The translations under genes were made by a program, and so were the position numbers. From positions 744,532 through 808,531 of the forward strand of contig OZ006985.1 of the NCBI GenBank assembly GCA_963931165.1: DNA of 64,000 nucleotides, in the 5' to 3' direction. The stretch comes from an uncultured Christensenellaceae bacterium (lineage in GTDB: Bacteria > Bacillota > Clostridia > Christensenellales > UBA3700). Below, piece by piece: positions 1 through 64,000 of this stretch (the first letter of the stretch is position 1; each line of letters starts with the position of its first letter). The notes beneath the pieces are model-generated. The model had not been told where the DNA came from and did no database searches. It worked only from the letters and a program-made list of their open reading frames with translations.

Positions 1-103
1 GCCGCGCGAAGCGCGCAGCGGTAGTGAGTGTAGTAGGATGCCATAACAATAAAATTATAACATGTTCGCGCCGCCAATGCAAACGGGCGGCGCGCGGAGG
101 AAA

Positions 104-1219
104 ATGAAATATCTCTTTTTCGATACCGAATGCGCGAATTGCTTTGACAGAACGGGCAAACTGTTCAGCATAGGCTTCGTGCTGACCGACGAGAACTTCA
201 ATGTGTCGGAGCCGCGCGAGGACATCCTCATCAACCCCGACGCGCCGTTCGATTGGTTCGTCGTCCGCAAGATGATGGCGTACGATCGGCGCATCTTCAA
301 GACAAAGCCCAAGTTCGACGACGTGTTCCCGAGGCTGGTCGAGTTGCTCGACGGCGCGATCGCGGTCGGATTCAACACCGCCGCGGACGTCGTCTATCTG
401 CTGGACGAGTGCAACCGCTACAAGCTGGATCCGCCCAAGATACGCTTTTTCGACGTGCAGCTCTGGGAACAAAAACTGTCCGAACGCCAAAACGTGTGCA
501 GGCTCGCCGCCGCATACGAGACGTGGTGCGGAATGGAGGCGCACGACGCCCACCGCAGCGATATGGACGCCGAGATGACGATGAACGTCGCCAAGGCGAT
601 GTGCGCGCGCCTCGGTATAAACATGGACGAGGCGGTCGCAGCCAATCCCGACTTTCAGGGCGAGACGGAGGGCTTTTACTACGCTTACAGCACAGATGAG
701 ATGCGCGATTCGCGGGACAAGACTCCGCGCCCGCACTACCGCAAGGTCAAGCCGGGACAGGAGAATTTCTGCCTGCGCGGCAGCCGAAATTACGAGATGT
801 TCATGCGCTTTGCCGAGGACATCAACAAGCGCAACGACGGCAAAAAGGTCTGCCTTTCGGACAACCTCGAGAGCTTTGATTACGACAGGGCGATGAGGGC
901 GCTGACCCGTATCGACGCCGCCGGCATGGGATATACGTTCAAGCCCTCGGAGGCGGCGGTCTATGTGTCGCTGGCGCGTGAGGACGAGACGGGCAAGATG
1001 CGCAAGTGCTCCAAGTTCAATCGCGCAAGAAGGCTCGCAAAAGAGGGCGCGATCGAGATGATGACCGCCGACGAGTTCGAAAGTGCCTATCCCTTGCCCG
1101 AGGGGGCAAACCTCGACTGGGACCGCTTCGACAAGCCCGAGTTCGCGCGGGAAGTCAAACGCAAAAAACGCAAGAGACGCAAAAACAACGATCCGACAAA
1201 ACAGGGCTCTCATCGTTGA
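104..1219 (+). CDS. DEDDh 3'-5' exonuclease (DNA pol III epsilon-like) with degenerate C-terminal BRCT-like domain
   Basis: ExoI FFDTEC, ExoIII HRSDMD; C-terminal segment resembles BRCT. Start moved from 62 to ATG 104, which follows a CGGAGG SD. Confidence 0.75.
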   Translation: MKYLFFDTECANCFDRTGKLFSIGFVLTDENFNVSEPREDILINPDAPFDWFVVRKMMAYDRRIFKTKPKFDDVFPRLVELLDGAIAVGFNTAADVVYLLDECNRYKLDPPKIRFFDVQLWEQKLSERQNVCRLAAAYETWCGMEAHDAHRSDMDAEMTMNVAKAMCARLGINMDEAVAANPDFQGETEGFYYAYSTDEMRDSRDKTPRPHYRKVKPGQENFCLRGSRNYEMFMRFAEDINKRNDGKKVCLSDNLESFDYDRAMRALTRIDAAGMGYTFKPSEAAVYVSLAREDETGKMRKCSKFNRARRLAKEGAIEMMTADEFESAYPLPEGANLDWDRFDKPEFAREVKRKKRKRRKNNDPTKQGSHR

Positions 1220-1244
1220 CAAAGCGAGAAAGACGTGATAGAAT
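1216..1244 (+). promoter_or_regulatory. sigmaA-type promoter with extended -10
   Basis: TTGACA (1216-1221), 17 bp spacer, TGnTAGAAT (-10 at 1239-1244). Confidence 0.75.
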
Positions 1245-1314
1245 GAAGATGTAGATTTGGGCGGCAAAACCGCGTGGTTTTGCCGCCCAAAGTATATCAA
1301 AAAGGAGGATCTTT

Positions 1315-1836
1315 ATGGCAAAGAGGAAAGCTAAAAAGCGCATTTCGACATTGACGATCGTCATGCTGGTCGTCGCTCTCGTCGGCGCGGCGCTCGCCGT
1401 CGTCGGTCTGTTCACCGATTGGACGCATCAACAGGGTGAGGCGCTCGGCGGACTCATAGAAGGCAAGACGGAGAGCATGACGCTCGAGGATTGGGCTGAG
1501 ATGAACGATTGGGAAAATCCGCCCGAATATTCGCTGGTGATGCAGCTGTTTGCGTGGATCGCCGGTATCCTCACCGTCGCCGGCTTTGCGCTGGTGCTCG
1601 TCAGACTTTTGATCAACATAGGCTTGATCAGATTGCTGGGCAAGATCGCCGGCATAGGCGCGATCCTGTGCGGCATCCTCGCGTTGGTGTTCACCTTCCT
1701 TGCGGCGGACGCGTTTGTAGGCGTCGATTTGGGGAGCATCGCAAACGTGGAGACGACGCTGTCGTACGGCGCGTATCTGCTCGCCGCCGGCTCGGTCGTC
1801 GGAGGCGTGGGAGCGTTGGTCGGCTCGAAGAAGTGA
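1315..1836 (+). CDS. Hypothetical membrane protein (about 4 TM helices)
   Basis: AAGGAGG SD; basic N-terminus followed by four hydrophobic segments. Confidence 0.75.
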   Translation: MAKRKAKKRISTLTIVMLVVALVGAALAVVGLFTDWTHQQGEALGGLIEGKTESMTLEDWAEMNDWENPPEYSLVMQLFAWIAGILTVAGFALVLVRLLINIGLIRLLGKIAGIGAILCGILALVFTFLAADAFVGVDLGSIANVETTLSYGAYLLAAGSVVGGVGALVGSKK

Positions 1837-1903
1837 CGGAGACAGATCGAAGAGAAGGGCGCCGCAGGGCGTTCTTCTTTTTTGCGAAAAATGCGCAAAA
1901 ACA

Positions 1904-1932
1904 TTGAAAAGTCAAAAGCGATGTGTTATAAT
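1904..1932 (+). promoter_or_regulatory. sigmaA-type promoter
   Basis: TTGAAA-17bp-TATAAT with TG extension. Confidence 0.75.
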
Positions 1933-1967
1933 ATCGATGGTCGCGAAAGCGGCAAAGGAGGAAAATC

Positions 1968-2438
1968 ATGGAAACAAAACAGTCTCTTTACTCGAAATTT
2001 TGCGGATATTTGGATTCGATCGGATTCAAATACGATCGCGACGACGAAAAGTGCGCGGTCGAAACGGGAGTGCAGGGCGACGATCTGCCGATGCGCTTTC
2101 ATATCACCTTTGACGACAAGCCGCTCAGGATGTGGATGTGGTCGATGCTGCCCGCCGCGGTGCGCGACGGCAAGAGGATGGCGGCGTGCGCGATCGCGGT
2201 GCACAAGGTCAACTCGGAGATGTTTTTGGGCAACTTCGACATGGATCCCGAGAACGGCACGATAGGATATGAACTGACCACGCTGTTCGAGGGGTGCAAC
2301 GTCGAGGATCCTCAAGCCGCGTTCGGCACGATAGTCGCCGTCGTCACGAGCTATATCGACAAGTACAACGAAAAGATCGCGGCTCTTGCGATGGGCATGA
2401 TCGATCTGGACGAGTTTATGAAGAAGATAGCAGATTGA
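1968..2438 (+). CDS. YbjN-family (T3SS-chaperone-like fold) protein
   Basis: AAGGAGG SD; 156 aa; pattern VNSEMFLGNFDMDPENGTIGYE resembles YbjN. Confidence 0.6.
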   Translation: METKQSLYSKFCGYLDSIGFKYDRDDEKCAVETGVQGDDLPMRFHITFDDKPLRMWMWSMLPAAVRDGKRMAACAIAVHKVNSEMFLGNFDMDPENGTIGYELTTLFEGCNVEDPQAAFGTIVAVVTSYIDKYNEKIAALAMGMIDLDEFMKKIAD

Positions 2439-2639
2439 CGCGAAAAAATTTTTGGCGTCGGGCTGAGGCAAGACCTCGCAGAGAATACGTTTTTTGCGAC
2501 CTGTATCGGGTTTTCGGGCGCAAAGGACGTATTTTTTCGCCCCCAAGCGCTCCGCGTGCCGCACGAGCATGCGCGCGCTTTTGCTTTATTTTTGCGCGCA
2601 TATGTGATATTATATTACAAACGACATTCGGAGAGTGTT

Positions 2640-3554
2640 ATGCTGCAAGACTTTTTGAAGATGAAAGACGTCTCGAAAGAGACCCTTCAAGCGCTGCTCG
2701 ATTCCGCGTTCGAGATGAAGCGCCGTATCCTGTCCGCCGACAAGTTTTCGGACGAGCTCAAGGGCAAGATGGTCGCGACGCTGTTCTATGAAAACAGCAC
2801 GCGCACGCGCACTTCGTTCGAGGACGCGTGCAAGTATCTGGGCGCGACCGTCGCGAGCCTCGACGTCGCGACTTCGAGCGTGCAAAAGGGCGAGTCGCTG
2901 ATCGACACCGCAAAGACCATCGAGGCGATGGGCACCGACGCGATCGTCATCCGCCACTCCGTCTCGGGCGCGCCGCAATTGGTCGCGGACAACGTCGACA
3001 TCCCCGTCGTCAACGCCGGCGACGGTCTGCACGCGCATCCCACGCAGGCGCTTCTCGACCTGTTCACGATCGTCGAGCGCTTCGGCAAGGTCGAAGGGCT
3101 GACCGTCGCGATCATCGGCGACATCAAGCACAGCCGCGTTGCGCGCAGCAATATGGAGAGCTTGACGACGATGGGCGCAAAGGTCAAAGTATTCGCGCCG
3201 CCGACGATGCTCCCCCTCGGCATAGAGAGGATGAAGTGCACCGTCTGCAAGACCATCGAAGAGGCGTTCGAGGGCTCGGACGCGGTGATGGGACTGCGCA
3301 TTCAATTGGAGAGGCAACAGGTCGGACTCTTCCCGAGTTACGGAGAATATACCGCGTTCTTCGGCATCACCGACGCGCGGATGAAGCTCGCAAACAAGGG
3401 CGCGGTCGTCCTGCATCCCGGTCCCGTCAACAGGGGCGTCGAGCTCGCCTATGACGTGCTCGACAAGGACTATTGCCTCAAAGACGTCCAGGTCACCAAC
3501 GGAGTCGCGACCAGAATGGCGCTGCTCAAAATGCTTCTCGGAGGGAAACAATGA
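2640..3554 (+). CDS. pyrB: Aspartate carbamoyltransferase catalytic subunit
   Basis: FYENSTRTRTSF, HPTQALLD and HPGPVNRG motifs; start set to ATG 2640. Confidence 0.97.
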   Translation: MLQDFLKMKDVSKETLQALLDSAFEMKRRILSADKFSDELKGKMVATLFYENSTRTRTSFEDACKYLGATVASLDVATSSVQKGESLIDTAKTIEAMGTDAIVIRHSVSGAPQLVADNVDIPVVNAGDGLHAHPTQALLDLFTIVERFGKVEGLTVAIIGDIKHSRVARSNMESLTTMGAKVKVFAPPTMLPLGIERMKCTVCKTIEEAFEGSDAVMGLRIQLERQQVGLFPSYGEYTAFFGITDARMKLANKGAVVLHPGPVNRGVELAYDVLDKDYCLKDVQVTNGVATRMALLKMLLGGKQ

Positions 3555-4813
3555 TCGTCATCAAAGGCGCCGACCTGTTCGGCAAAACGGTAGATATAGC
3601 CGTCGACGGAGACCGCGTCGCCGAGGTCGGCGACGTCAAAGCGCCCAAGGGGGCGACGGTCGTCGACGCGAGAGGTCTGACGGCGCTGCCCGCGTTCGTC
3701 GACATGCACGTCCACCTGCGCGAGCCCGGTTTCGAGTACAAAGAGGACATCGAGAGCGGCTGCCGCGCCGCGGTCGCCGGAGGGTTTGCGGCTGTGTGCT
3801 GCATGCCCAACACCAAGCCCGTGACCGACAACAAATATATCGTCAAATACGTCAAGACTCGCGCCGAAGAGGTGGGGCTTGCAAAGGTCTATCCCATCGC
3901 CGCGATCACCGTCGGACAAGAGGGCAAACAGATCGCAGAGCTGGGCAAACTCAAAGCCGCCGGCGCGGTCGCGTTCTCGGACGACGGAAGACCTGTCGAA
4001 AACGCGCAGACGATGCGCGTCGCGCTCGAATACGCAAAGCAGTTCGACGCGCTGCTGATCAGCCATTGCGAAGAGCTCTCGCTCGTCGCGGGAGGGGTGA
4101 TCAACGAGGGATATATCGCCTCGGAAGCGGGCTATCGCGGCATCACAAGGGCGAGCGAAGAGGTGATGGTTGCGCGCGAGATCGTGCTCGCCGACGCGCT
4201 GTCGACAAAGGTGCACATCGCGCACATCAGCACGGAGGGGAGCGCAAGGCTCATCCGCGACGCAAAGCGCGCCGGCATCAGGGTCAGCTGCGAGACCTGC
4301 CCCCACTACTTCGCCGCGACCGACGAGCTCGCCGCAAACGGCGACCCGATGGCGAAGGTCAATCCGCCGCTGCGCGAGGAGAGGGACAGAGAGGCGATCG
4401 TGCGTGCGATACAGGACGGCACCGTCGACGCGATCGTCACCGACCACGCGCCGCACGCCGCGCACGAAAAGGGCGCGCTGAACGACGCCGCCAACGGCAT
4501 AAGCGGACTCGAGACCTCGTTCGCGCTGTCGTACACATATCTGGTGAAGAGCGGCGCGATCACGCTGCAAAAACTGTCGCAATTGATGACCGAAAACCCG
4601 GCAAGGCTGGTCGGCGTCCCCTGCGGCAGGATAGAAAAGGGAGGACTTGCGGACATCGTGCTGGTCGACCTCGGCGAGCAGTTCGAGATCGAGCCCGAGC
4701 GCTTCTTCTCCAAGGGCAAAAATACCCCGTTCAAGGGCCGCAAGGTCTTCGGCAGGGTCAAGATGACTATGGTCGAAGGAAAAATCAAATTCAAGGACGG
4801 TGAAATATGCTGA
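3551..4813 (+). CDS. pyrC: Dihydroorotase
   Basis: DMHVHLREPG, MPNTKP, VNPPLR and TDHAPH motifs; ATG overlaps pyrB stop. Confidence 0.97.
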   Translation: MIVIKGADLFGKTVDIAVDGDRVAEVGDVKAPKGATVVDARGLTALPAFVDMHVHLREPGFEYKEDIESGCRAAVAGGFAAVCCMPNTKPVTDNKYIVKYVKTRAEEVGLAKVYPIAAITVGQEGKQIAELGKLKAAGAVAFSDDGRPVENAQTMRVALEYAKQFDALLISHCEELSLVAGGVINEGYIASEAGYRGITRASEEVMVAREIVLADALSTKVHIAHISTEGSARLIRDAKRAGIRVSCETCPHYFAATDELAANGDPMAKVNPPLREERDREAIVRAIQDGTVDAIVTDHAPHAAHEKGALNDAANGISGLETSFALSYTYLVKSGAITLQKLSQLMTENPARLVGVPCGRIEKGGLADIVLVDLGEQFEIEPERFFSKGKNTPFKGRKVFGRVKMTMVEGKIKFKDGEIC

Positions 4814-5709
4814 TCGACAGACTTATCGACAAGATCAAAGAGAAGGACAACCCGTCGGTGGCGGGGCTCGATACCTGCATCGACTATCTGCCCGACGACG
4901 TGCGCGGCAAGTGCGAGACGCTCTATGACGCGGCGAAGTACATCACGGACTTCAACTTTGCGCTGATCGACGCGATCAAGGACGTCGTCCCCGCGGTCAA
5001 GGTGCAGGTCGCCTACTATGAGATGTACGGCGTCGAGGGCATGCGCGCGTTCTCGGATACGCTCGCGTATGCGCGTCAGCACGGGCTGTTCACGATCGCC
5101 GACGTCAAACGCAACGACATCGGCAGCACCGCTTCCGCTTACAGCAACGCCTACCTCGGCGAGACGGTGCTCGAGGGCAGCGCGGTCACGCCGTTCGAGA
5201 GCGACTTTGTCACCGTCAACGGCTATCTCGGCAGCGACGGCGTCTTGCCGTTCGTCGCCGATTGCAAAAAGAACGACCGCGGCATCTTCGTCCTCGTCAA
5301 GACCTCAAACCCCGGCAGCGGCGAGCTGCAGGACAGGCTGATGGACAACGGCAAGACGCTGTACGAAAATATGGCGTGCCTCGTCGACGAGTGGGGCGCG
5401 GATCTGCGCGGCAAGTACGGCTATTCGAGCGTCGGCGCGGTCGTCGGCGCGACGCACAGAGCGCAGGCGGAGGCGATCCGCAAAGCGCACCCGAACCTCT
5501 TCTTCCTCATCCCCGGCTACGGGGCGCAGGGCGGAAAGGCGGAGGATCTCGCGGTCTGCTTCCGCGACGGCATCGGCGGCATCGTCAACTCGTCGCGCGG
5601 CATCCTGACCGCGTACCGCAAGCCGCAATATGCGGGCAAGACGTTCGACGAGGCGGCAAGGCTCGCCGCGATCGCAATGCGTGAGGACATCGGCAAGTGC
5701 ATAAGATGA
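4807..5709 (+). CDS. pyrF: Orotidine-5'-phosphate decarboxylase (subfamily 2)
   Basis: DVKRNDIGST, IPGYGAQGG and NSSRGI motifs. Confidence 0.96.
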   Translation: MLIDRLIDKIKEKDNPSVAGLDTCIDYLPDDVRGKCETLYDAAKYITDFNFALIDAIKDVVPAVKVQVAYYEMYGVEGMRAFSDTLAYARQHGLFTIADVKRNDIGSTASAYSNAYLGETVLEGSAVTPFESDFVTVNGYLGSDGVLPFVADCKKNDRGIFVLVKTSNPGSGELQDRLMDNGKTLYENMACLVDEWGADLRGKYGYSSVGAVVGATHRAQAEAIRKAHPNLFFLIPGYGAQGGKAEDLAVCFRDGIGGIVNSSRGILTAYRKPQYAGKTFDEAARLAAIAMREDIGKCIR

Positions 5710-6470
5710 AGGACCGCTCCGCGGTCGTGCTCGCAAACGAGCGCGTCGCCGACGGAGTGATGAAGATGACTTTGAAATTCGACGACCTGCCCCAAATCGA
5801 GGGCGGTCAGTTCGTGCACGTCCGCGTGCCCGATGGCGCGCATGTGCTCAGAAGACCGTTTTGCATCTGCGACTTCGACAAAGAGGAGAGGACGATCGAC
5901 ATATGCTACGCCGTCGTCGGCGCAGGCACCGCAAGGCTCGCCGAGGTCAAGCGCATGGAGCGCCTCGACGCGCTGCTGCCGCTCGGCAACGGCTATGTCC
6001 CCGAGGGCGACAAGGTCTTGCTGATCGGCGGCGGCATGGGCAGCGCGGTGCTTCCGGCGATCGTCACCGCTCACCCCGACAAGGAGTACACCGTCTGCCT
6101 CGGATTCGGCGACGCGTCAAAGGTAGTGCTCGTCGACGAGCTTGAGAAAAAGGGCGCGAAGGTCATCCTCGCGACCGACAACGGCTCCGCCGGCGAAAAG
6201 GGATATGTCACCGACGTCGCCGCGCGCGTCATTCGCGCCGACAGACCGGACGAGATCTTCTGCTGCGGCCCCGAGATCATCTACAAGATCCTCGCCAAAA
6301 AGGAGGAGATCGCCGGCATCCCGACCAAGATCTCGCTCGAACAGCGGATGGGCTGCGGCATCGGCGCCTGCCTCGTCTGCAATTGCAAGGTCAAACGCGC
6401 GGGCGGCGAAGAATATGTCCGCGTCTGCAAGGACGGTCCGGTGTTCGACATCGGGGAGGTGGCGCTGTGA
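5706..6470 (+). CDS. pyrK: Dihydroorotate dehydrogenase electron-transfer subunit
   Basis: RRPFCI, GGGMG and EQRMGCGIGACLVC...CKDGPVF 2Fe-2S motif. Confidence 0.95.
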   Translation: MKDRSAVVLANERVADGVMKMTLKFDDLPQIEGGQFVHVRVPDGAHVLRRPFCICDFDKEERTIDICYAVVGAGTARLAEVKRMERLDALLPLGNGYVPEGDKVLLIGGGMGSAVLPAIVTAHPDKEYTVCLGFGDASKVVLVDELEKKGAKVILATDNGSAGEKGYVTDVAARVIRADRPDEIFCCGPEIIYKILAKKEEIAGIPTKISLEQRMGCGIGACLVCNCKVKRAGGEEYVRVCKDGPVFDIGEVAL

Positions 6471-7375
6471 ATACCGCAGTCGAGATAGCGGGAGTCCGCT
6501 TCAAAAATCCGATAATCACCGCGAGCGGCACGTTCGGCTTCGGCTCCGAATACGGGGAGTTCTATCCGCTGAGCGCGCTGGGCGGCATCTGCACCAAGGG
6601 GCTGACGATCAACCCCAAACAGGGCAACCCCCCGCCGCGCGCGACCGAAGTTTACGGAGGTATGCTCAACGCGGTCGGGCTGCAAAACCCAGGCGTCGAG
6701 CACTTCCTCGCGACAGACGACAAACGCCTCGCAGACGAGGACGTCGTCGTCATCGCCAACGTCGCCGGCGCGACGCTCGAGGACTATATCGCGATCGGGG
6801 AGCGCATCAACGACGCGCACGCGCAGATGGTCGAACTCAACATCTCCTGCCCCAACGTCAAACAGGGCGGGATGGCGTTCGGCGTGCTGCCGTCGTCCGT
6901 CGAAAAGGTGACAGCCGCGGTCGTCAAGGTGTGCAAAAAACCGGTGATCACCAAGCTGTCGCCGAACGTCGCGAACATCGCCGACAACGCCCGCGCCGCA
7001 GAGGCGGGAGGAGCGGCGGCGGTCTCGCTGATCAACACCCTCTCGGGCATGGCTGTCAATTGGAAGACGCGCAGACCCATACTCGCCAACAACAACGGCG
7101 GCATGTCCGGTCCCTGCGTCAAGCCGGTCGCGCTCAAAATGGTCTGGGACTGCTTCAACGCGATCCAAATACCCGTCATAGGGCTCGGCGGCATCACGTC
7201 GTACACCGACGTGCTCGAATTCATGATCTGCGGCGCGCGCGCCGTCCAGGTCGGCACCGCAAACTTTACGTCGCCCACCGCGGCGTACGACATCGCCCGC
7301 GACCTCGCGGAATATGTCAAACAAAACGATATCGATATCAACGACCTCGTCGGCTCGCTCATTCTCAACGGCTGA
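6467..7375 (+). CDS. pyrD: Dihydroorotate dehydrogenase (family 1B) catalytic subunit
   Basis: TASGTFG, NISCPNV and KLSPNV motifs; GTG start overlaps pyrK stop. Confidence 0.96.
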   Translation: MNTAVEIAGVRFKNPIITASGTFGFGSEYGEFYPLSALGGICTKGLTINPKQGNPPPRATEVYGGMLNAVGLQNPGVEHFLATDDKRLADEDVVVIANVAGATLEDYIAIGERINDAHAQMVELNISCPNVKQGGMAFGVLPSSVEKVTAAVVKVCKKPVITKLSPNVANIADNARAAEAGGAAAVSLINTLSGMAVNWKTRRPILANNNGGMSGPCVKPVALKMVWDCFNAIQIPVIGLGGITSYTDVLEFMICGARAVQVGTANFTSPTAAYDIARDLAEYVKQNDIDINDLVGSLILNG

Positions 7376-7394
7376 CGGTCAAAGGAGTATTTTT

Positions 7395-7985
7395 ATGATG
7401 ACTACGGAACAGGCTTTGGAGATCTACCGCAAATGCGGAGCCGTGCTCAAAGGGCACTTCAAATTGACCAGTGGCAGACACGCCGACACCTATATGCAGA
7501 GCGCAAAAGTGTTCGTCGACACCGAGTGCAGCGAACAGCTGTGCAAGGCTCTCGTCGAAAAACTCAACGCTGCGGGCGTCGAGGCGGATATGGTCATTTC
7601 GCCCGCGATCGGCGGCATCCTGATGGGGTATGAGGTCGCGCGCCAAATGCGCAAGCCCAATATCTTCGCCGAGCGCGAGAACGGCGAGATGACGCTGAGA
7701 AGAGGCTTCTCTTTCCCCGAAGGCACGCGCTTTGTCGTCACCGAGGACGTCGTCACCACCGGCGGCTCGGTTAAAGAGGTCATCGCCCTCGTCAGGAAGA
7801 TGGGCGGCGAGGTCGCCGCGGTCGCGTCTCTCGTCGACCGCAGCAACGGCAAGGTCGACTTCGGCGTCAAGTTCGTCAACCTCATCAGCATGGACATCAC
7901 GTCCTACGAGCCGGAAGATTGCCCGCTGTGCAAAGAGGGCAAGATCGAGTTGGTCAAGCCCGGTTCGAGAGTGTTCAACAAGTGA
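7395..7985 (+). CDS. pyrE: Orotate phosphoribosyltransferase
   Basis: GHFKLTSGRH and VTEDVVTTGGS PRPP-binding motif; AAGGAG SD. Confidence 0.96.
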   Translation: MMTTEQALEIYRKCGAVLKGHFKLTSGRHADTYMQSAKVFVDTECSEQLCKALVEKLNAAGVEADMVISPAIGGILMGYEVARQMRKPNIFAERENGEMTLRRGFSFPEGTRFVVTEDVVTTGGSVKEVIALVRKMGGEVAAVASLVDRSNGKVDFGVKFVNLISMDITSYEPEDCPLCKEGKIELVKPGSRVFNK

Positions 7986-8791
7986 CGTTCGACAGGGCGT
8001 TGAGCGCGTGCGCCAAGCTGCGCGAGAGGACTGACTTCGTCCCCGAGATCGCGATCGTGCTTGGCAGCGGACTGGGCGGAGCGGTCGACCTCGACGAGGA
8101 ATTTTCGATCGGGTACGACGAACTGGGACTGCCCGGCTCCACCGTCCACGGGCACAGAGGAAGGATGGTCTTCGGCAGGCTGAGCGGCAAAAAGGTCGCC
8201 GTCTTGCAGGGGAGAGTGCACTACTATGAGGGGCATTCGTCCGCGACCGCGGTGCTCCCCGTGAGAGTCGCGGCGCTCGCCGGCGCAAAGACGGTCATCC
8301 TCACAAACGCCGCCGGAGGCATCGCCCCCGACTTCGAGTGCGGAGACATCATGGCGATCCGCGACCATATCTGCCTTGCGCCAAATCCGCTGATCGGTCC
8401 CAACGACGACCGTTTCGGTCCGCGCTTCCCCGATATGACCGCGCCGTACGACCCCGAACTGATCGAGGTCGCGAAAAGGGCGGCGCAGCGTTGCGGCTTC
8501 GAGCTCAAAGAGGGCGTCTATATCCAATTCACAGGCCCGTCGTTCGAGACCGCCGCAGAGGTCAAAATGGCAGGCATTTTGGGAGCGGACGCGGTCGGCA
8601 TGAGCACCGCGATCGAGACGATCGCGCTCAGACATATGGGCGTCAGAGTGATGGGGCTGTCATTCATCAGCAACAAGGCGTGCGGCCTTGCGGGCAAACC
8701 GCTGTCGCACGAGGACGTCAACCGCGAGAGCGAACGCGTCGTAGGAAAGATGCGCGCGCTGCTCGCCGAGATCGTCGGAGATATCCAATGA
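7982..8791 (+). CDS. punA: Purine nucleoside phosphorylase (PNP I)
   Basis: LGSGLG, QGRVHYYEG, GPSFET and VGMST motifs; GTG overlaps pyrE stop. Confidence 0.93.
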   Translation: MTFDRALSACAKLRERTDFVPEIAIVLGSGLGGAVDLDEEFSIGYDELGLPGSTVHGHRGRMVFGRLSGKKVAVLQGRVHYYEGHSSATAVLPVRVAALAGAKTVILTNAAGGIAPDFECGDIMAIRDHICLAPNPLIGPNDDRFGPRFPDMTAPYDPELIEVAKRAAQRCGFELKEGVYIQFTGPSFETAAEVKMAGILGADAVGMSTAIETIALRHMGVRVMGLSFISNKACGLAGKPLSHEDVNRESERVVGKMRALLAEIVGDIQ

Positions 8792-10074
8792 AGATGAGGT
8801 TTTTCAACGCCAAGATCTGGGACGGCGAAAAGCTGTTCGACGGAGAACTGCGCGTCGAGGGCGACAAGATCGCGCGCGTCAGCCCCGTGTCCACGCTCGA
8901 GTGGCAGGACTGGGACCGCGAGATAGACTGCGGCGGCAACCTCATCATGCCGTCGTTCAAGAACGGACATACCCATTCGCCGATGGCTTTCTTGCGCTCA
9001 TACGCCGAGGATCTGCCTCTGCAAGAGTGGCTGAGCGAAAAGGTGTTCCCCGCCGAAGCGCTGCTCACCGACGAGGACTGCTACCACCTGACAAGGCTCG
9101 CTTGCGCCGAATATTTCGCCGGCGGCACGACGTTCGTCTGCGAGATGTACGGGCATACGCGTGCGGTCGCAAAGGCGCTCGCCGACAGCGGCGTCGCGGC
9201 GGTCGTCACCGAGGGCATACTCGACTTTGACGGGTCGCCAAAGTTCATCGAAGACAAGATAGACGACAGCGTCGAATACTACAAGAATTTTCCTGCCCGT
9301 GTGCGTTACGGCATCTCTATCCACGCGCAGTATACCTGCGGAGAGGGGACGCTGGGCGCGGTCAAGAGGGCGGTCGACAAGTACAAAATGCCCCTCTTTG
9401 CGCATGTGTCCGAGACGGCGCGCGAGGTCGCGTCCTGCAAAGAGCAGACGGGCAAGACTCCGTTTGAATATCTCGCAGGCAAGGGGCTGTTCGACTTCGG
9501 CGGAGCGGCGTTCCACTGCGTGCACGTTACGTCCGCAGAGATGGAGATCATGGCTCAAAAGGGAGTCGCCGCGGTCACTTGCCCGTGCAGCAACCTCAAA
9601 CTCGCAAGCGGGATCGCGCCCCTTGCCGAGATGAAAGAGAGGGGCGTCAAGATCGGTATCGGCACCGACGGCGCGGCAAGCAACAACGCGCTCGACATGT
9701 TCCGCGAGACCTACCTTGCGGCGGTGCTGCAAAAGTGTTCGACCGGCGATGCGGCGGCAATGGGCGCGGAGTTTGTGCTCGGGGCGGCGACGCGCGCGTC
9801 CGCTTACGGGGCGGAAGGTATGGATGCGCTCGCGCCGGGCAGCAGCGCCGACTTTGTGCTGATCGACCTGCATGCGCCCAATATGCAGCCCGGCAACGAC
9901 ATCGTAAACGACGTCGTTTACGCAGCGGGCAAACACAACGTGATGATGACCGTCGCCGGCGGCAAAGTCGTCTTTGAAAACGGCAAAGCCGACGTCGGCA
10001 CCGACTATGACGCGCTCGCCGAAAGGTGCCGCGCGATCGCAAAGAGGATCGCGGATGAGAGAGCAAGAGCGTAA
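8788..10074 (+). CDS. Amidohydrolase, 5'-methylthioadenosine/SAH deaminase-like
   Basis: NGHTHSPM, HVSET, AFHCVH and GTDGAASNN motifs; exact substrate inferred from family only. Confidence 0.82.
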   Translation: MKMRFFNAKIWDGEKLFDGELRVEGDKIARVSPVSTLEWQDWDREIDCGGNLIMPSFKNGHTHSPMAFLRSYAEDLPLQEWLSEKVFPAEALLTDEDCYHLTRLACAEYFAGGTTFVCEMYGHTRAVAKALADSGVAAVVTEGILDFDGSPKFIEDKIDDSVEYYKNFPARVRYGISIHAQYTCGEGTLGAVKRAVDKYKMPLFAHVSETAREVASCKEQTGKTPFEYLAGKGLFDFGGAAFHCVHVTSAEMEIMAQKGVAAVTCPCSNLKLASGIAPLAEMKERGVKIGIGTDGAASNNALDMFRETYLAAVLQKCSTGDAAAMGAEFVLGAATRASAYGAEGMDALAPGSSADFVLIDLHAPNMQPGNDIVNDVVYAAGKHNVMMTVAGGKVVFENGKADVGTDYDALAERCRAIAKRIADERARA

Positions 10075-10498
10075 GAAAAAACGGCGCGTCCGCACCGCGG
10101 TCACGATCGCGTTCACGCTCGTCGTGATCGGCGTCGTCATAGGGATCATGTTCGCGGTCGACAGCTGCGAGCAAAAGACCTACCTCGACATGGGGCAGAC
10201 CTACGAGGACGGGGACAGACGGCTGACCCCGACAGATATGGACGTATTCCTCGAAGGAGAGACGCTCTACGTCTTCTTCACGCTCGAGGGGAGCGGCGTC
10301 GCGATCGACGACTTGAAGTTGGACGGCTGCGAGGTCGTACATGAAAGATCCGTTGCCGAAAAGTACGGCTTCACACTCTTTGACGGAGAGGAGCTGGACG
10401 GCGTCGGAGTCGTGATGTTCGAGGTCGAGCAAAAGGGGTACGAGAGAGAATTGACATACCGCAAGGCGGTGTTCAGAGTGGGCGTGCTGACACCTTAA
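10055..10498 (+). CDS. Hypothetical protein with N-terminal membrane anchor
   Basis: RKKKRR followed by one TM helix; host-like codon usage; overlaps upstream stop. Confidence 0.6.
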   Translation: MREQERKKKRRVRTAVTIAFTLVVIGVVIGIMFAVDSCEQKTYLDMGQTYEDGDRRLTPTDMDVFLEGETLYVFFTLEGSGVAIDDLKLDGCEVVHERSVAEKYGFTLFDGEELDGVGVVMFEVEQKGYERELTYRKAVFRVGVLTP

Positions 10499-10568
10499 AA
10501 GTGAAGATAACGCACACATAAACCAAAAAATAAAATTTGCGGCAACGCATAAAGTATAGGGAGACGCA

Positions 10569-12143
10569 ATGATCCAAGTAACCGATCTAACGCTTCAATT
10601 CGGCGGAAGAAAACTGTTCGAGGACGTAAACCTCAAATTCACCGAGGGCAATTGCTACGGCATCATCGGCGCGAACGGCGCCGGTAAATCCACCTTTCTC
10701 AAGGTGCTCTCGGGCGAGATAGAACCGACGCGCGGACATGTGTCCGTCGGCAAGGGGCAGCGCATAAGCGTGCTGCACCAAAACCAAAACGACTTCGACG
10801 ACTGCACCGTCATGCGCACCGTGCTGCTCGGGCACAAGAAGTTGATGGACATCTGGGACGAAAAGGACGCCCTCTACGCAAAGCCCGACTTCTCGGACGA
10901 GGACGGAGTGCGCGCGGGCGAGCTTGAAAACGAGTTCGCCGAACTCGGCGGCTGGGAGGCGGAGAGCGAGGCGGCGTCGCTGCTCAACGAACTCAAATTC
11001 AGCGAGGAGTATCACGACAAGCTGATGAAGGAACTCGACGCCAAGCAAAAGGTCAAGATCTTGCTCGCGCAGGCGCTGTTCGGCAACCCCGACATCCTCA
11101 TCCTCGACGAGCCGACCAACAACCTCGACGCAAAGAGCGTCATGTGGCTGGAAAAGTTCTTGCTCGACTTCAAGAACACGCTGATCATCGTGTCGCACAA
11201 CCGTCACTTCCTCAACAAGGTGTGCACGCACATCTGCGACGTCGACTACGGCAAGATCAATATGTACGTCGGCAACTACGACTTCTGGTACGAGACCAAC
11301 CAATTGCTGCAAAAGCAGGCGCGCGAAGCCAACAAAAAGGCTGAGGCGAGGGCAAAGGAGCTGCAAGACTTCATCGCGCGATTTGCCGCCAACGCGTCCA
11401 AGTCGAGACAGGCGACTTCGCGCAAAAAGGAGTTGGAAAAGCTCACGCTCGAGGACATCAAACCGTCGATGCGCAAGTATCCGTACATCAACTTTGAGTT
11501 TTCGCAAGAGCTGGGCAAAGAGGTGCTGACCGTCGAGGGCTTGACCAAAAAGGGGTTCTTCCACGACGTCAGCTTCACCGTGCAAAAGGGCGAAAAGATC
11601 GCGTTCATCGGCGAGAGGTCGGTCGAGGTGTCCATGCTGTTCGACATCCTCGCCGGCGTCGAAAAGCCCGATTCGGGCAAGATCGTCTGGGGCAAGACGG
11701 TCACGACGGGCTATCTGCCGCAAAACTTCGACAGCTTCTTCGACGGCTGCAAACTCGACCTCGTGAAGTGGATCGACCAATGGTCCAAAGAGCACGACGA
11801 GACCTATCTTCGCAGTTGGCTCGGCAGGATGCTCTTCTCGGGCGACGAGGTCAAAAAGAGCGCGAGCGTGCTCAGCGGCGGCGAAAAAGTGCGCTGTATG
11901 ATGGCGCGCGCGATGCTCACCGCCGGCAACGTCCTCATCATGGACGAGCCGACCAACCACCTCGACCTCGAGGCGATCACCGCGCTCAACAAGGGATTGA
12001 TCAACTACAAGGGCTGTCTGCTGTTCTCGTCGCACGACCAGGAATTGATGCAGACCACCGCAAACCGTATCATAGAGATCAACGGTACCAAGACATTCGA
12101 CAAGCTCACCACTTACGAGGACTACCTCGAAATGAGCGATTGA
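10569..12143 (+). CDS. ABC-F family ATPase (YbiT/YkpA-like)
   Basis: Two NBDs (GANGAGKST, LDEPTNNL; LSGGE, MDEPTNHL), inter-NBD linker, no TM domain. Confidence 0.92.
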   Translation: MIQVTDLTLQFGGRKLFEDVNLKFTEGNCYGIIGANGAGKSTFLKVLSGEIEPTRGHVSVGKGQRISVLHQNQNDFDDCTVMRTVLLGHKKLMDIWDEKDALYAKPDFSDEDGVRAGELENEFAELGGWEAESEAASLLNELKFSEEYHDKLMKELDAKQKVKILLAQALFGNPDILILDEPTNNLDAKSVMWLEKFLLDFKNTLIIVSHNRHFLNKVCTHICDVDYGKINMYVGNYDFWYETNQLLQKQAREANKKAEARAKELQDFIARFAANASKSRQATSRKKELEKLTLEDIKPSMRKYPYINFEFSQELGKEVLTVEGLTKKGFFHDVSFTVQKGEKIAFIGERSVEVSMLFDILAGVEKPDSGKIVWGKTVTTGYLPQNFDSFFDGCKLDLVKWIDQWSKEHDETYLRSWLGRMLFSGDEVKKSASVLSGGEKVRCMMARAMLTAGNVLIMDEPTNHLDLEAITALNKGLINYKGCLLFSSHDQELMQTTANRIIEINGTKTFDKLTTYEDYLEMSD

Positions 12144-12152
12144 GGAGGAAAT

Positions 12153-12638
12153 ATGGACAAGCAAAACGAGACCATTCTCAAGATCTTGAAACAGGACAGC
12201 CGCTTCACCGCGGCGCAGATCGCTGCCGCTTCCGGCATGACCGAGGCGGAGGTGCAGGGGCGCATCACCGCGATGGAGAACGAGGGGATCATCTCCGGCT
12301 ATACCGTGCTCACAGACATCGAAAAGGCAGATGAGGACGCGGTCGTCGCGCTGATCGAGGTCAACGTCACCCCGATGATGAGCGCCGGGTTCGATTCCAT
12401 CGCGCGCAGCATTTGCCGCAACGAAGAGGTCAAAGACCTCTACCTTATGAGCGGCAGCTACGACCTCGCCCTCATCGTCGAGGGACGCAACTTGCGCGAG
12501 GTCGCGCGCTTTGTGTCCGAAAAGCTGTCCGTCCTCAAGGACGTCACTTCCACTTCGACCCATTTCATCCTCAAAAAATATAAGAACGAGGGCGTCATCC
12601 TGGATCGCGAGAAAGAGAAGAGAGAAGAATTGATATGA
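12153..12638 (+). CDS. Lrp/AsnC family transcriptional regulator
   Basis: N-terminal HTH (LKQDSRFTAAQIA) and LMSGSYDL RAM-domain motif. Confidence 0.92.
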   Translation: MDKQNETILKILKQDSRFTAAQIAAASGMTEAEVQGRITAMENEGIISGYTVLTDIEKADEDAVVALIEVNVTPMMSAGFDSIARSICRNEEVKDLYLMSGSYDLALIVEGRNLREVARFVSEKLSVLKDVTSTSTHFILKKYKNEGVILDREKEKREELI

Positions 12639-13822
12639 ACTACGACAAGTACTTCACCGACACGGTCAAACACATCAAGCCGTCCGGGATAAGGAAATTT
12701 TTCGACGCCGCGTCCATATATAAGGACGTCGTGTCTCTCGGCGTCGGCGAGCCCGACTTCGACACCCCGTGGACGGCGCGCGAGGCGGCGATCCGCAGCA
12801 TTCGCAGCGGCTTCACCCACTATACCGCCAACAGCGGGCTCATCAAACTGCGCGAGGAGATCGCGCGGTATATGTCCGTGCGCTTCGACCTCAAATACGA
12901 CCCCAAAGACGAGATCTTCGTCACCGTCGGCGCAAGCGAGCCCATCTATCTGATGCTGCGCACCTTCGTCGGCGAGGGCGACGAGGTCGTCGTCCCCGAC
13001 CCGTCGTATGTCTCGTATGCGCCCAGCGTAGAGCTGTGCGGAGGAAAGGCGGTCAGCGCAAAGTGCAGGGCGGAGGATTCGTTCGCACTCACTCCGAGCG
13101 CGCTCGAAGAGGCGATCACCCCGAGGACAAAGGTGCTCATCTTGCCCTATCCCAACAACCCCACCGGCGCGATCATGACCGGTCCTCAGCTCAAGGCGAT
13201 CGCCGACATCGTCAAAAAACACGACCTGTTTGTGCTGTCCGACGAGATCTATGCCGAACTCACCTACGGCGGCAAACACGTCAGCATCGCCACGCTCGAA
13301 GGCATGCGCGAGCGTACCGTCGTCATCAACGGGTTCAGCAAGGCGTTCGCGATGACCGGCTGGAGATTGGGCTTTGTCTGCGCGCCGCGCGAGGTGGAAA
13401 AACAGATGCTCAAGATCCACCAATACATCATCATGTGCGCCCCGACAAGCGCGCAATACGCCGGTCTGCAAATGCTCAAATCGGCGTTTGAGGACAACTT
13501 CTCCGCGGTCGAGGAGATGAGAGAGGAGTACAACGTGCGCCGCCGCTTCCTCGTCGACAGACTCAACAAGATGGGCTTGACCTGCTTTGAGCCGAGAGGC
13601 GCGTTCTACGTCTTCCCGTGTGTGCGCTCGACGGGCATGGACGGAGAGCAGTTCGCCGAGAGATTGATCGAGAGCAAAAAAGTCGCCGTCGTCCCCGGCG
13701 GTGCGTTCGGGGAGAGCGGCAAAGACTTCGTCCGCATAAGCTACGCCTACTCGCTGTCCGACCTCAAAAAGGCGATGGACAGGATCGAGGAATTTGTCAA
13801 CGAATTAAGCCAAAGCAAATGA
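12635..13822 (+). CDS. Class I/II PLP-dependent aminotransferase
   Basis: GEPDF, PNNPTG, SDEIY and SKAFAMTGWRLG motifs. Confidence 0.94.
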   Translation: MNYDKYFTDTVKHIKPSGIRKFFDAASIYKDVVSLGVGEPDFDTPWTAREAAIRSIRSGFTHYTANSGLIKLREEIARYMSVRFDLKYDPKDEIFVTVGASEPIYLMLRTFVGEGDEVVVPDPSYVSYAPSVELCGGKAVSAKCRAEDSFALTPSALEEAITPRTKVLILPYPNNPTGAIMTGPQLKAIADIVKKHDLFVLSDEIYAELTYGGKHVSIATLEGMRERTVVINGFSKAFAMTGWRLGFVCAPREVEKQMLKIHQYIIMCAPTSAQYAGLQMLKSAFEDNFSAVEEMREEYNVRRRFLVDRLNKMGLTCFEPRGAFYVFPCVRSTGMDGEQFAERLIESKKVAVVPGGAFGESGKDFVRISYAYSLSDLKKAMDRIEEFVNELSQSK

Positions 13823-13832
13823 CATTGTCACG

Positions 13833-13864
13833 AAAAGCCGTTTTGGCACAAAAAGACGGCTTTT
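13833..13864 (+). terminator. Intrinsic terminator after aminotransferase
   Basis: AAAAGCCGT...ACGGCTTTT inverted repeat. Confidence 0.7.
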
Positions 13865-13904
13865 CGGGCATCGAAAAAATTTTTCAAAAATTTGCAAAAA
13901 ACAG

Positions 13905-13933
13905 TTGACAGATTTCAAGGTTAGTGGTATAAT
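13905..13933 (+). promoter_or_regulatory. Consensus sigmaA promoter with no downstream + strand gene
   Basis: TTGACA-17bp-TGGTATAAT. Confidence 0.8.
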
Positions 13934-13939
13934 GCAACC

Positions 13940-14025
13940 GTAATCAACAAGAGCTCATAATTTTCCCCCTTATCATATAAAGGAAGGGAGGTGCTAGAAT
14001 CAGTCTGGTACCTCCCTTTCTTTTT
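13940..14025 (+). ncRNA. Candidate orphan small RNA (about 86 nt)
   Basis: Consensus promoter, then terminator AAGGGAGGT...ACCTCCCTT followed by a T-run; no ATG ORF. Confidence 0.5.
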
Positions 14026-14026
14026 C

Positions 14027-14157
14027 TTGAGCGCGTATAGCGGCGCACCTTCGCCCCGTTCGGAACGTCTCGTCGGCTGACCGTGTACGTTTTAGTACAC
14101 TGGGTCGCCGCCTCGCAACCCGAACGGGGCGAATCTGCACCACTCTCCGCGCTCAAG
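14027..14157. repeat. Long imperfect hairpin, member of a dispersed intergenic repeat family
   Basis: CTTGAGCGCG/CGCGCTCAAG outer stem and TTCGCCCCGTTCGG/CCGAACGGGGCGAA inner stem; 14110-14151 matches 21253-21294 at 41/42. Confidence 0.75.
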
Positions 14158-14208
14158 GTTTTGTGACCGCGCAAGCGGTCAAGAAAAAGCGGTTTTGTGC
14201 GGAGACAT

Positions 14209-14949
14209 TCAAAGCGACAAAACTTCGGTGATCTTTGCCGCTATGATCCTGTATGCTTTGCCGTTGACGTGGAGTCCGTCCGGGGTGAGGTCGGCACGAA
14301 GGAGTCCGTCTTGGTCGACCAAGAGGGAGTGGACGTCGACATAGGTCGCGCCGTAGCGGGCGCAGATGTCGGGCAGTGCGGCGTTGACGGCGAGCACGTC
14401 TTCGTTGGTGCGGTCGGAGACGAAATTCATATATTGAGGGAAGGTGTTCGGGTTGAGAGGATAGAGGGATTGGACGATGATCTTCGCGGAGGTCTCCTCG
14501 GTGAGGATGGACAAAATTTGCGATATGTTTTGAGTTATTTGTTCGGGAGTGGCGTCGTGGTGAAGGTCGTTGGCGCCGCCCAAAAACACGACGACGGACG
14601 GGTCGAGCTTGGCGACGTTGGAGCGGACGCGCTCAAGCATGCCGCTTGTGGTGTCGCCGGCGATGCCGCGGTTGATCGCGTTCAGGTCGGGGTAAAATTC
14701 GTCGAGGTCGCAGAACTCGGTCAGCGAGTCGCCGAAAAAGACGACGCCGCCCTTGGGGTCGTCGCTCGCCGCATAGGCGTTCGCCTTTGCCTGTTTGGAG
14801 CCGAGAAGTTTGAACATGTTGTCACCGTAAGCCTGCCAAAAGACGAGAAAGACGGAGAGAGCGACGGCGATGACGGCGGTCGCGAGAAAGAGCAGCGGAA
14901 GGCGAAGTCTTTCGCTGCGAAATTCGTCTTTGGCGGTCGATGTTTTCAT
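14209..14949 (-). CDS. SGNH/GDSL-family esterase with N-terminal membrane anchor
   Basis: GDSLT, GGAND and DGLH blocks; start ATG 14949 lies 6 nt after TATAAT. Confidence 0.88.
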   Translation of the reverse strand: MKTSTAKDEFRSERLRLPLLFLATAVIAVALSVFLVFWQAYGDNMFKLLGSKQAKANAYAASDDPKGGVVFFGDSLTEFCDLDEFYPDLNAINRGIAGDTTSGMLERVRSNVAKLDPSVVVFLGGANDLHHDATPEQITQNISQILSILTEETSAKIIVQSLYPLNPNTFPQYMNFVSDRTNEDVLAVNAALPDICARYGATYVDVHSLLVDQDGLLRADLTPDGLHVNGKAYRIIAAKITEVLSL

Positions 14950-15118
14950 ATCTTCATTATAGCCCTTTGCGGCGAGATAGTCAACGGCAAAACGGGAGAT
15001 CTGCCGCCCGGGAAAAATCTGCCGCCAAAATGTCTTCAAAATTGTGGTTATAAATATTTACAAACGCGTGCGCGCTATGATATAATAGTCGCAGAATGTA
15101 TTTGGAGAAGGTTTATCT

Positions 15119-18100
15119 ATGAGCAAGAAAACCGATTTGAACAACATCGACACCAAGTTCGATCCCAAGCGCGTCTCCAAGGCGGGTCCCGAAAACGACC
15201 TGCTGTTGGACTATGAGTCCGAGCGCGTCGTCGCCGGTAAGGGCGGCCTCGAGAACACCGTAGGCTACAACCTGCCGCCCAAGCAAAACGAGATCCGCTA
15301 CGGCAAAAAGGTGGACCCTCAGCGCAGAGTGCACAGATATCACGGCCCCGGCGTCGGACTGCTTGTATGCGTGATGCTGCTCTTGGTCGTCATCGCGTGC
15401 GTCGGCTGCGGCAGCGCGCTGTGGGCGTGGGACAGATATGCATATCCCTATGTCAACCTCAGCCTGCCCGAGGCGTTCTCGCTCGCGTCCGAGATGTACG
15501 AGGTCGATCCCGACAAGGTCGTCACCAATCCGTACGACCCCGAGGCTGATCTCGACAGCTTTTACGCTTCGTTCAAAGAGGGGATGTATCTGTCTGCGGA
15601 CTGCGACATCACGATCGCGGACATCGTCAACGCGGTGATGCCGTCCGAAGGAGAGGGCGAAGAGAGCCGCGTCGGCGACGACGTCAACGCCGAAAATCCG
15701 GACACCGGCAGCGATCCGCTCAACGCACTGCTCGAAAGGCTGGAGTTTGACTTTGACAGACTTGACAAACAGACAAACGAGGATCTCGAAAAAGAGGTGC
15801 TCGAGATCGGAGACAAGGAGCTTGCCGCGGTGCTCAACGAGGCAATGCAGACCGCTTTCGAGATCGATCAGCTCGTCGAGATCAGTGAACAATATGCGAT
15901 CGACTTCCCCAACCTCATCAAGGTCGAGCAGGTCGTCATCGACGGCGTCGAGAGCGTCGCGCGTCAAGACAATACGCGCGTGCTTGCCACCGTTTCGGTC
16001 AACATCGGCGACAACATCGAGGGCATTGCGCGCAACGCGTACGACAATATCCTCCGTCCGCAGATCGCCGAGAGCAAGCCTGACCTCGCCGGCACTCTGG
16101 ACGGAATGAGCGGTACGATCATCTCGGTGCTGAAAAAGATTTTGCCCGATATGCTCTATTTGACCGTTGCGGTCTATCCCAACGACACCGACAGGGCGGC
16201 TTATGTCACCTACAACAATGTCGAAGACGAGGGCAAGCAGGAGCTGATCGACAAACTCTTCCAAGGTCAATATCTGCAGATGACTGACGTCGACGTCAAC
16301 CTCAACGGCGTCCTCGACCCCGAAGAGAACGGCGTGTCGATGTCGATACCGCAGATCGCGGGCGGCATCGTTGCGAACACCATCGCCTCGCTCAACGAGA
16401 CGATCATGCTCAACTTCACCAACACCGAGGACAGCAACGGCGTCTTCCAAACCAAGCCGATCGAGTTCATGCTTTCCATCTTGGGCGCGGACAACATCAG
16501 TCAAGGTCAATTCCTTGCGATCATGCGCGACGTTCAAGTGCCGTACGACCGCATGGCGGAAGAGTATCCCGATGCGGACGACGGCGACCTCTACAGCGAC
16601 GTGACGCTCGCCGCCAACCTCGACAAATTCATTGACGGCGAGGGCGTGAAGGGTACGCTGACGAGTCAATACTATTTCGACAATACCGACGAAAATGGCG
16701 AACGCGTGCTCACCGCAGAGACGCTGTTCGACAACATCCAAGATCTGATGAGCGAAGACATGATCAAGCAGATCAAGATCGCGGACAAGGAAAATTGGAA
16801 CAAGGGCGACGACTACGTCTACGACGCCGACGAGTTCAAACCCGTCGCCGATTACAACGCACTGCCCGGATTGATCAACGGCTATCTCGGCACGCAGACG
16901 GAAGGAGGCATCGCCGGTATGCCGGCAAAGGTGCTCAAGGCGGCATACCTCGACAACGGCACGCAGGAGGGCGCAATCACGTTGACGATCAAGGCGGATC
17001 TGCTTGCGCTGGTCGAAGAGTCGCTCGGAGGGGAGGAGGAAGGCGAGTCCGACCCGATGGCGAACCTCGTCACGCAGCTGCTGCCGAAAGCGATCTATCT
17101 CAACGTCAACTACGCCCTCGACGGCACGAGCGACGTCACGATCACGATCAACGATGTCGACGAGGAGTACGGCGACGGACAATCGGCGGCGGACTTCGAG
17201 ACCATTTTCAATCTGCTCGCGCTGTTCGGCGTCAATCTTGAGATGGAAACGGAAAGCGGAGTGATCGTCATCGACAATTATGACGAGATCTGCGAGATGG
17301 TCGGCGACACGATCGCTTCGGCATTCGACGAGCTGGGCGTGAGATTGGGCGGCAACCTCGAGTTTACAAAGGACAACGTGCTGTTCCCCAACATCTTCCA
17401 GGTCATTTCCGCAAACGAGATCTTCTCGTACAGCTATGACCCCCAGCTTGCGGAGGAGATGACCAAAGAGGAATTCGAAGAAACTTATGCGATCGACGAC
17501 GCGGAACTTTATACCATCCTCGACGCAATGTACGGATATGAGACGACGGGCAGCGATCTCGGAGAGAATATCGCTAATGTGAAAAGTGAATTGGACAAGA
17601 AGTATTATGTCAATTTGACCAGCGAAAATGCAGAGGGGCTTTTCGAAGAGATCGAAGGTCTCAAAACGCATCTCGGCAAGCTGAGGATCAACAATGACGG
17701 TGCCGTAGGCGACGATAAAGCAAGGTATATGGTTCAAGACTCGCGTGAGACCAAAGATCTCTATCCGTTGCTCAACGCGACCGACATCGCCGCATTGATC
17801 AAGGGCTCGCGCAAGTTGGATATGGCGAGCATTTCGATCTTGACCGAAACCGTCATCACAAGCAGTACGATCGAAAACGTCGGAGGCAAAGACCGCATTG
17901 TCTTCGAGGTCACCGGAACAGTCAATCCCGAAGCGGAAGGAGTGGACCCAAGCGCGGCAAAGTATAAGCCGCTATTCCCCACAAAAATGTCCGTGTTCGT
18001 CACGATCACCGAGATCACCGAGGGCGAGACGGAGTTTGAGACGTCGGTCAATCTCAACGGTATCGAAGACGATTTGATGACCAAGACGATGTTCTTCGTC

Positions 18101-19309
18101 GCAAGGCTGTCCGGCAACAGGGATATGACGAAAAAGAACGTCGAAGAAGATATCTCGACAGATATCAACGACGCGTTCGACTCGCTGACTTCGGACGGAG
18201 CGGTCACGTTGGACATCGACGGAACGAACAAGAATGTGAGGCTCGGCAATGTCTTCGAGGTCGCGACCGCCGCGATCTGGGAAGAGGAGGACGGCACGAT
18301 TTCCGACAAGCGTCCCTCTGACGTATTGTTCAGAAGCACGATCAAGGAGCTGTGGGCGGGGCTTGACGGCTACGGGCAAGCCAACGGCGAAAAAATCAAG
18401 GCGCTCGGATATACCGAAAGGATCGCGCCGTTCAGTGTCAATGGGTTGAGCGCGGATACGCGCATATCGGACGCGTTCATCGGTTCGCAGATGGCGACCG
18501 AGGAAAATATGAACAACATCACCGACGCGCTCGGCATAACCAACAAAGACGCGGTCTCCGTATATCAGACGTACATCGTGCCCAGCAGCGGAACGCCGGC
18601 GTCACCGGAAACCGGATATTCGGAAGAGGCGAGATACAACGCGATCAAAGAGTATTTCGACGGCACGGGACTCATCAGCGGAAGCGGCAGCGGCGATATG
18701 CTCTTTACGCTCAGGCTCGGCAAAGAAGCGCTGAACGGCGTTAAGAACTCGGAAGGCGAATTGATGTCGATCAGCGAAGATATGCAGCACTTCGTCCCCG
18801 ACGACTTATTCGTCAGCGCGGGCATCACGATCTCCGAGCAAGGTTTGAACGATGTGAGGATCGTCATCAACAGGCTTGACGCGGAAGAGCAGAGTGAGCA
18901 GAGTGAGCAGAGTGTGTTGCAGGATATGCTCGCCAGGTTCGGCGTCGATATCGCCGGATTGTTCGGCGGAGAGGACACGACTCTTGCCAACAAGATAGCG
19001 GCAACGCCCATCGTGACGCTTACGGAAAAAGAATTCTCGGGATTGCCCGAACCGATCTCGGTGACGGTCAGAGACTTGTTCAATTATGCCGGCGGTAAGG
19101 ATGGCGGAACGCGCTTTGTTTCGGAGATCACGGAGGATCTTGGACAAGACAACAGCTACGAGAGCAGCTATATCTATTGGGACTACACCGGCGATTACGA
19201 CAAAGCCGATCCTTCGAAGTTCGAGTCCGGTCTGCCGGAGGTCGACCACGTCGGGCTCGGCTATCTGTACTACCGGATCGATCTCAGAGATTATGTGTCC
19301 GGCAATTGA
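15119..19309 (+). CDS. Large acidic membrane-anchored hypothetical protein (1396 aa) with about four internal modules
   Basis: One TM near the N-terminus; recurring L/F-P-x-x-L-Y/F-L/V and I-x-I/L-N motifs. Confidence 0.8.
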   Translation: MSKKTDLNNIDTKFDPKRVSKAGPENDLLLDYESERVVAGKGGLENTVGYNLPPKQNEIRYGKKVDPQRRVHRYHGPGVGLLVCVMLLLVVIACVGCGSALWAWDRYAYPYVNLSLPEAFSLASEMYEVDPDKVVTNPYDPEADLDSFYASFKEGMYLSADCDITIADIVNAVMPSEGEGEESRVGDDVNAENPDTGSDPLNALLERLEFDFDRLDKQTNEDLEKEVLEIGDKELAAVLNEAMQTAFEIDQLVEISEQYAIDFPNLIKVEQVVIDGVESVARQDNTRVLATVSVNIGDNIEGIARNAYDNILRPQIAESKPDLAGTLDGMSGTIISVLKKILPDMLYLTVAVYPNDTDRAAYVTYNNVEDEGKQELIDKLFQGQYLQMTDVDVNLNGVLDPEENGVSMSIPQIAGGIVANTIASLNETIMLNFTNTEDSNGVFQTKPIEFMLSILGADNISQGQFLAIMRDVQVPYDRMAEEYPDADDGDLYSDVTLAANLDKFIDGEGVKGTLTSQYYFDNTDENGERVLTAETLFDNIQDLMSEDMIKQIKIADKENWNKGDDYVYDADEFKPVADYNALPGLINGYLGTQTEGGIAGMPAKVLKAAYLDNGTQEGAITLTIKADLLALVEESLGGEEEGESDPMANLVTQLLPKAIYLNVNYALDGTSDVTITINDVDEEYGDGQSAADFETIFNLLALFGVNLEMETESGVIVIDNYDEICEMVGDTIASAFDELGVRLGGNLEFTKDNVLFPNIFQVISANEIFSYSYDPQLAEEMTKEEFEETYAIDDAELYTILDAMYGYETTGSDLGENIANVKSELDKKYYVNLTSENAEGLFEEIEGLKTHLGKLRINNDGAVGDDKARYMVQDSRETKDLYPLLNATDIAALIKGSRKLDMASISILTETVITSSTIENVGGKDRIVFEVTGTVNPEAEGVDPSAAKYKPLFPTKMSVFVTITEITEGETEFETSVNLNGIEDDLMTKTMFFVARLSGNRDMTKKNVEEDISTDINDAFDSLTSDGAVTLDIDGTNKNVRLGNVFEVATAAIWEEEDGTISDKRPSDVLFRSTIKELWAGLDGYGQANGEKIKALGYTERIAPFSVNGLSADTRISDAFIGSQMATEENMNNITDALGITNKDAVSVYQTYIVPSSGTPASPETGYSEEARYNAIKEYFDGTGLISGSGSGDMLFTLRLGKEALNGVKNSEGELMSISEDMQHFVPDDLFVSAGITISEQGLNDVRIVINRLDAEEQSEQSEQSVLQDMLARFGVDIAGLFGGEDTTLANKIAATPIVTLTEKEFSGLPEPISVTVRDLFNYAGGKDGGTRFVSEITEDLGQDNSYESSYIYWDYTGDYDKADPSKFESGLPEVDHVGLGYLYYRIDLRDYVSGN
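18887..18913 (+). repeat. In-frame 9-bp tandem repeat (GAGCAGAGT)x3
   Basis: Encodes EQSEQSEQS in the 1396-aa protein. Confidence 0.85.
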
Positions 19310-19318
19310 GGTCGAACT

Positions 19319-20212
19319 ATGAAACAATACGACACGATGACCATAGGGCACATATCGCTCGACTATAACATCGACTACCTCGACAATCAGATAGTCGAGG
19401 TGGGAGGTGCGGTGATCTATTCGTCCGCGGCGGCGTATGCCGGCGGCTACAAGGTCGCGGCGGTCACCAAACTCGCGCAACAGGATATGAGCAGGCTGTC
19501 CGAGCTGGTCATTCCCAAAGAGGACATATATTGCGTCCCCTCTCGCGTCAGCACGTCCATACGCAACAAGTATCACACCGCCGACAAAGAGAGGCGTACC
19601 TGCACCTGCTTGGGGCAAGCCGACCCCTTCCGCATTGAAGACATTCCTGAAGCGGAGACCGGGGTCTATCACCTTGCCGGGCTCATCTACGGAGACTTCG
19701 ACGGCGAGTTGATCAAGGCGCTCGCCCAAAAGGGCAAGGTCGCGGTCGACGTGCAGGCGCTGCTCCGCCACGCGGACAAGAAGACGGGCGCGATGTACTT
19801 TGAGGATTGGGCGCAAAAGAAGGAACTTTTGCCCTATATCGACTACCTCAAGACGGACGCAGCCGAGGCGGAGATCCTCACTGGTCAGCCCGACAGATAT
19901 GTCGCCGCAAAGATGCTGCACGCGTGGGGCGCAAAAGAGGTGGTCATCACGCACAACACCGAGGTCATCGCCTTTGACGGCACGCATACCTATGCCTGCC
20001 CGATCAGGGCGCGCAACCTCAGCGGCCGCAGCGGAAGAGGGGACACCACCTTCGCCGCCTACATCACCGAACGCCAAAACGCGAGCGTCAAAGACGCGCT
20101 GCTTTGGGCGACCGCGACCGTCTCCGCAAAGATGGAACAGCCCGGTCCCTACCGCGGCACGAGGCGCGACATAAAGGCTTATATCGACGAATTTTTCGCC
20201 GACGTCAAGTGA
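19319..20212 (+). CDS. PfkB/ribokinase-family carbohydrate kinase
   Basis: VGGAVIYS and C-terminal SGRGDTTFAAY motif. Confidence 0.85.
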   Translation: MKQYDTMTIGHISLDYNIDYLDNQIVEVGGAVIYSSAAAYAGGYKVAAVTKLAQQDMSRLSELVIPKEDIYCVPSRVSTSIRNKYHTADKERRTCTCLGQADPFRIEDIPEAETGVYHLAGLIYGDFDGELIKALAQKGKVAVDVQALLRHADKKTGAMYFEDWAQKKELLPYIDYLKTDAAEAEILTGQPDRYVAAKMLHAWGAKEVVITHNTEVIAFDGTHTYACPIRARNLSGRSGRGDTTFAAYITERQNASVKDALLWATATVSAKMEQPGPYRGTRRDIKAYIDEFFADVK

Positions 20213-20334
20213 CGATAAGTGCGTTTTATCGGCACATACGCGCAAAAAATCAAAATCGGCGCGATAACGATTGACAAATCTGCCATGTTGGTAGTAATAT
20301 AAAATTACCCGATCTATCCGTGTGGGAGGAAGAG

Positions 20335-21015
20335 ATGAGACAGGATAAGACAGACGATCTCGAAATACTATTCGACCTGGATGAGTTCTATGAAGACCTC
20401 TCCGAATTTGACTTGCCCGAAGAGGCGCCCGCGGCTCCCGTTCAAGAGCCCGGCTTCATCAGACCCGCTCCGCAACCGGTCGTCGCGGCTCAGCCGCAAC
20501 CGGTGGGGCAGCAGCAGCCCGTCCCGATGGACGAACCGGTCCAGGAACAGCCCGTCCAATACTATTCGGCTCAGGGCGTCGGCGCGATCGACATCAGAGA
20601 CCCGTTCATCGTCAGGCTGGAGCAGCTCGGACCCGTCATCCAAAGCTATCACGACCAATTGCAGGCGCACCTCGTCTCCTACCGCAAGGTCAAGAGCCGT
20701 TACAGCATCCGTTGCGACAGCTACCGCAGCGGCCGCACCTTGCTCGCCAAGATGGCTGTCGGAGGCAAGACGCTCAAACTCTACCTCGCGCTCGACCCCG
20801 ACGACCCGGCGCTCGCCGCAGGCAAATATCACCCGCGCAACGTCGGCGACACAAAGGCGTACGAGGATGTCCCGCTCATGCTGCCCATCCGCTCCGAACT
20901 CGCGGTGCGCAAGGCGATGCGCGTCATCGACTATATGATGAGCCGCATGCAGATCCCCAAAAAGCGCAAGCGCAGACCGAATGGGTATAGGAATATGCCC
21001 GACCATCAGGGATGA
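20335..21015 (+). CDS. Hypothetical protein: acidic N-terminus, PQ-rich linker, small DUF5655-like C-terminal domain
   Basis: GGGAGG SD before ATG 20335; domain call is from memory of the family and is weak. Confidence 0.6.
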   Translation: MRQDKTDDLEILFDLDEFYEDLSEFDLPEEAPAAPVQEPGFIRPAPQPVVAAQPQPVGQQQPVPMDEPVQEQPVQYYSAQGVGAIDIRDPFIVRLEQLGPVIQSYHDQLQAHLVSYRKVKSRYSIRCDSYRSGRTLLAKMAVGGKTLKLYLALDPDDPALAAGKYHPRNVGDTKAYEDVPLMLPIRSELAVRKAMRVIDYMMSRMQIPKKRKRRPNGYRNMPDHQG

Positions 21016-21022
21016 GGACAAG

Positions 21023-21785
21023 GTTTTGACGAGATCTTTTGCGCCGATACTTCGTCTTGCCCCTTGCTAAGACCGCAGAGGGTATTGACCTGCGGGGACG
21101 CGACTCGTCTCAGCGCAAAATCTCTTCGTCAAAACTGCTTTGCACCGACAAATACGCCGACAGCCAAAACGCTGCCGGCATTTTTGTCGGCTTGTCCCCA
21201 TCCCCGATGGCCGGTCTTAAATTTAGTTTTTATTCAATTGCGGTGTTGTTGTGCCTCGCAACCCGAATGGGGCGAATCTGCACCACTCTCCGCGGTCCTT
21301 TTCTGTTCCGCACCACCTTTGGGGTGCGGCATGCATTCACGTCTTGGGCGTCAAACGGCGAATAACGGCACATCTTGGCGTCTCATCTGCGCGTCTCGGG
21401 CGCGGTCACGGGCAGGAGCCCGGTTGGGCCGCACCTCTCGCGCTTGTTCGCCGCCAATCTGCACCATTCTTCGCCGTTTGATAAAGCTCGTTTGGGCATC
21501 TTTGCGCCTCTCGGAACGCTCGCGTCACAGGCTTCGCTTTGAGAGGGCACCAAGTCATTTACGCTAAATCGCCTACGGCTCATATACGCTACTCCTTGGT
21601 TCCCTCTCAATACTCACCCTCCACGGGACAAGCGCTCGCTCACCGCTCGCGGTCCCGTAAGGGGCAATCCCCGAAGAGCGCGGTCATTCGGGGATTGCAT
21701 AATAACATGCCGCCGACCACGTCGGCTCGCAACCCTTTCGCCACAAACCTGCACCAAGTCGCTCGCTTAAAGCTACTTGGTTGCG
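21023..21785. repeat. Cluster of long hairpins, REP/MITE-like
   Basis: At least eight inverted repeats; modules shared with 14110-14151 and 39864-39996. Confidence 0.65.
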
Positions 21786-21950
21786 TTTATCTAATCGATT
21801 CTTTACCGGCAGCACTTGATAAATTGTTTATATTTAGCTTTAAGATTAGCGTAATCTTTGTCAAGCTATTGCGCCATATTTTTCAAATTTTACATGAGCG
21901 TGCATTGAAATGTTTTGCTTGCGAAGCTGCGCATATGGTATAATTGACGT

Positions 21951-22667
21951 ATGGAAAGGATCGACGATCTTCAATGCGCCGGGCTGAGGCTCAAACAGGA
22001 CAGCGAGTCCTATTGCTTCACCTCCGACGCGGTCATTCTCGCAAATCTCGTCAAGGTGAAAAGGGGCGGCGTCGTCGCCGACTTCGGGACGGGCAGCGGA
22101 GTGATCGCGATCCTTTTGACCGCCAAGACGCAGGCGGACAAAATTTTTGCGATCGAGAAGCAGCCGGGGCTGTTCAAGCTGGCTTGCGACAATGTCAGAC
22201 TGAATAAACTCGAAGGTAAGGTCGTCCCCGTCGAGGGCGACATCGAGGATATGCCGCGCGTGCTCGGCGCGGGATGCGTCGACGCCGTCGTCTGCAATCC
22301 GCCCTACTTCAAACAGGGCAGCGGCGAGACGAGAGAGGGCGAGAGCGCGGCGGCAAGACATGAGAGCGGCAGAGGGCTCGAGGGCATAGTGAGCGCCGCC
22401 GCGGCAGTGCTCAAGACGGGCGGCGAACTGTTTTTGATCCACAGGACGGAGAGGTTGTCCGAGGTGTGCGCGCTCACCGAGAACGCCGGTCTTGCTGTCA
22501 AAGAGATGATATTGATACGCGCGCGCGAGGGCGTCGAACCCAAGACGTTTGTCGTCGTTGCGCGCAAGGGCGCGGCGCAGGGCATGAAATTGCGCACGCT
22601 CACGGTGACGGACAGCGACGGCAAATATACGGACGAAGTCGCGAAGATGTACGGAGAGGAGAGATGA
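21951..22667 (+). CDS. tRNA1(Val) A37 N6-methyltransferase-like (YabB/TrmN6)
   Basis: DFGTGSG SAM motif and NPPYF motif; adjacent to rsmI as in Firmicutes. Confidence 0.85.
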   Translation: MERIDDLQCAGLRLKQDSESYCFTSDAVILANLVKVKRGGVVADFGTGSGVIAILLTAKTQADKIFAIEKQPGLFKLACDNVRLNKLEGKVVPVEGDIEDMPRVLGAGCVDAVVCNPPYFKQGSGETREGESAAARHESGRGLEGIVSAAAAVLKTGGELFLIHRTERLSEVCALTENAGLAVKEMILIRAREGVEPKTFVVVARKGAAQGMKLRTLTVTDSDGKYTDEVAKMYGEER

Positions 22668-23482
22668 ACAAGAAGGGAAGATTGCACATCGTCGGCACGC
22701 CGATCGGCAACATGGGCGACATCACTTTGAGGGCGATCGAGACGCTCAAAGTGGTCGATCTAGTCGCGTGCGAGGACACGCGCCGCACGCTTGGGTTGTT
22801 GACTCACTTCGGCATCAAAAAGCCGCTGGTCAGCTACTACAAGCCCAAGGAGCGCGAGGGCGCAAGACGTGTGTTGGCGTCGCTCGAGCGCGGCGACGAG
22901 GTAGCACTGGTCACAGACGCCGGCATGCCGTGCATCTCCGACCCCGGAGCGCTGCTGGTCAAAGAGGCGCGAGACGGCGGTTTCGAGGTGACGGCGGAGC
23001 CCGGCCCGACGGCGGTCGCGACCGCGATGGCTTTGAGCGGAATTTTGGAGCCCGTGTTTGTATTCGCAGGTTTTTTGCCCCCGAAGAGAAAGGACGCCGA
23101 GGCGCTTTTGACAAGGTGTGACAGTGCAAAGGGGACGATCGTGCTGTACAGTTCGCCCCACTCGATCAATGACGACTTGGCGTTGATCTATGCTACGCTC
23201 GGCGAAAGGGACGTGCATATCGTCCGCGAGCTCACCAAGGTGTATGAGGGCGTGGATGAGGTGACGTTGCCGCACGTTATCGACGAGCCCAAAGGGGAAT
23301 ATGTGCTGCTGATCGGCGCCGCCTCCGCCGAGGAGCAAAAGCCGCAAGGCTCGCTCGAAGAACAGCTTGCCGCGATGATCGCGTCGGGCGTGGACAAAAA
23401 AGAGGCGGTCAAAAGGGTCGCGAAACTCAACGGCGTCCCCAAGGACACGGTATACAAATTGACCACGAGAGGTAACGAGTGA
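22664..23482 (+). CDS. rsmI: 16S rRNA C1402 2'-O-methyltransferase
   Basis: GTPIGNMGDIT, ACEDTR, DAGMPCISDPG and RELTK motifs. Confidence 0.95.
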   Translation: MNKKGRLHIVGTPIGNMGDITLRAIETLKVVDLVACEDTRRTLGLLTHFGIKKPLVSYYKPKEREGARRVLASLERGDEVALVTDAGMPCISDPGALLVKEARDGGFEVTAEPGPTAVATAMALSGILEPVFVFAGFLPPKRKDAEALLTRCDSAKGTIVLYSSPHSINDDLALIYATLGERDVHIVRELTKVYEGVDEVTLPHVIDEPKGEYVLLIGAASAEEQKPQGSLEEQLAAMIASGVDKKEAVKRVAKLNGVPKDTVYKLTTRGNE

Positions 23483-24393
23483 AAATTTTGGAGATCGACA
23501 ATTTGGTCAAGACATTCGGCGAGGTGCGCGCGGTCGACGGGATAAGTTTCTCGGTCGAGCGAGGCGCGCTTTTCGCATTCCTCGGGCTCAACGGCGCAGG
23601 CAAGAGCACGACGATCAACGTCATCTGCACGCTGCTGCCCAAGGATTCGGGCAGAGTGCTCGTCGCCGGCGAGGATCTCGATTCCGCGCCCGAACGCGTA
23701 AGGGAGAAGATAGGCATTGTCTTTCAGCATTCCGTGCTCGACCCGTCGCAGACGGTCGCGTCCAACCTCGCCACTCGCGCGAGCCTTTACGGCATGACCT
23801 CCGCACAGGCGAAAAAGCGCATATCCGAACTCGCCGACACGCTCGGCTTCGGAGAATATTTGAATAGGAAATACGGCAAGCTGTCGGGCGGACAGCGGCG
23901 CAAAGTCGACATCGCGAGAGGGCTTTTGCATTCGCCCGAACTGCTCATCCTCGACGAGCCGACGACGGGGCTCGATCCGCAGACGCGCCGCGCGGTCTGG
24001 GACGTCATCGGCGACATCCGTCGCACGCACGACACCACCGTCTTTCTCACCACGCACTACATGGAAGAGGCGAACGGCGCGGACGACGTCGTCATTCTCG
24101 ACGCGGGCAAGATCGCCGCGCAGGGCTCGCCGATCGAACTCAAAGAGAAGTTTTCGCGCGATACCGTCACCGTCTACGCCGAGCGGAGCGGCGCCGCGGA
24201 CAAGCTGTTCGACGGCGAAAAGTGGACCTATGACGAGGGAGCATACCGCGTCGTCGTCGACGGCGGTGAGAGGGCGAAGGCGCTGCTCGACAGGTGCGCG
24301 CCCATTCTACGCTCGTTTGAGGTCAAGAAAGGGGACATGGACGACGTCTTTCTCACCGTCACCGGCAAACGCCCCGAAGGAGGTGCGATATGA
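23479..24393 (+). CDS. ABC-2 type exporter ATP-binding subunit
   Basis: GLNGAGKST, LSGGQ and LDEPTTGLD motifs. Confidence 0.92.
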   Translation: MKILEIDNLVKTFGEVRAVDGISFSVERGALFAFLGLNGAGKSTTINVICTLLPKDSGRVLVAGEDLDSAPERVREKIGIVFQHSVLDPSQTVASNLATRASLYGMTSAQAKKRISELADTLGFGEYLNRKYGKLSGGQRRKVDIARGLLHSPELLILDEPTTGLDPQTRRAVWDVIGDIRRTHDTTVFLTTHYMEEANGADDVVILDAGKIAAQGSPIELKEKFSRDTVTVYAERSGAADKLFDGEKWTYDEGAYRVVVDGGERAKALLDRCAPILRSFEVKKGDMDDVFLTVTGKRPEGGAI

Positions 24394-25301
24394 AGACCAA
24401 ATTGCGTGCGCTCGGCAGCCTCGTGCTTCGCAACCTCAAAATTTTCCTCAGCGACAGGGCAGGGGTGTTCTTCTCGCTGCTCGCGCCGCTCATTGTGCTG
24501 TTTTTGTATCTGCTCTTCCTCAAAGACGTGCAGCTCGATTCGATCAAGGCGATGTTCGAGGGCGTGCCCGTCGACGAGCAGCTTCTCGACAACATCATCA
24601 ACAATTGGATGCTAGCCGGCGTCGTATCCGTCGCGTGTATCACCGTCTCTTTCTCCGCCCAGGAGCGGTTCATCAAGGATAAGGAGACGGGCGTCATCGC
24701 CGACATCAAGTCGTCGCCCGTCGCGCGCCCCGTCATCGACGCATCCTACTTTTTGTCAAATCTCGCGATCACCGTCTGCATTTGCGGCATCGTGCTCGCA
24801 GTCGCGCTCGTCTATGTCGCGATCGCCGGCTGGACTCTGTCTTTCGGCGACGTCGTCGGCTTGATAGGCGCGCTGCTGATGTCGTCGCTGTCCGCAAGCC
24901 TCGTCACGGGGCTCATCTCCAAGGCGGTCAAGACAAGCTCTCAACACGGAGCGCTCGTCGGCATCGTCAGCGCGGCGATAGGCTTCCTCATGGGCGCGTA
25001 TATGCCCACATCCATCTTCCCGACCGCGGTGCAATATGTGACGCTGTTCGTGCCGGGAACATACTCGGCGGCGCTCTTCCGCGAACTGTTTATGCGCGGC
25101 GCGATAGAGGACCTCGGCGGTCTGTCGGAGCAGGCGGCGGAGGCGATCGAGGAGGCGTACACCTTAAAATTGGACTTCTTCGGCAAGGAGATAGGTCCCA
25201 AAGAGATCGCGATCGTCTTTGCGGCGACGATAGCGCTGTTCGCACTGCTTTGGGCGGTCTGCGCAATCGTAGGCAAAAAGAGGGCGGCAAAGAAGAGCTG
25301 A
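24390..25301 (+). CDS. ABC-2 type exporter permease
   Basis: About six TM helices; coupled to the ATPase by overlapping stop/start. Confidence 0.85.
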   Translation: MKTKLRALGSLVLRNLKIFLSDRAGVFFSLLAPLIVLFLYLLFLKDVQLDSIKAMFEGVPVDEQLLDNIINNWMLAGVVSVACITVSFSAQERFIKDKETGVIADIKSSPVARPVIDASYFLSNLAITVCICGIVLAVALVYVAIAGWTLSFGDVVGLIGALLMSSLSASLVTGLISKAVKTSSQHGALVGIVSAAIGFLMGAYMPTSIFPTAVQYVTLFVPGTYSAALFRELFMRGAIEDLGGLSEQAAEAIEEAYTLKLDFFGKEIGPKEIAIVFAATIALFALLWAVCAIVGKKRAAKKS

Positions 25302-25355
25302 GCCGCATTCGCAAGACAAAAAGCCGCTGCTTGGCGGCGAGTTGGAAAGTAAATC

Positions 25356-25382
25356 AAAGCGCGCGAGATCCGCGCGCTTTGT
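25356..25382. terminator. Bidirectional terminator between ABC permease and spmB
   Basis: CAAAGCGCGCG...CGCGCGCTTTG. Confidence 0.65.
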
Positions 25383-25414
25383 CATTGTTCGAGGTCGGAG
25401 ACAAATCGGCTTGC

Positions 25415-25930
25415 TCACATCAACGTGCAAAGCAGACAGGACACCACCGCGCCCAAAAGAGTGCAGAACAGCGAGACGGGCAGCACGTAGCGCAGCTTGC
25501 GCACCTTGGTCGTGGACACATAGACGGTGCAGACATAAAAGACGGTCTCGCTTGCGCCGACGATCACGCTGCCGCAGCGCGCGATGTAGCTGTCCGCGCC
25601 GTATTCGGCGATCAATTTTTCCAGCACCGCGAGCGAGCCGTTGCCGCTCAAAGGGCGGACGATGACCAGCTCGCAAAGTTGCTCGGGAATGCCCAAAAAG
25701 CGGAACAGCGGAGCGAGCAGATCGGTGAGCGCGGCGGACATGCCGCTGACCGAAAACAGCTCGGTCGCGATCAGCACCGCGCATATGTAGGGAAAGACGG
25801 ACAGCACGAGTTTGACGCCCTCTCGTGCGCCTGCAACGAAGCTGTCATAGACGTTGACGCGGCAAAAGAAGCCTATCGCCAAAACGGCGATTATGAACAC
25901 GGGCAGGAAAAATTCACTCAAAGCGCGCAC
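25415..25930 (-). CDS. spmB: Spore maturation protein B
   Basis: RPLSGNGSL and SETVFYV nucleoside-recognition-gate motifs; follows spmA. Confidence 0.88.
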   Translation of the reverse strand: MRALSEFFLPVFIIAVLAIGFFCRVNVYDSFVAGAREGVKLVLSVFPYICAVLIATELFSVSGMSAALTDLLAPLFRFLGIPEQLCELVIVRPLSGNGSLAVLEKLIAEYGADSYIARCGSVIVGASETVFYVCTVYVSTTKVRKLRYVLPVSLFCTLLGAVVSCLLCTLM

Positions 25931-26519
25931 CTTTGAGAGGAGCGGGCGGCGACGGCTTTTTGCGCGTCTTCTTTGCCGAGAGCGCTTTGACGATCGCCAC
26001 TCCGACCACCGTCGCGACGCTCGTCGCCAAGAGCGACGGCAAGATGATGTCGCCGGGAGATGCCGAGCCCGCAGCCGCGCGAAGCCCGACTACCGTCGCG
26101 GGGATGAGCTGTATCGACGTCGCGTTGATCACGAGGAAGAGGATCATGTTGTCGGTCGCGCGAGGCGTGCCGTCCTGCATGCGCTCCATCGCCTTTATCC
26201 CGAGCGGCGTCGCCGCGCCGCCCATCCCCAAAAAGTTGGCGGTGAAGTTGAGGGTGATGAGGTCGAGCGTCTCGCCGTCTTCGCCTTTGAACAGCTTGCG
26301 CGTCAGCGGCGAGCACGCCCTGCCCAGAGCCTTGCTCATCCCCACCTTGTTCATGATGTCGAGGACGGACAGCCAGATCGCATAGATCGCGCAAAGTTTG
26401 AGCGAGAGCGCGATCGCGCCCGACGCGCCGTCTATCATCGCCGGGAACGCCTGCGACGGCGAGACAAAGATCGTCATCACGAGCGACGAAAACATCATCA
26501 CGAAAAATACGCCGTTCAT
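25914..26519 (-). CDS. spmA: Spore maturation protein A
   Basis: ANFLGMGGAATPLGIKAM and INATSIQLIP motifs. Confidence 0.9.
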   Translation of the reverse strand: MNGVFFVMMFSSLVMTIFVSPSQAFPAMIDGASGAIALSLKLCAIYAIWLSVLDIMNKVGMSKALGRACSPLTRKLFKGEDGETLDLITLNFTANFLGMGGAATPLGIKAMERMQDGTPRATDNMILFLVINATSIQLIPATVVGLRAAAGSASPGDIILPSLLATSVATVVGVAIVKALSAKKTRKKPSPPAPLKGARFE

Positions 26520-26650
26520 ACCGCTATTTTACTGCCGGGCAGTCCGCGATATGCGCCGCGCCGGGGCGAAAACATTTTACAAATGCGCGCGGAAGATATA
26601 TAATATATAAAATCGACATCAGCGTGCGCTTATGCGCCGAGGAGGAGTTT

Positions 26651-28609
26651 ATGGCTTCCAAATATTACATCACCACCGCGATCGCCTACGCGTCCGGCAA
26701 GCCGCATATCGGCAACACCTATGAGATCGTGCTCGCCGACGTGCTGGCGCGCTTCCGCCGCAAGCAGGGCTACGACGTCTTCTTTCAGACGGGAACGGAC
26801 GAGCACGGCGAAAAAAATCAGCTCAAAGCGGAGGCGGCAGGCGTTACGCCGCAGCAGCTCGTCGACCGCAATTCCGCCGAGATCAAGCGCATTTGGGACC
26901 TGATGGGTACGTCCTACGACCGCTTCATCCGCACGACCGAGCCCTATCACAAGGAGCAGGTCGCGAAGATCTTCGACAAGTTTTTGAAGTCGGGCGACAT
27001 CTACAAGGGCGAGTACAGCGGCTGGTATTGCACGCCGTGCGAGTCCTTTTGGACGGAGAGCCAGCTCGTCGACGGCAAGTGCCCCGACTGCGGCAGAGAG
27101 GTCAAACTCGCCAAAGAAGAGGCGTACTTCTTCCGCATGAGCAAGTATGCGGACGCGTTGATGAAGTACTACGACGAGCATCCCGAGTTCATCGTCCCCG
27201 TCTCGCGCAAAAAGGAGATGGTCAACAACTTCCTCAAGCCCGGGCTTCAGGACCTGTGCGTCAGCCGCACGACGTTCGATTGGGGCATCAAGGTCAACAG
27301 CGATCCGCGCCATGTCGTCTATGTCTGGCTGGACGCGCTGACCAACTACATCACGGGACTGGGGTATGACGTCGACGGCAAAAACGACCCCAAATTCGAC
27401 AAGTATTGGCCTGCGGACGTGCACGTCGTCGGCAAGGATATCGTCAGATTCCATACGATCTATTGGCCCATCTTCTTGATGGCGCTGGGTCTGCCGCTGC
27501 CCAAGCAGGTGTTCGGGCACGCGTGGCTGTTGCAGGACGGCGGCAAGATGAGCAAGTCCAAGGGCAACGTCATGTACGCCGACGACATGGTCGACATCTA
27601 CGGCGTCGACGCGGTCCGCTATTGCCTGATAAGCATGATGCCGTACGACAACGACGGCGTGATCGGCTGGGATCAGGTCACCGAACTCATCAACGGCGAA
27701 CTTGCCAACGTCTTCGGCAACCTCGTCAACCGCACCGTCGCAATGATCAACAAATATTTCGGCGGCGAGGTGTTTGACGCAGGCGTCGCCGAAGAGGTCG
27801 ACGACGACCTCAAAGCGGTCGCGACCGCGGCGTATGCCAAGTTTGAAAAGGATATGGAGGCGTTCCGCGTCGCCGACGCGCTGGGCGAGATCGTCTCCGT
27901 CTACCGCCGCGCGAACAAGTATATCGACGAGACCGCGCCGTGGGCGCTCGCCAAGGACGAGTCCAAAAAGGACAGACTGCGCACGGTGCTGTACAATCTG
28001 TGCGAGAGCATAGTCATCGCGACGAGCATGCTCGAGTGCTTTATGCCGGGCAAGTGCGCGAAGGTGTTCGAGGAGCTGGGCTCGACTTCGAGAGAGTTCG
28101 CGGCGCTCGGCAAGTTCGGCGTTCAGAAGAGCTACAAGGTCGTCGAAAAGGCGGAGATCCTCTTCTCGCGCCTCGACGCCAAGGAGATCAACGACAGGGT
28201 CGAGGCGATGTTCGAAGAGCGCGCCAAAGCCGCCGAAAAGGAGCAAAAGCCGCAACAGGTCGAACAAAAACCGTCAAAGAGCGAGATCGCTATCGACGAC
28301 TTCGCCAAGGTCGAACTCAAAGTGGGCAAGGTCGTCGCGTGCGAAAAAGTGCCCAAGGCGGACAAGCTGCTTTGCTCCAAGATCGACATCGGCGAGGACA
28401 GTCCGCGCACCGTCGTCAGCGGCATCGCCGCATACTATTCGCCCGAACAGATGATCGGCAAAAGAGTGGTCGTCGTCACCAACCTCAAACCCGTCAAGCT
28501 GCGCGGCATATTGTCCGAGGGCATGATCCTCTGCGCCGAGGGTGCGGACGGCAAACTGTCCGTCGTGTCGCCCGAGGGCGAGATCGCGCCGGGCGGAGAG
28601 GTCAGATGA
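26651..28609 (+). CDS. metG: Methionyl-tRNA synthetase with C-terminal tRNA-binding domain
   Basis: HIGN, CTPC/CPDC knuckle and KMSKS motifs; OB-fold C-terminus; GAGGAG SD. Confidence 0.98.
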   Translation: MASKYYITTAIAYASGKPHIGNTYEIVLADVLARFRRKQGYDVFFQTGTDEHGEKNQLKAEAAGVTPQQLVDRNSAEIKRIWDLMGTSYDRFIRTTEPYHKEQVAKIFDKFLKSGDIYKGEYSGWYCTPCESFWTESQLVDGKCPDCGREVKLAKEEAYFFRMSKYADALMKYYDEHPEFIVPVSRKKEMVNNFLKPGLQDLCVSRTTFDWGIKVNSDPRHVVYVWLDALTNYITGLGYDVDGKNDPKFDKYWPADVHVVGKDIVRFHTIYWPIFLMALGLPLPKQVFGHAWLLQDGGKMSKSKGNVMYADDMVDIYGVDAVRYCLISMMPYDNDGVIGWDQVTELINGELANVFGNLVNRTVAMINKYFGGEVFDAGVAEEVDDDLKAVATAAYAKFEKDMEAFRVADALGEIVSVYRRANKYIDETAPWALAKDESKKDRLRTVLYNLCESIVIATSMLECFMPGKCAKVFEELGSTSREFAALGKFGVQKSYKVVEKAEILFSRLDAKEINDRVEAMFEERAKAAEKEQKPQQVEQKPSKSEIAIDDFAKVELKVGKVVACEKVPKADKLLCSKIDIGEDSPRTVVSGIAAYYSPEQMIGKRVVVVTNLKPVKLRGILSEGMILCAEGADGKLSVVSPEGEIAPGGEVR

Positions 28610-29385
28610 TCGATTCGCACGCGCATATCACCGAAGAGAGACTGCTGCCCGAGAGCGGCAGGATCATTGCCGACATGCACGCAGACGGCTTGACCGCATT
28701 GATAGAGGCAGGCTGTGACGCCGCGACGTCCGCTCAGGCGGCAAAGCTCGCCGAGGACAACGAAGGAGTGTTCGCGATCGTCGGCACTCACCCCGAGTTC
28801 GCCGCTGACTACGGCGACGACGAGGCGGCGCTCTATGCGCGCCTTTCGGCGATGCCAAAGGTGGTCGGCATAGGGGAGATAGGGCTGGATTACTATTATG
28901 AGACGCCGCCGCGCGACATCCAAAAACGCGCGTTCGCCGCGCAATTGGAGCTGGCGCACTCGCTGCATATGCCCGTCGCGCTCCACATCCGCGACGCGTA
29001 CGGCGACCTCGCCGACATCCTCAAAGAGCACCCGTCGTGGGTCGCCGACGGCATGCTGATGCACTGTTACAGCGGCAGCGCCGAGTTCGTCAAACAGCTC
29101 GCGAGATATGACGCGTATTTTGCGTTCGGCGGAGCCGTCACGTTCAAAAACGCGAAAAAACAGGACGTCATCCGCGCGGTGCCCAAAGACCGCATCCTCG
29201 TCGAGACGGACTGCCCGTATATGACCCCGGTGCCATTTCGCGGCAAGCTAAACGAGCCAAAGTATGTCCGCCATACGCTGGCGTTCGTCGCCGAGACGCT
29301 GGGCATGACGTTCGAGGAAGCGGAAAAACTCACCGAACAAAACACACTTGCGCTCTTCCCCAAGATGAAGGCGTTTTTGCAATGA
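28606..29385 (+). CDS. tatD: TatD family nuclease
   Basis: DSHAH, GEIGLDY, LHIRDA, HCYSG and ETDCPY motifs. Confidence 0.94.
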   Translation: MIDSHAHITEERLLPESGRIIADMHADGLTALIEAGCDAATSAQAAKLAEDNEGVFAIVGTHPEFAADYGDDEAALYARLSAMPKVVGIGEIGLDYYYETPPRDIQKRAFAAQLELAHSLHMPVALHIRDAYGDLADILKEHPSWVADGMLMHCYSGSAEFVKQLARYDAYFAFGGAVTFKNAKKQDVIRAVPKDRILVETDCPYMTPVPFRGKLNEPKYVRHTLAFVAETLGMTFEEAEKLTEQNTLALFPKMKAFLQ

Positions 29386-30008
29386 AAGATCAATATGTTT
29401 ACTTGATGGGCAGGGGACTTTACGTCAACCTTACCAACAGATGCAGCAACCGCTGCGACTTCTGCGTGCGTAACTACGACGTCGATCCCGCCAAAAAGCA
29501 CGGCTTCGCCGGGTATGACCTTTGGCTCGACCACGAGCCGTCCGCGCAAGAGGTCATCGACAGGGCGCGCGCCGTGCTCGACGCTCACCCCGAGGTCGAA
29601 GAGGTCGTGTTCTGCGGCTACGGCGAACCGACATACCGCGTCGAACAGCTTTGCGCGGTCGCCGACTTCGCGCACGAGAGAGGGCTCAAAACGCGTCTCA
29701 ATACCAACGGGCAGGGCAACGCGATCAACGGCCGCGACATCACCGACGACATCGTGTCGCACATCGACTCGATCGGCGTCAGCCTCAACGCGACGGACGC
29801 GGAAAAGTATGACGCGATCTGTCACAGCGAGTGGGGAGAGAGGGGCTTCGACCTGATGCTCGCCTTCGCCGAAGAGTGCGTGAAAAAGGGCGGCAACGTG
29901 TCGCTGTCGGTCGTCGACATCATTGGTGAAGAGGAGACAGCCAAGGCGCGGACGATCGCCGAAAAGATAGGCGCAAAGCTGCGCGTGCGCAAGATGATAG
30001 ATGGATAA
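29382..30008 (+). CDS. TatD-associated radical SAM protein
   Basis: CSNRCDFC (CxxxCxxC), FCGYGEP and RLNTNG motifs; directly after tatD. Confidence 0.88.
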   Translation: MKDQYVYLMGRGLYVNLTNRCSNRCDFCVRNYDVDPAKKHGFAGYDLWLDHEPSAQEVIDRARAVLDAHPEVEEVVFCGYGEPTYRVEQLCAVADFAHERGLKTRLNTNGQGNAINGRDITDDIVSHIDSIGVSLNATDAEKYDAICHSEWGERGFDLMLAFAEECVKKGGNVSLSVVDIIGEEETAKARTIAEKIGAKLRVRKMIDG

Positions 30009-30822
30009 GATCGCGGACATCCTCAAAAGACACGGCTTCGGCTTTGACAAGCGGCTCGGTCAAAACTTTTTGACCGACGCCAATCTGCTTGCCGCGATCG
30101 CCGACGACGCCGGAGTGACGGCGGAAGATACCGTGCTCGAGATCGGCGCGGGAGCGGGCACGCTGACGCGCGCGCTCGCGGACAGGGCGGCGCGGGTAGT
30201 CGCGCTCGAAGTGGACGAGCACTTGCGCCCCGTCCTTGCCGAGACGCTTGCGGACAAGGGCAACGCCAAGGTCGTGTTCAAGGACTTCCGCTCGGTCGGA
30301 GACGATGAACTTCGCGCGCTGGTCGGCGACGCGTTCAAGGTGGTCGCCAACCTGCCGTACTACATCACGACGCCGATCGTGATGCGCTTTGTCGAAGGGG
30401 ACGTGCGCCCCGTGAGCATGTCGGTGATGGTCCAAAAAGAAGTCGCCGACCGCCTCGCCGCCGCACCCGGGACTGCCGATTACGGCGCGATCACCGCGTC
30501 GGTCGCGCTCTGCTGCGACGTCAGGATAACGAGGTTCGTTCCGCGGTCGCTGTTCACGCCGCCTCCAAATGTCGACAGCAGCGTCGTCAGACTTGATTTT
30601 GTAGACAAGCTGCCGAGGGAAGAGGAACAAAAGACGCGCCGACTGATCGGCGCGGCGTTCGCGATGAGGCGCAAGACTTTGGTCAACAATCTCGCCCGCT
30701 GCGGGTACTCAAAAGAGGCTGTCGCCGCGGCGCTCGAAAAGATGGGGCTGCGCGCCGACGTCAGAGGAGAAACGCTGTCCTACCTCGACTTTGCAAAATT
30801 GCAAAATTTGCTGTCTGTGTAG
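30001..30822 (+). CDS. rsmA: 16S rRNA m6,2A1518/1519 dimethyltransferase
   Basis: LGQNFL, EIGAGAG and ANLPYYIT motifs. Confidence 0.96.
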   Translation: MDKIADILKRHGFGFDKRLGQNFLTDANLLAAIADDAGVTAEDTVLEIGAGAGTLTRALADRAARVVALEVDEHLRPVLAETLADKGNAKVVFKDFRSVGDDELRALVGDAFKVVANLPYYITTPIVMRFVEGDVRPVSMSVMVQKEVADRLAAAPGTADYGAITASVALCCDVRITRFVPRSLFTPPPNVDSSVVRLDFVDKLPREEEQKTRRLIGAAFAMRRKTLVNNLARCGYSKEAVAAALEKMGLRADVRGETLSYLDFAKLQNLLSV

Positions 30823-30834
30823 GTTATCGGCACT

Positions 30835-31233
30835 TTATTGCTCAAACTCTTCCGGGTGAGAAGCGCGATATTCTCTTTCGCTCGCTTCAAGCTCGGAATA
30901 TTTTTGTCTTATCTTTTTGTCGCGGTTGAACAACGTCAAACCGATCGCGATCGTCGCCGCGGTCACGGCGATCAACGCATAGCAAGCCGTCATTTCGCCG
31001 AGCACGCCCGTCAAAATGCATGCGTGCAGGGACGAAAGAACGATCAGCGTCAATATGCCGGCGCGCTGCACGATGTAGCGGCCGGCGCGTTTGCCGCGCT
31101 CGCTGCGCGGGTCCTTGTGATAGCCGCCGAGCAATATCCCTCCGACGCCGAAGAGAAAGCATACGCCTATCGCATAGACGGGCGCAAACACCACTGATAC
31201 GATCACCGCAACTGCAATGTTGAGTTCGGGCAT
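30835..31233 (-). CDS. Hypothetical membrane protein (3 TM)
   Basis: GGAGG SD before ATG 31233; hydrophobic segments. Confidence 0.65.
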   Translation of the reverse strand: MPELNIAVAVIVSVVFAPVYAIGVCFLFGVGGILLGGYHKDPRSERGKRAGRYIVQRAGILTLIVLSSLHACILTGVLGEMTACYALIAVTAATIAIGLTLFNRDKKIRQKYSELEASEREYRASHPEEFEQ

Positions 31234-31370
31234 ATTCACCTCCGAAGACTTCCAAGTGCATTATAGCATAACGGGGGGATTGTATCAATACAGATTTTTG
31301 CGGCAAACAGCGTTCGTTCGCGGAATATCGCGCGTCCGCTTAGACTATATTGAAGTGTAACGGAGGCGAT

Positions 31371-32141
31371 ATGAAAGTTGTCAACAGATTTGTGCTCAAA
31401 GCCGGCGACGAGGCAAAGGGCGTCGCAAAGATAGTGAAAGGCGGCGGCAAAAACTATGTCGAAGCGAGCTGCGCGGCGGCGTTCGACGCCGTGATCGCGA
31501 ATGTCGGCGGCAAAGCGGTCGAAATCGGCGATGGCGGCGTGGAGGGAGAAGTGAGAGGAGTTGCGCTCTTCGGGGACGGCGTACTCGTCGCCTCGGGCGG
31601 CGAAGCGATCGGCTTTGCACCGAAAACCGTTCAAGAAACCGTGCCAGAAGCCGCGCCCGAAGAGACGGGGCAAGAGACCGAGGTGACGTCCGAAGAGAAA
31701 CCTCAACCGCCGACCGAGAGCGCCGAAGATGAGAGCGCCGATGCCGAGCAAGGCGTCGAAGAGAAGCCCGAGGAGCTCGTTGAGCAGGGCGCGCCGGAAG
31801 ATGAGCATGCTCCGCAAAGAGGGGGACAGGGCGAGTTCTTCAAGCTGATCGAACAAAAGCTGAAAGAGTTGTTCGACGGCAGAGAGAGGGCAAGCGAACT
31901 CGAAGCGCTGTTTCCCGACTCAAAGTGGGTGAGGGTGGATGACGGCGGCGAGGTGGCATACGTCGTCGGCGTGATCGGCGACCCCGTCAAGTTCATCTGT
32001 TACGGCGTACCCGACGCGGACGGCAGCGCTCCGCCGAAAGGCAAAGAGGAGAGCCGCCAATGGCTGCCCGTGCCCGGAGGAGGCGGATATTGGATGATGT
32101 ATCAATCGGCGGAGGATGGGAGCACGCTGACCGCTTTTTGA
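31371..32141 (+). CDS. Hypothetical protein with acidic linker
   Basis: CGGAGG SD; globular N- and C-terminal parts separated by an E/P-rich linker. Confidence 0.7.
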   Translation: MKVVNRFVLKAGDEAKGVAKIVKGGGKNYVEASCAAAFDAVIANVGGKAVEIGDGGVEGEVRGVALFGDGVLVASGGEAIGFAPKTVQETVPEAAPEETGQETEVTSEEKPQPPTESAEDESADAEQGVEEKPEELVEQGAPEDEHAPQRGGQGEFFKLIEQKLKELFDGRERASELEALFPDSKWVRVDDGGEVAYVVGVIGDPVKFICYGVPDADGSAPPKGKEESRQWLPVPGGGGYWMMYQSAEDGSTLTAF

Positions 32142-32339
32142 GGACATGTATTGAGAAAACGCACAAATATATCGGTTTTTGAAGGGGCGGAGCTAAAACA
32201 GAAGGCTCCGCCTCTCGTCCCCGCGGATACATTATAATGTAATTATTAGGTAAAATCTCGCCGTCCGAGCCGCGAATATATTGACCGAATATATGCTTTG
32301 GCATAAAATAGATGTACGACAAGAAAAAGGCAGGTGTTT

Positions 32340-34802
32340 ATGCTCGAACTTCGTAACATCACCAAAGACTATCCCGTGGGCGACGGCGTCGTCCGCGCGC
32401 TCAAGGGCATCGACCTCAAATTCCGCGACACCGAATTCGTGTCCGTGCTGGGACAGTCGGGCTGCGGCAAGACCACGCTCCTCAACATCATCGGCGGTCT
32501 CGACCGCTATACGTCGGGCGACCTGTTGATCGACGGCGTGTCGACCAAGGTCTACAAGGACGTCGATTGGGACGCATACCGCAACCTCAGGATAGGCTTT
32601 GTCTTCCAAAGTTACAACCTCATTTCGCACATGACCATTTTGGACAACGTCGCGATGGCTTTGACGCTGTCCGGCGTCAGCCGCGCCGAGCGCAACAGGC
32701 GTGCGCGAGAAGCTCTCGCAAAGGTCGGGCTTTCCGAGCAGATCAAGAAGCTGCCCAATCAGCTGTCGGGCGGTCAGATGCAGCGCGTTTCTATCGCGCG
32801 TGCGCTGATCAACGACCCCGAGATCATTCTTGCCGACGAGCCGACCGGCGCGCTCGATAGCGCGACCAGCATCCAGGTCATGGACCTTCTCAAAGAGATC
32901 TCCAAGACGCGGCTCATCATCATGGTCACGCACAACTCCGAGCTTGCGGACAGATATTCGACGCGCATCGTCAGGCTCAAAGACGGCGAGGTCATCGGCG
33001 ACAGCGATCCGTTCACTCCCGAAGAGAACACCGAGGCGCTGAGCAAGGAGATCGCTTCCGCCGCGCCCGACAAGCAGCTGACGGTCAAGGAGAAAAAGAA
33101 GAGGCTCAAGCGCACGAGCATGAGCTTCTTGACCGCGATCAAGCTGTCCTTCCGCAACCTTATGACCAAAAAAGGAAGGACGATCATGACCGCGATCGCA
33201 GGCAGTATAGGCATCATAGGCGTGTCGCTGGTGCTGGCGATCTCCAACGGCTTCACGAGCTATGTCACCGATCTTCAGACGACGGTGCTGTCCGGCTATC
33301 CGATACAGATCGCGAGCAGTGCGATCGACACCAACGCCGCGATGTCCATCATTTCGGGTATGACCGGCGACGCCGGCGACAAACAATACCCGGACGACGA
33401 CTTTGTCTACGGCTTCGATTCGTCCGATATGATGGAGGACATCATCATCGACAACAGCTTCGGTCAAGACTATATCGACTATGTCAATGAGGTCAAAGAT
33501 AAGGGCTGGGCGAGCAGCATTTCGTACGGCTACGCGATGGAGACCACCGTCGTCGGACCGACGATCGACGCGGACGGCAACACCGTCTATCAGCAGGTCA
33601 ATGTCAAAAAAGGCATGTTGGACGGCATCTTGGGCGGCAACTTCGGAGGGCAGAAGACCCCGTCGATCGGCTGGTATCAAATGGTCGGCGGCAAAGAGTT
33701 CATCCTGTCGCAATACGACATGATCGCAGGCACCAAGTTCCCGTCATCGGCGAACGAGGTCGTGCTGGTCGTCGACACCTACAACAGCGTGAGCGTAGAG
33801 GTGTTGATGGGGCTCGGCTTTGACCCCGACGAGTGCGATCAGGTCAGTTTCGACGACATCATCGGGCGCAAATTGACAGTCGTCGACAACAACGCTCTCT
33901 ATCAAAGACTCGATACGCCGAACGGCAACAAGCAGTTCAACAAACAGAGCGGAAGCGACTTCTACCGCAAATGCTGCGAAGAGGGCGGCGACGGTACGAC
34001 TCAGCTCGAAGTTGTCGCGGTGCTCCGTCTCAAACCGGACGTCATGCTCGGCTTGCTCTATCAGGGGATCAACTACACCCCCGAATTGACGGAGTATTTG
34101 CTCGACGTCAACGGCGCGTCACCCGTGGTCGCCGCACAGGCGGCGGACACCGAATACAACGTCGTCACAGGCGGACGCATCGCTTTGAGTGGCTCGACGC
34201 ACAAGGAGATCATGCAGCAGCTCGGCGGCGATCGTACCCCCGACAGCATGAACATCTATCCCGTCGACTTTGAGAACAAGGAGTATATCCTCGACTATCT
34301 CGACGCGTGGAACGACACTCATGCAGGCAACGAGGTGCAATACACCGACATGTCCGCGACCGCCACCGACATGATGAATGAGATCATTCGCATCATTTCC
34401 ATCGTCCTCGTCTGCTTCGCGGCGATCTCGCTGGTCGTGTCGTCGGTGATGATCGGCATCATAACCTACGTCTCCGTCGTCGAGAGGACTAAGGAGATAG
34501 GCATTTTGCGGTCGCTCGGCGCACGCAAGAGAGACATATACAACGTGTTCAACGCCGAGAGCTTCATCGTCGGCTTGTTTGCGGGCGTGATCGGCATCTT
34601 GGTGACCTATATCCTGCAACCTATCGTCAACGTGATCATCCAAAACCTCGCGAATATGGGCTCGCTGACACTGTGCGTGTTCAATCCTCTGCACGCGCTT
34701 TTGATGATCGTGATCAGCTTCTGTCTGACGGTGATCGCCGGGCTTGTCCCGTCGTCCGTTGCGGCAAAGCGCGACCCGGTCGTCGCTCTGAGGTCGGAAT
34801 AA
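32340..34802 (+). CDS. MacB/FtsX-type fused ABC transporter (ATPase plus permease)
   Basis: GQSGCGKTT, LSGGQ, DEPTGALD; TM1, large extracellular domain, ERTKEIGILRSLGA, C-terminal TMs. Confidence 0.93.
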   Translation: MLELRNITKDYPVGDGVVRALKGIDLKFRDTEFVSVLGQSGCGKTTLLNIIGGLDRYTSGDLLIDGVSTKVYKDVDWDAYRNLRIGFVFQSYNLISHMTILDNVAMALTLSGVSRAERNRRAREALAKVGLSEQIKKLPNQLSGGQMQRVSIARALINDPEIILADEPTGALDSATSIQVMDLLKEISKTRLIIMVTHNSELADRYSTRIVRLKDGEVIGDSDPFTPEENTEALSKEIASAAPDKQLTVKEKKKRLKRTSMSFLTAIKLSFRNLMTKKGRTIMTAIAGSIGIIGVSLVLAISNGFTSYVTDLQTTVLSGYPIQIASSAIDTNAAMSIISGMTGDAGDKQYPDDDFVYGFDSSDMMEDIIIDNSFGQDYIDYVNEVKDKGWASSISYGYAMETTVVGPTIDADGNTVYQQVNVKKGMLDGILGGNFGGQKTPSIGWYQMVGGKEFILSQYDMIAGTKFPSSANEVVLVVDTYNSVSVEVLMGLGFDPDECDQVSFDDIIGRKLTVVDNNALYQRLDTPNGNKQFNKQSGSDFYRKCCEEGGDGTTQLEVVAVLRLKPDVMLGLLYQGINYTPELTEYLLDVNGASPVVAAQAADTEYNVVTGGRIALSGSTHKEIMQQLGGDRTPDSMNIYPVDFENKEYILDYLDAWNDTHAGNEVQYTDMSATATDMMNEIIRIISIVLVCFAAISLVVSSVMIGIITYVSVVERTKEIGILRSLGARKRDIYNVFNAESFIVGLFAGVIGILVTYILQPIVNVIIQNLANMGSLTLCVFNPLHALLMIVISFCLTVIAGLVPSSVAAKRDPVVALRSE

Positions 34803-34951
34803 CACCTTTGACCGAGGCTTGCCTCGGGCGATAATATAACCTCAAACGAGAGGCGGTCCTCACGGGGCCGTCTCTTTTTGCCGAAAAAGTTGAAAAGGAA
34901 GAGAAGTGGTGCTATATCAAAAAAGGCGCGGTATGCGCCAAGGAGGACAAA

Positions 34952-35149
34952 ATGAAGAAATTGCTTGCGACATTTGCCGTGACAACTTTGCTCGTGATCC
35001 TTGCTGTCTCGGCAGTTTCTTGTGTCTATCAGCCCGACGGGGACAGGACCATCGACTACGGCGCTCTCGGAGAGCCGGTCTTCGCGGACGAGTTCGTCAT
35101 CGACTATGTCCGCTGCTATGATGTGGACGAAATACCTTTTGTGAAATAA
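34952..35149 (+). CDS. Small putative lipoprotein
   Basis: AAGGAGG SD; signal peptide ending in lipobox-like AVSC. Confidence 0.6.
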   Translation: MKKLLATFAVTTLLVILAVSAVSCVYQPDGDRTIDYGALGEPVFADEFVIDYVRCYDVDEIPFVK

Positions 35150-35160
35150 GAGGACAAAAC

Positions 35161-35196
35161 AATACCGCCGCGGCAACACGCCGCGGCGGTATTTTT
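35161..35196. terminator. Bidirectional terminator
   Basis: AATACCGCCGCGGC-5nt-GCCGCGGCGGTATT between convergent genes. Confidence 0.85.
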
Positions 35197-35203
35197 GTAC
35201 GGT

Positions 35204-35626
35204 TTATTCTTTGTTTTCGTTCTCTTCGTTGCGCATTTGATCTTCGAGGCGCTCCTGCTTTTTCTTGACCGCTTCGGTCGCCGCGTTGCACGCCTTGTTC
35301 ATCAACAGCGACACGACGATGATGATCGCGATCGTGATGAAGATCGCCAGCACGCCTTTCCACATGATGTTGAGCGCGGCAATGACGTTGTTCTTGTCAA
35401 AGTGCAGGTCGAGTATTCCTCCGTCGTCCGCCGCGTCGGCGTCTTCGGAAGGGGTCTCGTCGGCGCCGTCTTCGGCGGGCGGTTGTACGGTCTCGCCCTC
35501 GGCAGGGACGTCGGCAGGCGCGCTCTCTTCGGCGCAGACGGTCGTGCCGAACGCGAACAGAGTCAGCAACACGATCAGGCACAGCAGCGTGCCCACGCAG
35601 ATCTTGGTCAAAACATTGTTTTTCAT
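35204..35626 (-). CDS. OadG-like gamma subunit with signal peptide and acidic extension
   Basis: MWKGVLAIFITIAIII TM segment; directly downstream of oadB; AGGAGG SD. Confidence 0.6.
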   Translation of the reverse strand: MKNNVLTKICVGTLLCLIVLLTLFAFGTTVCAEESAPADVPAEGETVQPPAEDGADETPSEDADAADDGGILDLHFDKNNVIAALNIMWKGVLAIFITIAIIIVVSLLMNKACNAATEAVKKKQERLEDQMRNEENENKE

Positions 35627-35639
35627 ATCACGCACCTCC

Positions 35640-36755
35640 TCAAGCGAGCACCAGACTGATGATCAGTCCGCCGACGATCGCCGAAGCGATCTGACCCGAG
35701 ACGTTGGCGCCTATCGCGTGCATCAACAGGTGGTTGGTGGGATCTTCTTTGAGCCCCATCTTTTGAATGACCCTCGCCGACATCGGGAAGGCGGAAATGC
35801 CTGCCGCGCCGATCATCGGGTTGATCTTCTTCTTGGAGAACAGGTTCATCACCTTGGCAAAGCCTACGCCCGCCGCAGTGTCGAAGACGAACGCCAAAAG
35901 TCCGAGCGCGAGGATGAGCAAGGTTTCGAGCTGCAGGAAGGCTTCGCCCCTCATCTGCGACGCGATCGTCAAGCCCAAAAGCAGCGTGATCAGGTTGGCG
36001 AGGATGTTTTGCGCCGTCTCGGACATCAATCTCAAAACGCCGCACTCGCGCAACAGGTTGCCGAACATCAGGAAGCCGACCAGCGCCAGCGACTTGGGTG
36101 CAATCAAACCGGCAACCACCGTAACGACGATGGGGAAGAGAATCTTGGTCGTGCGCGACACCTGCGCGGAGTTGTAATCCATGCGGATGAGCCGTTCCTT
36201 TTTGGTCGTCATCAGCTTGACGACAGCCGGCTGTATGATCGGGACGAGCGCCATATACGAGTAGGCAACGATTGTAATCGGCCCCAAGTACTTGCTGGCG
36301 AGCGCCTGTGCGACGACAATCGAGGTCGGTCCGTCTGCCGCGCCTATGATCGCGATGGACGCCGCGTCGTTGAGCCCGAATCCGAACAGCGTCGCCAAAA
36401 GCAGCGTCATGAAGATGCCGAACTGCGCCGCGCCGCCAAGCAAGAACAGCTTTGGATTGGACAGCAGCGGACCGAAGTCTATCATCGCGCCTATGCCGAT
36501 GAACAGCAATATCGGCATCGCCTCCGATGCCTCGATGCCGATCTCGAACATCCAGTCGATGATGCCCGCCGTCTCGCCGTCGTTGACGACGTTGGAAAGG
36601 GGGATATTGACAAGGATCGCGCCGAAGCCCATGGGCAGCAACAGCGACGGCTCCATGTCAAACTTGATTGCAAGGAAGATCAACAATGCGCCGATGAACC
36701 ACATGACGACGTTCTGCCACGACACATTGGCGATGCTTTCGATCAAGAAATCCAT
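35640..36755 (-). CDS. oadB: Na+-translocating decarboxylase beta subunit
   Basis: IGAMIDFGPLL, IIGAADGPT, YSYMALVPIIQP and SAFPMSAR motifs. Confidence 0.93.
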   Translation of the reverse strand: MDFLIESIANVSWQNVVMWFIGALLIFLAIKFDMEPSLLLPMGFGAILVNIPLSNVVNDGETAGIIDWMFEIGIEASEAMPILLFIGIGAMIDFGPLLSNPKLFLLGGAAQFGIFMTLLLATLFGFGLNDAASIAIIGAADGPTSIVVAQALASKYLGPITIVAYSYMALVPIIQPAVVKLMTTKKERLIRMDYNSAQVSRTTKILFPIVVTVVAGLIAPKSLALVGFLMFGNLLRECGVLRLMSETAQNILANLITLLLGLTIASQMRGEAFLQLETLLILALGLLAFVFDTAAGVGFAKVMNLFSKKKINPMIGAAGISAFPMSARVIQKMGLKEDPTNHLLMHAIGANVSGQIASAIVGGLIISLVLA

Positions 36756-36777
36756 ATGATACTCCTCTTATAGTTTT

Positions 36778-36938
36778 GAAAACCGCAGACCGACGTCGTC
36801 GATCCGCGGTCTCGTCATTTGAAATTAAACCGGAAGGCATTGCCTTCGTGTTAGCGGCTAATTACGCAAAAGCGCCGACTACTCCCCGCGAGGGTTTCCT
36901 GCCCCAATAGTATAAAATAATGCGCGCGCCAAAGTCAA
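36778..36938 (-). promoter_or_regulatory. oadB promoter and long leader with internal terminator (riboswitch/attenuator candidate)
   Basis: TTGACT-18bp-TATACT; 13-bp stem (36782-36810) plus U-run upstream of the SD. Confidence 0.55.
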
Positions 36939-37023
36939 CAATTTTTTGGGCGTATGTGCGAAGTTGCGCCGGCGCGGGCAAATGTGGTATAATCATCGTG
37001 CGCGAAAGCGCGTGAGGTGAGTG

Positions 37024-37494
37024 ATGGAAAAGATCGCGAGTTTTTGTATCGATCACGAAAAATTGCTGCCGGGACTTTATGTCTCGAGAAAGGATCGCCG
37101 CGACGGCGTGATCGTCACGACGTTCGATCTGCGCTTTGTCGCGCCCAACCGCGAGCCGGTCATAGACATGCCGGCGCTGCATACGATCGAACACGTCGGC
37201 GCGACATTTTTGAGAAACGGCGAGCGCAAAGACGACGTCGTCTACTTCGGACCGATGGGTTGCAGGACGGGCTTTTATCTGCTCATGTTCGGCGACTTGA
37301 CCGCAAAAGACGTGCTGCCGCTCGTCGAGGACATGTGCCGCTTCGTGCTCGGCTTCGAAGGGGAGATCCCCGGCGCAAAGCCGTCCGAGTGCGGCAATTG
37401 GTCGGAACAAAACCTTGCGATGGCAAAGTTCTATGTCGCGAGATATCTCGACTCGCTCGAAAAACACGCGCGTACAGAATATCCGAAAATTTAG
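37024..37494 (+). CDS. luxS: S-ribosylhomocysteine lyase
   Basis: HTIEH and GPMGCRTGFY motifs; C-terminal CGN. Confidence 0.97.
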   Translation: MEKIASFCIDHEKLLPGLYVSRKDRRDGVIVTTFDLRFVAPNREPVIDMPALHTIEHVGATFLRNGERKDDVVYFGPMGCRTGFYLLMFGDLTAKDVLPLVEDMCRFVLGFEGEIPGAKPSECGNWSEQNLAMAKFYVARYLDSLEKHARTEYPKI

Positions 37495-37614
37495 GTGCCC
37501 GTGTCGATAAAACGCGGTTTTTTGAAACCGTGCCGAAATCGTTTTCAATGCGCAGATGACGATGCGTCTCAAAACGATTGCCTCTGCGCCCGCTTTGTTT
37601 TATAATGTTCTACG

Positions 37615-39825
37615 ATGAAAGGTACAGTGCTTGAGATCATTTTCAGGAACGCCGACAACGGCTATTGCGTCCTCTACATGCAGGGGGACGTGCTGCCGTT
37701 CACCGCGGTCGGGGTCTTCCCGCCGATCACAGAGGGCGAGACGCTCGAGATGGACGGCAATTGGGTCAAGAACAGCCGCTACGGCGAGCAGTTCTCGGTG
37801 ACGTCCGTCAAGGTGCTGCCGCCCACGTCGACCGAGGCGATCTTTAAGTATCTGTCAAGCGGATTGTTCAAAGGCGTCGGCGAGGTGACCGCGTACGCGA
37901 TCGTCGAGAAGTTCGGCTCCAAGTCGCTCGACGTCATCGAGCATCAGCCCGCGCGCCTTGCCGAGATCAAGGGCATCTCGCTCAAAAAGGCGCTCGCGAT
38001 CCAAGAGTCTATGCTCTCGCTCAAAGAGATGCAGGACACGATCGTCTATCTCCAAAACTACGGCGTCACGCTCAACCTCGCGATCAAGATATTCAAGGCG
38101 TACGACAAGTCCACCGCAAAGATCGTCGAGACCAATCCCTACAAGCTGGTCGACGACATCGACGGCGTCGGTTTTTTGACCGCGGACAAGATCGCGACTC
38201 AGATCGGCGTCGCGCCCGACAGCCGCTTTCGAGTCGCCGCCGCGGTCGTCCACGTCCTCAAAGAGGCGGCGAACAAGAACGGCGACACCTACCTTCCCGA
38301 GGACAAGCTCGTCGCCGAGGTCGATTCGCTGCTGCGTCTCGACGCGCTCGACGCGGAGACGTTGATCCGCGATATGATCGAGGACTGCGAGGTCACCGGC
38401 AAGATCGTCAGGCTTGAAAAGGACGGCGAGACCGTCGACATGCTCGCCGGCAACTATGTGTGCGAAAAGTCGATCGCGACCTACGTCAGGGCGATGCTCG
38501 ACAACACAGACAGTCTGCCGCTCGACGCCGACGAAGAGATCGCCCTCTACGAAAAGTTCAACAAGATCAAACTTCACCCATCTCAGGTGGAGGCGGTCCG
38601 CAGCTGTTTGATGAAGGACGTCAACATCATCACCGGCGGCCCCGGCACCGGCAAGACCACGATCGTCAAGTGCATCATACATCTGCTGCGCAGCCGCAAC
38701 TATACCGTCTGCCTGTGCGCGCCGACGGGCAGGGCGGCAAAGCGCCTCACCGAGACTACCGGCGTGGAGGCGAAGACGATCCACCGCCTGCTCGACCTCG
38801 ACTTTTCGGACGGCAAGGGCAAGTTCATGTTCAACGAGTCCTCCAAACTTCAAGAGGACGTCATCATAGTCGACGAGGTCAGCATGTGCGACGACTATGT
38901 GTTCAACGCGCTCATCAAGGCGATCAAGTTCGGCGGCAGACTGATCATGGTCGGCGACAAGGACCAGCTGCCGTCCGTCGGCGCGGGCAACGTGCTCGCC
39001 GACATGATCGCGAGCGGGATCGTTCCGGTCAGCTATCTCACGCAGATATACCGCCAAAGTGACGACAGTCTCATCGTCGAGAACGCCCACCGCATCAACG
39101 CCGGCAAGATGCCCGTCATCAATAATCGCAGCCGCGACTTTTTCTTTGACAACAAGTCCGACCCCGAGGACATCCTCGCGACGGTCACCGATATGGTCAC
39201 GCGCCGCATCCCGTCGTACGCGGCAGTCAAGCCGATGGACATCCAGGTGCTTTGCCCGATGAAAAAGGGAGTGATCGGCGTGGAGAACATGAACGACACC
39301 TTACAAGAGGCGCTCAACCCCGCCGCTCGCGGCAAGGCAGAACTTAAAGTCGGCATGCACACATTCCGCACGGGCGACAAGGTCATGCACACCGTCAACA
39401 ACTACGACCTCGAATGGACGGACGAGGAGGGCGGAGCAGGCTCGGGCGTGTTCAACGGCGACATCGGCCGCATCGAACAGATCGACCCCCTCGCCCCGTC
39501 CATGACCATCCTCTTCGACGACGGCAAACGCGTCAAATATATGCAGGGCGACTTCGACGACCTCACCCTCGCCTATGCGATCAGCGTGCACAAGTCGCAG
39601 GGCTCGGAGTTCCCCGTCGTCATCATCGCGCTCATGAGCGGTAACTATATGATCCTCACGCGCAACCTGCTCTATACCGCCGTCACCCGCGCCAAAGAGA
39701 TGGCAGTGCTAATCGGCTCGTCCGACAACCTCGAAAAGATGGTCAAAAACAACTACACGGCGAAGCGGTACAGCATGCTTGAATCGTTTTTGGTGACCGC
39801 GCCGCGCGCATGTGGACAAGGTTGA
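37615..39825 (+). CDS. recD2: RecD2-like SF1B helicase
   Basis: N-terminal OB/HhH region; GGPGTGKT, DEVSM, QLPSVGAG and SVHKSQGSEF motifs. Confidence 0.93.
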   Translation: MKGTVLEIIFRNADNGYCVLYMQGDVLPFTAVGVFPPITEGETLEMDGNWVKNSRYGEQFSVTSVKVLPPTSTEAIFKYLSSGLFKGVGEVTAYAIVEKFGSKSLDVIEHQPARLAEIKGISLKKALAIQESMLSLKEMQDTIVYLQNYGVTLNLAIKIFKAYDKSTAKIVETNPYKLVDDIDGVGFLTADKIATQIGVAPDSRFRVAAAVVHVLKEAANKNGDTYLPEDKLVAEVDSLLRLDALDAETLIRDMIEDCEVTGKIVRLEKDGETVDMLAGNYVCEKSIATYVRAMLDNTDSLPLDADEEIALYEKFNKIKLHPSQVEAVRSCLMKDVNIITGGPGTGKTTIVKCIIHLLRSRNYTVCLCAPTGRAAKRLTETTGVEAKTIHRLLDLDFSDGKGKFMFNESSKLQEDVIIVDEVSMCDDYVFNALIKAIKFGGRLIMVGDKDQLPSVGAGNVLADMIASGIVPVSYLTQIYRQSDDSLIVENAHRINAGKMPVINNRSRDFFFDNKSDPEDILATVTDMVTRRIPSYAAVKPMDIQVLCPMKKGVIGVENMNDTLQEALNPAARGKAELKVGMHTFRTGDKVMHTVNNYDLEWTDEEGGAGSGVFNGDIGRIEQIDPLAPSMTILFDDGKRVKYMQGDFDDLTLAYAISVHKSQGSEFPVVIIALMSGNYMILTRNLLYTAVTRAKEMAVLIGSSDNLEKMVKNNYTAKRYSMLESFLVTAPRACGQG

Positions 39826-39863
39826 GGCGGCGTCTTTTACGCAGGGGCTTCACCCCGCCGCTC

Positions 39864-39996
39864 GCTAAGACCCGAGGGTATTGACCTTCGCGGTCGATGG
39901 TTCGCCCCTGCGCAAAATACGCTCGCCTCAACTGCGAGCACCGACAAAAAATTCCGACGGCAAAACGCCGTCGGATATTTTTATGTCGGCTTGTCC
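39864..39996. repeat. Dispersed hairpin repeat, related to 21066-21197
   Basis: Shared GCTAAGACC...AGGGTATTGACCT and GCACCGACAAA...TGTCGGCTTGTCC blocks. Confidence 0.7.
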
Positions 39997-40081
39997 ACAT
40001 ACACGCGGCGCGGTCTATTTTTTGGGCTCGGTTCTATGCCGTAACAAACATAAGCGCGCGATGACAGCGCGCTTCCTCAGC

Positions 40082-40206
40082 GTTGCCAAAGGCAACATTT
40101 CACGCTTGCGCGATGCGCAAGCATTTCACGCGGCGGTCAAACGGCCGCCGTATTTCATGTTTGCGCGACAGCGCAGACATTTCACCGCCGGGGCAGCTTG
40201 CCCGGC
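40082..40206. repeat. Array of five short hairpins separated by ATTTCAC
   Basis: ATTTCA(C/T) at 40097, 40123, 40152 and 40179, each flanked by different GC-rich stem-loops. Confidence 0.75.
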
Positions 40207-40346
40207 TTGCGCGGTCTGTTTTTGGGCTTGGGTTGAGGCATAATAATAAGGAAAACGAATAGTCTATACCAAAAAGAACCGATTTGATAAACGCAATCGC
40301 GGAGTATCCGGCGAGAGATTTTCGAAGATATTGCGCCAACGTATAT

Positions 40347-40470
40347 AAAAAGAAAAGCGGTCAGTAACGACCGCTTGCGACCGATCACGGCCGCTCCGCC
40401 CTAGAATATATAGGGCAGGCGTATTGAGCACACAGCAAACCATATCAACGGTCAGGCGGCTCACTTGCAA
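40347..40470 (-). ncRNA. Candidate orphan small RNA (about 120 nt)
   Basis: Minus-strand TTGACT(40504-40499)-17bp-TATAAT(40481-40476); terminator AAGCGGTC...GACCGCTT plus U-run. Confidence 0.5.
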
Positions 40471-40828
40471 TGGTGATTATAATGCAATGTTAGAGATAAG
40501 TCAAGCAAAACAACGAAAATTTTACAACTGGACGACTTTGGCAATTGTATTCTTTTCTTCTTGGAAAGTCAAGCCTTACATAACATGGTACAGTTGAACA
40601 AGATTCGCAAAACGGATCTATTCGGGAAAATTGGTGGAGACAACTCGCCTTACAGCGATTGCCGATAGGGGACGACGAGGCACATATCCGCATTGAACGA
40701 CTGCTTAAATAGTAACGCTGTTCAAGCGAAACAACGAAGTTTGAATGCCGCGCCGCAAAGCGAGCGCGGAACAGAAAAAGCCTGTCGCGGATTGCAAAGC
40801 AATACGCATAACAGGGGGACGATTCCCC

Positions 40829-40858
40829 AAAAAAATACCGAGTCAAAAGACCCGGTAT
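40829..40858 (-). terminator. Displaced original terminator of tRNA-Glu
   Basis: Minus strand TCACCA followed by ATACCGGGTC-TTTT-GACTCGGTAT-TTTTTT; the G-U pair fits minus-strand transcription. Confidence 0.7.
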
Positions 40859-41207
40859 GGTGAACTGTCTTTCGAGATGTCCGAACACGTATTTGGCGGC
40901 GATTCGGCAATGGATTTATCTCCAATATCATCTGTTTTCGGCGGCATCCGATTGAGATAGTTGTAGTAAATCTCAAAACGGTCGATGGCGTACACAAGTA
41001 CGATATCCCACGGCACGGCTTTTTCACAATCGGCAAGCATCTGCTGAAATGCAGGGCGATGGTCGTTCGTGCCTGTCATGGCTCTGTCGATATAGGTATC
41101 TAAAATCGTCAAACCGTTCGCCTCCGCATACTGATTGCAGATTCGGAGCTGTCCTTCGATGGACTGCTCGTTTTGTTTTTCACTGCTGTAACGTGCGTAG
41201 ATAACTG
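40843..41207 (-). pseudogene. Large serine recombinase remnant: split by insertion and internally deleted
   Basis: IYARYSS...QSIEGQ...DRAMTG...AIDRF joined directly to C-terminal EIYYNY...SSP; first codons displaced to 53183-53197. Confidence 0.85.
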
Positions 41208-41530
41208 TCACATATTTTTATGGACACTTTTTATCAAGTATTGCTACACCGCCAAATTCAATTTTTCGTTTCAAAAGGGTTTTGCCGGGTAGAATCACAA
41301 AAATAGACAGTCTAAAAAATACAATAAGCAGTCTGGATTTAACGAAAAACGGCCTCTGAAGTTCAGAGGTCGTTTCGATTTATTATTCATAACATAAGGA
41401 TGTCTAGAATTTGACTATTGTAAGAAACCAGCTTATCGTGAATCCCAAGTTCCAGGACATAATTCAAAAGTACTGAAATTTAATTTAATTAAAAAACTTA
41501 CACACTTCTCCTGAAACTGCCATATACATA

Positions 41531-44401
41531 TTACATAATATATTCAAACGACACTAAATCGCTGCCCATGTCTCCTTGCTTTAAGAGTTTACACACCATC
41601 CTTGAATATTTAATTGTTACAGGCAATTTTGAATAAATCACATCAGAGCTATTGAAATCCATTTTTGTTAAATACATAAGATCGTCAATTGCTTCATTTG
41701 CAGATATATTTCCGTAATATTTTTTAATTTTTAACGGTTTACCCATACCACGGGGGTTATTTCTATATGTTTGACCTTGGCAAATTTCTGAATTAACAAT
41801 TGAGCCATCAGACCAAACATAAATAGTATCCTTTGCCGCTTTAATCGCGGTTCCTCTTTTTACAGGATAACCCAAACAACCATATTTACCAAATTTGTAA
41901 CTATTAAAGAAAGAAAAGTCAGATATTTGAATTAAATCAAAATCATCTATACCCTCAAAAGCTTTTTTGAAACCAGCAATTTCTTCTTTTCGAAATGGAT
42001 TGGCTCTGTGAATAACTATTCGCTTTAGCTCATTTATTTTTGAGGTTTTATAATATGTTTGTCTAATTTTAATTCCCAGTTGATATGCTTCTTCTTCGGA
42101 AAGATATTGATTTTTTCTATGTTTATCGGATACTTGCGAGATGATTAATTGCATACCGCGTCCAGCACCATCAAACATTTGGCTGCACCCTACATGGATT
42201 CCATCAGAATTAATTCCAAAACTTATACCCAAAAACAGTGTATCTTTTGAATATTTCTCGGGATACCAAGGCATTCCTATAGTTTTTGTATATATTCCTA
42301 TCGCTAAATTAAATAATTTTTTATTTATATTGTCAGCCGAATTAAGTGTAGTTTCCTCGATAAATTGCGTTTTATACTTATTCATACAATGCAGTTTGAT
42401 ATAATCATGTAAATCTTTCTCGCCAGCCACTCGAAATCTTTGCAAATTATTGCCAATGAAAATCAATGCAATATCAATTTGTTTGTCATTATACATTTTT
42501 TGAATTCCACGTAAACACATTTCTGCAAATTTCGTGAAATCAACTTTGTTGTTTGCGGCGAGTTTATTGGCATAAAAAATAGGTATAGCATCATAAATCA
42601 GGTCTATTTCTTTTTTAAATATTGAATTGAAACCCTTATATTTCGGAATTAAATTTGTGCCCGATATATTCGTTCCGTTTAGAAATTGATTCAAAAAATA
42701 TTCTAACTTTGATTTGTCTTCTTCCGCACAAAAAACACCAACACGAATTTTATTTGTAGAAAACAATGTTTTACGCGGTCCGCTTTCCGTTATAATTTTA
42801 ATTTGATTTACGCTTTTGAAATTTTCTCCTACCATAATTGGTTCGGCAGTACAATTATATTTATCAAACGTAACGCAGTCAGTGCGATACCCAAATGGCT
42901 TATTATTAAATATAATTTCAGTAATATCATAATTAAATGAAAATATTCCCCTAAAGAATTTTTGTATAAGTTCATTCAGCTTATGGTAATTCTTTTGTGC
43001 ATGCAAGTAAGATTTTATGTTATTAATCTTATGTTTAATTGAATCCGACAGAACTTTCTCAGTAGAAAAGTAGTTAACATTTACAAATAAACAAATCTCT
43101 CCACTAAAGAAATCGACACGAACATTAAGCCCCTCTTTAATGGCTTCTCGAGAATTTATATAAATATTATCTTTGTACACTTCAAAACCGTCTTTTAGCG
43201 CCTTTATTTTTATAAATTCTTTTATCAGTTTACATTTCTTTTTTAGCGATATGGACTGTTCACACAAATTAACTATTTTAACTGCCTCAACGGTACAATT
43301 TAACTTTTTGAAGAGCGATTCTTTGTCCCCGACCGCATATAAATATTCGCCATGTTGCAAAATAAACGTTTCATCTTTAATGTCGTTTATCTCCTTTAAT
43401 GTTGAAGAGTCCAATGAATATTTTATCTTATAAACATTGGGATAATTTTGCAACGGATAGCAATTAAACATTAATTTTTCCGGTTGATTTTGTACCATTA
43501 GCGCAAAATTTTCATACTGAATATTTTTTTTAATGTTTTCTATTATGTCATTTTTCTTTCCATAGCAATTATACAGCTGTAAAAACAGATCGTCAAATCC
43601 GTTAATTATATAATAGCCCGATTGAGAATTAAAGCCCATCAATTCATTAATCGCATCATTTTTCGTTTGAGTATTGTCCACGATACACCAAACTAATTCC
43701 GTTTGTTTATGACTTGACAAATATTTTTTTAAACACTCCATTACGGATTGATCTTGTCCGGAATATCCAATTACCACAATTTTAGATGTATTAAGAGATT
43801 GAATTGCAGAAAAAATTTTATGAGATAGATTTTTTAATTCAGTTTCGGTGTTTTTAATCTGATCATAAATATAATCTCCATGCAATTTAATTAAATTTAA
43901 TTTTGTAGTTAAATTTGGACAAAGCGAGTCAGAACTTACAGAAAAGTCATACCCATCATTTATTTTATACAAGGCTTTTTCACATAACTTATCAAAATTT
44001 GTGGTCAATACACAATGTATTTGATGTTCAATTAAGTAATTAGCAAAACAAAGATACCCGTAAGATGGCTTTATTGCTTCAAATTTTTCTTTTATAAATA
44101 GACATCTTTCGTTTACAGAAGGAAAACACTTTTCAAAATAATAAGAATATGGATTAACGCCTTGCGGTAGTTGCTCCGTTTTTAAGAACTCAACAAAATT
44201 ATCGTCATTTATGAATAGATTATCGTCATAATGAATATTGTTTTGCGCACAATATATGCGCTTTCTAAATTCCAAAATCAACTTACTTGCGGGCATGCAT
44301 CCAGATAAAACAGAACAGCCTGCCCCAAGTAAAAATGTTACTTCTGAACCATTCAGTAAATTCAAACTGTTAATCAATTGATCTTGTGTGTTATATTTCA
44401 T
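41531..44401 (-). CDS. Single-chain SIR2-APAZ-short Argonaute fusion (SPARSA-like)
   Basis: SIR2 motifs LGAGCS, TTNFD, KLHGD, GYSG; MID HDYIK...TQFI; PIWI with degenerate tetrad (GISF, IHRA) and TKMDFN...KLPVTIKYS. Confidence 0.9.
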   Translation of the reverse strand: MKYNTQDQLINSLNLLNGSEVTFLLGAGCSVLSGCMPASKLILEFRKRIYCAQNNIHYDDNLFINDDNFVEFLKTEQLPQGVNPYSYYFEKCFPSVNERCLFIKEKFEAIKPSYGYLCFANYLIEHQIHCVLTTNFDKLCEKALYKINDGYDFSVSSDSLCPNLTTKLNLIKLHGDYIYDQIKNTETELKNLSHKIFSAIQSLNTSKIVVIGYSGQDQSVMECLKKYLSSHKQTELVWCIVDNTQTKNDAINELMGFNSQSGYYIINGFDDLFLQLYNCYGKKNDIIENIKKNIQYENFALMVQNQPEKLMFNCYPLQNYPNVYKIKYSLDSSTLKEINDIKDETFILQHGEYLYAVGDKESLFKKLNCTVEAVKIVNLCEQSISLKKKCKLIKEFIKIKALKDGFEVYKDNIYINSREAIKEGLNVRVDFFSGEICLFVNVNYFSTEKVLSDSIKHKINNIKSYLHAQKNYHKLNELIQKFFRGIFSFNYDITEIIFNNKPFGYRTDCVTFDKYNCTAEPIMVGENFKSVNQIKIITESGPRKTLFSTNKIRVGVFCAEEDKSKLEYFLNQFLNGTNISGTNLIPKYKGFNSIFKKEIDLIYDAIPIFYANKLAANNKVDFTKFAEMCLRGIQKMYNDKQIDIALIFIGNNLQRFRVAGEKDLHDYIKLHCMNKYKTQFIEETTLNSADNINKKLFNLAIGIYTKTIGMPWYPEKYSKDTLFLGISFGINSDGIHVGCSQMFDGAGRGMQLIISQVSDKHRKNQYLSEEEAYQLGIKIRQTYYKTSKINELKRIVIHRANPFRKEEIAGFKKAFEGIDDFDLIQISDFSFFNSYKFGKYGCLGYPVKRGTAIKAAKDTIYVWSDGSIVNSEICQGQTYRNNPRGMGKPLKIKKYYGNISANEAIDDLMYLTKMDFNSSDVIYSKLPVTIKYSRMVCKLLKQGDMGSDLVSFEYIM

Positions 44402-44419
44402 TATTAATTTCTCCGCAGA

Positions 44420-46384
44420 TTAAATTCTATCTATAATCTTTTGTTGGTACCACGCATTAGGCGCAATGTTGGATTGATACGCTTGATTAAATATTTGGTA
44501 CAACTGAGCATATGTTATTTGTTTTTGCATAATTGTTTTCAATTCCTTTGTTTGGCAAGGAATTATTTTCATTCCATCAATATGTTTTGTTCCATCTATG
44601 GAATAATAGGGTATATTTTTCCTGCCCCTAAAATCTGCAATAACATTAACGTGCAGATAGGTTGTCGCAAACAAACAATAAGCATGTTCATCGGCGTGGG
44701 ATAAGAGGTAGTCTCCTAAATGTCTCGAAACGGGCTCCATCTCCATACGGCGTTGATTTGTACTGCTTGCAAGTGTTGCTTCCAGAAGAAGGGTATGGGC
44801 AGGATAGTCTTCCGTCGCTTCGTATTTATAGGTAATGTCTTCATGTCCGCCCGCGGCATGGGTTACAGGCAGCAGATCCGCATCAAGCGATAAATTCATG
44901 TAGTCAAGGATTTTTCCTTGTCTTCCGGAAATCTTATACCATGCGATAGCCAGCACGTACTCAAAGATAGTAGGGACATCTGCATTGTTCGTAACCAGGG
45001 TTTGAATGTCACTATCACGCCTATCTTCAAAAGCGGACAAGAGAAAGATAATGTTTTCGTCCGTAAATCTGCGGTCAATCATCGCATTGAATCGTTCATA
45101 GCGTTCTCTATCGACAAAAGCTTGTACGTCATACAAGTTACGAACTTGAACGCCATATATTTCTTCAACCTTAGCAAATATCTGATTTTCGGTTATCTGC
45201 GTCCCGACAATCGATTCCAAAGAGCTGTTTCCCATCAGATTGTCATCTGAAGTATATGCTAAAGCTGCAAGGCTTTCTTCGGCAATTTTGAAGAAACAAT
45301 TCGGGATTATATCAAACTTGACTTTACCGTCTTGGAACAATACGGTATCTGTCGTTTTGAAGTACCGTCTGTTAAGGTCAAAATAATCCGATAGAGTGCT
45401 CTTTGCCTTAAATAAATGCAGAAGCTTAAAAAATTCGGTTTTGAACTCCGTTTCGTCTGCACAGTTAAAAATATGAGCGTGTCTATTTATAGTGGCAAAG
45501 CCGTCTCTATTGACTTTGCTTGTCAAAGTTGCATTAAACAGATACTGTTTCCAAAGAATTGAACTCTTGCCGCTGACTGATTTTACCGCTTTGAATAAAT
45601 TTATTGCAGCCGTATCAGAACGAGTGAGGATGACATCCTGTAATGTCTTATACAACTTAAAATACGGCTTGTCATAATTGCGGCTCTTGCGATTCATACC
45701 GACTTCTGTAATGACATCTTCAGTAACATTGCTCGCAAGCAGTATATCAAGCGCTTCCTTATAATTCGGCATATCCATAAGGATATTGATTATCGTTTCA
45801 TCGATAGTGCCATTGCCGTTACGAATCTTTTCAATGCTGTCAAATATATCTCGGGTTTTTGCCTCGTTGATTGCGAGCGGCAAAAGGTATGTAACCTCAT
45901 CAAACGACAACTCACCCAAACGATTGAGGGCCATGATCAGGATAACATAAGGCCGTACATAGCCGCTATTGATAGGCGAATGTACTTTAAGAAGCTGGTT
46001 CAGATACAGAAAACTATCCGCCGGAATTTGAAGCAGGTTATTAGTATTGAAGTTACCGGTTAATGCTATCTGCAATAATGCGGTGCCAGCATCTGTGAGC
46101 CTGCGCTCATCGTTGATAAGGCCGAGATCTACAAGTCCGGACGTTTTTTCTCTTGCGTCTTTTGCTTTTCGTGGAGCTTCGCCTTCAATGAAGCCGTTTT
46201 CCTTAAGAAAATCGTAATACGCAATCTGCACCGGTTCATTCTCAGACCACCGCTGATTTGAAAAAGCAGGATTAGCCCAAAAATCGCTCAAAAGTTCAAG
46301 CTGCCTTTCAATCTTTCTATTAAACTCAACCATTCGGAAGCTTGTAGTTCCAAGCGACCAACAATAGCTTTTATATGCAGGCAC
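44420..46384 (-). CDS. AlwI-family type IIS restriction endonuclease
   Basis: N-terminal WSLGTTSFR, EYVLAIAW, LLEATL and EMEPVSRHL motifs recalled for this family; adjacent dual methylase. Confidence 0.85.
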   Translation of the reverse strand: MPAYKSYCWSLGTTSFRMVEFNRKIERQLELLSDFWANPAFSNQRWSENEPVQIAYYDFLKENGFIEGEAPRKAKDAREKTSGLVDLGLINDERRLTDAGTALLQIALTGNFNTNNLLQIPADSFLYLNQLLKVHSPINSGYVRPYVILIMALNRLGELSFDEVTYLLPLAINEAKTRDIFDSIEKIRNGNGTIDETIINILMDMPNYKEALDILLASNVTEDVITEVGMNRKSRNYDKPYFKLYKTLQDVILTRSDTAAINLFKAVKSVSGKSSILWKQYLFNATLTSKVNRDGFATINRHAHIFNCADETEFKTEFFKLLHLFKAKSTLSDYFDLNRRYFKTTDTVLFQDGKVKFDIIPNCFFKIAEESLAALAYTSDDNLMGNSSLESIVGTQITENQIFAKVEEIYGVQVRNLYDVQAFVDRERYERFNAMIDRRFTDENIIFLLSAFEDRRDSDIQTLVTNNADVPTIFEYVLAIAWYKISGRQGKILDYMNLSLDADLLPVTHAAGGHEDITYKYEATEDYPAHTLLLEATLASSTNQRRMEMEPVSRHLGDYLLSHADEHAYCLFATTYLHVNVIADFRGRKNIPYYSIDGTKHIDGMKIIPCQTKELKTIMQKQITYAQLYQIFNQAYQSNIAPNAWYQQKIIDRI

Positions 46385-46403
46385 TTCTATTTCCTCCGTA
46401 TCA

Positions 46404-48545
46404 TCAATAGTTCACGATCAGCACTTCCTCTGCCTTGGAAGTTTTATCTTTTGTCTGATAATTTGAATTCGCGTAGTTATAATCTAGGTAAATCACGCGA
46501 TAACGGTCAATATTCCTATCAATCCAATCGAGAAGTATCTTATTCTCTTTCCCCTTGGAATGAAGTACATTGGACAGTGCAAAGCGTATTCCTCGTTCAT
46601 TCAGATTATCAAGATAGGTAAGCAGTTCTTTTTCAAGCATTTCGTTCCAGCCGTCCTGCTCGTTATACGTAGCGCAAGTGATCAGATAGGGCGGATCGGC
46701 ATAGACAAAGGTATTCTCATTCCAATCGTCAGTCAGAAGTTCTCTGAAATCATGGCTTGCAAAACTATAATCGCCGCTCTTTAATCGGTCGATAAAGGTC
46801 GATAACTTCTCACGCATCTTTTTGTTGAAGTCGCGCTTTCCGACAGGGAGATTAAATTCACCCTTGCGATTGAAACGGATTTGGTTATTAAAGGCGTAGA
46901 CAATCAAGACATACAGCGTAACATAATAGTTATACTCTAAATTGGTATGATGATTAAAATCATCTCTTAATTTAAGATAGCGAGAACTATTATATGAGGC
47001 AAGTCCTTCCGCGCTATTGCAACCGTAAAAATCATACCCGTACTTTTCCGTGTTGGAAAGGCCGTACTTTTCTATAATCGCGTCGATCGTTTCAAAAGTT
47101 ACTTGCTTGTCGAGATTTTTAAATGTCCCAAACATATACCGAAGAAGCTCGTTATTGTCATTAAAAATAACGCGATTGCAAGGAACATTGATGCCGACAT
47201 TCCCGCCGCCGCAAAATAAATCGACAAACCTATCTATATCCTGCGGGAAATGGGGCAATATCTGGGGCAGGAGCTTGTATTTTCCTCCCGTATAATTGAG
47301 AGGGGATTGAATAAGCTCTTTTTGCTTGGAATCATAGCACTCACAAAGGAATAAACGCTCTTCATTCCCTGTAATGTTTGATTTCCCGGCACTGAACGCC
47401 CTGTAGCTTTCCGAAAAGACCTTTACGCGCCCCTTTCGTGATAAAATACGCATAATATCTGCGTCACTGATTTTGGCATTGGAACGGTCATTACCTTTTG
47501 TCGCCATATTATTGTACGACAACAGAATATATTTTGCCTTAATATGCGAAACAAGATCTTCAAACGCCTGCGCTGCGCTTGAAGTACAATAATCACTCTT
47601 GAGTTTTGAACGATCCATCTTTAAGGCAACACCCGATACCTTTGGCTTTTCCCACCTTGCAACGTTTTCCAGAAGATGGTATGAATCGCAGTATTGTCTT
47701 GAATTATACGGCGGATCGATATACACCAGATCAGCCTCTATACGTTTAACCAATTCGTTAGCATCTTCATTGTAGCATTGATTGTTTTCGTTATTATCAT
47801 TGCTTGCCAAGGGGACAGCTAATTCAATATGACGGCAGAATTCAGCATTGCGTATATAGGCGTCGTAATGGCCGCAGGTGTTTGCAATTTTATCCATTGC
47901 GTAGAGTAGCGAAGTGATCAGAATCGCACGTTCTCTGGCATTAATCTGATTACTTTTGTATTTGCTTTCTATATCCTCTCTGATAAAACCAATCTTACGG
48001 CAATCCGCAGCAGAAAAAAACGTATCGGAAAAATTTTCCGACATATAATTCTCTTCGTTTGGTTGCACGGTGTTATAGAAGCAAACCAAGTCAATTATCT
48101 TTTCCTTATCATATTTTTGCGCACCGAACCATGCAACGTGACAAATGTAATTAAAGTAGAGCAAGTCATTTGTAATCAGTTTTTTGTCTGAAAAAGCAGA
48201 CGCAACAGAACCCGTCCCCGCAAAAATATCGGCGACAGTATTGATTGCACTGCATTCTCTATTTACCGTAGACTTAATAAAATCCAGCAGTTTGTACTTG
48301 TTCCCGAGATAACGCCTATTATTGATTTGGGTGGTCTTGTAGGAGGGTTCCGAAGCTACAGCATTATCTTCCGGTGCGTCTTTTAGTAATATTTTGAGTT
48401 GCGCAATCGAGTCCTCATCCCAGACATAGCGCCCAGTAGAAGTAGTTGGTAATTCTATCAAATGATGTTTTAGCAGATAATAGAAAGTAGATCTGCTGAC
48501 ATTCAACTCTTTCAAAATCTCATTAGAAGATAATGCAGACGGCAT
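46404..48545 (-). CDS. Two-domain N6-adenine DNA methyltransferase with N-terminal HTH
   Basis: Two sets of motif I (DIFAGTG, DLFCGGG) and DPPY; N-terminal HTH-like ILKELNVSRSTFYYLL; AAGGAG SD before ATG 48545. Confidence 0.92.
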   Translation of the reverse strand: MPSALSSNEILKELNVSRSTFYYLLKHHLIELPTTSTGRYVWDEDSIAQLKILLKDAPEDNAVASEPSYKTTQINNRRYLGNKYKLLDFIKSTVNRECSAINTVADIFAGTGSVASAFSDKKLITNDLLYFNYICHVAWFGAQKYDKEKIIDLVCFYNTVQPNEENYMSENFSDTFFSAADCRKIGFIREDIESKYKSNQINARERAILITSLLYAMDKIANTCGHYDAYIRNAEFCRHIELAVPLASNDNNENNQCYNEDANELVKRIEADLVYIDPPYNSRQYCDSYHLLENVARWEKPKVSGVALKMDRSKLKSDYCTSSAAQAFEDLVSHIKAKYILLSYNNMATKGNDRSNAKISDADIMRILSRKGRVKVFSESYRAFSAGKSNITGNEERLFLCECYDSKQKELIQSPLNYTGGKYKLLPQILPHFPQDIDRFVDLFCGGGNVGINVPCNRVIFNDNNELLRYMFGTFKNLDKQVTFETIDAIIEKYGLSNTEKYGYDFYGCNSAEGLASYNSSRYLKLRDDFNHHTNLEYNYYVTLYVLIVYAFNNQIRFNRKGEFNLPVGKRDFNKKMREKLSTFIDRLKSGDYSFASHDFRELLTDDWNENTFVYADPPYLITCATYNEQDGWNEMLEKELLTYLDNLNERGIRFALSNVLHSKGKENKILLDWIDRNIDRYRVIYLDYNYANSNYQTKDKTSKAEEVLIVNY

Positions 48546-48587
48546 AGAACTTCTCCTTATGCAACTTACTCGCATTGCTTTTTAGAC

Positions 48588-48616
48588 ATTATACCATATA
48601 TCTTGTGTTTTTTCAA
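48588..48616 (-). promoter_or_regulatory. Promoter of the MTase-REase-SIR2/Ago operon
   Basis: TTGAAA-17bp-TGGTATAAT on the minus strand. Confidence 0.75.
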
Positions 48617-49218
48617 GAGAATATAGCCTATTAAAGATAAAAATGGATGCTAATCATTCATCGCATCTTAAACAATAGTGGTAGATCCAAAATAACCATG
48701 AAAACATAATTTGGCACCATGACGTGTGCTTGGCATAGACAAGTGCGCCGCGCTGACGCGCGCCGCAGCCAAGCACACGCCGCGAAACGGCAACAAGAAC
48801 AACGCGGAAAACCAAACCGAAAGGCGCGGCGGAGCGGAGCCGTCCCCGCTAAACCGCTTGGGGATCGGCTGCCGCTTTTCCGCCGTGCGATCCTTTCTCT
48901 TCATTGGTTTTGCCGTTCCGTTTACCTCTTTAATTTTGCCTCTTTCGGCAGGTTTAGGTTAGCATAGTCCTCACGCAAGTCAACGGTCGCAAAATCGTCG
49001 CTTAAAACACCCATTATAGACTTTGAGAGTCGAGTAAGGGAAAGTTCCTTGCTCGGATCTTTTGTCGTTTATAAGCCGTTCTGCGCCCTCAACGCAACGA
49101 TTTTTCTTTGTCCCGTTGACTTCCGCAAGCCGACAGAGAATTTGCTCTCTTTTTATCGTCCCATGCTGCCCCGCCTGTTGCCCGAAAAAGGCAAATCCAA
49201 TTCAAGAGGTGAAAGAAA

Positions 49219-49845
49219 ATGGAACAAAAGAAAGTAACAAGAGATTTCAAAGTCCTTGCGGAAAAAATATCTCCGGACAATGTAGCGGTAATGGCGGAAC
49301 TTATTGCAATGAAAGAGACCAAAATACTCATAAGCTATCTGGGGCACCATGCGGAGAAGGCGCATAAAAACCTTTGCCGGGACATTTTCGGCAAACACGA
49401 GTCCGGATATATCTTTTCGGACAGTTACGACTTCGTCCAAAGCGTGGCGTTATTCTTATGTGACCACTTCGGAGAGTATTTGGACGACGTCCTGTATATC
49501 TCCAAAAGAGGCAAACCGAGAACGATAAAGACGGAGTGTTATCTTATCGTCACCAAAATGGTATCAAGGGATTACAGAATTTTCCGTAAATGCCAAAGCC
49601 TTGAAATTACAAGAGAAGAACCGAAACCCGAATATGGACATCAGGCAGACGAAGAACAGGACTATTCACGCGCAGATGAGATCGCGGCTTCCCTTAACCT
49701 TACGAAAAACATGAGCCTTGCGCTCGATTACCGCATGTCCGGTTTGAGCTATCCCGAAATAGCGAAACAGCTTTCCAGAGCGGTAAGCACGGTATACGAA
49801 TACTTCGAGAAAATGCGCGCAAGGTATTCCGCCATATACGGATAG
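49219..49845 (+). CDS. Sigma-70 region 4/LuxR-like HTH protein
   Basis: C-terminal GLSYPEIAKQLSRAVSTVYEY HTH; GAGG SD. Confidence 0.7.
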   Translation: MEQKKVTRDFKVLAEKISPDNVAVMAELIAMKETKILISYLGHHAEKAHKNLCRDIFGKHESGYIFSDSYDFVQSVALFLCDHFGEYLDDVLYISKRGKPRTIKTECYLIVTKMVSRDYRIFRKCQSLEITREEPKPEYGHQADEEQDYSRADEIAASLNLTKNMSLALDYRMSGLSYPEIAKQLSRAVSTVYEYFEKMRARYSAIYG

Positions 49846-49867
49846 ATTTTCTATTTCATACTTCATT

Positions 49868-49902
49868 AAAGGCAGTTGCTTGCTATAAAGCGGCTGCCTT
49901 TT
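49868..49902 (+). terminator. Intrinsic terminator
   Basis: AAAGGCAGTTGCTT...AAGCGGCTGCCTTTT. Confidence 0.65.
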
Positions 49903-50183
49903 CTCATGTTCCTCGAAGCATTGCTTTTCCAAAAGTTTAGTAAATGGGGCAAAAAACCTGCCCCATTTATTTGTAGGATAAAGAAAAACTTTTTCAAATA
50001 GGAAAAAAGCCTTCCTATTTGGCGGATACCATGTGGAAAAAGCAAGCGAAAGACTTTTTCAAAGTGGAAAGAAACCTTGCCGGTTTGACTTGTAGAATTA
50101 TTCCAAGGAACTTCGTAAAGGTGCAAAAACTTTGCGAGTTTAAGGTTTAAGCTATGCAAAAAATACAAGGAGGAACAAAAGCA

Positions 50184-51077
50184 ATGCCTTACAAAGCAGC
50201 AAAGATCTCGTTTGACGGAAGTCATTACATCGCCACCCCTAAGGAAAATTTCCCGCAGGGACATAAGCGACGACGGGCAGCCATTCCGTCAACACCAAAA
50301 GAGGTCGAACAAAAAGCGCAATTCGAAGCCGCCTACAAGGAAAGTCAAAAACTGCCGCGCAAAGAACGCAAAGCATGTATGCAAAAAGCTATGGAAGAGG
50401 CGATCCCAGACAAGGAGCAGCGGAAAGAATACGTGGAGCGGAACAATGAACGCAAAAAGACGAATGCAATCCGCAGAAAAGTCCGTTTGTCCAAGAAAGT
50501 GAATTTGCAGAGAGAATGGAGCTATTTTTGCACGTTCACCTTTTCGGACGAAAAACACACGGAAGAAAGCTTCCGTAAGTCGCTGCGAAACACTTTGAAG
50601 CACCTCGTAAACCGCAAAGGCTGGAAACATATCGGCGTATGGGAGCGCGGCGGAGAAACCGGAAGATTGCATTTTCACGGTATCTTCTATATTCCGCCGG
50701 ACAGGATGGTCGGAGAGATCGTGGAAACAAAGGATTACAACACAAAAGACCATCGAATGCAGACGGCGCACCAGAACACCTATTTCCTTGAACGATACGG
50801 ACGCAACGACTTCCAGCCGCTCGGCTCGCAGGAAGAAGTACAACACTCTTTGGGGTATCTGATGAAGTACATAGAAAAGTCCGGCGAGCGTCTGATCTAT
50901 GGCGGCAAACTGCCGACCTACTTCGAATCGGACGTAGCAGACGAGGATATTCTCGCTCCATACGGGATAGACGACAGAAAGGCGATACTTGCGGACAATT
51001 TTACCTGCATGGTGGACGGAGAAGTCATAGGCAAAGTAAGTCCGGAAGTCATAGCAAAAATGCCGAAGGCAAATTAA
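50184..51077 (+). CDS. HUH-family rolling-circle replication initiator (Rep)
   Basis: Motif 1 FCTFTF, motif 2 LHFHG, motif 3 YLMKY; AGGAGG SD. Confidence 0.85.
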   Translation: MPYKAAKISFDGSHYIATPKENFPQGHKRRRAAIPSTPKEVEQKAQFEAAYKESQKLPRKERKACMQKAMEEAIPDKEQRKEYVERNNERKKTNAIRRKVRLSKKVNLQREWSYFCTFTFSDEKHTEESFRKSLRNTLKHLVNRKGWKHIGVWERGGETGRLHFHGIFYIPPDRMVGEIVETKDYNTKDHRMQTAHQNTYFLERYGRNDFQPLGSQEEVQHSLGYLMKYIEKSGERLIYGGKLPTYFESDVADEDILAPYGIDDRKAILADNFTCMVDGEVIGKVSPEVIAKMPKAN

Positions 51078-51257
51078 ATTCATTTGTCTTTCGCCGAGAG
51101 AGCGTAAACGAAAACGCCCTTTTCGTCAAGGGTAAAGTGCATTGCCTTGGCAACCCTTGACGGAAAGTAACAGACAGGACAGCAAGGGGACGAATCTTGC
51201 GTTTCCGTTTGTTTCGTCTCCGCCGAAAGGCAAAGTAAACAAACAGGAGGATAAAAA

Positions 51258-51452
51258 ATGAACAACATTGAGGTCAAAACGATTTACGGCAGGATAGAAG
51301 ATTTTGAAAATAATTACTTCTTCTCTCCGTCTATCAGCAAAAGAAAAACTGTGGGCAGGCAGACCTATTACGTCCGCAGATATTTCAACGGCGGCAAAGA
51401 CTTTGAACAGGCTATGAAGTCCATTGCCGTGCAGCGCACAATGAAAAAGTGA
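51258..51452 (+). CDS. TnpW-like small protein
   Basis: AGGAGG SD; VGRQTYYVRRYF resembles TnpW; position just before the recombinase. Confidence 0.5.
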   Translation: MNNIEVKTIYGRIEDFENNYFFSPSISKRKTVGRQTYYVRRYFNGGKDFEQAMKSIAVQRTMKK

Positions 51453-51462
51453 GGTAAACGAT

Positions 51463-53094
51463 ATGAAACAGAAACACTACATCGCGGGATTGTATTACAG
51501 ACTTTCCCAAGAGGACGAACGTCAAGGCGAATCGGTATCCATAGACAACCAAAGAACAATCTTACGCAAGTATGCCGAAGAGCGCGGCTTTACCATCCAC
51601 GACGAGTACATTGACGACGGCGTATCGGGTACGACATTTCAGCGCCCTGAAGTGCAAAGATTGTTGGACGACGCAAAGACGGGCGTCATCAATACCATCA
51701 TCGTCAAAGACCTTTCAAGATTCGGACGAAACTACATTGAAGTCGGGCAATATGTGGATTATGTATTCCCCGCGTTCGGTATTCGCTTTATTGCCATACA
51801 AGACAACGTGGACACGGAAAATCGTGACAGCGGCGCAATGGAGATGATGCCTATCATGAACGTCTTTAACGAGTGGCACGCGGCTAATACGAGCAAGAAA
51901 ATTCGCGCGGTAAAAAGAACGCACGCTCTCGAAGGAAAATTCAGCGGTTCAAGAACACCGTACGGTTATCTGAAAGGAACGGACGAAAAAAGGACTTTCG
52001 TGATAGATGAAGAAACTGCGCCCGTCGTGAAAAGGATTTTTGAGATGTATGCGTCCGGTATCAGCCCTCAAAGGATAGCAGAAATTTTCAATGAGGAAGA
52101 TATACCAAGTGCCGGCAGGATCGCATTTTTGAGGAGCGGCAGGAAATATAACAACAACGAGCATCCCTACTGGGAGCAGGCGACAATTAGACCGATATTG
52201 AAAAACATTGCTTATCTCGGACATCTGGCGCAGCAGAAATTTACCACAATTTCGTATAAAAATCAGAAAGCAATACAAAAAGACCCGAGCGACTGGGTAA
52301 TCGTTTATAATACGCATCCGCCTATTATCTCACAGGAATTGTGGGACAGAGTACAAGAGCGCATGAAATCACAGGCAAAAGGCAGAAAGATGCACACGGG
52401 AATTACGCATCCGCTTTCGGGATTTTTATACTGCGCCGATTGCGGCGGAAAATTGAAAATGGGCTATGCATGGGACAAAAGAAAGAATGATTACAGGTAT
52501 AATTTTGACTGCGGCAGGCTGAAGCGTTATGGAAAATCATATTGCTTCTCGCACTATATACAGGCGCATATTTTGGAAAAGATCGTGCTTGACGATATAC
52601 GGGATATGGCAAAAATGATTGTACTCGACGAGGATTCTATCCGCGAAGAGTTTGTGCGTCATAATGCTGAATTAAGAGATCAATCCGTGAAGTCTGTAAA
52701 AAAACAGTTACAGGTAAAACGCAGACGTACGGAAGAATTATCCCGCCTTATGCAGACAGCTTATGAAGACAGAGTGAACGGCAAGATGCCCGAGGATATC
52801 TGTATCGGTTTTATCCAAAAATATTCCGAAGAACGGAAACGACTGGAAGCAGAGATCGCGGAACTGGAAACAAAACTGAACGAAGCGGAAACCGTGCGGC
52901 AAAGCGCGGAAGATTTTATACAAAACGTCAAGAAATATCTCGACGCGCCTGAACTCACACGGGAAATGTGCTACGAACTGATTGAGCGAATAATCGTAGG
53001 CGGCCTGCCGAAAATAACGGGCAAAGAACGGACGATAGAGATTGTATATAAAGTCGATATCTCTTCCGTCCTGCGACATAAATTCCGCCAATAA
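51463..53094 (+). CDS. Large serine recombinase (TnpX/TndX-like)
   Basis: LYYRLSQED, DDGVSGT, KDLSRFGRN; recombinase domain; Zn ribbon CADC...C; C-terminal coiled coil. Confidence 0.95.
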   Translation: MKQKHYIAGLYYRLSQEDERQGESVSIDNQRTILRKYAEERGFTIHDEYIDDGVSGTTFQRPEVQRLLDDAKTGVINTIIVKDLSRFGRNYIEVGQYVDYVFPAFGIRFIAIQDNVDTENRDSGAMEMMPIMNVFNEWHAANTSKKIRAVKRTHALEGKFSGSRTPYGYLKGTDEKRTFVIDEETAPVVKRIFEMYASGISPQRIAEIFNEEDIPSAGRIAFLRSGRKYNNNEHPYWEQATIRPILKNIAYLGHLAQQKFTTISYKNQKAIQKDPSDWVIVYNTHPPIISQELWDRVQERMKSQAKGRKMHTGITHPLSGFLYCADCGGKLKMGYAWDKRKNDYRYNFDCGRLKRYGKSYCFSHYIQAHILEKIVLDDIRDMAKMIVLDEDSIREEFVRHNAELRDQSVKSVKKQLQVKRRRTEELSRLMQTAYEDRVNGKMPEDICIGFIQKYSEERKRLEAEIAELETKLNEAETVRQSAEDFIQNVKKYLDAPELTREMCYELIERIIVGGLPKITGKERTIEIVYKVDISSVLRHKFRQ

Positions 53095-53098
53095 CAAC

Positions 53099-53136
53099 AA
53101 AGCGTATGGGTTTCATTCAAACTCATACGCTTTTTC
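53099..53136 (+). terminator. Terminator after recombinase
   Basis: AAAGCGTATGGGTTT...AAACTCATACGCTTTTT. Confidence 0.8.
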
Positions 53137-53182
53137 TATGCCGTTTGCACTTTCTTCAATAGTGTCCATAAAATGAAATAGC

Positions 53183-53210
53183 AACTGCACCTTTCATTGT
53201 CGTTTACCTC
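53183..53210 (-). pseudogene. Displaced SD and first five codons (MKGAV) of the outer recombinase
   Basis: Minus strand GAGGT-aaacgaca-ATG AAA GGT GCA GTT; continues in frame at 41202 after excision. Confidence 0.85.
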
Positions 53211-53702
53211 TGTGTTCGGATTTGTAGTTCACATACTATCTTTTTTTGATTGGGAATGTTAGCAAGCCAGCCCATAAGGTTTCCCAACTGACCGTGCATT
53301 TTGCATAACTCTTCCCAAAATAACCAAAAGCGTATGCAAACTTTTGTGTCGATTTTTTCTTTCGACAACCCGAAACAATCGGGAAAAGACTACGCCGTCA
53401 AGGGCGTCAGGGGCAGCGCCCAAAAAATTATTGCATACTGATACAGAAAAAGCCGACCCGCGCAAGCAGATCGGCTTATAAGTTTTCAGCGACAATTTTT
53501 CCCCTTGACGGCAACGGTTTTTTCCGATACCATCCGCAAATCGAAAGACTTTGCCAAAGTACCCGACATTTTGGGAAGATTATGGGTGCGGTTATCCTTT
53601 TTTTAAGTTCTTTCGGTACAGAGTATGCCCATTGTATAGGGCGGCTATCTAACAATCTTTTGTAAAAAGTTGTACCCTCAAAGAAAAGCGCGGAGGTACA
53701 CA

Positions 53703-53858
53703 ATGCAGGAAATAGACGTCAAGAATGATTTTGATGCAAAAGTTCTTATCAACGGGGTTCCGGACTATCGGCTTATCATTGCCGATAAAGAATCAGGTTT
53801 TTTAGAGGCATTGGAATTGCAGATAAGCGAGCACTATAAGGAGAATACACAATCTTAA
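53703..53858 (+). CDS. Small hypothetical protein (51 aa)
   Basis: CGGAGG SD before ATG 53703. Confidence 0.45.
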   Translation: MQEIDVKNDFDAKVLINGVPDYRLIIADKESGFLEALELQISEHYKENTQS

Positions 53859-53896
53859 AAGTGTATAAAAACATTATATTTTGGTTTAATCTGAGC

Positions 53897-53947
53897 TTGA
53901 CATAATTTTTCTTTTCTTCTATAATATATGCAAGTGAACACTTGCAT
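53897..53947 (+). promoter_or_regulatory. Promoter and palindromic TetR operator
   Basis: TTGACA-17bp-TATAAT, followed by ATGCAAGTG-AA-CACTTGCAT (53928-53947) over the start site. Confidence 0.8.
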
Positions 53948-53962
53948 TTTATGGAGACAGAT

Positions 53963-54538
53963 ATGGATAAGACGAGCGAAAAGATAATCGATGCCACGAT
54001 GGAGTTGATTTTGGAATGCGGCTATGCGGCGGCAACCACCAAAGATATTGCCGTGCGTGCAGGAGTGAATGAATGTACCATCTTCCGAAAGTTCGGAGAA
54101 AAGAAGGAAATTGTTGTTGAAGGGATGAAGTTGCCACGCTGGCATCCTAATATCACAAAAGATACTTTTGCAGACATTTCCGGAGATTTGCGTGCCGACC
54201 TCACGATGTTTATGGAGAACTATATGCGCGAAGTTACTCCCGAATTTGTAAAACTCTCCGTCGGCTTGCGTTCGCCGCAGATATACGAATATACCGCCCC
54301 AATAATAATGAATATTCCGCAGGTATTCCTTTCAGAGGTAAAAAAATACCTGCAAACTATGCAGAGGCTTGGCAAGGTAAGACAGATTGATATTGACCAA
54401 ACGGCTGAAATGTTCCTTTCGGCTGCATTCGGATACGTCTTCCTCTCCGCTTCATTTGAAAAGGGGCTTTTAAATTCCGACAGAGCTGCGTACATTGAGA
54501 GTACCGTCAACACAGTTATCGGGGGGATTACACAATGA
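53963..54538 (+). CDS. TetR/AcrR family regulator
   Basis: GYAAATTKDIAVRAGVNECTIFRKFGEK HTH; start ATG 53963 after GGAG. Confidence 0.92.
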   Translation: MDKTSEKIIDATMELILECGYAAATTKDIAVRAGVNECTIFRKFGEKKEIVVEGMKLPRWHPNITKDTFADISGDLRADLTMFMENYMREVTPEFVKLSVGLRSPQIYEYTAPIIMNIPQVFLSEVKKYLQTMQRLGKVRQIDIDQTAEMFLSAAFGYVFLSASFEKGLLNSDRAAYIESTVNTVIGGITQ

Positions 54539-56259
54539 TAACGGGAGCACAGTTATTTGTAAAGGCTTTGAAAGCCGAAAACGTTGAAGTTCTGTTTGCC
54601 TATCCGGGCGGGCAGGCAATAGACCTTTTTGACGCACTCTATGACGATGAAAGTATAAATATTATCCTTCCGCGCCACGAACAGGGACTTGCTCATGCGG
54701 CGGACGGCTATGCCCGTTCTACGGGACGCGCCGGCGTATGCCTTGTGACGAGCGGCCCGGGCGCGACCAATCTCGTCACGGCGATAGCGACCGCCAACTA
54801 CGACAGCGTTCCGCTCGTCTGCTTTACGGGGCAAGTCCCGCTGTCTCTGATAGGAAACGACGCCTTTCAGGAGGCAGACATTGTGGGGATGGTGAGAAGC
54901 ATCACCAAGTACGCCGTTACCGTGCGCAGCCGTGAAAGCCTTGCAGCAACAATAAAAAAGGCTTTCTATATTGCGCAGACGGGCAAACCGGGTGTGGTGC
55001 TTGTAGATATACCCAAAGATATTCAGCAGGCTATGGGCAGGGAGGACTATCCTTCTTCGGTGGAGATACGCGGCTATAAGCCGACGGTAAACGTACATAT
55101 CGGACAGATAAAGAAAGCGGTCGCTTTCCTTGAATCCGCCCAAAAACCTTTATTTCTGATAGGCGGCGGAGTACGCATTGCGCATGCCGAAAAGGAGTTG
55201 ACCGCTCTTGCTGAACGTACGGGCGTACCCGTGGTTACCACCATTATGGGAAAGGGAGCTATCGATACCGACCATCCGCTGTATTTCGGCAATGTCGGCA
55301 TACACGGTGCATACGGAGCGAATATGGCAATCAATGAATGCGATTTACTCTTTTCTATCGGAACGCGGTTCAATGACCGCGTTGCGGGCAATAAAGACAC
55401 GTTTGCGAAAAATGCCAAGATCGTGCACATAGACGCCGATCCCGCCTCCATTTCACGCAATGTATCGGTGGATGTCCCAATCGTAGGCGATGCAAAAAAT
55501 GCGCTGAAAGAACTGATCGCCCGCACAAAGCCTCTCGCGCTTGGCGGTTGGATACAAAGGCTCAACGAATTGAAGGCAGAATACCCTATAAAAATCGAAA
55601 GCGAAGGGCTGAATCCGCAGGACATTATAGAACGGTTGAACACATTGTTCGATGCGCTCATCGTAACGACCGACGTCGGGCAGAACCAACTTTGGACGAC
55701 GCAGTTCCTGAAACTAAACGAACACAGAAAACTTCTCACTTCGGGTGGTTTGGGAACAATGGGGTTCGGGCTGCCTGCCGCAATAGGAGCAAAACTCGGC
55801 AATCCCGATACGCCTGTCGTAGCCGTTGTAGGTGACGGCGGATTTCAGATGAACATACAGGAACTTGCCACTGCCGTAATAAACGGGCTGCCCGTAATCA
55901 TCTGTCTGTTGAACAATAGCTGGCTGGGCAATGTGCGGCAATGGCAGGAACTGTATTACGGCAAACGTTATCAAAGCACCTGCTTAAAGCGCAGGTCTGT
56001 CTGTCCGAAACATTGCGAGGGTTCAGATAAATGCCCGCCGTATGTGCCTGACTTTGAAAAACTTGCCGAAAGCTATGGCGTTGCGTACAGGCGAATAACC
56101 TTGAAAGACCAGATAGATGAAGCGTTTTCCTTTGCACTCAGCCAGAAAAATGTACCTACACTGCTCGAATTTATGATTGCGGAAGAAGAGAACGTGTATC
56201 CGATTGTGTTGCCGGGCAAAGACCTCTCAACGGTCAAATTCGGAAAGGAGGACAGTTAA
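54535..56259 (+). CDS. ilvB: Acetolactate synthase large subunit
   Basis: YPGG, RHEQG, TSGPGATN, TDVGQNQ and GDGGFQM TPP motifs. Confidence 0.93.
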   Translation: MITGAQLFVKALKAENVEVLFAYPGGQAIDLFDALYDDESINIILPRHEQGLAHAADGYARSTGRAGVCLVTSGPGATNLVTAIATANYDSVPLVCFTGQVPLSLIGNDAFQEADIVGMVRSITKYAVTVRSRESLAATIKKAFYIAQTGKPGVVLVDIPKDIQQAMGREDYPSSVEIRGYKPTVNVHIGQIKKAVAFLESAQKPLFLIGGGVRIAHAEKELTALAERTGVPVVTTIMGKGAIDTDHPLYFGNVGIHGAYGANMAINECDLLFSIGTRFNDRVAGNKDTFAKNAKIVHIDADPASISRNVSVDVPIVGDAKNALKELIARTKPLALGGWIQRLNELKAEYPIKIESEGLNPQDIIERLNTLFDALIVTTDVGQNQLWTTQFLKLNEHRKLLTSGGLGTMGFGLPAAIGAKLGNPDTPVVAVVGDGGFQMNIQELATAVINGLPVIICLLNNSWLGNVRQWQELYYGKRYQSTCLKRRSVCPKHCEGSDKCPPYVPDFEKLAESYGVAYRRITLKDQIDEAFSFALSQKNVPTLLEFMIAEEENVYPIVLPGKDLSTVKFGKEDS

Positions 56260-56735
56260 TGAAGCGTAAAAGATGGCTTGCTCTGTTCGTGGAGAACGAC
56301 GTCGGCGTACTTGCCGAAATATCTAGCTTATTTGCAGGTAAGGCATATAATCTCGACAGCTTGACCGTCGGCGTTACGGCAGATAAGACGATATCGCGCA
56401 TGACCATATGTCTCACAAGCGACGATATTCTGTTCGAACAGATAAAAAAGCAACTCAACAGAAACGTAAACGTCATCAAAGTAATTGACCTTACGGACAG
56501 CTTTGTTGCAGAAAGGGAACTTGCCTACCTCAAAATAACAGATTTCAAGCCGGAAAACTTGTATCCGCTGTTTGAGATTGTAAAGCAGTTTGAATTGCAG
56601 ATTCTGGAAATCAAATCGGATGAAATCCTTTTACAGAGCGTGAACTCGTTTGAAAGAACTGACGAATTGATAAACAAACTTGCAGACGGTAAATACGCCG
56701 TTGAAGTTGTCCGCAGCGGCAGCGTTGCTATTTGA
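56259..56735 (+). CDS. ilvN: Acetolactate synthase small (regulatory) subunit
   Basis: ACT domain VENDVGVL...YNLDSLTV; EQIKKQLN; C-terminal EVVRSG. Confidence 0.88.
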   Translation: MKRKRWLALFVENDVGVLAEISSLFAGKAYNLDSLTVGVTADKTISRMTICLTSDDILFEQIKKQLNRNVNVIKVIDLTDSFVAERELAYLKITDFKPENLYPLFEIVKQFELQILEIKSDEILLQSVNSFERTDELINKLADGKYAVEVVRSGSVAI

Positions 56736-56865
56736 AAGTTAAAACATCGGGGAACCCGGCTTTCAGATACTTGAACTATTCAATTTTTCAGTGATAATTT
56801 TTCCCGTTGACTTCCGCGAGAACTGTGCTACGATAGCCACGACGAGGGGCAAAAAGTCGGAGAGT

Positions 56866-56933
56866 TATTCCTTTGGCGGCAATAAAAAACTACCCGAACC
56901 CACTGTTCTGTAATAGTGGTGTTCGGATAGTTC
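56866..56933. repeat. 68-bp direct repeat, copy 1
   Basis: Matches 59263-59330 with 3 mismatches; contains the AACTACCCGAAC...GTTCGGATAGTT hairpin. Confidence 0.9.
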
Positions 56934-57001
56934 AGTGGAATTAAAGCAAACTAGCAAAGCTAATCCACTGGAGATACTGCTATTGTAGTGTAGGCTAAAA
57001 T

Positions 57002-58978
57002 TTATTCAATATCTTCAATGGATATGCTATTTTTTTGACAAATCTTTGGTTTGCGTTTGTCAAATAACTTTTTAACAAACCATCTATCAAAATCATTTTT
57101 ATACGAAATAATTTCAAACACAATTGTTAAAAGAGAGCTTAATCCCGTTATGATTGTTGATATAATCGCGAATTTGGAAATTTTGTCTAAGCACACCAAC
57201 ACTATTTGCGAAATGGTTCCCGCTAACAAAAGTGCGGCAATCAATGATAGGATGATTCCGAAGCCAATTTTAATCTTTAATTTATATATCTTGAACTGTT
57301 TTTGTGCTTGTTGTAGCCGTAACGAATAGTTCTCATTTTGCAATTTTTCGATTTCTTCGTCTTTTCTTTTTGTCAAAGACGCAATTTCTGATTTGTAAAG
57401 GTTTTCTCTTTCTTGCGTTTGTCTATCAAAAGATTTCTGCGCGTCAAAAATATGATTAGCTTTAATATGCTCCAATACTTCATATACCGTGTTTTGAGAC
57501 AATTCTTCAATATTATTTTGTGTGCTTTGAACCAAAAAGTCATTTACCATTGTATGGTTCCTAATTGCTATATAGTCATTTTCCGTTATCCTTGACGCTT
57601 CTTTTTCTTGTTCCACCAATTCTACAAATTTGCTTAGCATAGCTCTAGTCGGCTTATATGCGCTATAACAGAACGACAACACTTTATTTGTTGCAACCTG
57701 TTGCGCCTTGTGTGAGTTTTCACCGCTTATTATCATTCCTATAAACGCATCGCTTATTACCGGTGATATGGTTTCTTTATAATGTTCGTTATTATATTTT
57801 CTTATTGCATTTACAAAGCCAAAATTACTGCTTATATAAAAACAAGGAGCATCTGACAATTTTATTATGTTGTTATTCTTTCGCAAACTATAGATATGAA
57901 TTGCACTATCAGTATCTATATTTATAGCTGTTTCCGGTAAATATCGTTTATCTTTAGAAGAGGAACAATATTCCTGTATTATACCATTACGGATATCATC
58001 ATAGCTTTCCACAAAAAGTTTGTCATCCCAATCAACATCAGCATTAAACAGTTCTATCCCCAATTTAGTCAAGTGACTATTCAATAATTCTATTTCTTCA
58101 GCAACATCTTCGGCACGCATATTTTGACTTCTAAAATAATTGCAAACGTCTGAAGAGTGAGCCATATCGTATTGAACGCTTTCAACATATTTTTCGGCTG
58201 TACGCAAAACTTTTAAGACCTCATCATAGTTTCGCTTAAAAATATAAATTTTGCAGCTCTTCTCAATCAAACTTTGGATTAAAAACTTATATTCTTGTTC
58301 ATAGAAATCGCCATAATATCCAAGCAATCTAAAAATGATCGGGGTGTCAATATATAAAGTTTTATTTATAAAAGCACTGCTTTTTAGCCCTTCATTAAAC
58401 ATATATGACTTAATCAGAGTACTTTCGCATAGAGAAACAATAAAATTAAATAAGGAATCCTTTTGTTCTTTCAGTTGTTGGATATATCCTGATAAAAAAT
58501 ACCTATAAGTATCACTCTCGTCATATAAAGTTCCACGCCCAGTATATACTTTGGTGTCAAAGTTGTTATCATCAATAAAATCAGTAATAATTTTATCCGC
58601 TGTATTATAGTTAATTTCATCGGGAGCATTACAAAAAGCTACAAACCCATTGATAAGTTTATTATATTTCTCATCAAAAGAATTTGCCTCTGAGTCCAAG
58701 TCAACATTTGGCATTGTATCTTTATGAAAAATCCATTGTTTGTGTTTTATATCCACATAACCTTTCTGTTTCATATTGTTTAAGATCGGACGCAAAATAA
58801 ACATTTCCAATCTATATCCATATTTATGCTTGAATTGCTCGGACAATTCTTCGATAGTGCAAGACTCTATTTTTTCAGAACGTATTAAATTAATTACAAA
58901 CGGCATGAATGTACTAACAGTATCTTGCGGTAACCATTTTGATTTAAGAATGTAATAATTTTTGACTGTTTTATTCAT
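57002..58978 (-). CDS. AT-rich hypothetical protein: wHTH-like, PIN-like, coiled-coil, 2 TM (candidate defence gene)
   Basis: LYIDTPII, YDEV, IDTDS and ISSN positions resemble a PIN active site; two C-terminal hydrophobic helices; own promoter at 59018-59046. Confidence 0.7.
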   Translation of the reverse strand: MNKTVKNYYILKSKWLPQDTVSTFMPFVINLIRSEKIESCTIEELSEQFKHKYGYRLEMFILRPILNNMKQKGYVDIKHKQWIFHKDTMPNVDLDSEANSFDEKYNKLINGFVAFCNAPDEINYNTADKIITDFIDDNNFDTKVYTGRGTLYDESDTYRYFLSGYIQQLKEQKDSLFNFIVSLCESTLIKSYMFNEGLKSSAFINKTLYIDTPIIFRLLGYYGDFYEQEYKFLIQSLIEKSCKIYIFKRNYDEVLKVLRTAEKYVESVQYDMAHSSDVCNYFRSQNMRAEDVAEEIELLNSHLTKLGIELFNADVDWDDKLFVESYDDIRNGIIQEYCSSSKDKRYLPETAINIDTDSAIHIYSLRKNNNIIKLSDAPCFYISSNFGFVNAIRKYNNEHYKETISPVISDAFIGMIISGENSHKAQQVATNKVLSFCYSAYKPTRAMLSKFVELVEQEKEASRITENDYIAIRNHTMVNDFLVQSTQNNIEELSQNTVYEVLEHIKANHIFDAQKSFDRQTQERENLYKSEIASLTKRKDEEIEKLQNENYSLRLQQAQKQFKIYKLKIKIGFGIILSLIAALLLAGTISQIVLVCLDKISKFAIISTIITGLSSLLTIVFEIISYKNDFDRWFVKKLFDKRKPKICQKNSISIEDIE

Positions 58979-59262
58979 TAGTATTCACCAAATTTTTCTT
59001 AATAGATATTTAAACATATTATACTGCATTTTGGTAAGAAAATCAATAGTCTGCAATACATATAATCGTTATTATGAAAAGATTGTCTTTGGAGTTAAAG
59101 ATTACCGACGATTTATTATTTAGAATGATAAACGAAAATAGTGTGTTCGGTAGCGGTGGTTGACATCAGAAAGGTTGTTTGTTTTTTAATAAATAATCAC
59201 CATAGACTGATTGAGGGTGCGATTAGAACAAATTGATTCGCTTAGCTTTTATATGGTAAGCC

Positions 59263-59330
59263 TATTCTTTTGGCGGCAATAAAAAACTACCCGAACCCTC
59301 TGTGCTGTAATAGTGGTGTTCGGATAGTTC
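59263..59330. repeat. 68-bp direct repeat, copy 2, five bases from the tRNA-Glu CCA end
   Basis: See copy 1. Confidence 0.9.
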
Positions 59331-59335
59331 CCATT

Positions 59336-59410
59336 TGGTGACTCCAAGGGGAATCGAACCCCTGTTACCACCGTGAAAGGGTGGTGTCTTAACCGCTTGA
59401 CCATGGAGCC
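59336..59410 (-). tRNA. tRNA-Glu (TTC)
   Basis: Reverse complement GGCTCCATGGTCAAGCGGTTAAGACACCACCCTTTCACGGTGGTAACAGGGGTTCGATTCCCCTTGGAGTCACCA; promoter TTGACA-17-TATATT at 59457-59429. Confidence 0.97.
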
Positions 59411-59542
59411 GTATTCAATTGCTTACTCAATATAATATAATTTGTGCGTTTTGTCAAACGTTTGGATGAATTTTTTTGTTTTGAGCGCGCGGAGCGCTTT
59501 TGCGGCTTGCGATGAGCGGCGGCGCGGTGTTATAATATATGC

Positions 59543-60406
59543 ATGAAATACGCGGTCATAGATATCGGTTCCAACAGCGTGCGGCTCATGTTGAGCGACG
59601 GCGCAATTACCCTCGGCAAAAGGCTGGAGTCCACAAGGCTTTCCGAGGGGTTGAGTTTGAGCGGCGCATTGAGCGCCGACGCGATCGAGAGGACTGCCCG
59701 CGCCGTCGCAAACTTTGTAAGCGAGGCAAAGGCGGAGAAGTGCGACGTCGTCTACGCATTTGCGACAGAGGCTGTGCGCAGTGCGTCAAACGGAGCGGAG
59801 TTTGTTGCGCGTTGCGCCCGCGACGGGGTCAAAGTGGACGTGCTGCCGGGCGGCGACGAGGCGAAGCTCGGCTTTTGGGGCGCGTATTCGGGCGGAAGGC
59901 AGGCGGTGCTCGACATCGGCGGGGCGTCGACCGAATTGGCGGTCGGAGACGAGCGCGGACTTGAATACGGCAAGAGCCTTCACATCGGCAGCGTGCGAAT
60001 CCGCGACCTGTGCGGAGAGGACATCGCCGCGATCAAGTCGCTTGCGGCAAGCACGGTGAAGCAATACGGCGCAGTGCCGACGTTCGACAAATTGATCTCG
60101 ATCGGCGGCACCGGTTCGACGCTCGTCTCGGTTGACAAGGCGATGAAGGTCTACGACACGACGCGCGTACACGGAGCCGTGCTGACAAGGGCGAGAGTGG
60201 AAGAGATCGCGATGCATATACATTCCGTGCCCATGGACGAAAGAGAGAAGATCGCGGGGCTCCCGCCCAAGCGCAAGGACGTCGTAGTCGGCGCGGCATT
60301 GTTGATGTGCGAGGTGATGGACTTCCTCGGAGCAAAGGAGATCACCGTCAGCGAAAGCGACAATCAGGAGGGCTATCTCAAGCTCAAGCTCGGTCAAATA
60401 AGTTGA
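59543..60406 (+). CDS. ppx: Ppx/GppA exopolyphosphatase
   Basis: DIGSNS, ATEAVR and DIGGASTE motifs. Confidence 0.92.
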   Translation: MKYAVIDIGSNSVRLMLSDGAITLGKRLESTRLSEGLSLSGALSADAIERTARAVANFVSEAKAEKCDVVYAFATEAVRSASNGAEFVARCARDGVKVDVLPGGDEAKLGFWGAYSGGRQAVLDIGGASTELAVGDERGLEYGKSLHIGSVRIRDLCGEDIAAIKSLAASTVKQYGAVPTFDKLISIGGTGSTLVSVDKAMKVYDTTRVHGAVLTRARVEEIAMHIHSVPMDEREKIAGLPPKRKDVVVGAALLMCEVMDFLGAKEITVSESDNQEGYLKLKLGQIS

Positions 60407-60602
60407 GACAGCGCACACGGGCACGAAAAATGATCGCGTCATGCAAGAGCGAACCCGCCGCACGCGAAACGGCATTTGGCATGCTCCGAACAAATGAAAG
60501 CAATTGTGAAATTTCGGCAATAATAAAAGTTGCGAAAAATTGTTGACAAAACGCGCTCAAAGCCGTATAATGATACAGCATCCGCAAAGGCGGTGAAAAC
60601 GT

Positions 60603-60677
<75 letters not shown>

Positions 60678-60681
60678 TTAT

Positions 60682-60758
60682 GGCGGCGTAGCTTAGTTGG
60701 TTATAGCGGCCGGTTCATACCCGGCAGGTCATTGGTTCGAATCCGATCGCCGCTACCA
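60682..60758 (+). tRNA. Elongator tRNA-Met (CAT)
   Basis: Cloverleaf GGCGGCG...CGCCGCT-ACCA with TTCATAC loop; Ile2 identity not fully excluded. Confidence 0.9.
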
Positions 60759-60929
60759 AATGTACAAGGGACGACTTCGAAAGAGGTCGTCATTTTGTTG
60801 TCGCCGAACGAATGCGGCGCGCCGAGGGGCGGAAAAAGCAATGCTTGACTTTTTTGCTCAAATGTGTATAATAGTATGTAAGCGTTTTGAATGAAGTGCC
60901 TCGTTTCGGGGCATAGAAAGGAGCATTTT

Positions 60930-61352
60930 ATGTTGGAACAGGACATCAAGGCTGCAAGAATAGAAGCTATGAAACAGCACGACAAGGTCGTGTCCGGCGT
61001 TTACAGCGTTGTGCTGAACAAGATCATGCTCGCCGGCATCGAAAAGCGCGCCAAAGGCGGCGAATTGACCGAGGCGGACGTTGTGGGAATTTTACAAAAG
61101 ACGGAAAAGGAATTGTACGACGAGCGCGACGGCTTTGTCAAGGCGAACCGTCCCGAGAAGGTCGCCGAGCTTGACAGGCAGGTCGAGGCGGTCAAGCGCT
61201 TTATCCCGGCGATGATGAGCGAGGACGAGATCAAGAGCGTCATCGAGGCTTTGCCCGACAAGAGCATAGGCGCGGTGATGAAGCATTTCAAGAGCGAATA
61301 TGCCGGCAAATGCGATATGAAGCTGGTCGGCGAGGTGTTGAAAAAGCTGTGA
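60930..61352 (+). CDS. GatB/YqeY domain protein
   Basis: EAMKQHDK, LQKTEK, P-MMSEDEI and GAVMK motifs; AAGGAG SD. Confidence 0.88.
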   Translation: MLEQDIKAARIEAMKQHDKVVSGVYSVVLNKIMLAGIEKRAKGGELTEADVVGILQKTEKELYDERDGFVKANRPEKVAELDRQVEAVKRFIPAMMSEDEIKSVIEALPDKSIGAVMKHFKSEYAGKCDMKLVGEVLKKL

Positions 61353-62284
61353 GCGAGGTCAGACTGCCGGGGTGCATTAAGATAGGGCATGCCGACAACG
61401 GCCACAACGGCGTGACCGCGATCTTGTGCCCCAAGGGGTGCATGGGCGGCGTCGACGTGCGCGGAGGCGGTCCCGGCACGCGCGAGACCGACTTGCTCCG
61501 TCCCGAAAAGGCGGCGGAGAGCGTCAACGCGATCGTGTTGACCGGAGGTTCGGCGTACGGGCTGGAGAGCGCGTGCGGTGTGATGAAGTGGCTTTCAGAG
61601 AGAGGATACGGCTTCAAGGTGTCGGGCAAGGTCGTCCCGATCGTGCCGGCGGCGGTCATCTTCGATCTCAACGAAAAGGAATTGCACTATCCCGACATCG
61701 CGCTCGGATACGAGGCGTGCGAGAGGGCTTTGAGCGAAAAGCCCGTCTTCGGCAGCGTGGGCGTGGGCAAGGGCGCGACCGTGGGCAAGCTGCGCGGGAT
61801 GAAGTATTGCTGCAAGAGCGGCATAGGCGCGGCGACCGAGAAGATCGCCGGCGCATATGTGACCGCGGTCGTGGCGGTCAACGCGCTGGGCGATGTGTTC
61901 GATCCCGAAAAGGGCGAGATCGTCGCGGGGTGCAAAAATACGGACGGCAGCTTTGCGTTTGCGGAAAAGAAGTTGCTTGAAGGGGAATATTTCAAATTCC
62001 TGATGGGCAACACGACGATCGGCTGCGTGATCACCAACGCGGGGCTGAACAAGGTTCAGACCAACAAACTCGCGTCCGCCGCGCACAACGGGCTCGCGAG
62101 GACGATATATCCGGTGCACACCGACTACGACGGGGACACGATGTTCGCGCTGTCCGCGGGCAGGATGCCCGTCGTCAACTTTGCGCTGTTGCAGACTGCG
62201 GCGGTCAAAGCGGTCGAGAGGGCGGTCGTCAATGCGGTCACGTCGACCGCGGACGAAGTCGTCGTCTTCGACGAAGAAGAATGA
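61349..62284 (+). CDS. P1/DmpA-like (S58) peptidase
   Basis: DVRGGGPGTRETD, LTGGSAYGL, GNTTIG and DGDT motifs. Confidence 0.88.
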   Translation: MSEVRLPGCIKIGHADNGHNGVTAILCPKGCMGGVDVRGGGPGTRETDLLRPEKAAESVNAIVLTGGSAYGLESACGVMKWLSERGYGFKVSGKVVPIVPAAVIFDLNEKELHYPDIALGYEACERALSEKPVFGSVGVGKGATVGKLRGMKYCCKSGIGAATEKIAGAYVTAVVAVNALGDVFDPEKGEIVAGCKNTDGSFAFAEKKLLEGEYFKFLMGNTTIGCVITNAGLNKVQTNKLASAAHNGLARTIYPVHTDYDGDTMFALSAGRMPVVNFALLQTAAVKAVERAVVNAVTSTADEVVVFDEEE

Positions 62285-62294
62285 GGAGGCAACC

Positions 62295-63647
62295 ATGATC
62301 GACGGAAAGAGCGTCATAAACAAGTATGAGGAGATCTGCAGGCGCGACTATGCGCTCGACACCTCGCTGTACGAGAAGTACCACGTCAAGCGCGGTTTGC
62401 GCGACAAGTCGGGGCAGGGCGTCGTCGCCGGCATCACCAACATCTCCAAGATCGTGTCCTACAAGGAGGACGCCGAGGGCAAGCACATCCCTTGCGACGG
62501 CGAACTTTACTATCGCGGATACAGCATCAACGACCTCGTGAACGGGCTGATCAAGGACGACAGGTTCGGGTTTGAAGAGATCGCGTATCTGTTGATCTTG
62601 GGCGAACTGCCCGACAAAAAACAGCTGGAAGAGTTCAAGACGCTGCTTGCCGAGATGCGCAAATTGCCGCGCAATTTCACCAAGGACGTCATCCTCAAGG
62701 CGCCGAGCAAGGATATGATGATGAGTCTGCAACGCAGCGTGCTCACGCTTGCGAGCTATGACAAGAAGTTTGACGACATCGGCGTCAACAACGTGATACG
62801 CCAATGCCTTTGGCTGGTCAGCGTGTTCCCGATGCTGGCGGTCTACGGCTACCACGCGTACAACCACTTCATCAACGACGACAGCCTTTACATACACCAC
62901 CCCGATCCCGACCTCTCGACGGCGGAGAACTTTTTGCGCATGCTTCGTCCGGACAAGAGCTTTACGCCGCTCGAGGCGAGCGTGCTCGACCTTGCGCTGA
63001 TACTTCATATGGAGCACGGCGGCGGCAATAACTCGACGTTCACCACGCGCGTTGTCACCTCGTCGGGGACGGACACCTATTCGGCGATCTCGGCGGCGCT
63101 CGCGTCCCTCAAAGGTCCCAAGCACGGCGGCGCCAACATCAAGGTCGTGCAGATGATGCGCAACATCCGCGAGAACGTGCACGACCTCAAAGACGAGGAC
63201 GAAATATACGCCTATTTGCTCAAAATTTTGCGCAAGGAGACGTTCGACCACAAGGGGTTGATCTACGGCATGGGGCACGCGGTCTATTCGCTGTCCGACC
63301 CGCGCGCGCAGGTGTTCAAGGAGTTCATCAAGAGGCTGTCTCAATCGAAGGGCAAGTCGAGGCTCTACGACTTTTACGAGCGCGTCGAGCGGCTTGCGAC
63401 CAAGGCGATCGCGTCCGAGAGGGCGATCTACAAGGGCGTCAGCGCCAACGTCGACTTTTACAGCGGATTTGTCTACAACATGCTGGGCATTCCGATGGAG
63501 CTTTACACCCCGATGTTCGCGATGGCGCGCATAGTCGGCTGGTCGGCGCACCGTCTCGAAGAGCTGATCAACGCGGACAAGATCATACGTCCCGCTTATC
63601 AGGATATAGTCAAGATACGCGAATATGAACCGCTCGACAGGAGATAA
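62295..63647 (+). CDS. gltA: Citrate (or 2-methylcitrate) synthase
   Basis: EHGGGNNST, GPKHGGAN, GMGHAVY, DPRA and NVDFYSG motifs. Confidence 0.92.
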   Translation: MIDGKSVINKYEEICRRDYALDTSLYEKYHVKRGLRDKSGQGVVAGITNISKIVSYKEDAEGKHIPCDGELYYRGYSINDLVNGLIKDDRFGFEEIAYLLILGELPDKKQLEEFKTLLAEMRKLPRNFTKDVILKAPSKDMMMSLQRSVLTLASYDKKFDDIGVNNVIRQCLWLVSVFPMLAVYGYHAYNHFINDDSLYIHHPDPDLSTAENFLRMLRPDKSFTPLEASVLDLALILHMEHGGGNNSTFTTRVVTSSGTDTYSAISAALASLKGPKHGGANIKVVQMMRNIRENVHDLKDEDEIYAYLLKILRKETFDHKGLIYGMGHAVYSLSDPRAQVFKEFIKRLSQSKGKSRLYDFYERVERLATKAIASERAIYKGVSANVDFYSGFVYNMLGIPMELYTPMFAMARIVGWSAHRLEELINADKIIRPAYQDIVKIREYEPLDRR

Positions 63648-63660
63648 GCGCTCCTCGGGT

Positions 63661-64000
63661 ATGAAGGCGGGGCAAAAGTGCAAGCTTTTGCTCGGCCTCT
63701 TTTTGTCCTATTTCAAGATAGGGCTGTTCACGTTCGGCGGCGGCTACGCGATGATACCGCTTATCGAGCGCGAATATGTGTTTCGCCGCAAGTGGATCAA
63801 CGAGGTCGAGCTTTACGAGATCATCACGATCGCCGAATCTACGCCCGGTCCGGTTGCGATCAATTGCGCGACGTTTGTCGGGTACAAGATCATGGGCGTC
63901 GTCGGGTCGTTTTTCGCGACGCTGGCGGTCTGCATTCCGTCCTTTGTCATCATCTATCTGATATCGATTTTTTACGACCGCTTCATGGCGCTGACCGCGG
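63661..64000 (+). CDS. Chromate transporter (ChrA family), 5' part, runs off the window
   Basis: Hand translation from 63661: MKAGQK...FKIGLFTFGGGYAMIP...AESTPGP. Confidence 0.88.
   Translation, partial: MKAGQKCKLLLGLFLSYFKIGLFTFGGGYAMIPLIEREYVFRRKWINEVELYEIITIAESTPGPVAINCATFVGYKIMGVVGSFFATLAVCIPSFVIIYLISIFYDRFMALTA

Follow-up and report, generated by a model that had tools for sequence, protein, structure and literature searches.

Can the opening codons of a recombinase gene serve one mobile element as the site at which it integrates into another? The question is raised by a locus in the genome of an uncultured Christensenellaceae bacterium, where the start of a serine recombinase gene is split by 11,980 bp of DNA. 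We analyzed this locus within a stretch of 64,000 nucleotides (hereafter the window, whose positions are used throughout). Our best explanation, in which we have good though not complete confidence, is that a non-conjugative element of the TnpX/TndX kind, with a conserved backbone and variable cargo, has integrated into a recombinase gene of a different family, and that its target preference is heritable within its clade.

Boundaries and content of the element

The features of the locus are listed in Table 1. AACTG direct repeats are found at 41203-41207 and 53183-53187, and they do mark the ends of an integrated element, as an earlier note made from the sequence alone had proposed. When the flanks are joined, the minus strand reads GAGGTAAACGACA-ATG AAA GGT GCA GTT ATC TAC GCA CGT, i.e. 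MKGAVIYARYSSEKQ..., so that a serine recombinase gene opens at the rebuilt empty site, SD-ATG-MKGA|VIYARYSS. The restored attB includes …GTAGATAACTGCACCTTTCAT…. The same note had described this restoration, and the Resolvase domain match of the restored frame agrees with it. It had also described a symmetric 48-bp junction centred on AC; the joined element ends, AGTGTCCATAAAA-TGAAATAGC-AACTG-TCACATAT-TTTTATGGACACT, are indeed a near-palindrome with perfect 13-bp inverted arms and a central AC. A 5-bp repeat would be trivial alone. What places the boundaries beyond chance is the restored frame, the arms, the drop in GC content (29-47% in the element against ~58% in the host), and the comparative data presented below, namely the junction geometry in relatives and the unoccupied homologous sites. 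The two ends in the window have 5 bp in common, and the only family-wide constant is the AC (GT if flipped), 18 nt after the CCAT of the arm. An exact 2-bp crossover at AC/GT is inferred for this element, as are its excision and current activity. Neither the exact attP circle junction nor the family-level attP pattern gave any match (0) in public metagenome and viral contigs.

Table 1. Position and basis of the features of the element, its attachment sites and its target.
Feature	Position	Strand	Basis
Integrated element, 11,980 bp (first AACTG to second)	41203..53187	+	direct repeats, inverted arms, GC drop, frame restored on removal
Target serine recombinase remnant, codons 5 to ~85; homology stops after VLVYAIDRF	40972..41207	-	Pfam Resolvase 1-75/145, E 1.3e-18; break without arm motif
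attL: target half-site (codons 5-12, VIYARYSS, minus strand), AC crossover 41204-41205, element P' arm TGTCACATATTTTTATGGACACT	41180..41229	.	sequence; P' arm conserved across clades
Hairpin then T-run, likely cargo-operon terminator ahead of left end	41350..41372	-	by eye, no tool scan
Cargo: fused SIR2-APAZ-short Argonaute, 956 aa	41531..44401	-	Pfam SIR2_2; PADLOC Aga_SIR2-PNTD1-PNTD2 510 bits, residues 1-944; pAgo models
Cargo: AlwI-family restriction endonuclease, 654 aa	44420..46384	-	Pfam RE_AlwI E 5e-66; PADLOC REase_II
Cargo: double D12/Dam-type adenine methyltransferase, 723 aa	46404..48575	-	Pfam MethyltransfD12, two stretches; PADLOC MTase_II 905 bits
GC-rich structured backbone module with palindrome GACGTGTGCTTGG-hairpin-CCAAGCACACGCC	48700..48960	.	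repeated in genome, including inside copy 2
Backbone: 208-aa protein, sigma-70 region-4-like HTH	49219..49845	+	weak Pfam match below cut-off; kept in all complete relatives
Backbone: HUH rolling-circle Rep, 307 aa; motifs CTFTF, HFHGIF, YLMKYIEK	50154..51077	+	Pfam REP_ORF2-G2P E 1.4e-11, above cut-off
Large serine recombinase, 543 aa: Resolvase, Recombinase, Zn ribbon, DUF4368	51463..53094	+	Pfam; TnpX 2MHC E 4.5e-28; TndX ~36% identical
attR: element P arm AGTGTCCATAAAATGAAATAGCA, AC crossover 53184-53185, target codons 4-1 (ATG 53195-53197, minus strand), SD 53206-53210	53161..53210	.	sequence
TetR-family gene of outer, decayed resident island (context)	53942..54538	+	Pfam TetR_N

The recombinase of the element has the full set of domains of a large serine recombinase according to Pfam (Resolvase, E 7e-28; Recombinase, E 3e-26; Zn_ribbon_recom, E 2e-11; DUF4368 at C-terminal residues 472-530, E 1.3e-11). 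It was proposed to be TnpX-like, and its match to the TnpX catalytic domain 2MHC confirms this, together with its 35.8% identity, over 96% of the length, to an annotated tndX of Enterococcus plasmids. No NCBIfam equivalog cut-off was reached, the best model being CcrB with 178 bits for a cut-off of 900. With this intact enzyme and intact att arms, the element has its own integration and excision module, one of the traits of integrative and mobilizable elements (IMEs) in the sense of Guedon et al. 2017; no attB-like sequence was found within its own recombinase gene.

The cargo consists of anti-phage genes, a SIR2-APAZ short Argonaute fusion and a type IIS restriction-modification system. Cargo of relatives includes ribosome-protection-type genes. 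In the backbone, the HUH Rep is kept in 8 of 9 complete relatives (39-94% identity; none found in L058), and the GC-rich palindromic module may be an origin of replication or transfer, a function that we only infer. An Rfam search of 39.8-54 kb, this module included, gave no match, nor did a comparison of the backbone DNA with annotated plasmids and phages. Pfam detected no T4SS genes in the 12 kb, and no VirD4-type coupling protein was found in the whole genome, where a 1003-aa frame gave no more than a weak AAA_10 match, so that no conjugative helper is evident. As for mobilization, the candidates are the Rep, of the ORF2/G2P family, and the GC-rich module; no oriT was identified. Rolling-circle-type Reps have been listed as putative non-canonical relaxases of IMEs (PMC5704250).

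On the target side, recombinase homology ends with ...VLVYAIDRF at ~40974, and nothing recombinase-like lies beyond it. The target gene is therefore a dead remnant, truncated after ~85 codons independently of the insertion, and nothing functional is currently disabled there. This remnant state had escaped the earlier note. We considered the break after DRF as a second insertion by a member of the family, like one seen in genome G014, and dropped this, as the break lies away from the VLV|YKLDRF site and lacks an arm motif. A restart of the target gene at the GTG ACA GTT ATC... of the left end was also rejected, no ribosome-binding site being visible ahead of it by eye. The divergent layout of a recombinase gene and a TetR-like gene is common to the window context and to intact target elements. 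In one of these (L100, by eye), the order is recombinase, TetR-like gene, cargo, HTH and viral-type Rep, with no T4SS genes seen.

Recurrence of insertion at codon 5 of recombinase genes

We then asked whether homologues of the enzyme occupy the same position elsewhere. In the recombinase tree, the clade of the window enzyme has a support of 100/100, and 8 of its 10 members sit at the codon-5 site. The closest relatives were found at this exact position in different recombinase genes and in both orientations (reversed in both L009 and L007), which is what mapping of flanks had been expected to reveal if AVIYAR codons were the repeated target. Rebuilt empty sites read MKNA|VIYARYSS in L006, within an intact 510-aa recombinase, and MNNA|VIYARFSS in L063. 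For L005, L008 and L011, only the right junction is visible (SD, ATG and 3-4 codons). A census of the arm followed by the VIYAR pattern recovered 8 occupied sites in 7 of the 401 genomes of the order, belonging to 7 genera, for an estimated chance expectation of ~0.07 and none (0) in the reversed control. A recombinase N-terminus follows in all matches, and three of the targets are otherwise intact (495-503 aa). In relatives, 17 homologous genes are unoccupied at the same position, and the attB consensus is codon-periodic. Within a target class, the phosphodiester bond at which insertion occurs never varies. In G014 the same arm is found in two different target genes, one of them also hit at WDYVLV| by a second member of the family. 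These clade members and unoccupied sites support the proposal that a TnpX-like enzyme uses the conserved AVIYAR start as attB. The earlier note knew of no characterization of this target class, and we found no paper describing it.

The same note would have considered its proposal refuted by homologues at unrelated sites. Most of the clade is at codon 5, but L055 and L064 of this clade sit elsewhere, and L010, an element 98.8% identical in DNA to that of the window, lies in unrelated high-GC host DNA. Specificity is thus preferential, not absolute.

The reaction that we propose rests on these junctions. The recombinase would have joined its near-palindromic attP to an attB spanning codons 1-12 of a serine recombinase gene of another family, cutting where codon 4 (Ala) meets codon 5 (Val), at an AC/GT dinucleotide. 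As one of its half-sites, this attB would have the DNA for V-I-Y-A-R-Y-S-S, which makes up the first beta strand and includes the catalytic serine; being kept constant by protein function, this DNA is present wherever such recombinase genes occur. Insertion would cut the target gene off from its promoter, ribosome-binding site and start codon, a loss that precise excision would undo. Silencing of the target gene, and disabled mobility of a rival, are plausible inferences. The benefit to the element can likewise only be inferred, and might be a safe landing site, hitch-hiking on the resident, or immobilization of a competitor.

Target preference across the family

Members of other clades also cut recombinase genes, at V(I/L)V|(Y/W)KLDRF, at YYS|ELSQK and in the Recombinase domain. 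Outside recombinases, cuts were found in Rep genes at motif I and in IS200 Y1 transposase genes at GYYVD|TVG. The palindrome of the family's own GC-rich backbone module is a target as well (class (b), 'CAAGCACACGCC' site), used by the second copy of the element in the genome studied here, which lies at genome positions 1616153-1623574. We had considered this class (b) site as an IS200/IS605 element end, and abandoned the idea because it matches the palindrome in the elements' own module. Overall, the DUF4368 family analyzed here is spread over at least seven sites. The ends of L051, L053, L060 and L061 could not be placed, and the outgroup at 51% identity (L069-L084) was left unclassified because what arm detection finds there is a terminator-like hairpin.

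Of the mapped main-clade junctions, about three quarters fall in a few recurrent sites, nearly all of them core genes or backbone DNA of mobile elements, and such sequence is a tiny fraction of genomes. Target class follows the tree, with 20 changes compared to 39.6 when labels are shuffled, and none of 200 shuffles as low (0/200), which demonstrates the link between clade and target. Together with the constancy of the cut within a class, this speaks against a loosely specific, multi-targeting transposon-type recombinase for which a recombinase start is merely the commonest half-site fit, without any selection for hitting rivals and with an incidental effect on the resident. This explanation remains possible, though we consider it rather unlikely. 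The sites of L010, L055 and L064 speak for it, as do the near-identical enzymes found in different target classes (L028/L068, L036/L029, L014/L015), in agreement with the 'multi-targeting' label given by Durrant et al. to the DUF4368 clade (PMC10083194), and the loose resemblance of the core-proximal half-sites of different attB classes to the attP arm.

The insertion could alternatively act as a reversible switch, the excision of the invader restoring the resident recombinase and coupling the mobility of the two, as in the intervening elements of sporulation genes or the prophages of 'active lysogeny'. The same idea was proposed for IMEs in traG of integrative and conjugative elements (ICEs) (PMC5704250). 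Conservative serine recombination would restore the gene exactly, and several interrupted targets are otherwise intact (L006, 510 aa; L007, 545 aa; L097/L106, 503 aa; L108/L112, ~495 aa). No expression or excision data are available, however, and many targets are decayed (window, L063/L109, L107, L110), a state for which inactivation and later decay would account just as well; we consider a switch improbable. Lastly, the element might have inserted only once, long ago, and been passed on by inheritance or transfer along with its target element, so that recurrence would only reflect the spread of the composite. This is contradicted by the data and can practically be set aside: L063 and L109 do agree in their arm and in the 27-aa remnant of their target, and some observations are thus copies of one event, but targets differ after VIYARYSS (EKQNEQ, ERQSEQ, DSQTEQ, ASQTEQ, HSQNEM), both orientations and differing arms are found, the G014 copies are in two different targets, and unoccupied sites are common.

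We therefore retain integration with a heritable preference for recombinase starts. Target preference would be a trait of the enzyme clade, and sister clades would since have settled on other conserved motifs within core genes of mobile elements, apparently by swapping the part of the enzyme that binds DNA along with the att arm next to it. An exchange of this kind is seen between the two copies of the genome studied here: they are 94-100% identical through the HTH, the Rep and recombinase residues 1 to ~150, beyond which the recombinases diverge together with the P arm.

A broader reading, on which with its consequences we remain evenly divided, is that of a radiating family of serine-recombinase elements, in gut Christensenellales-type Clostridia, that is parasitic on other mobile elements. 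The attB of each clade would be a constrained motif of a rival core enzyme, and new targets would be acquired by swapping the DNA-binding half and the arm. These motifs would comprise four serine recombinase positions, one being the catalytic-serine codons, the HUH motif I of Rep, and the C-terminal core of IS200 transposase; the palindrome of the family's own backbone would serve as a site as well. If this is true, the trap is built in, since the target cannot mutate its site away without loss of function; the landing site is harmless to the host and spreads between hosts on the residents, whose mobility is possibly held hostage until excision.

Relation to known elements and significance

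Tn6104 of Clostridioides difficile is located within traG, a conserved gene of a different integrated element, and forms a circle on excision (PMC3158075; PMC5704250). Like Tn4451/Tn4453 (TnpX) and Tn5397 (TndX), it is a small integrative element that recombines at a 2-bp crossover by means of a large serine recombinase of the TnpX type and is flanked by short repeats. The element described here is of this type too, its own 2-bp crossover being inferred. The window element differs from all these by its target, the first codons of a serine recombinase gene rather than a conjugation gene, by its backbone, with an ORF2/G2P-type HUH Rep instead of a MobV or MobA/L relaxase and TnpV, and by a sequence identity of only ~36%; moreover, excision was seen in Tn6104 and is inferred here.

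More generally, IMEs with serine recombinases nest in conserved genes of Tn5252-superfamily ICEs (traG, Maff2-like, SNF2-like), and those with tyrosine integrases insert in oriT of ICEs (PMC5704250; PMC9585547). The strategy is the same, with attB in a conserved core gene or site, 'Matryoshka' structures and several sites per target gene. Site-specific insertion in a conserved gene of another element, as in Tn6104 and IMESp2907, is also seen here, whereas a Tn5252-superfamily host and a conjugation-module target are not: the genes hit encode enzymes of integration and replication (serine recombinase, HUH Rep, IS200 transposase) and belong to insertion sequences or to small elements that are not conjugative. 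The hosts are gut Christensenellales-type Clostridia, not streptococci, and a single recombinase family has radiated over the sites, at least seven in number.

Another related group is the DUF4368-rich clade (e.g. Cp36), which has the same domain architecture and in which close enzymes are found in different target genes; Durrant et al. 2022 read this as relaxed specificity and omitted the clade from their target-gene enrichment analysis (PMC10083194). Their criterion for multi-targeting was enzymes of at least 90% identity in more than 3 different target gene clusters. In our data, the window-type element occupies 2 sites (window and L010), and no 90% cluster was shown at more than 3. The sites found here, in contrast to that reading, are small in number and used repeatedly, and nearly all of them lie within other mobile elements.

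Other selfish elements also land on conserved, constrained sequence of another element or gene. Tn5053/Tn402 transposons hunt res sites, for which they need the resident resolvase protein bound at res, IS1111-family elements insert at the ends of transposons or at attC sites, and conserved catalytic motifs harbour group II introns, homing endonucleases and inteins. These proceed by DDE transposition, retrohoming or protein splicing, as opposed to conservative serine recombination, and the target here is the coding DNA of the recombinase, not a resolvase-bound res.

Mobile elements nested in genes of other mobile elements were already known. What we describe is a new target class within this known kind, serine-recombinase elements nested in mobile-element genes such as Tn6104 in traG. 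The use of catalytic-motif codons of rival recombinases, Reps and transposases as landing sites would be a clear case of parasitism of elements on elements, and the DUF4368 recombinases, so far labelled 'multi-targeting', may in fact recognize a limited number of sites located in mobile DNA. In the natural exchange between the two copies, the catalytic domain is the same while the DNA-binding half and the att arm differ, which provides an existing experiment on how the specificity of serine integrases is encoded and re-programmed, a question relevant to genome engineering. Finally, with a cargo of defence systems in the window and of ribosome-protection-type genes in relatives, such elements have an influence on gene flow within the gut microbiome.

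Boundaries of the element and the gene it interrupts

AACTG repeats had been proposed to bound an 11,980-bp element whose excision restores the start of a serine recombinase gene, and both points hold. The repeats are spaced by 11,980 bp, and once the element and one repeat are cut out, the minus strand reads GAGGTAAACGACA ATG AAA GGT GCA GTT ATC TAC GCA CGT TAC AGC AGT..., translated as MKGAVIYARYSSEKQNEQSIEGQLR..., which Pfam matches to the first half of the catalytic domain of resolvases (positions 1-75 of the 145-position profile, E 1.3e-18). The joined element ends form the symmetric 48-bp junction described earlier, with perfect 13-bp inverted arms and AC exactly central. GC content of the segment is 29-47%, versus ~58% in the host.

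Features of the element and its surroundings (window positions)
Feature	Position	Strand	Remarks
RecD2-type helicase gene	ends 39825		
Interval from target remnant leftwards to RecD2-type gene	39826-40974 (1.1 kb)		GC-rich hairpins, then AT-rich DNA; no recognisable gene
AACTG, left	41203-41207		
Cargo operon	41531-48575	minus	
Fused SIR2-APAZ short Argonaute, 956 aa		minus	PADLOC 510 bits over residues 1-944
AlwI-family endonuclease		minus	middle of cargo operon
Double Dam-type methyltransferase		minus	cargo operon
GC-rich structured stretch, ~250 nt	48700-48960		holds palindrome
HTH protein, 208 aa		plus	
HUH rolling-circle Rep, 307 aa		plus	Pfam REP_ORF2-G2P, above cut-off
Large serine recombinase, 543 aa	51463-53094	plus	Resolvase, Recombinase, zinc-ribbon, DUF4368 domains
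P arm (right end)	53161-53185		
AACTG, right	53183-53187		
TetR gene	53942-54538		
658-aa protein, outer island	57002-58978	minus	very AT-rich DNA; no Pfam (above threshold), NCBIfam or PADLOC match

Among solved structures, the element recombinase is nearest to the catalytic domain of TnpX (2MHC, E 4.5e-28), and annotated TndX of enterococcal plasmids is ~36% identical over 96% of the length, in agreement with the TnpX-like enzyme first suspected; no NCBIfam equivalog cut-off was reached. Its stop codon lies ~90 bp short of the right end, and the gene itself (start MKQKHYIAGLYYRLSQ) contains no attB-like sequence. Argonaute, AlwI-type endonuclease and Dam-type methyltransferase make up the cargo operon; this mobile element has two defence systems in a single transcription unit. 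Backbone DNA matched no annotated plasmid or phage record, and the organism's own genome has no conjugative coupling protein.

We consider it highly probable that the element entered by serine recombination into the conserved start of a recombinase gene. Conservative recombination of its attP with an attB across codons 1-12 of the target would cross over at AC/GT between codons 4 and 5 (codon-5 site, MKGA^VIYAR, ^ marking the crossover). Insertion would strip promoter, SD and start codon from the target gene, and exact excision would give them back.

The earlier note had not remarked that the target gene in the window is only a remnant: recombinase likeness stops after ...WDIVLVYAIDRF, at ~40974, and nothing recombinase-like is found from there up to the RecD2-type gene. 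The truncating event (break after ...AIDRF) and the point where the outer island begins on the left are both unresolved. Where target genes are intact, they border small integrative elements of a different kind. At L100 the order (read by eye, unprofiled) is host queC/queF-like genes, recombinase gene, divergent TetR-like gene, cargo, small HTH protein and viral-type Rep. Because the window repeats this divergent arrangement, remnant recombinase gene then TetR gene within a low-GC island, its resident is a decayed member of this target family; whether decay came before or after insertion cannot be told.

Target sites of homologous elements

Eighty loci were fetched, with enzymes 50-100% identical, mostly from MAGs of gut Christensenellales-type Clostridia. 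In most of them the right arm, (A/T)GTGTCCATAAA, can be made out, and the crossover dinucleotide, 18 nt past its CCAT, is AC in most loci and GT when the site is flipped. Empty sites were rebuilt only where both element ends fell inside the fetched DNA. For L006 (enzyme 85% identical) this gives an intact 510-aa large serine recombinase starting MKNA^VIYARYSS, with Resolvase, Recombinase and Zn ribbon matches in Pfam; rebuilt L063 reads MNNA^VIYARFSS. The site is used in the opposite orientation in L009 (left end SD-TTG AAA ACA GCA GT^) and L007 (right end ^VIYARYSSDSQTEQS, then a 545-aa open frame), and the right junction of L005 and L011 is the reverse complement of SD-ATG-AAR-ACA-GCA-G.

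In the window enzyme's clade (maximum-likelihood tree, support 100/100), 8 of 10 members sit at the codon-5 site, the AVIYAR target whose repeated use the earlier note had proposed as a test. Its claim that a conserved recombinase coding motif serves as attB is supported by this recurrence, but does not cover L010, L055 and L064, found at other sites. The L010 element, 98.8% DNA-identical to that of the window, is flanked by unrelated high-GC host DNA; in the same clade, L055 has the HTH and Rep genes of a different family member beside it, L064 is inserted in host DNA close to ssb, ung and proS, and L052 is bordered by a VFHAR* pseudo-site. TnpX and TndX have a strongly preferred site and secondary sites, and by analogy we read these enzymes as likely to have one strongly preferred site and secondary ones. 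The off-site insertions also agree with Durrant et al. 2022 (PMC10083194), who describe a DUF4368-rich clade of 'multi-targeting' recombinases and excluded it when testing for enriched target genes.

A loosely specific enzyme that hits these genes incidentally would fit part of the data, but would leave the concentration on mobile-element genes unexplained. Pfam, together with a local recombinase HMM, assigned almost all recurrent sites of other clades to core genes of mobile elements.

Insertion targets of other clades (^ marks the crossover)
Target	Site	Loci	Remarks
Recombinase genes	V(I/L)V^(Y/W)KLDRF(S/A)R	L012, L028, L032, L020	L032 restores intact 553-aa gene
Recombinase genes	YYS^(A/E)ELSQK	L033, L034, L056	
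Recombinase gene	in Recombinase domain	L036	target DUF4368-type gene
HUH Rep genes	motif I, T(F/L/I)T(Y/L)	L015, L019, L023, L025	
IS200 Y1 transposase genes	GYYVD^TVG	ten loci	L058 rebuilt; L027 opposite orientation
Non-coding	hairpin-CTCGTATCAAG^AC^AAGCACACGCC	largest class	includes own genome's second copy

Target class follows the tree (20 changes versus 39.6 when shuffled, none of 200 shuffles as low), with imperfect clustering, several near-identical enzymes falling in different classes. The non-coding site matches a palindrome within the elements' own GC-rich backbone module. This ~250-nt module, whose palindrome reads GGCGTGTGCTTGG-hairpin-CCAAGCACACGCC, is present in the window and, in the own genome, at C1:27900-28200 and 38310-38610, where the copies flank ~10 kb with several large genes (1084, 612, 579, 403 aa and others). 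This block is probably a further element or several in tandem, and the module itself could be an origin, an oriT or an att-like site. Separately, the right flanks of the more distant relatives L051, L053, L060 and L061 (60-67% identity) adjoin the reverse complement of SD-ATG-(C/A)AA-AAA-GTA-GTT-T(A/T)C-TC, a gene start encoding MQKVVYS or MKKVV(Y/F)S; element end and gene name remain unplaced.

The own genome's second copy (C1:1616153-1623574, 7,421 bp) shares 94-95% DNA identity with the window element from the GC-rich module through HTH, Rep and ~450 nt of the recombinase gene. Recombinase residues 1 to ~125 are identical, and identity collapses across the DNA-binding domains and the neighbouring P arm. 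The P' arm (left end) is kept across clades, and 8-9 nt of the P arm beside the crossover vary with target class. It looks, from these alignments, as if a specificity module, the DNA-binding half of the enzyme with the adjacent arm, had been exchanged between elements. Cargo of the second copy comprises an IS481-family transposase and an RlmN-family radical-SAM enzyme scoring below both the RlmN (268 vs 290 bits) and Cfr (177 vs 530 bits) cut-offs.

Beside the crossover, 8-12 variable nt of the P arm tend to resemble the target gene start, with an offset of one base in the window (ATGAAATAGCA^AC vs target ATGAAAGGTGCA^GT) and none in L006 (ATAAAACGGCA vs ATGAAAAATGCA). Ordinary half-site similarity or earlier capture of flanking DNA could account for this.

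Occupied and unoccupied sites

A purely conjectural alternative is that insertion into the recombinase gene works as a switch which excision can reverse, and so controls the resident's mobility. As for serine recombination into the gene start, the 74 genomes from the organism's taxonomic family contain 17 homologous recombinase genes that are unbroken at the codon-5 position (SD-ATG-x-x-GCN^GTN-ATH-TAY-GCN), and two more, in genomes G036 and G014, are occupied at the identical bond, with the same kind of arm. A census of 401 genomes of the order for arm + 11 nt + GT + codons of (V)IYAR returned 8 matches in 7 genomes (7 genera, 5 or more families). The same pattern reversed, as a control, gave none, and the chance expectation is estimated at ~0.07. 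All eight continue as VIYAR(Y/F)SS..QSIEGQ.., and in three cases the target gene is intact apart from the insertion (495-503 aa). In G014 (C1:1-4000, L098/L110), a single recombinase gene is broken twice by family members, at codon 5 and at WDYVLV^, where the junction reads GT-TACACATTTTTATGGACACT and the invader end is P'-type.

Since target sequences differ, both orientations are used, arms differ and an identical arm occurs in two different target genes of G014, the codon-5 insertions are largely independent; L063 and L109 look like copies of one event. Spread of a single composite is contradicted by the data.

The attB consensus (20 sites) is AATGAAAAnnGCA^GT^nATnTAnGCnnGnTAnTC. Conservation on the VIYARYSS side has a three-base period, and this half-site is therefore fixed by protein constraint. 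The L006 element (CALWRH010000009.1) itself holds an unoccupied target-type recombinase gene (MKTAVIYARYSS...), so that nesting runs both ways. At its positions 1550-5330 it encodes an ABC-F protein passing the generic ribosomal-protection ABC-F cut-off (410 vs 380 bits), with an Lsa-family score of 616 bits, under the 750 cut-off.

Relation to known nested elements

Serine-recombinase IMEs in conserved genes of Tn5252-type ICEs (traG, Maff2-like, SNF2-like) are established, as are tyrosine-integrase IMEs in oriT (PMC5704250, PMC9585547); TnpX-like Tn6104, with a 2-bp repeat, lies within traG of Tn6103 and excises (PMC5704250, PMC3158075). The present family differs in using recombinase, Rep and IS200 transposase genes. 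Because a search of the open-access literature found no paper giving these as targets of such elements, in keeping with the earlier view of an uncharacterised target class, we rate the target class and its radiating family as new, and nesting in genes of other mobile elements as known. Inference alone stands behind the 2-bp crossover, current activity, silencing of the target gene and any benefit. Possible benefits would be a landing site free of host cost, hitch-hiking on the resident element, or immobilisation of a competitor.

What the first reader, a model, noticed from the sequence alone, without database searches (positions are those of the whole stretch)
41531..44401. Fully fused SIR2-APAZ-short Argonaute in one 956-aa polypeptide
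Seen: intact SIR2 NADase motifs (GAGxS, TTNFD, LHG, GYS), a central region of APAZ size, the MID HxxxK motif and a PIWI lacking catalytic aspartates. Known: SPARSA systems deplete NAD+ after guide RNA/target DNA recognition; most are two-gene and fused forms are a minority. Inference: a compact, AT-rich, divergent single-gene abortive-infection sensor from a gut clostridial host.
Basis: partly seen in the sequence, partly recalled or inferred. Interest (0 to 1): 0.68.

Follow-up and report, generated by a model that had tools for sequence, protein, structure and literature searches.

The report
Fused SIR2-APAZ-Argonaute defence gene (SPARSA-A)
This gene encodes an intact single-chain bacterial Argonaute immune sensor joined to an NAD-destroying enzyme; it is a divergent member of an already named and tested class, and it was imported on a mobile island together with a restriction-modification system.

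Summary
Window 41531-44401 (minus strand) is one intact 956-aa ORF. It matches PADLOC's fused SIR2-APAZ-pAgo model end to end (E 3e-153).

- **Motifs.** N135, H174 and D217 align with the experimentally validated N142, H186 and D230 of Geobacter Sir2-APAZ. H665, K669 and Q679 align with the 5'-phosphate pocket of GsAgo. The DEDX positions are S727, A800 and Y932.
- **APAZ.** The middle region (281-524), folded alone (pLDDT 90), hits only APAZ domains and Argonaute N-lobes in the PDB.
- **Known kind.** This architecture is the named clade S1A (SPARSA-A). Fused members have already been shown to defend against phage (PgSir2-Ago) and to deplete NAD (JomSIR2-APAZ-Ago).
- **What is particular here.** The protein sits in a compact (~930-957 aa) subclade seen mostly in metagenomes. 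It has 24% identity to a fused Paraburkholderia homologue (P. gardini), the stand-in used here for PgSir2-Ago.
- **Context.** The gene (30% GC) lies in an 18.5-kb island at tRNA-Glu in a 58% GC Clostridia genome. A sister species has the empty site. It is the third gene of a tightly spaced AlwI-type MTase-REase-pAgo trio, which recurs in four related lineages.

Verdict: a real, probably functional, new member of a known kind.

The parts
41531..44401 (-). Complete gene for the 956-aa SIR2-APAZ-MID-PIWI fusion protein (P0001), stop codon included
   Evidence: ORF list and translation. PADLOC PDLC02420 Aga_SIR2-PNTD1-PNTD2 matches residues 1-944 to profile 1-997/1010, E 3.2e-153. AF2 model has pLDDT 88 and pTM 0.74.
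43562..44401 (-). SIR2 NADase domain, residues 1-280. Includes the NAD-binding loop G26/G28/S30, catalytic N135 (43997-43999), catalytic H174 (43880-43882) and D217 (43751-43753).
   Evidence: Pfam SIR2_2 E 4.5e-12. GsSir2-APAZ 8in8_B/8jkz_A match query 15-276, E 2.5e-17, with N142=N135, H186=H174 and D230=D217 read from the printed alignment. These residues are invariant in 50 homologues. Codons checked.
42872..43561 (-). Bridging helix plus APAZ domain, residues about 281-510
   Evidence: Folded alone with an alignment: pLDDT 89.8, pTM 0.82. Foldseek top hits are the APAZ parts of SPARSA Sir2-APAZ (8jl0_A E 1.2e-8, TMq 0.59; 8k87_B), followed by SiAga1, SPARTA, SPARDA, SPARHA and long-Ago N lobes. 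A profile of this region hits only GsSir2-APAZ residues 351-404 and 485-550 below E 0.01 (E 0.005; the next hit is DruH at 0.047).
42257..42871 (-). MID domain, residues about 511-715, with 5'-phosphate pocket H665 (42407-42409), K669 (42395-42397), Q679 and K706
   Evidence: Alignment to GsAgo 8in8_C (query 518-943, E 3.2e-33) puts H665, K669 and Q679 on H166, K170 and Q181. The roles of those residues are from PMC10781750. They are invariant in 50 homologues.
41531..42256 (-). Catalytically dead PIWI domain, residues 716-956. The DEDX positions are S727, A800 and Y932. The C-terminus is conserved (F952, Y954, M956).
   Evidence: Foldseek of the full model: GsAgo chains 8jkz_B and 8y7z_B, TMt 0.84-0.87. 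Column composition at positions 727, 800 and 932 is never D, E or H. C-terminal conservation.
44411..44414 (-). Shine-Dalgarno-like GGAG, 9 nt before the ATG. It lies in the 18-nt spacer after the REase stop codon.
   Evidence: Sequence read directly.
44420..46384 (-). AlwI-family type IIS restriction endonuclease (654 aa), immediately upstream of the pAgo gene
   Evidence: Pfam RE_AlwI E 5e-66 over the full profile. PADLOC REase_II.
46404..48575 (-). Double D12-class (Dam-like) N6-adenine methyltransferase with an N-terminal HTH (723 aa); first gene of the trio
   Evidence: Pfam MethyltransfD12 with two stretches, E 1.2e-65. PADLOC MTase_II PDLC03292 E 6e-273. TIGR00571 dam on residues 424-722.
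48588..48616 (-). Promoter-like site (TTGAAA-17-TATAAT with extended TG, 11 of 12) just upstream of the MTase start; candidate operon promoter
   Evidence: Consensus scan only. Not evidence of function.
41353..41369 (-). Intrinsic-terminator-like hairpin followed by a T run, about 160 nt downstream of the pAgo stop; candidate operon end
   Evidence: Consensus scan and sequence.
40842..59333 (.). Horizontally acquired island (18.5 kb) abutting the 3' end of tRNA-Glu (59336-59410, minus strand). It carries the trio, a Rep-like gene, an HTH gene, a large serine recombinase (51463-53094) and other cargo.
   Evidence: Sister species G003 has recD2 and ppx 594 bp apart, against 19.7 kb here. blastn places the junctions at window 40841/40842 and 59333/59334. 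GC profile. Pfam annotation of the neighbours.

Best explanation
The gene encodes a functional single-chain short-Argonaute immune sensor of the SPARSA-A (clade S1A) type.

Shown here:
- One polypeptide carries a SIR2 domain with the complete Asn/His catalytic dyad and NAD-binding residues, an APAZ domain, a MID domain with an intact 5'-phosphate pocket, and a PIWI domain without the nuclease tetrad.
- All of these residues are under purifying selection across the family.

Inferred from the characterised relatives (GsSir2/Ago, PgSir2-Ago, JomSIR2-APAZ-Ago):
- The MID/PIWI/APAZ lobe loads a short 5'-phosphorylated guide, most likely RNA taken from abundant transcripts.
- It scans for complementary single-stranded DNA of an invading phage or plasmid.
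- Duplex formation past about position 13-15 displaces the PIWI sensor loop (here about residues 757-768).
- This releases or rearranges the SIR2 domain, possibly with oligomerisation, so that H174 and N135 hydrolyse NAD+.
- The infected cell then runs out of NAD+ and stops growing or dies before the invader spreads (abortive infection).

The gene reached this high-GC Clostridia genome by horizontal transfer on a mobile island. It is probably co-transcribed with an AlwI-type type IIS restriction-modification pair.
For: - End-to-end match to the fused PADLOC model.
- GsAgo and GsSir2-APAZ are the best PDB sequence hits for the two halves.
- The AF2 model is confident and matches SPARSA Ago chains at TMt 0.84-0.87.
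- The middle region matches APAZ domains.
- N135, H174 and D217 equal GsSir2 N142, H186 and D230. Mutation of those residues abolishes NADase activity or defence (PMC10781750, PMC11452484 and bioRxiv 10.1101/2021.12.14.472599).
- H665, K669 and Q679 equal GsAgo H166, K170 and Q181.
- All of these residues are invariant in 50 homologues down to 27% identity, and the C-terminal residues are conserved.
- The alignment with a Paraburkholderia fused homologue is collinear over the full length.
- Fused members have already been shown to defend (PgSir2-Ago: about 500-fold against lambda-vir and about 400-fold against SECphi27) and to lower NAD (JomSIR2-APAZ-Ago).
- The ORF is intact, and an identical copy exists on an independent metagenome contig.
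- Relatives sit in defence islands next to GmrSD, nSTAND, TIR and AAA_15/21 genes.
Against: - There is no functional or expression data for this gene.
- Identity to any characterised system is low: about 22-23% to GsAgo and 24% to a Paraburkholderia fused homologue.
- Residues that GsAgo uses to read the 5'-AU of the guide differ here: N184 is E682 and R190 is S688 (read from the alignment). Guide preference may therefore differ.
- The APAZ match is moderate (TMq about 0.6).
- PgSir2-Ago did not block plasmids, so the target range cannot be predicted.
- Published work disagrees on whether SPARSA activation needs tetramerisation (PMC10474274 against PMC11452484). The activation step is therefore uncertain even for the model system.
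Confidence: 0.8

Rival explanations
1. The pAgo is not a stand-alone sensor. It works as an integrated third component of the AlwI-type restriction-modification operon. It could be a second-line abortive-infection backstop that is co-regulated with restriction. Alternatively, restriction cuts and their resection could provide the single-stranded DNA targets, or the guide precursors, that switch it on.
For: - The order MTase-REase-pAgo, with 10-19 nt spacers, recurs on contigs of four related lineages. The three proteins have diverged to 55-79% identity between them.
- There is one promoter-like site ahead of the MTase and one terminator-like site after the pAgo.
Against: - A 73%-identical homologue (P0007) sits in a different defence island without this RM.
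- None of about 170 more distant loci has an AlwI REase nearby.
- Published analysis found no protein other than the APAZ partner specifically associated with short pAgos (PMC9097488).
- GC content (pAgo 30%, RM 40-43% in two of three lineages) and incongruent identities suggest that the pAgo and the RM pair have recombined independently.
- Plain defence-island clustering explains the adjacency.
Confidence: 0.12
2. The gene is an inert passenger or a decaying copy on a mobile element. It is intact by recency but is not expressed or not active in this host.
For: - It has very foreign composition (30% against 58% GC) in an island absent from 40 relatives.
- Fragmentary S1A-like remnants exist in other genomes of the class (G244, 336-aa frame; G046, 464-aa frame).
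Against: - The full-length frame has no defect.
- All catalytic and binding residues are retained.
- An SD sequence and operon signals are present.
- An identical copy is found elsewhere.
- Homologues at 55-74% identity keep the same length and motifs, which shows continuing selection in the lineage.
Confidence: 0.05
3. The SIR2 domain is not a simple NAD+ hydrolase here. It might ADP-ribosylate or deacylate a target, or make a signalling nucleotide, so the outcome is not NAD+ depletion.
For: - SIR2-fold enzymes include deacylases and ADP-ribosyltransferases (general knowledge).
- The products of GsSir2/Ago could not be detected in cell lysates in the first study.
Against: - Later work on the homologous GsSir2 reports hydrolysis to nicotinamide and ADP-ribose and a blocked peptide-binding site (PMC11452484).
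- The catalytic loop motifs are identical here.
- No partner effector gene is conserved next to the family.
Confidence: 0.03

Closest known systems
Clade S1A short pAgo systems (SPARSA-A): PgSir2-Ago of Paraburkholderia graminis (Zaremba et al. 2022) and JomSIR2-APAZ-Ago of Joostella marina (Koopal et al. 2022)
   Same: - Single polypeptide SIR2-APAZ-MID-PIWI.
- Dead PIWI and intact SIR2 dyad.
- Collinear full-length alignment with a Paraburkholderia (P. gardini) fused homologue, E 1e-72.
- Best HMM is the fused model.
   Different: - Only 24% identity to the Paraburkholderia homologue.
- About 70-100 residues shorter: 956 aa against 1040-1063 aa.
- It lies in a separate, well-supported clade made almost wholly of metagenome sequences from low-GC Firmicutes-like contigs.
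- No member of this subclade was found among the characterised systems in the papers read.
- The P. graminis and J. marina sequences themselves were not compared.
GsSir2/Ago (Geobacter sulfurreducens SPARSA, clade S1B; PDB 8in8, 8jkz, 8jl0, 8k87, 8y7z, 8y80)
   Same: - Best solved-structure match for both halves.
- Catalytic N/H/D residues and the MID H/K/Q pocket align one to one.
- The sensor-loop region is present.
   Different: - The Geobacter system has two genes and forms a heterodimer. Here there is one chain, with the junction at about residue 508. The invariant E520-P521 aligns with residues 16-17 of GsAgo.
- The 5'-nucleotide-reading residues differ: N184 is E682 and R190 is S688.
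- The APAZ sequence is barely recognisable (E 0.005).
SPARTA (TIR-APAZ/short pAgo, clade S2A) and SPARDA/SPARHA (nuclease-APAZ, clade S2B)
   Same: The same APAZ + MID + dead-PIWI sensor architecture and the same guide/target-activated abortive-infection logic. The structures match at TMt 0.74-0.82 for the Ago part and TMq about 0.5-0.57 for APAZ.
   Different: The effector domain is TIR or a nuclease, not SIR2, and those systems are two-gene.

Membership tests
Short pAgo clade S1A (SPARSA-A, fused SIR2-APAZ-pAgo) | SIR2, APAZ, MID and PIWI in one polypeptide, in that order | tested here: met
   - Single 956-aa ORF.
- PDLC02420 matches residues 1-944.
- SIR2 is residues 15-276 by GsSir2.
- APAZ is residues 281-524 by fold.
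- MID-PIWI is residues 518-943 by GsAgo.
Short pAgo clade S1A (SPARSA-A, fused SIR2-APAZ-pAgo) | PIWI lacks the DEDX catalytic tetrad | tested here: met
   S727, A800 and Y932 occupy the GxDV, RDG and YYAH positions. None is acidic or His in 50 homologues. The motif registration rests on my knowledge of hAgo2 motifs. The Glu-finger position was not mapped.
Short pAgo clade S1A (SPARSA-A, fused SIR2-APAZ-pAgo) | MID domain keeps a 5'-phosphate guide-binding pocket | tested here: met
   H665, K669, Q679 and K706 are invariant. They align with GsAgo H166, K170, Q181 and K207. The C-terminus is conserved.
Short pAgo clade S1A (SPARSA-A, fused SIR2-APAZ-pAgo) | Phylogenetic grouping with fused (S1A) rather than split (S1B) systems | tested here: inconclusive
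   The protein groups with 107 other fused proteins, including a Paraburkholderia one. The best HMMs are the fused models (510 and 422 bits, against 274 bits for a stand-alone pAgo model). No S1B, S2A or S2B outgroups were in the tree, so monophyly against S1B was not tested.
Short pAgo clade S1A (SPARSA-A, fused SIR2-APAZ-pAgo) | Guide- and target-dependent NAD+ depletion and defence against phage or plasmid | not testable with these tools
   Needs biochemistry and infection assays.
SIR2-type NADase (Pfam SIR2_2, PF13289; ThsA/GsSir2-like) | Rossmann-type NAD-binding loop GxGxS plus the catalytic Asn-His dyad and a conserved Asp | tested here: met
   PF13289 E 4.5e-12, above its cut-off. G26, G28, S30, N135, H174 and D217 are invariant and align with GsSir2 N142, H186 and D230.
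APAZ domain (N/L1/L2-like lobe of Argonaute partners) | Fold similar to the APAZ of solved short-pAgo partners and to the N lobe of long Argonautes | tested here: met
   All 50 listed Foldseek hits of the isolated region are APAZ proteins or Argonaute/PIWI proteins. The best is 8jl0_A, E 1.2e-8, TMq 0.59-0.60 over about 255 columns. The full model aligns with long Agos over 750-820 columns.
AlwI-family type IIS restriction-modification system (neighbouring genes) | RE_AlwI endonuclease next to a methyltransferase with two D12 adenine-methylase domains | tested here: met
   PF09491 E 5e-66, profile 1-441/441. PF02086 has two stretches. PADLOC REase_II and MTase_II. Recognition sequence not determined.

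The most novel reading that the evidence does not exclude
In this subclade the fused SIR2-APAZ-pAgo has become the third cistron of a conserved AlwI-type type IIS RM operon, MTase-REase-pAgo. The order is kept in at least four lineages that have diverged to 55-79% identity. The two layers may be functionally coupled. Restriction could provide the DNA ends or single-stranded DNA, or the timing signal, that arms an NAD+-depleting Argonaute backstop. That would be a wired two-tier immune module rather than chance neighbours. A second, smaller possibility is that the compact APAZ and the altered 5'-nucleotide-reading residues (E682, S688) give a different guide preference from GsSPARSA.
Probability: 0.12. 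Interest if true: 0.6.

Novelty: new member of a known kind. Interest (0 to 1): 0.3.

Why it matters
It adds no new principle. Fused SIR2-APAZ-pAgo proteins are a named clade whose members have been shown to defend cells and to lower NAD+.

Its modest value has three parts:
1. It is a short, intact representative of a poorly sampled subclade. No fused SPARSA chain was found in the PDB copy searched, so a compact single-chain form could be a convenient target for structure work or for single-protein nucleic-acid detection tools.
2. It is a clear case of recent horizontal acquisition of a pAgo on a nested mobile island, with the empty site seen in a sister species.
3. The recurring RM-pAgo trio gives a concrete and cheap test of whether restriction and Argonaute-triggered abortive infection cooperate.

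Tried and rejected
- **Pfam and NCBIfam.** Pfam alone sees only SIR2_2, and no Piwi or APAZ model fires at E <= 0.1. NCBIfam gives only a weak RsAgo-type hit. Domain calls therefore had to rest on PADLOC, PDB and fold searches.
- **First genome scan.** The first genome-contig scan, with the single protein, found nothing. It worked with the alignment.
- **Plasmids.** megablast of the element against PLSDB plasmids gave no match.
- **One-off RM adjacency.** I first thought the RM adjacency was a one-off, because none of 80 GTDB loci had an AlwI REase and a 73% homologue lacked it. I revised this after the contigs of P0005, P0008 and P0009 showed the same trio.
- **PADLOC on other island ORFs.** It gave nothing.
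- **Literature.** A search for AlwI plus Argonaute returned only noise. A search for newer work on fused SPARSA returned nothing relevant.
- **Class-level HMM search.** It covered 399 genomes. Matches were too sparse (7 genomes, of which only this one carries a full-length copy) to say whether fused or split forms predominate.
- **Pseudogene or mis-called start.** Rejected: the start region aligns with homologues (consensus MxxxxQxxLIN), an SD sequence is present, and there are no internal stops.
Full report
**1. Observation**

The window has one uninterrupted ORF on the minus strand at 41531-44401 (ATG start, 956 codons). A GGAG sits 9 nt upstream of the start. The gene is 30% G+C, while the flanking chromosome is about 56-62%.
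- G26-A-G28-C-S30.
- T133-T-N135-F-D137.
- L173-H174-G175-D176.
- G212-Y-S-G-Q-D217.
- H665-D-Y-I-K669.

In a MAFFT alignment of 50 homologues that reaches 27% identity, G26, G28, S30, T133-D137, H174-D176, G212, Y213, G215, D217, S219, H665, K669, Q679 and K706 are invariant. This is a real, selected protein and not a chance frame.

**2. What it is**

*HMM and sequence matches.*
- PADLOC's model of the fused protein (PDLC02420, Aga_SIR2-PNTD1-PNTD2, class I) matches residues 1-944 to profile positions 1-997 of 1010, with E 3.2e-153. A second fused-length model (PDLC02384) matches the C-terminal half at 422 bits.
- Pfam recognises only SIR2_2.
- Against PDB sequences, the two halves hit the two chains of the Geobacter sulfurreducens SPARSA complex. 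GsAgo matches query 518-943 (E 3e-33). GsSir2-APAZ matches query 15-276 (E 2.5e-17).

*Residue correspondences, read from the printed alignments.*
- N135, H174 and D217 fall on GsSir2 N142, H186 and D230.
- H665, K669 and Q679 fall on GsAgo H166, K170 and Q181.
- N142A and H186A abolish NADase activity (PMC10781750, PMC11452484).
- D230A abolishes NAD+ binding and defence (bioRxiv 10.1101/2021.12.14.472599).
- K170 matters for activity.

*Structure prediction.*
- An AlphaFold2 model built on the 50-sequence alignment is confident (mean pLDDT 88, pTM 0.74).
- Its best PDB matches are the SPARSA Ago chains (TMt 0.84-0.87).
- Long Argonautes align over 750-820 columns, so the region in front of MID behaves as an Argonaute N lobe.

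- Every one of the 50 listed Foldseek hits is an APAZ-containing partner of a short pAgo or an Argonaute/PIWI protein. They include SPARSA Sir2-APAZ (8jl0_A, 8jkz_A, 8k87_B, 8in8_B; E about 1e-8, TMq 0.56-0.60), SiAga1, SPARTA TIR-APAZ, SPARDA and SPARHA.
- A sequence profile of the same region finds only the APAZ part of GsSir2-APAZ below E 0.01 among 177,635 PDB sequences. The match is collinear, at E 0.005.

*PIWI.* The positions that align with the GxDV, RDG and YYAH motifs of active Argonautes are S727, A800 and Y932. They are never Asp, Glu or His in the 50 homologues. The motif registration rests on my own knowledge of hAgo2. The Glu-finger position was not mapped.

*Approximate domain limits.*

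| Domain | Residues |
|---|---|
| SIR2 | 1-280 |
| Bridging helix and APAZ | 281 to about 510 |
| MID | about 511-715 |
| PIWI | 716-956 |

The point that corresponds to the gene boundary of two-gene systems lies near residue 508. PDLC02436 starts at profile position 18 on residue 525. The invariant E520-P521 aligns with residues 16-17 of GsAgo.

**3. Relatives and place in the family**

- More than 300 proteins of 927-1026 aa match over their full length in the 5.8-billion-protein collection. The nearest non-identical one is 74% identical.
There were also 9 loci on predicted viral contigs. Many of these come from human-gut, rumen, rabbit and mouse-gut assemblies.
- A FastTree of 108 full-length proteins shows three well-supported groups:
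  1. Proteobacteria, Bacteroidota and others, about 1040-1060 aa. This group includes a Paraburkholderia protein and several Flavobacteriaceae.
  2. Firmicutes and Melainabacteria, about 1010-1020 aa.
  3. A compact group of about 930-957 aa, almost entirely from metagenome contigs. It holds the window protein.
- The window protein aligns collinearly with the Paraburkholderia gardini fused protein over residues 7-939, at 24% identity.
- The tree has no S1B or S2 outgroups, so clade monophyly was not tested.

**4. Genomic setting**

- The assembly is one 1.8-Mb contig. None of 40 related genomes, including 14 species of the same genus, has the gene.
- In a sample of 399 genomes of the same class, only this one has a full-length copy. 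Three others have fragments.
- In the closest sister species (G003), RecD2 is 99% and Ppx 98% identical. There recD2 and ppx are 594 bp apart, against 19.7 kb here.
- blastn places the insertion between window 40841/40842 and 59333/59334. The right junction is at the 3' end of tRNA-Glu.
- Besides the pAgo, the island holds:
  - a resolvase-domain remnant (40843-41211);
  - an HTH protein;
  - a Rep-like protein;
  - a large serine recombinase with DUF4368 (51463-53094);
  - a TetR regulator and acetolactate synthase genes;
  - a 658-aa low-GC orphan flanked by 68-bp direct repeats.
- Directly upstream of the pAgo on the same strand lie an AlwI-family endonuclease (44420-46384) and a methyltransferase with two D12 domains (46404-48575). 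The spacers are 19 and 18 nt.
- A strong promoter-like site lies only in front of the methyltransferase. A terminator-like hairpin follows the pAgo. Both are consensus matches only.
- The host is a member of the Clostridia, judged only from the nearest named relatives of the flanking citrate synthase (66-67% identity). A gut origin could not be verified for this genome.

**5. The RM-pAgo trio**

The same order, MTase-REase-pAgo with 10-19 nt spacers, is found on four sets of contigs:
- an identical metagenome contig;
- contigs carrying the 74% homologue P0005;
- contigs carrying the 73% homologue P0008;
- contigs carrying the 67% homologue P0009.

Across these lineages the three proteins have diverged to 72-79% (MTase), 55-70% (REase) and 67-74% (pAgo) identity to the window's copies. 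Several observations argue against obligate coupling:
- One 73% homologue (P0007) lies in a different defence island, next to GmrSD and DUF4238 genes.
- Homologues at 60-61% are preceded by GIY-YIG and HNH genes.
- One 60% homologue (P0012) is preceded by a NUDIX gene that overlaps its start.
- None of about 170 more distant loci has an AlwI REase nearby.
- Identities are incongruent. The window's RM is nearest to the P0009 contig, while its pAgo is nearest to P0005.
- G+C is mosaic in two of the three lineages compared (RM 40-43%, pAgo 30-31%). This points to recombination between modules.

I read this as a locally conserved defence cassette. Functional coupling is possible but not supported beyond adjacency.

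**6. Mechanism**

*Shown.* The architecture is complete, and the NADase and guide-binding residues are conserved.

*Inferred by homology to GsSir2/Ago and the tested fused proteins.*
- The protein loads a 5'-phosphorylated guide and recognises complementary ssDNA.
- The PIWI sensor loop rearranges, the SIR2 domain is activated, NAD+ is depleted, and infection is aborted.

*Open points.*
- The guide type and 5'-base preference are unknown. GsAgo N184 and R190 are E682 and S688 here.
- Published studies disagree on whether activation needs tetramerisation.

**7. Comparison and novelty**

- Fused SIR2-APAZ-pAgo proteins are clade S1A, named SPARSA-A (Koopal 2022, PMC9097488).
- PgSir2-Ago gave 400-500-fold phage protection in E. 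coli.
- JomSIR2-APAZ-Ago lowered NAD.
- This gene is therefore a new, divergent and compact member of a known kind.
- No single PDB chain covered both halves in the sequence search. A single-chain structure may therefore still be lacking, at least in that copy.

**8. Verdict**

Interest is 0.3. The most novel reading not excluded is a functionally wired RM-plus-Argonaute module, with probability about 0.12.

Noticed in passing
window 41531-48616; loci L082, L085, L086, L089, L094: The three-gene order double-D12 MTase, AlwI-type REase, SIR2-APAZ-pAgo, with 10-19 nt spacers, recurs in four related lineages. The proteins are 55-79% identical between them. Identities are incongruent: the window's RM is nearest to L085 and its pAgo nearest to L089. 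G+C is mosaic in two lineages (RM 40-43%, pAgo 30-31%), but all three genes are about 29% in L089.
   Followed up: partly
window 40842-59333: An 18.5-kb island abuts the 3' end of tRNA-Glu (59336-59410, minus strand). Sister species G003 has the empty site, with recD2 and ppx 594 bp apart. A separate insertion of about 668 bp (40077-40744) is also absent from G003.
   Followed up: partly
window 56866-56933 and 59263-59330: 68-bp direct repeats (96% identical, 2397 bp apart) bracket a single 658-aa gene of about 31% G+C (57002-58978, minus strand). That gene has no Pfam hit above cut-off and no PADLOC hit.
   Followed up: partly
window 40843-41211 (minus strand) and 51463-53094 (plus strand): A 122-aa ORF matches only the N-terminal part of the Resolvase domain. 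It lies at the left edge of the island, right next to the pAgo terminator. A complete large serine recombinase (Resolvase + Recombinase + Zn ribbon + DUF4368), with Rep-like and HTH genes, lies on the other side of the RM-pAgo trio. This suggests nested elements.
   Followed up: no
loci L090, L093 and L091: Homologues at 60-61% identity are immediately preceded by a 241-aa LEM-3-like GIY-YIG gene plus HNH genes. Another 60% homologue (P0012) is preceded by a NUDIX gene whose end overlaps the pAgo start. A NUDIX hydrolase next to an NADase could act on ADP-ribose.
   Followed up: no
window 53942-56735: A TetR regulator and acetolactate synthase large and small subunits (about 50% G+C) lie inside the island. 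This is metabolic cargo between the serine recombinase and the orphan cassette.
   Followed up: no
genomes G244:C14:17314-18279 and G046:C12:28771-30027: These are strong matches to only the N-terminal third of the fused SIR2-APAZ-pAgo model, in open frames of 336 and 464 aa. They may be truncated remnants or split variants in other genomes of the class.
   Followed up: no
loci L175-L183 (IMG/VR): Nine predicted viral contigs carry fused SIR2-APAZ-pAgo relatives at 22-29% identity. The family may sometimes ride on prophages.
   Followed up: no

Follow-up and report, generated by a model that had tools for sequence, protein, structure and literature searches.

A fused SIR2-Argonaute in the swappable tail slot of a type IIS-type restriction operon

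Introduction

Does a short Argonaute encoded behind a restriction enzyme work through that enzyme, or do the two merely share a vehicle? The in vivo trigger of short Argonaute systems is, to our knowledge, only partly understood, and the question is posed sharply by a locus of an uncultured Christensenellaceae bacterium in which a SIR2-Argonaute gene follows a restriction pair. The window analyzed here is a stretch of 64,000 nucleotides (contig OZ006985.1, positions 744,532 to 808,531), and all coordinates below refer to it; related loci are denoted by L numbers. Around pAgo genes, restriction and abortive-infection genes are statistically overrepresented (PMC2743648), and HsdS, type III endonucleases, and methyltransferases have been listed among the proteins of pAgo operons (PMC6299218). 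A sequence-only reading of the locus had proposed a single operon and a layered system, possibly coupled through restriction breaks. The gene anatomy and the recurrence of the trio elsewhere both speak for the operon and the layering; the coupling is another matter, taken up below.

Results

On the minus strand, a strong promoter is followed in order by a methyltransferase gene, an endonuclease gene, a SIR2-Argonaute gene, and a terminator. The three co-oriented open reading frames lie where the sequence-only reading had placed them, and the gaps that it gave are exact, 19 bp between the restriction genes (46385-46403) and 18 bp between the endonuclease and SIR2-Argonaute genes (44402-44419). 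Both gaps contain a GGAG-type ribosome-binding site, and it is from the spacing that we infer cotranscription. The sigma-70-type promoter (TTGAAA-17-TGgTATAAT, 48588..48616, minus strand) has an extended -10 element and 11/12 consensus matches and is the top-scoring match across 40500-49500. Its -35 and -10 boxes are kept upstream in L103, L091, L003, and L092, and only the -10 box in L124. Immediately 5' of the -35 box is an inverted repeat, GATGC-N12-GCATCC (48645..48667, minus strand), a candidate operator. Both half-sites are kept in L103, L091, and L092 despite proteins only 55-80% identical; L003 has both, the second with one change, and L124 retains the GCATCC half. At the far end, the terminator-like hairpin reported at about 41348-41375 was mapped, with its T-run, to 41347..41375 (minus strand), ~160 bp past the Argonaute stop codon. 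This intrinsic-terminator-like structure has a 13-pair stem on the plus strand and a 7-pair GC-rich core plus CCGTTTTTCG on the minus strand. No Rfam families were found in 40000-54000.

The first gene (46404..48545, minus strand) encodes a predicted two-domain D12-class N6-adenine DNA methyltransferase of 713 aa, assigned by Pfam, PADLOC, and motifs. Its reading frame has two possible starts (48575/48545), and we prefer the ATG at 48545, which lies 3' of a ribosome-binding site (AAGGAG), yields the 713-aa protein, and matches the start called in relatives. The D12-class domain (PF02086, E 1.2e-65) occurs twice, each time with FxGxG and DPPY motifs (FAGTG/DPPY and FCGGG/DPPY); the protein matches PADLOC MTase_II at 6e-273, and its C-terminal half is similar to T4 Dam (1.5e-40). 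Two complete D12 domains, as in the FokI-like tandem D12 methyltransferases, are expected for an asymmetric site, and their motifs, together with the position of the gene directly upstream in the same operon, point to a cognate enzyme that would modify both strands of such a site. The N terminus carries a helix-turn-helix of ~55 aa. This N-terminal block, with its TGRYVWD motif, is kept in relatives and absent from L104, where HTH_3 is a separate gene; promoter, inverted repeat, and helix-turn-helix domain are common to the restriction family.

The second gene (44420..46384, minus strand, GTG start) encodes a putative AlwI-family, type IIS-type restriction endonuclease of 654 aa. The RE_AlwI match (PF09491, E 5e-66) covers the full profile, positions 1-441 of 441; its catalytic region aligns with residues 390-530 of N.BspD6I, a nicking endonuclease (2ewf), and retention of the acidic blocks HEDITY, LLEATL, and MEMEP (MEMEPVSRH) is consistent with an intact catalytic region. 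The enzyme is predicted to be of type IIS, with cleavage at a set distance from an asymmetric site, and may cut both strands or only nick. In its full profile and N.BspD6I-alignable catalytic region it resembles the AlwI, N.BstNBI, and N.BspD6I systems. Unlike these, the window pair has the extra helix-turn-helix on its methyltransferase, and the last 70-90 endonuclease residues are variable and exchanged with downstream cargo. Two recognition sites were considered and not adopted: GGATC, from the Dam-like methyltransferase half, and GCATC/GGATG, from the conserved promoter repeat.

The third gene (41531..44401, minus strand) encodes a 956-aa protein that PADLOC, PDB sequence matches, and aligned residues identify as a probable fused SIR2-APAZ-short pAgo. 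The PADLOC model Aga_SIR2-PNTD1-PNTD2 spans residues 1-944 against model positions 1-997 of 1010 (E 3.2e-153), a full-length match that would place an APAZ region between SIR2 and MID, and the pAgo model matches at 1e-126. Both chains of the solved SPARSA complex GsSir2/Ago of Geobacter sulfurreducens (PDB 8in8, 8jkz), which combines a SIR2 NADase with APAZ and a MID-PIWI short Argonaute, are matched, although the similarity is distant (GsAgo, 3e-33; GsSir2, 6e-17). The SIR2 domain (about residues 15-276, 44359..43574, minus strand) matches PF13289 (4.5e-12) and aligns with GsSir2 residues 14-294, with N135/H174 at the catalytic pair N142/H186. TTNFD (N135, F136, D137), H174, and GYSG (Y213), which correspond to GsSir2 N142, F143, D144, H186, and Y226, are invariant in 42 homologues, and the Asn-His pair and NAD-binding residues thus appear to be in place. 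In the MID-PIWI part (about residues 518-943, 42850..41573, minus strand), H665/K669/Q679 align with GsAgo H166/K170/Q181 and are invariant in the 42-sequence alignment, which points to an H-K-Q pocket for the 5'-phosphate of the guide. By motif reading, with the positions known from active Argonautes, the GxD position of PIWI is G725-I-S727 and the RDG position is R799-A800-N801, neither of them acidic, in a domain that may lack the DEDX catalytic tetrad. A fused, one-protein form is already known in the single-chain PgSir2-Ago of Paraburkholderia graminis (10.1101/2021.12.14.472599). Unlike both GsSir2/Ago and PgSir2-Ago, the window Argonaute comes third in a type IIS restriction operon, with no room for a promoter of its own, on a low-GC mobile element. 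The enzyme activities of all three proteins are predictions from sequence.

The backbone of that element (49219..53094, plus strand) is transcribed divergently from the restriction operon and comprises an HTH protein (49219-49845; weak Pfam Sigma70_r4_2/HTH matches), a rolling-circle-type Rep (50154-51077; REP_ORF2-G2P, 1.4e-11), and a large serine recombinase (51463-53094; Resolvase, Recombinase, Zn_ribbon_recom, and DUF4368). A recombinase holds the same divergent position by the restriction operon in L103 and L093, and L103 also has a Rep of the same family. The restriction genes have a GC content of 40% and the Argonaute gene one of 30%, against about 57% in the host, and the Argonaute is absent from 30/30 related genomes, which together suggest recent acquisition. 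The plasmid and phage collections held no near-identical DNA, and the element has no convincing direct repeats at its flanks. Insertion into another element's recombinase gene was considered and not confirmed; of that recombinase, residues 5-80 are all that survives (41205-40975). Such small mobile elements come mostly from gut-type metagenomes.

The sequence-only reading had proposed recurrence of the three-gene order as a check, and the check came out in its favor. The trio is not a chance neighborhood, because at least four further, diverged lineages from metagenomes have it as well (L001; L003; L091, with a partial L090; and L092-95). These keep the gene order with gaps of 10-19 bp, and their identities to the window are 73-79% for the methyltransferase, 55-70% for the endonuclease, and 67-74% for the Argonaute, all three proteins being 20-45% diverged. 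In pairwise identity among four taxa, the methyltransferase outlier is L003, the endonuclease outlier L091, and the Argonaute outlier L092, a discordance that favors recombination among members of the cassette family. Species-representative genomes contributed only six Argonaute relatives, and useful gene context came from metagenome contigs.

Exchange is most evident at the tail of the operon. The closest relatives of the restriction pair, with endonucleases 82-93% identical, hold other defense systems in the position that SIR2-Argonaute occupies in the window: pAgo_II with Aga_Helical-REase in L102 (93%), GajA and GajB of Gabija in L103 (89%), and a 58-aa open reading frame, an LmuB-like (Lamassu-like) ATPase, and an HNH protein in L104-113 (82%). 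More distant pairs carry two Hachiman subtypes (L121/L122 and L127), AbiU (L123), or a kinase (L126). L129 has a 325-aa protein without a family match and an 857-aa one whose REase_II-like matches are weak, and L124, L130, and L132 have no tail cargo. The restriction pair thus occurs with at least eight other kinds of cargo, or none. In most readable relatives, defense cargo sits tightly behind the endonuclease gene, starting 1-21 bp after it or overlapping it, with L121/L122 (192 bp) as the exception. Two unrelated Argonaute systems, those of the window and L102, fill the same slot on nearly identical platforms. In the endonuclease tree, the SIR2-Argonaute-linked genes are basal and the window falls within a crown group whose cargo is mixed.

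The exchange can be located within the endonuclease gene. DNA identity to L102 is 98-100% from 46384 to about 44690 and then 56-72% down to the stop codon, placing a recombination breakpoint in the 3' end of the gene (44630..44690, minus strand), about 210-270 bp before the stop codon. At the same point GC content, in 50-nt windows, drops from 40-52% to 26-34%; the GC step between the restriction and Argonaute genes had not been mentioned in the earlier reading. In all pairwise comparisons of the closest relatives, similarity is lost at this point, and the tail motifs of the window endonuclease match those of the Argonaute-linked endonucleases L003, L090, and L091. L092 has a SIR2-Argonaute, but an endonuclease tail of the other type. 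Low GC content as a constraint on the Argonaute gene was rejected in favor of recombination, because all three genes of L003 have 29% GC and the step in the window coincides with the identity breakpoint. By these comparisons, the window operon is a recent recombinant.

The low-GC segment that arrived with the Argonaute starts some 210-270 bp ahead of the Argonaute start codon and could therefore carry a promoter. The claim that the operon has no internal promoter or terminator is roughly true: none of the internal matches is convincing, but a promoter-like site with 9/12 matches lies within coding sequence at 44558..44529, 130 bp before the Argonaute start, as do weak hairpins at 47584..47558 and 48043..48023. 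The promoter-like site counts against our preferred reading of a single transcription unit and, with the 192-bp gap of L121/L122, would suit an operon that is only apparent, in which the Argonaute is expressed and selected independently from its own promoter in the 3' end of the endonuclease gene. However, the site is weak, and 38 of its class were found against 29.5 expected by chance. Most loci have gaps of 10-21 bp or overlaps, and a promoter/terminator scan of the region found no terminator between the endonuclease and Argonaute genes. Mere adjacency is very unlikely.

Discussion

Our analysis favors, with reasonable though by no means full confidence, a cotranscribed two-layer defense cassette with a swappable tail slot, carried on a small mobile element, whose layers act independently. 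Most likely, restriction and Argonaute are two distinct layers of immunity that share a vehicle, because relatives show the Argonaute in a swappable slot at the tail of the operon. The type IIS-type restriction pair would be the resident platform and the source of the sole promoter, which is probably autoregulated by the helix-turn-helix of the methyltransferase acting on the conserved inverted repeat. The fused SIR2-APAZ-Argonaute would be a promoterless passenger in the 3' slot. Cargo may be swapped when homologous recombination takes hold in the catalytic block of the endonuclease gene, which is highly conserved, so that the last 70-90 endonuclease codons move along with the cargo. Restriction would act first, cutting unmethylated incoming DNA. 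The SIR2-Argonaute would then act alone, as GsSir2/Ago does, with an RNA guide pairing with single-stranded DNA of the invader and the pairing switching on NAD+ breakdown, such that infection is aborted. Linkage might bring three benefits: common regulation, a low level of a toxic product whose gene comes last in the operon, and stabilization of the element by an addictive restriction system.

The alternative raised by the sequence-only reading, that restriction breaks feed or trigger the Argonaute, found no specific support, as the platform takes other cargo, the operon is recombinant, and the L002 Argonaute, 88-90% identical to restriction-linked Argonautes, lies behind an unrelated AAA_14/DUF4143 ATPase. 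In its fullest form this would be a relay, in which endonuclease cuts or nicks pass through host helicase-nucleases to yield a single-stranded DNA target that activates the guide-loaded SIR2-Argonaute; restriction that is heavy yet failing would end in NAD+ depletion and abortive infection, and other slot cargoes would use the same signal. Activation by an RNA guide paired with a DNA target is known for GsSir2/Ago (PMC10781750). Sensing of DNA damage or ends has been reported for Hachiman, Lamassu, and OLD/Gabija relatives (PMC12278908; 10.1101/2025.03.14.643221; PMC13648713), and the presence of such families in the slot would agree with a functional connection to restriction cuts, as would the two unrelated Argonaute systems on nearly identical platforms. 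The tightness of cargo in most relatives and the retention of the trio through 30-45% divergence exceed simple island clustering. Cargo tightness, trio retention, and the sensing reported for these families count against layers that act independently. Against a relay, cargo is very diverse, AbiU and a kinase included, and each part occurs without the other: the restriction pair without cargo in L124, L130, and L132, and SIR2-Argonaute without restriction genes in L002, L005, L011, L035, and others. Homologous SIR2-Argonaute systems are reportedly protective when cloned alone, and the literature searched reports no functional link between restriction and Argonaute. We regard the relay as rather unlikely.

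A broader association is also apparent. Directly upstream of fused SIR2-Argonautes is a restriction gene (types I, IIS, IIG, III, IV, or the LlaJI family) in 14/32 annotated lineages, or 19/32 with probable cases, compared to 1-2/10 among downstream neighbors, a bias with a one-sided Fisher p of ~0.03-0.05 that comes from a small sample and is uncorrected for phylogeny. A generic restriction-Argonaute link may exist, since restriction genes are more often upstream than downstream; the bias would suit a relay, and it hints at a preference beyond plain hitchhiking, which again counts against our preferred reading. Whether restriction operons are the habitual and functionally meaningful upstream partner of SIR2-Argonaute, Hachiman, Gabija, and Lamassu, with processed cuts as trigger and the tail slot as a socket for break sensors, is a further proposal, and an unlikely one.

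The E. coli prr locus offers a different precedent, as the PrrC anticodon nuclease, an abortive-infection effector, lies inside the EcoprrI type IC operon and is expressed with the restriction genes there (PMC12707154). PrrC is physically restrained by the restriction enzyme and fires when the enzyme is inhibited. By this model, for which PARIS is a second precedent (PMC12707154), the SIR2-Argonaute would stay silent while the restriction enzyme works and fire when a phage anti-restriction protein disables it, and the endonuclease codons that move with the cargo could in principle encode a cargo-specific contact. However, L092 combines SIR2-Argonaute with the other endonuclease tail type, and tail cotransfer is accounted for more simply if recombination is anchored in the conserved catalytic block. 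The complete guide-binding MID pocket suits sensing of nucleic acid, not protein, and the same Argonaute clade lies behind unrelated restriction enzymes and nonrestriction genes. Cargo swapping in the window family argues against an obligate partnership, and a purely comparative test revealed no PrrC-type dependence or restraint, given a close Argonaute (88-90% identical) without the pair and the pair with other cargo or none. Such a guard is highly improbable.

Unlike in earlier pAgo surveys, the tail slot is defined here, the type IIS trio is shown to be conserved, and a recombination breakpoint is mapped, all at base-pair level. If the layers are independent, the value of the locus is more modest, as a well-resolved case of modular exchange of defense cargo on small mobile elements. 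The trio would also be a compact, three-gene test of whether restriction cuts feed an Argonaute trigger, with platforms that carry Gabija or another Argonaute as natural controls. The locus illustrates cleanly, in a natural setting, how layers of bacterial immunity may be assembled, with a restriction operon as docking platform and recombination refilling its tail slot with differing suicide-type modules.

Results

Three long ORFs, and no other sizeable one, lie on the minus strand from 48616 to 41347. The first encodes a 713-aa methyltransferase, starting at ATG 48545 behind AAGGAG (the same start is called in relatives), with two complete D12-class N6-adenine methyltransferase domains (PF02086 twice, E 1.2e-65; motifs FAGTG/DPPY and FCGGG/DPPY) and similarity to T4 Dam in its C-terminal half. 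The endonuclease (46384 to 44420, minus) is a full-length member of the AlwI family (PF09491, E 5e-66), whose systems are already known; its catalytic region can be aligned with the nicking enzyme N.BspD6I, with acidic blocks kept. The 956-aa SIR2-Ago (44401 to 41531, minus) fuses SIR2, APAZ and short Argonaute, a form already known from PgSir2-Ago (10.1101/2021.12.14.472599); PADLOC Aga_SIR2-PNTD1-PNTD2 matches residues 1-944 (3e-153), and both chains of the solved GsSir2/Ago system of Geobacter sulfurreducens are matched as well. Exactly 19 bp separate the first two genes and 18 bp the last two, and a GGAG-type ribosome-binding site lies in each gap. A promoter, TTGAAA-17-TGgTATAAT (48616 to 48588, minus; 11/12 matches, the top promoter match in the region), precedes the genes and a hairpin with a T-run (41347-41375) lies 3' of SIR2-Ago; weak consensus matches to promoters and hairpins also occur within the three genes. 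Since ORFs, gaps, promoter and hairpin were all found, the sequence-only reading of a single operon was correct in its description, with co-transcription predicted.

All three genes look functional. In the SIR2 region, N135, F136, D137, H174 and Y213 are invariant across 42 homologues and align with GsSir2 N142, F143, D144, H186 and Y226, which NADase activity needs (PMC10781750). MID residues H665, K669 and Q679 align with GsAgo H166, K170 and Q181, which form the pocket that takes the 5'-phosphate of the guide (PMC10781750). On motif reading, two PIWI catalytic positions (S727; A800/N801) appear non-acidic, a point that we hold loosely.

Upstream, an inverted repeat, the -35 and -10 boxes and a GTTGCATAAGGAG leader are conserved across the family. 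The repeat (GATGC-N12-GCATCC, 48667 to 48645) precedes the operon promoter and is kept upstream in the related loci L103, L091, L003 (one change in the second half-site), L092 and L124 (GCATCC half). It includes SfaNI-like (GCATC) and FokI-like (CATCC) words, and it could be an operator for the methyltransferase helix-turn-helix domain or be tied to the restriction recognition site. That N-terminal domain of ~55 aa is conserved; the L104 methyltransferase is without it, and a separate HTH_3 gene lies upstream instead. In some type II systems the methyltransferase autoregulates its operon, and we infer that this one probably does likewise, a control that would reach any cargo directly 3' of the endonuclease gene, in what we call the tail slot.

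As to whether the three-gene order recurs, it does: L001, a metagenome contig, has an identical trio, and four further lineages (L003, L091, L090, which is partial, and L092-95) keep the order with gaps of 10-19 bp. Compared with the window's proteins, their methyltransferases are 73-79% identical, their endonucleases 55-70% and their Agos 67-74%, so the trio has been maintained through substantial divergence. Because these lineages have common ancestry, the recurrence is conserved synteny from a single origin, not repeated independent assembly.

The endonuclease has >100 cluster representatives at 77-93% identity, while the closest non-identical Ago reaches only 74%, a mismatch that arises because close endonucleases hold different cargo. 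L102 (endonuclease 93% identical) has another Argonaute (PADLOC pAgo, 4.6e-173) with an Argonaute-associated REase-domain protein, 1 bp past the stop; L103 (89%) has GajA and GajB (Gabija) after a 9-bp gap, with recombinase and Rep arranged as in the window; and L104-113 (82%) have a 58-aa ORF, an LmuB-like SMC ATPase and an HNH protein. Hachiman of two different subtypes occupies the slot in L121/L122 and L127 (52-53%), an Stk2-like kinase in L126 (52%), AbiU in L123 (46-47%), and in L129 (46%) a 325-aa protein without family assignment followed by an 857-aa protein with weak REase_II-like matches; in L124, L130 and L132 (46-52%) no cargo follows. In the endonuclease tree the SIR2-Ago-linked L003, L091 and L092 are basal, and the window belongs to a crown group that also includes L102, L103 and L104. 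The restriction pair is thus a platform on which the contents of the tail slot can be swapped.

The L102 locus (metagenome contig ERZ28614478 scaffold_8543, 2543-5526) encodes a 655-aa pAgo (PADLOC PDLC02395) with no Pfam match and a 342-aa Argonaute-associated partner with an REase/DpnII-MboI domain; a reverse transcriptase gene lies further along. Window and L102 represent a natural Ago-for-Ago swap on nearly identical restriction platforms. In codon-aligned DNA they are 98-100% identical from the endonuclease start to ~44690, and 56-72% identical in the final 210-270 bp of that gene. Where identity drops, GC taken in 50-nt windows goes from 40-52% down to 26-34%, and every pair among L102, L103 and L104 diverges there too. 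The window's tail motifs VNVIADFRGRK, ITYAQLY and WYQQ are common to the Ago-linked L003, L091 and L090 and are not found in L102-104. The operon is therefore recombinant, its final 70-90 endonuclease codons having come with SIR2-Ago from an unsampled low-GC trio, by a crossover that adjoined the most conserved block of the endonuclease gene. Such recombination accounts for the GC step, which the sequence-only reading left out.

The operon has a GC content of 30-40%, against ~57% for the genome, a single 1.8-Mb contig; Ago was found in 0 of 30 related genomes. Divergent from the operon lie genes for an HTH protein, a rolling-circle-type Rep and a large serine recombinase. Because a divergent recombinase likewise adjoins related operons in L103 and L093, in L103 with a same-family Rep, the trio is judged to be cargo of a small mobile element. 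A second serine recombinase remnant (40975-41211, minus), covering only residues 5-80 and 65% identical to L113's 498-aa recombinase, begins <=10 bp from the proposed element end; the window lacks the remainder of its gene. Another very low-GC block (57000-59000, ~31%) adjoins tRNA-Glu (59336-59410), so several acquired cassettes seem to make up a composite island from ~40.8 to 59.3 kb. A GC-rich stretch of ~250 bp (48700-48960), at odds with its AT-rich surroundings, lies between the divergent HTH gene and the operon promoter and contains an 82-aa ORF without a family match.

SIR2-Ago also has other partners. The L002 Ago, preceded by an AAA_14/DUF4143 ATPase gene, is 88-90% identical to the restriction-linked L090/L091 Agos. 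Fused SIR2-Ago loci were dereplicated to 56 lineages, with a co-oriented upstream neighbour annotated in 32, the window included. Firm restriction genes lie directly upstream in 14 of the 32: AlwI-family endonuclease (window, L003, L092), type I HsdR (L010, L043) or HsdS (L028, L042, L048, L056), LlaJI family (L052), type IV enzyme with NUDIX (L006, L098), type IIG (L089) and type III-like (L016). Five more have a probable one: a C5 methyltransferase then a small ORF (L007), a ResIII-domain protein (L061), BrxL (L067) and the GIY-YIG nuclease PD-T4-3 (L096, L097). The remainder are helicases, Schlafen-type and AbiL-like proteins, a transposase and unknowns. Co-oriented downstream neighbours, taken as control (n=10), include one HsdM and one ResIII helicase (one-sided Fisher p ~0.05 for firm cases, ~0.03 with probable ones). 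SIR2-Ago is thus promiscuous, with a lean to upstream restriction genes that is suggestive only, because the sample is small and the statistics ignore phylogeny.

Several of these loci have features of their own. In L096 (2810-3535) and L097 (6055-6780), the PD-T4-3 family defence gene, which encodes a GIY-YIG nuclease of 241 aa and has HNH nuclease genes before it, lies 19 bp before a SIR2-Ago 60% identical to the window's, a further recurrent nuclease-Ago pairing. In L006 (6535-9817) and L098 (1261-5015), a type IV methyl-directed enzyme (PLD-helicase-DUF3427; one gene in the former, two in the latter) and a NUDIX hydrolase gene lie directly before SIR2-Ago; the NUDIX gene might be related to NAD or ADP-ribose metabolism. 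In L010 (3954-9948), a type I operon has a reverse-transcriptase gene between hsdS and hsdR, and SIR2-Ago follows hsdR by 25 bp, so that a single same-strand array combines three defence modules.

Discussion

The best-supported interpretation is a predicted co-transcribed two-layer cassette. Restriction would act first, and SIR2-Ago would then act independently, as does GsSir2/Ago, whose NAD+ hydrolysis is switched on when an RNA guide pairs with its DNA target (PMC10781750). Linkage would put both layers under common regulation, keep expression of the toxic last gene low, let the layers move together and lend stability through an addictive restriction system. Nothing here requires the coupling of restriction to SIR2-Ago that the sequence-only reading had also proposed, and each occurs without the other, although the upstream bias and the nature of several alternative cargoes lend it some indirect colour: Hachiman is a DNA-damage sensor (PMC12278908), and DNA ends are bound by Lamassu (10.1101/2025.03.14.643221) and elicit a response from OLD-family proteins (PMC13648713). 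The same independence of the partners makes a PrrC-like guardian role for SIR2-Ago (PMC12707154) less likely.

A 2009 study (PMC2743648) showed pAgo neighbourhoods to be enriched in restriction and abortive-infection genes, and a 2018 list of proteins in same-strand pAgo operons includes HsdS, type III endonucleases and methyltransferases (PMC6299218). Our literature search found no description of this type IIS trio or of the tail slot, and no paper linking restriction functionally to a short Ago. The trio reveals no new mechanism; it is a well-resolved and useful test bed, and its breakpoint shows a mode by which the slot is refilled.
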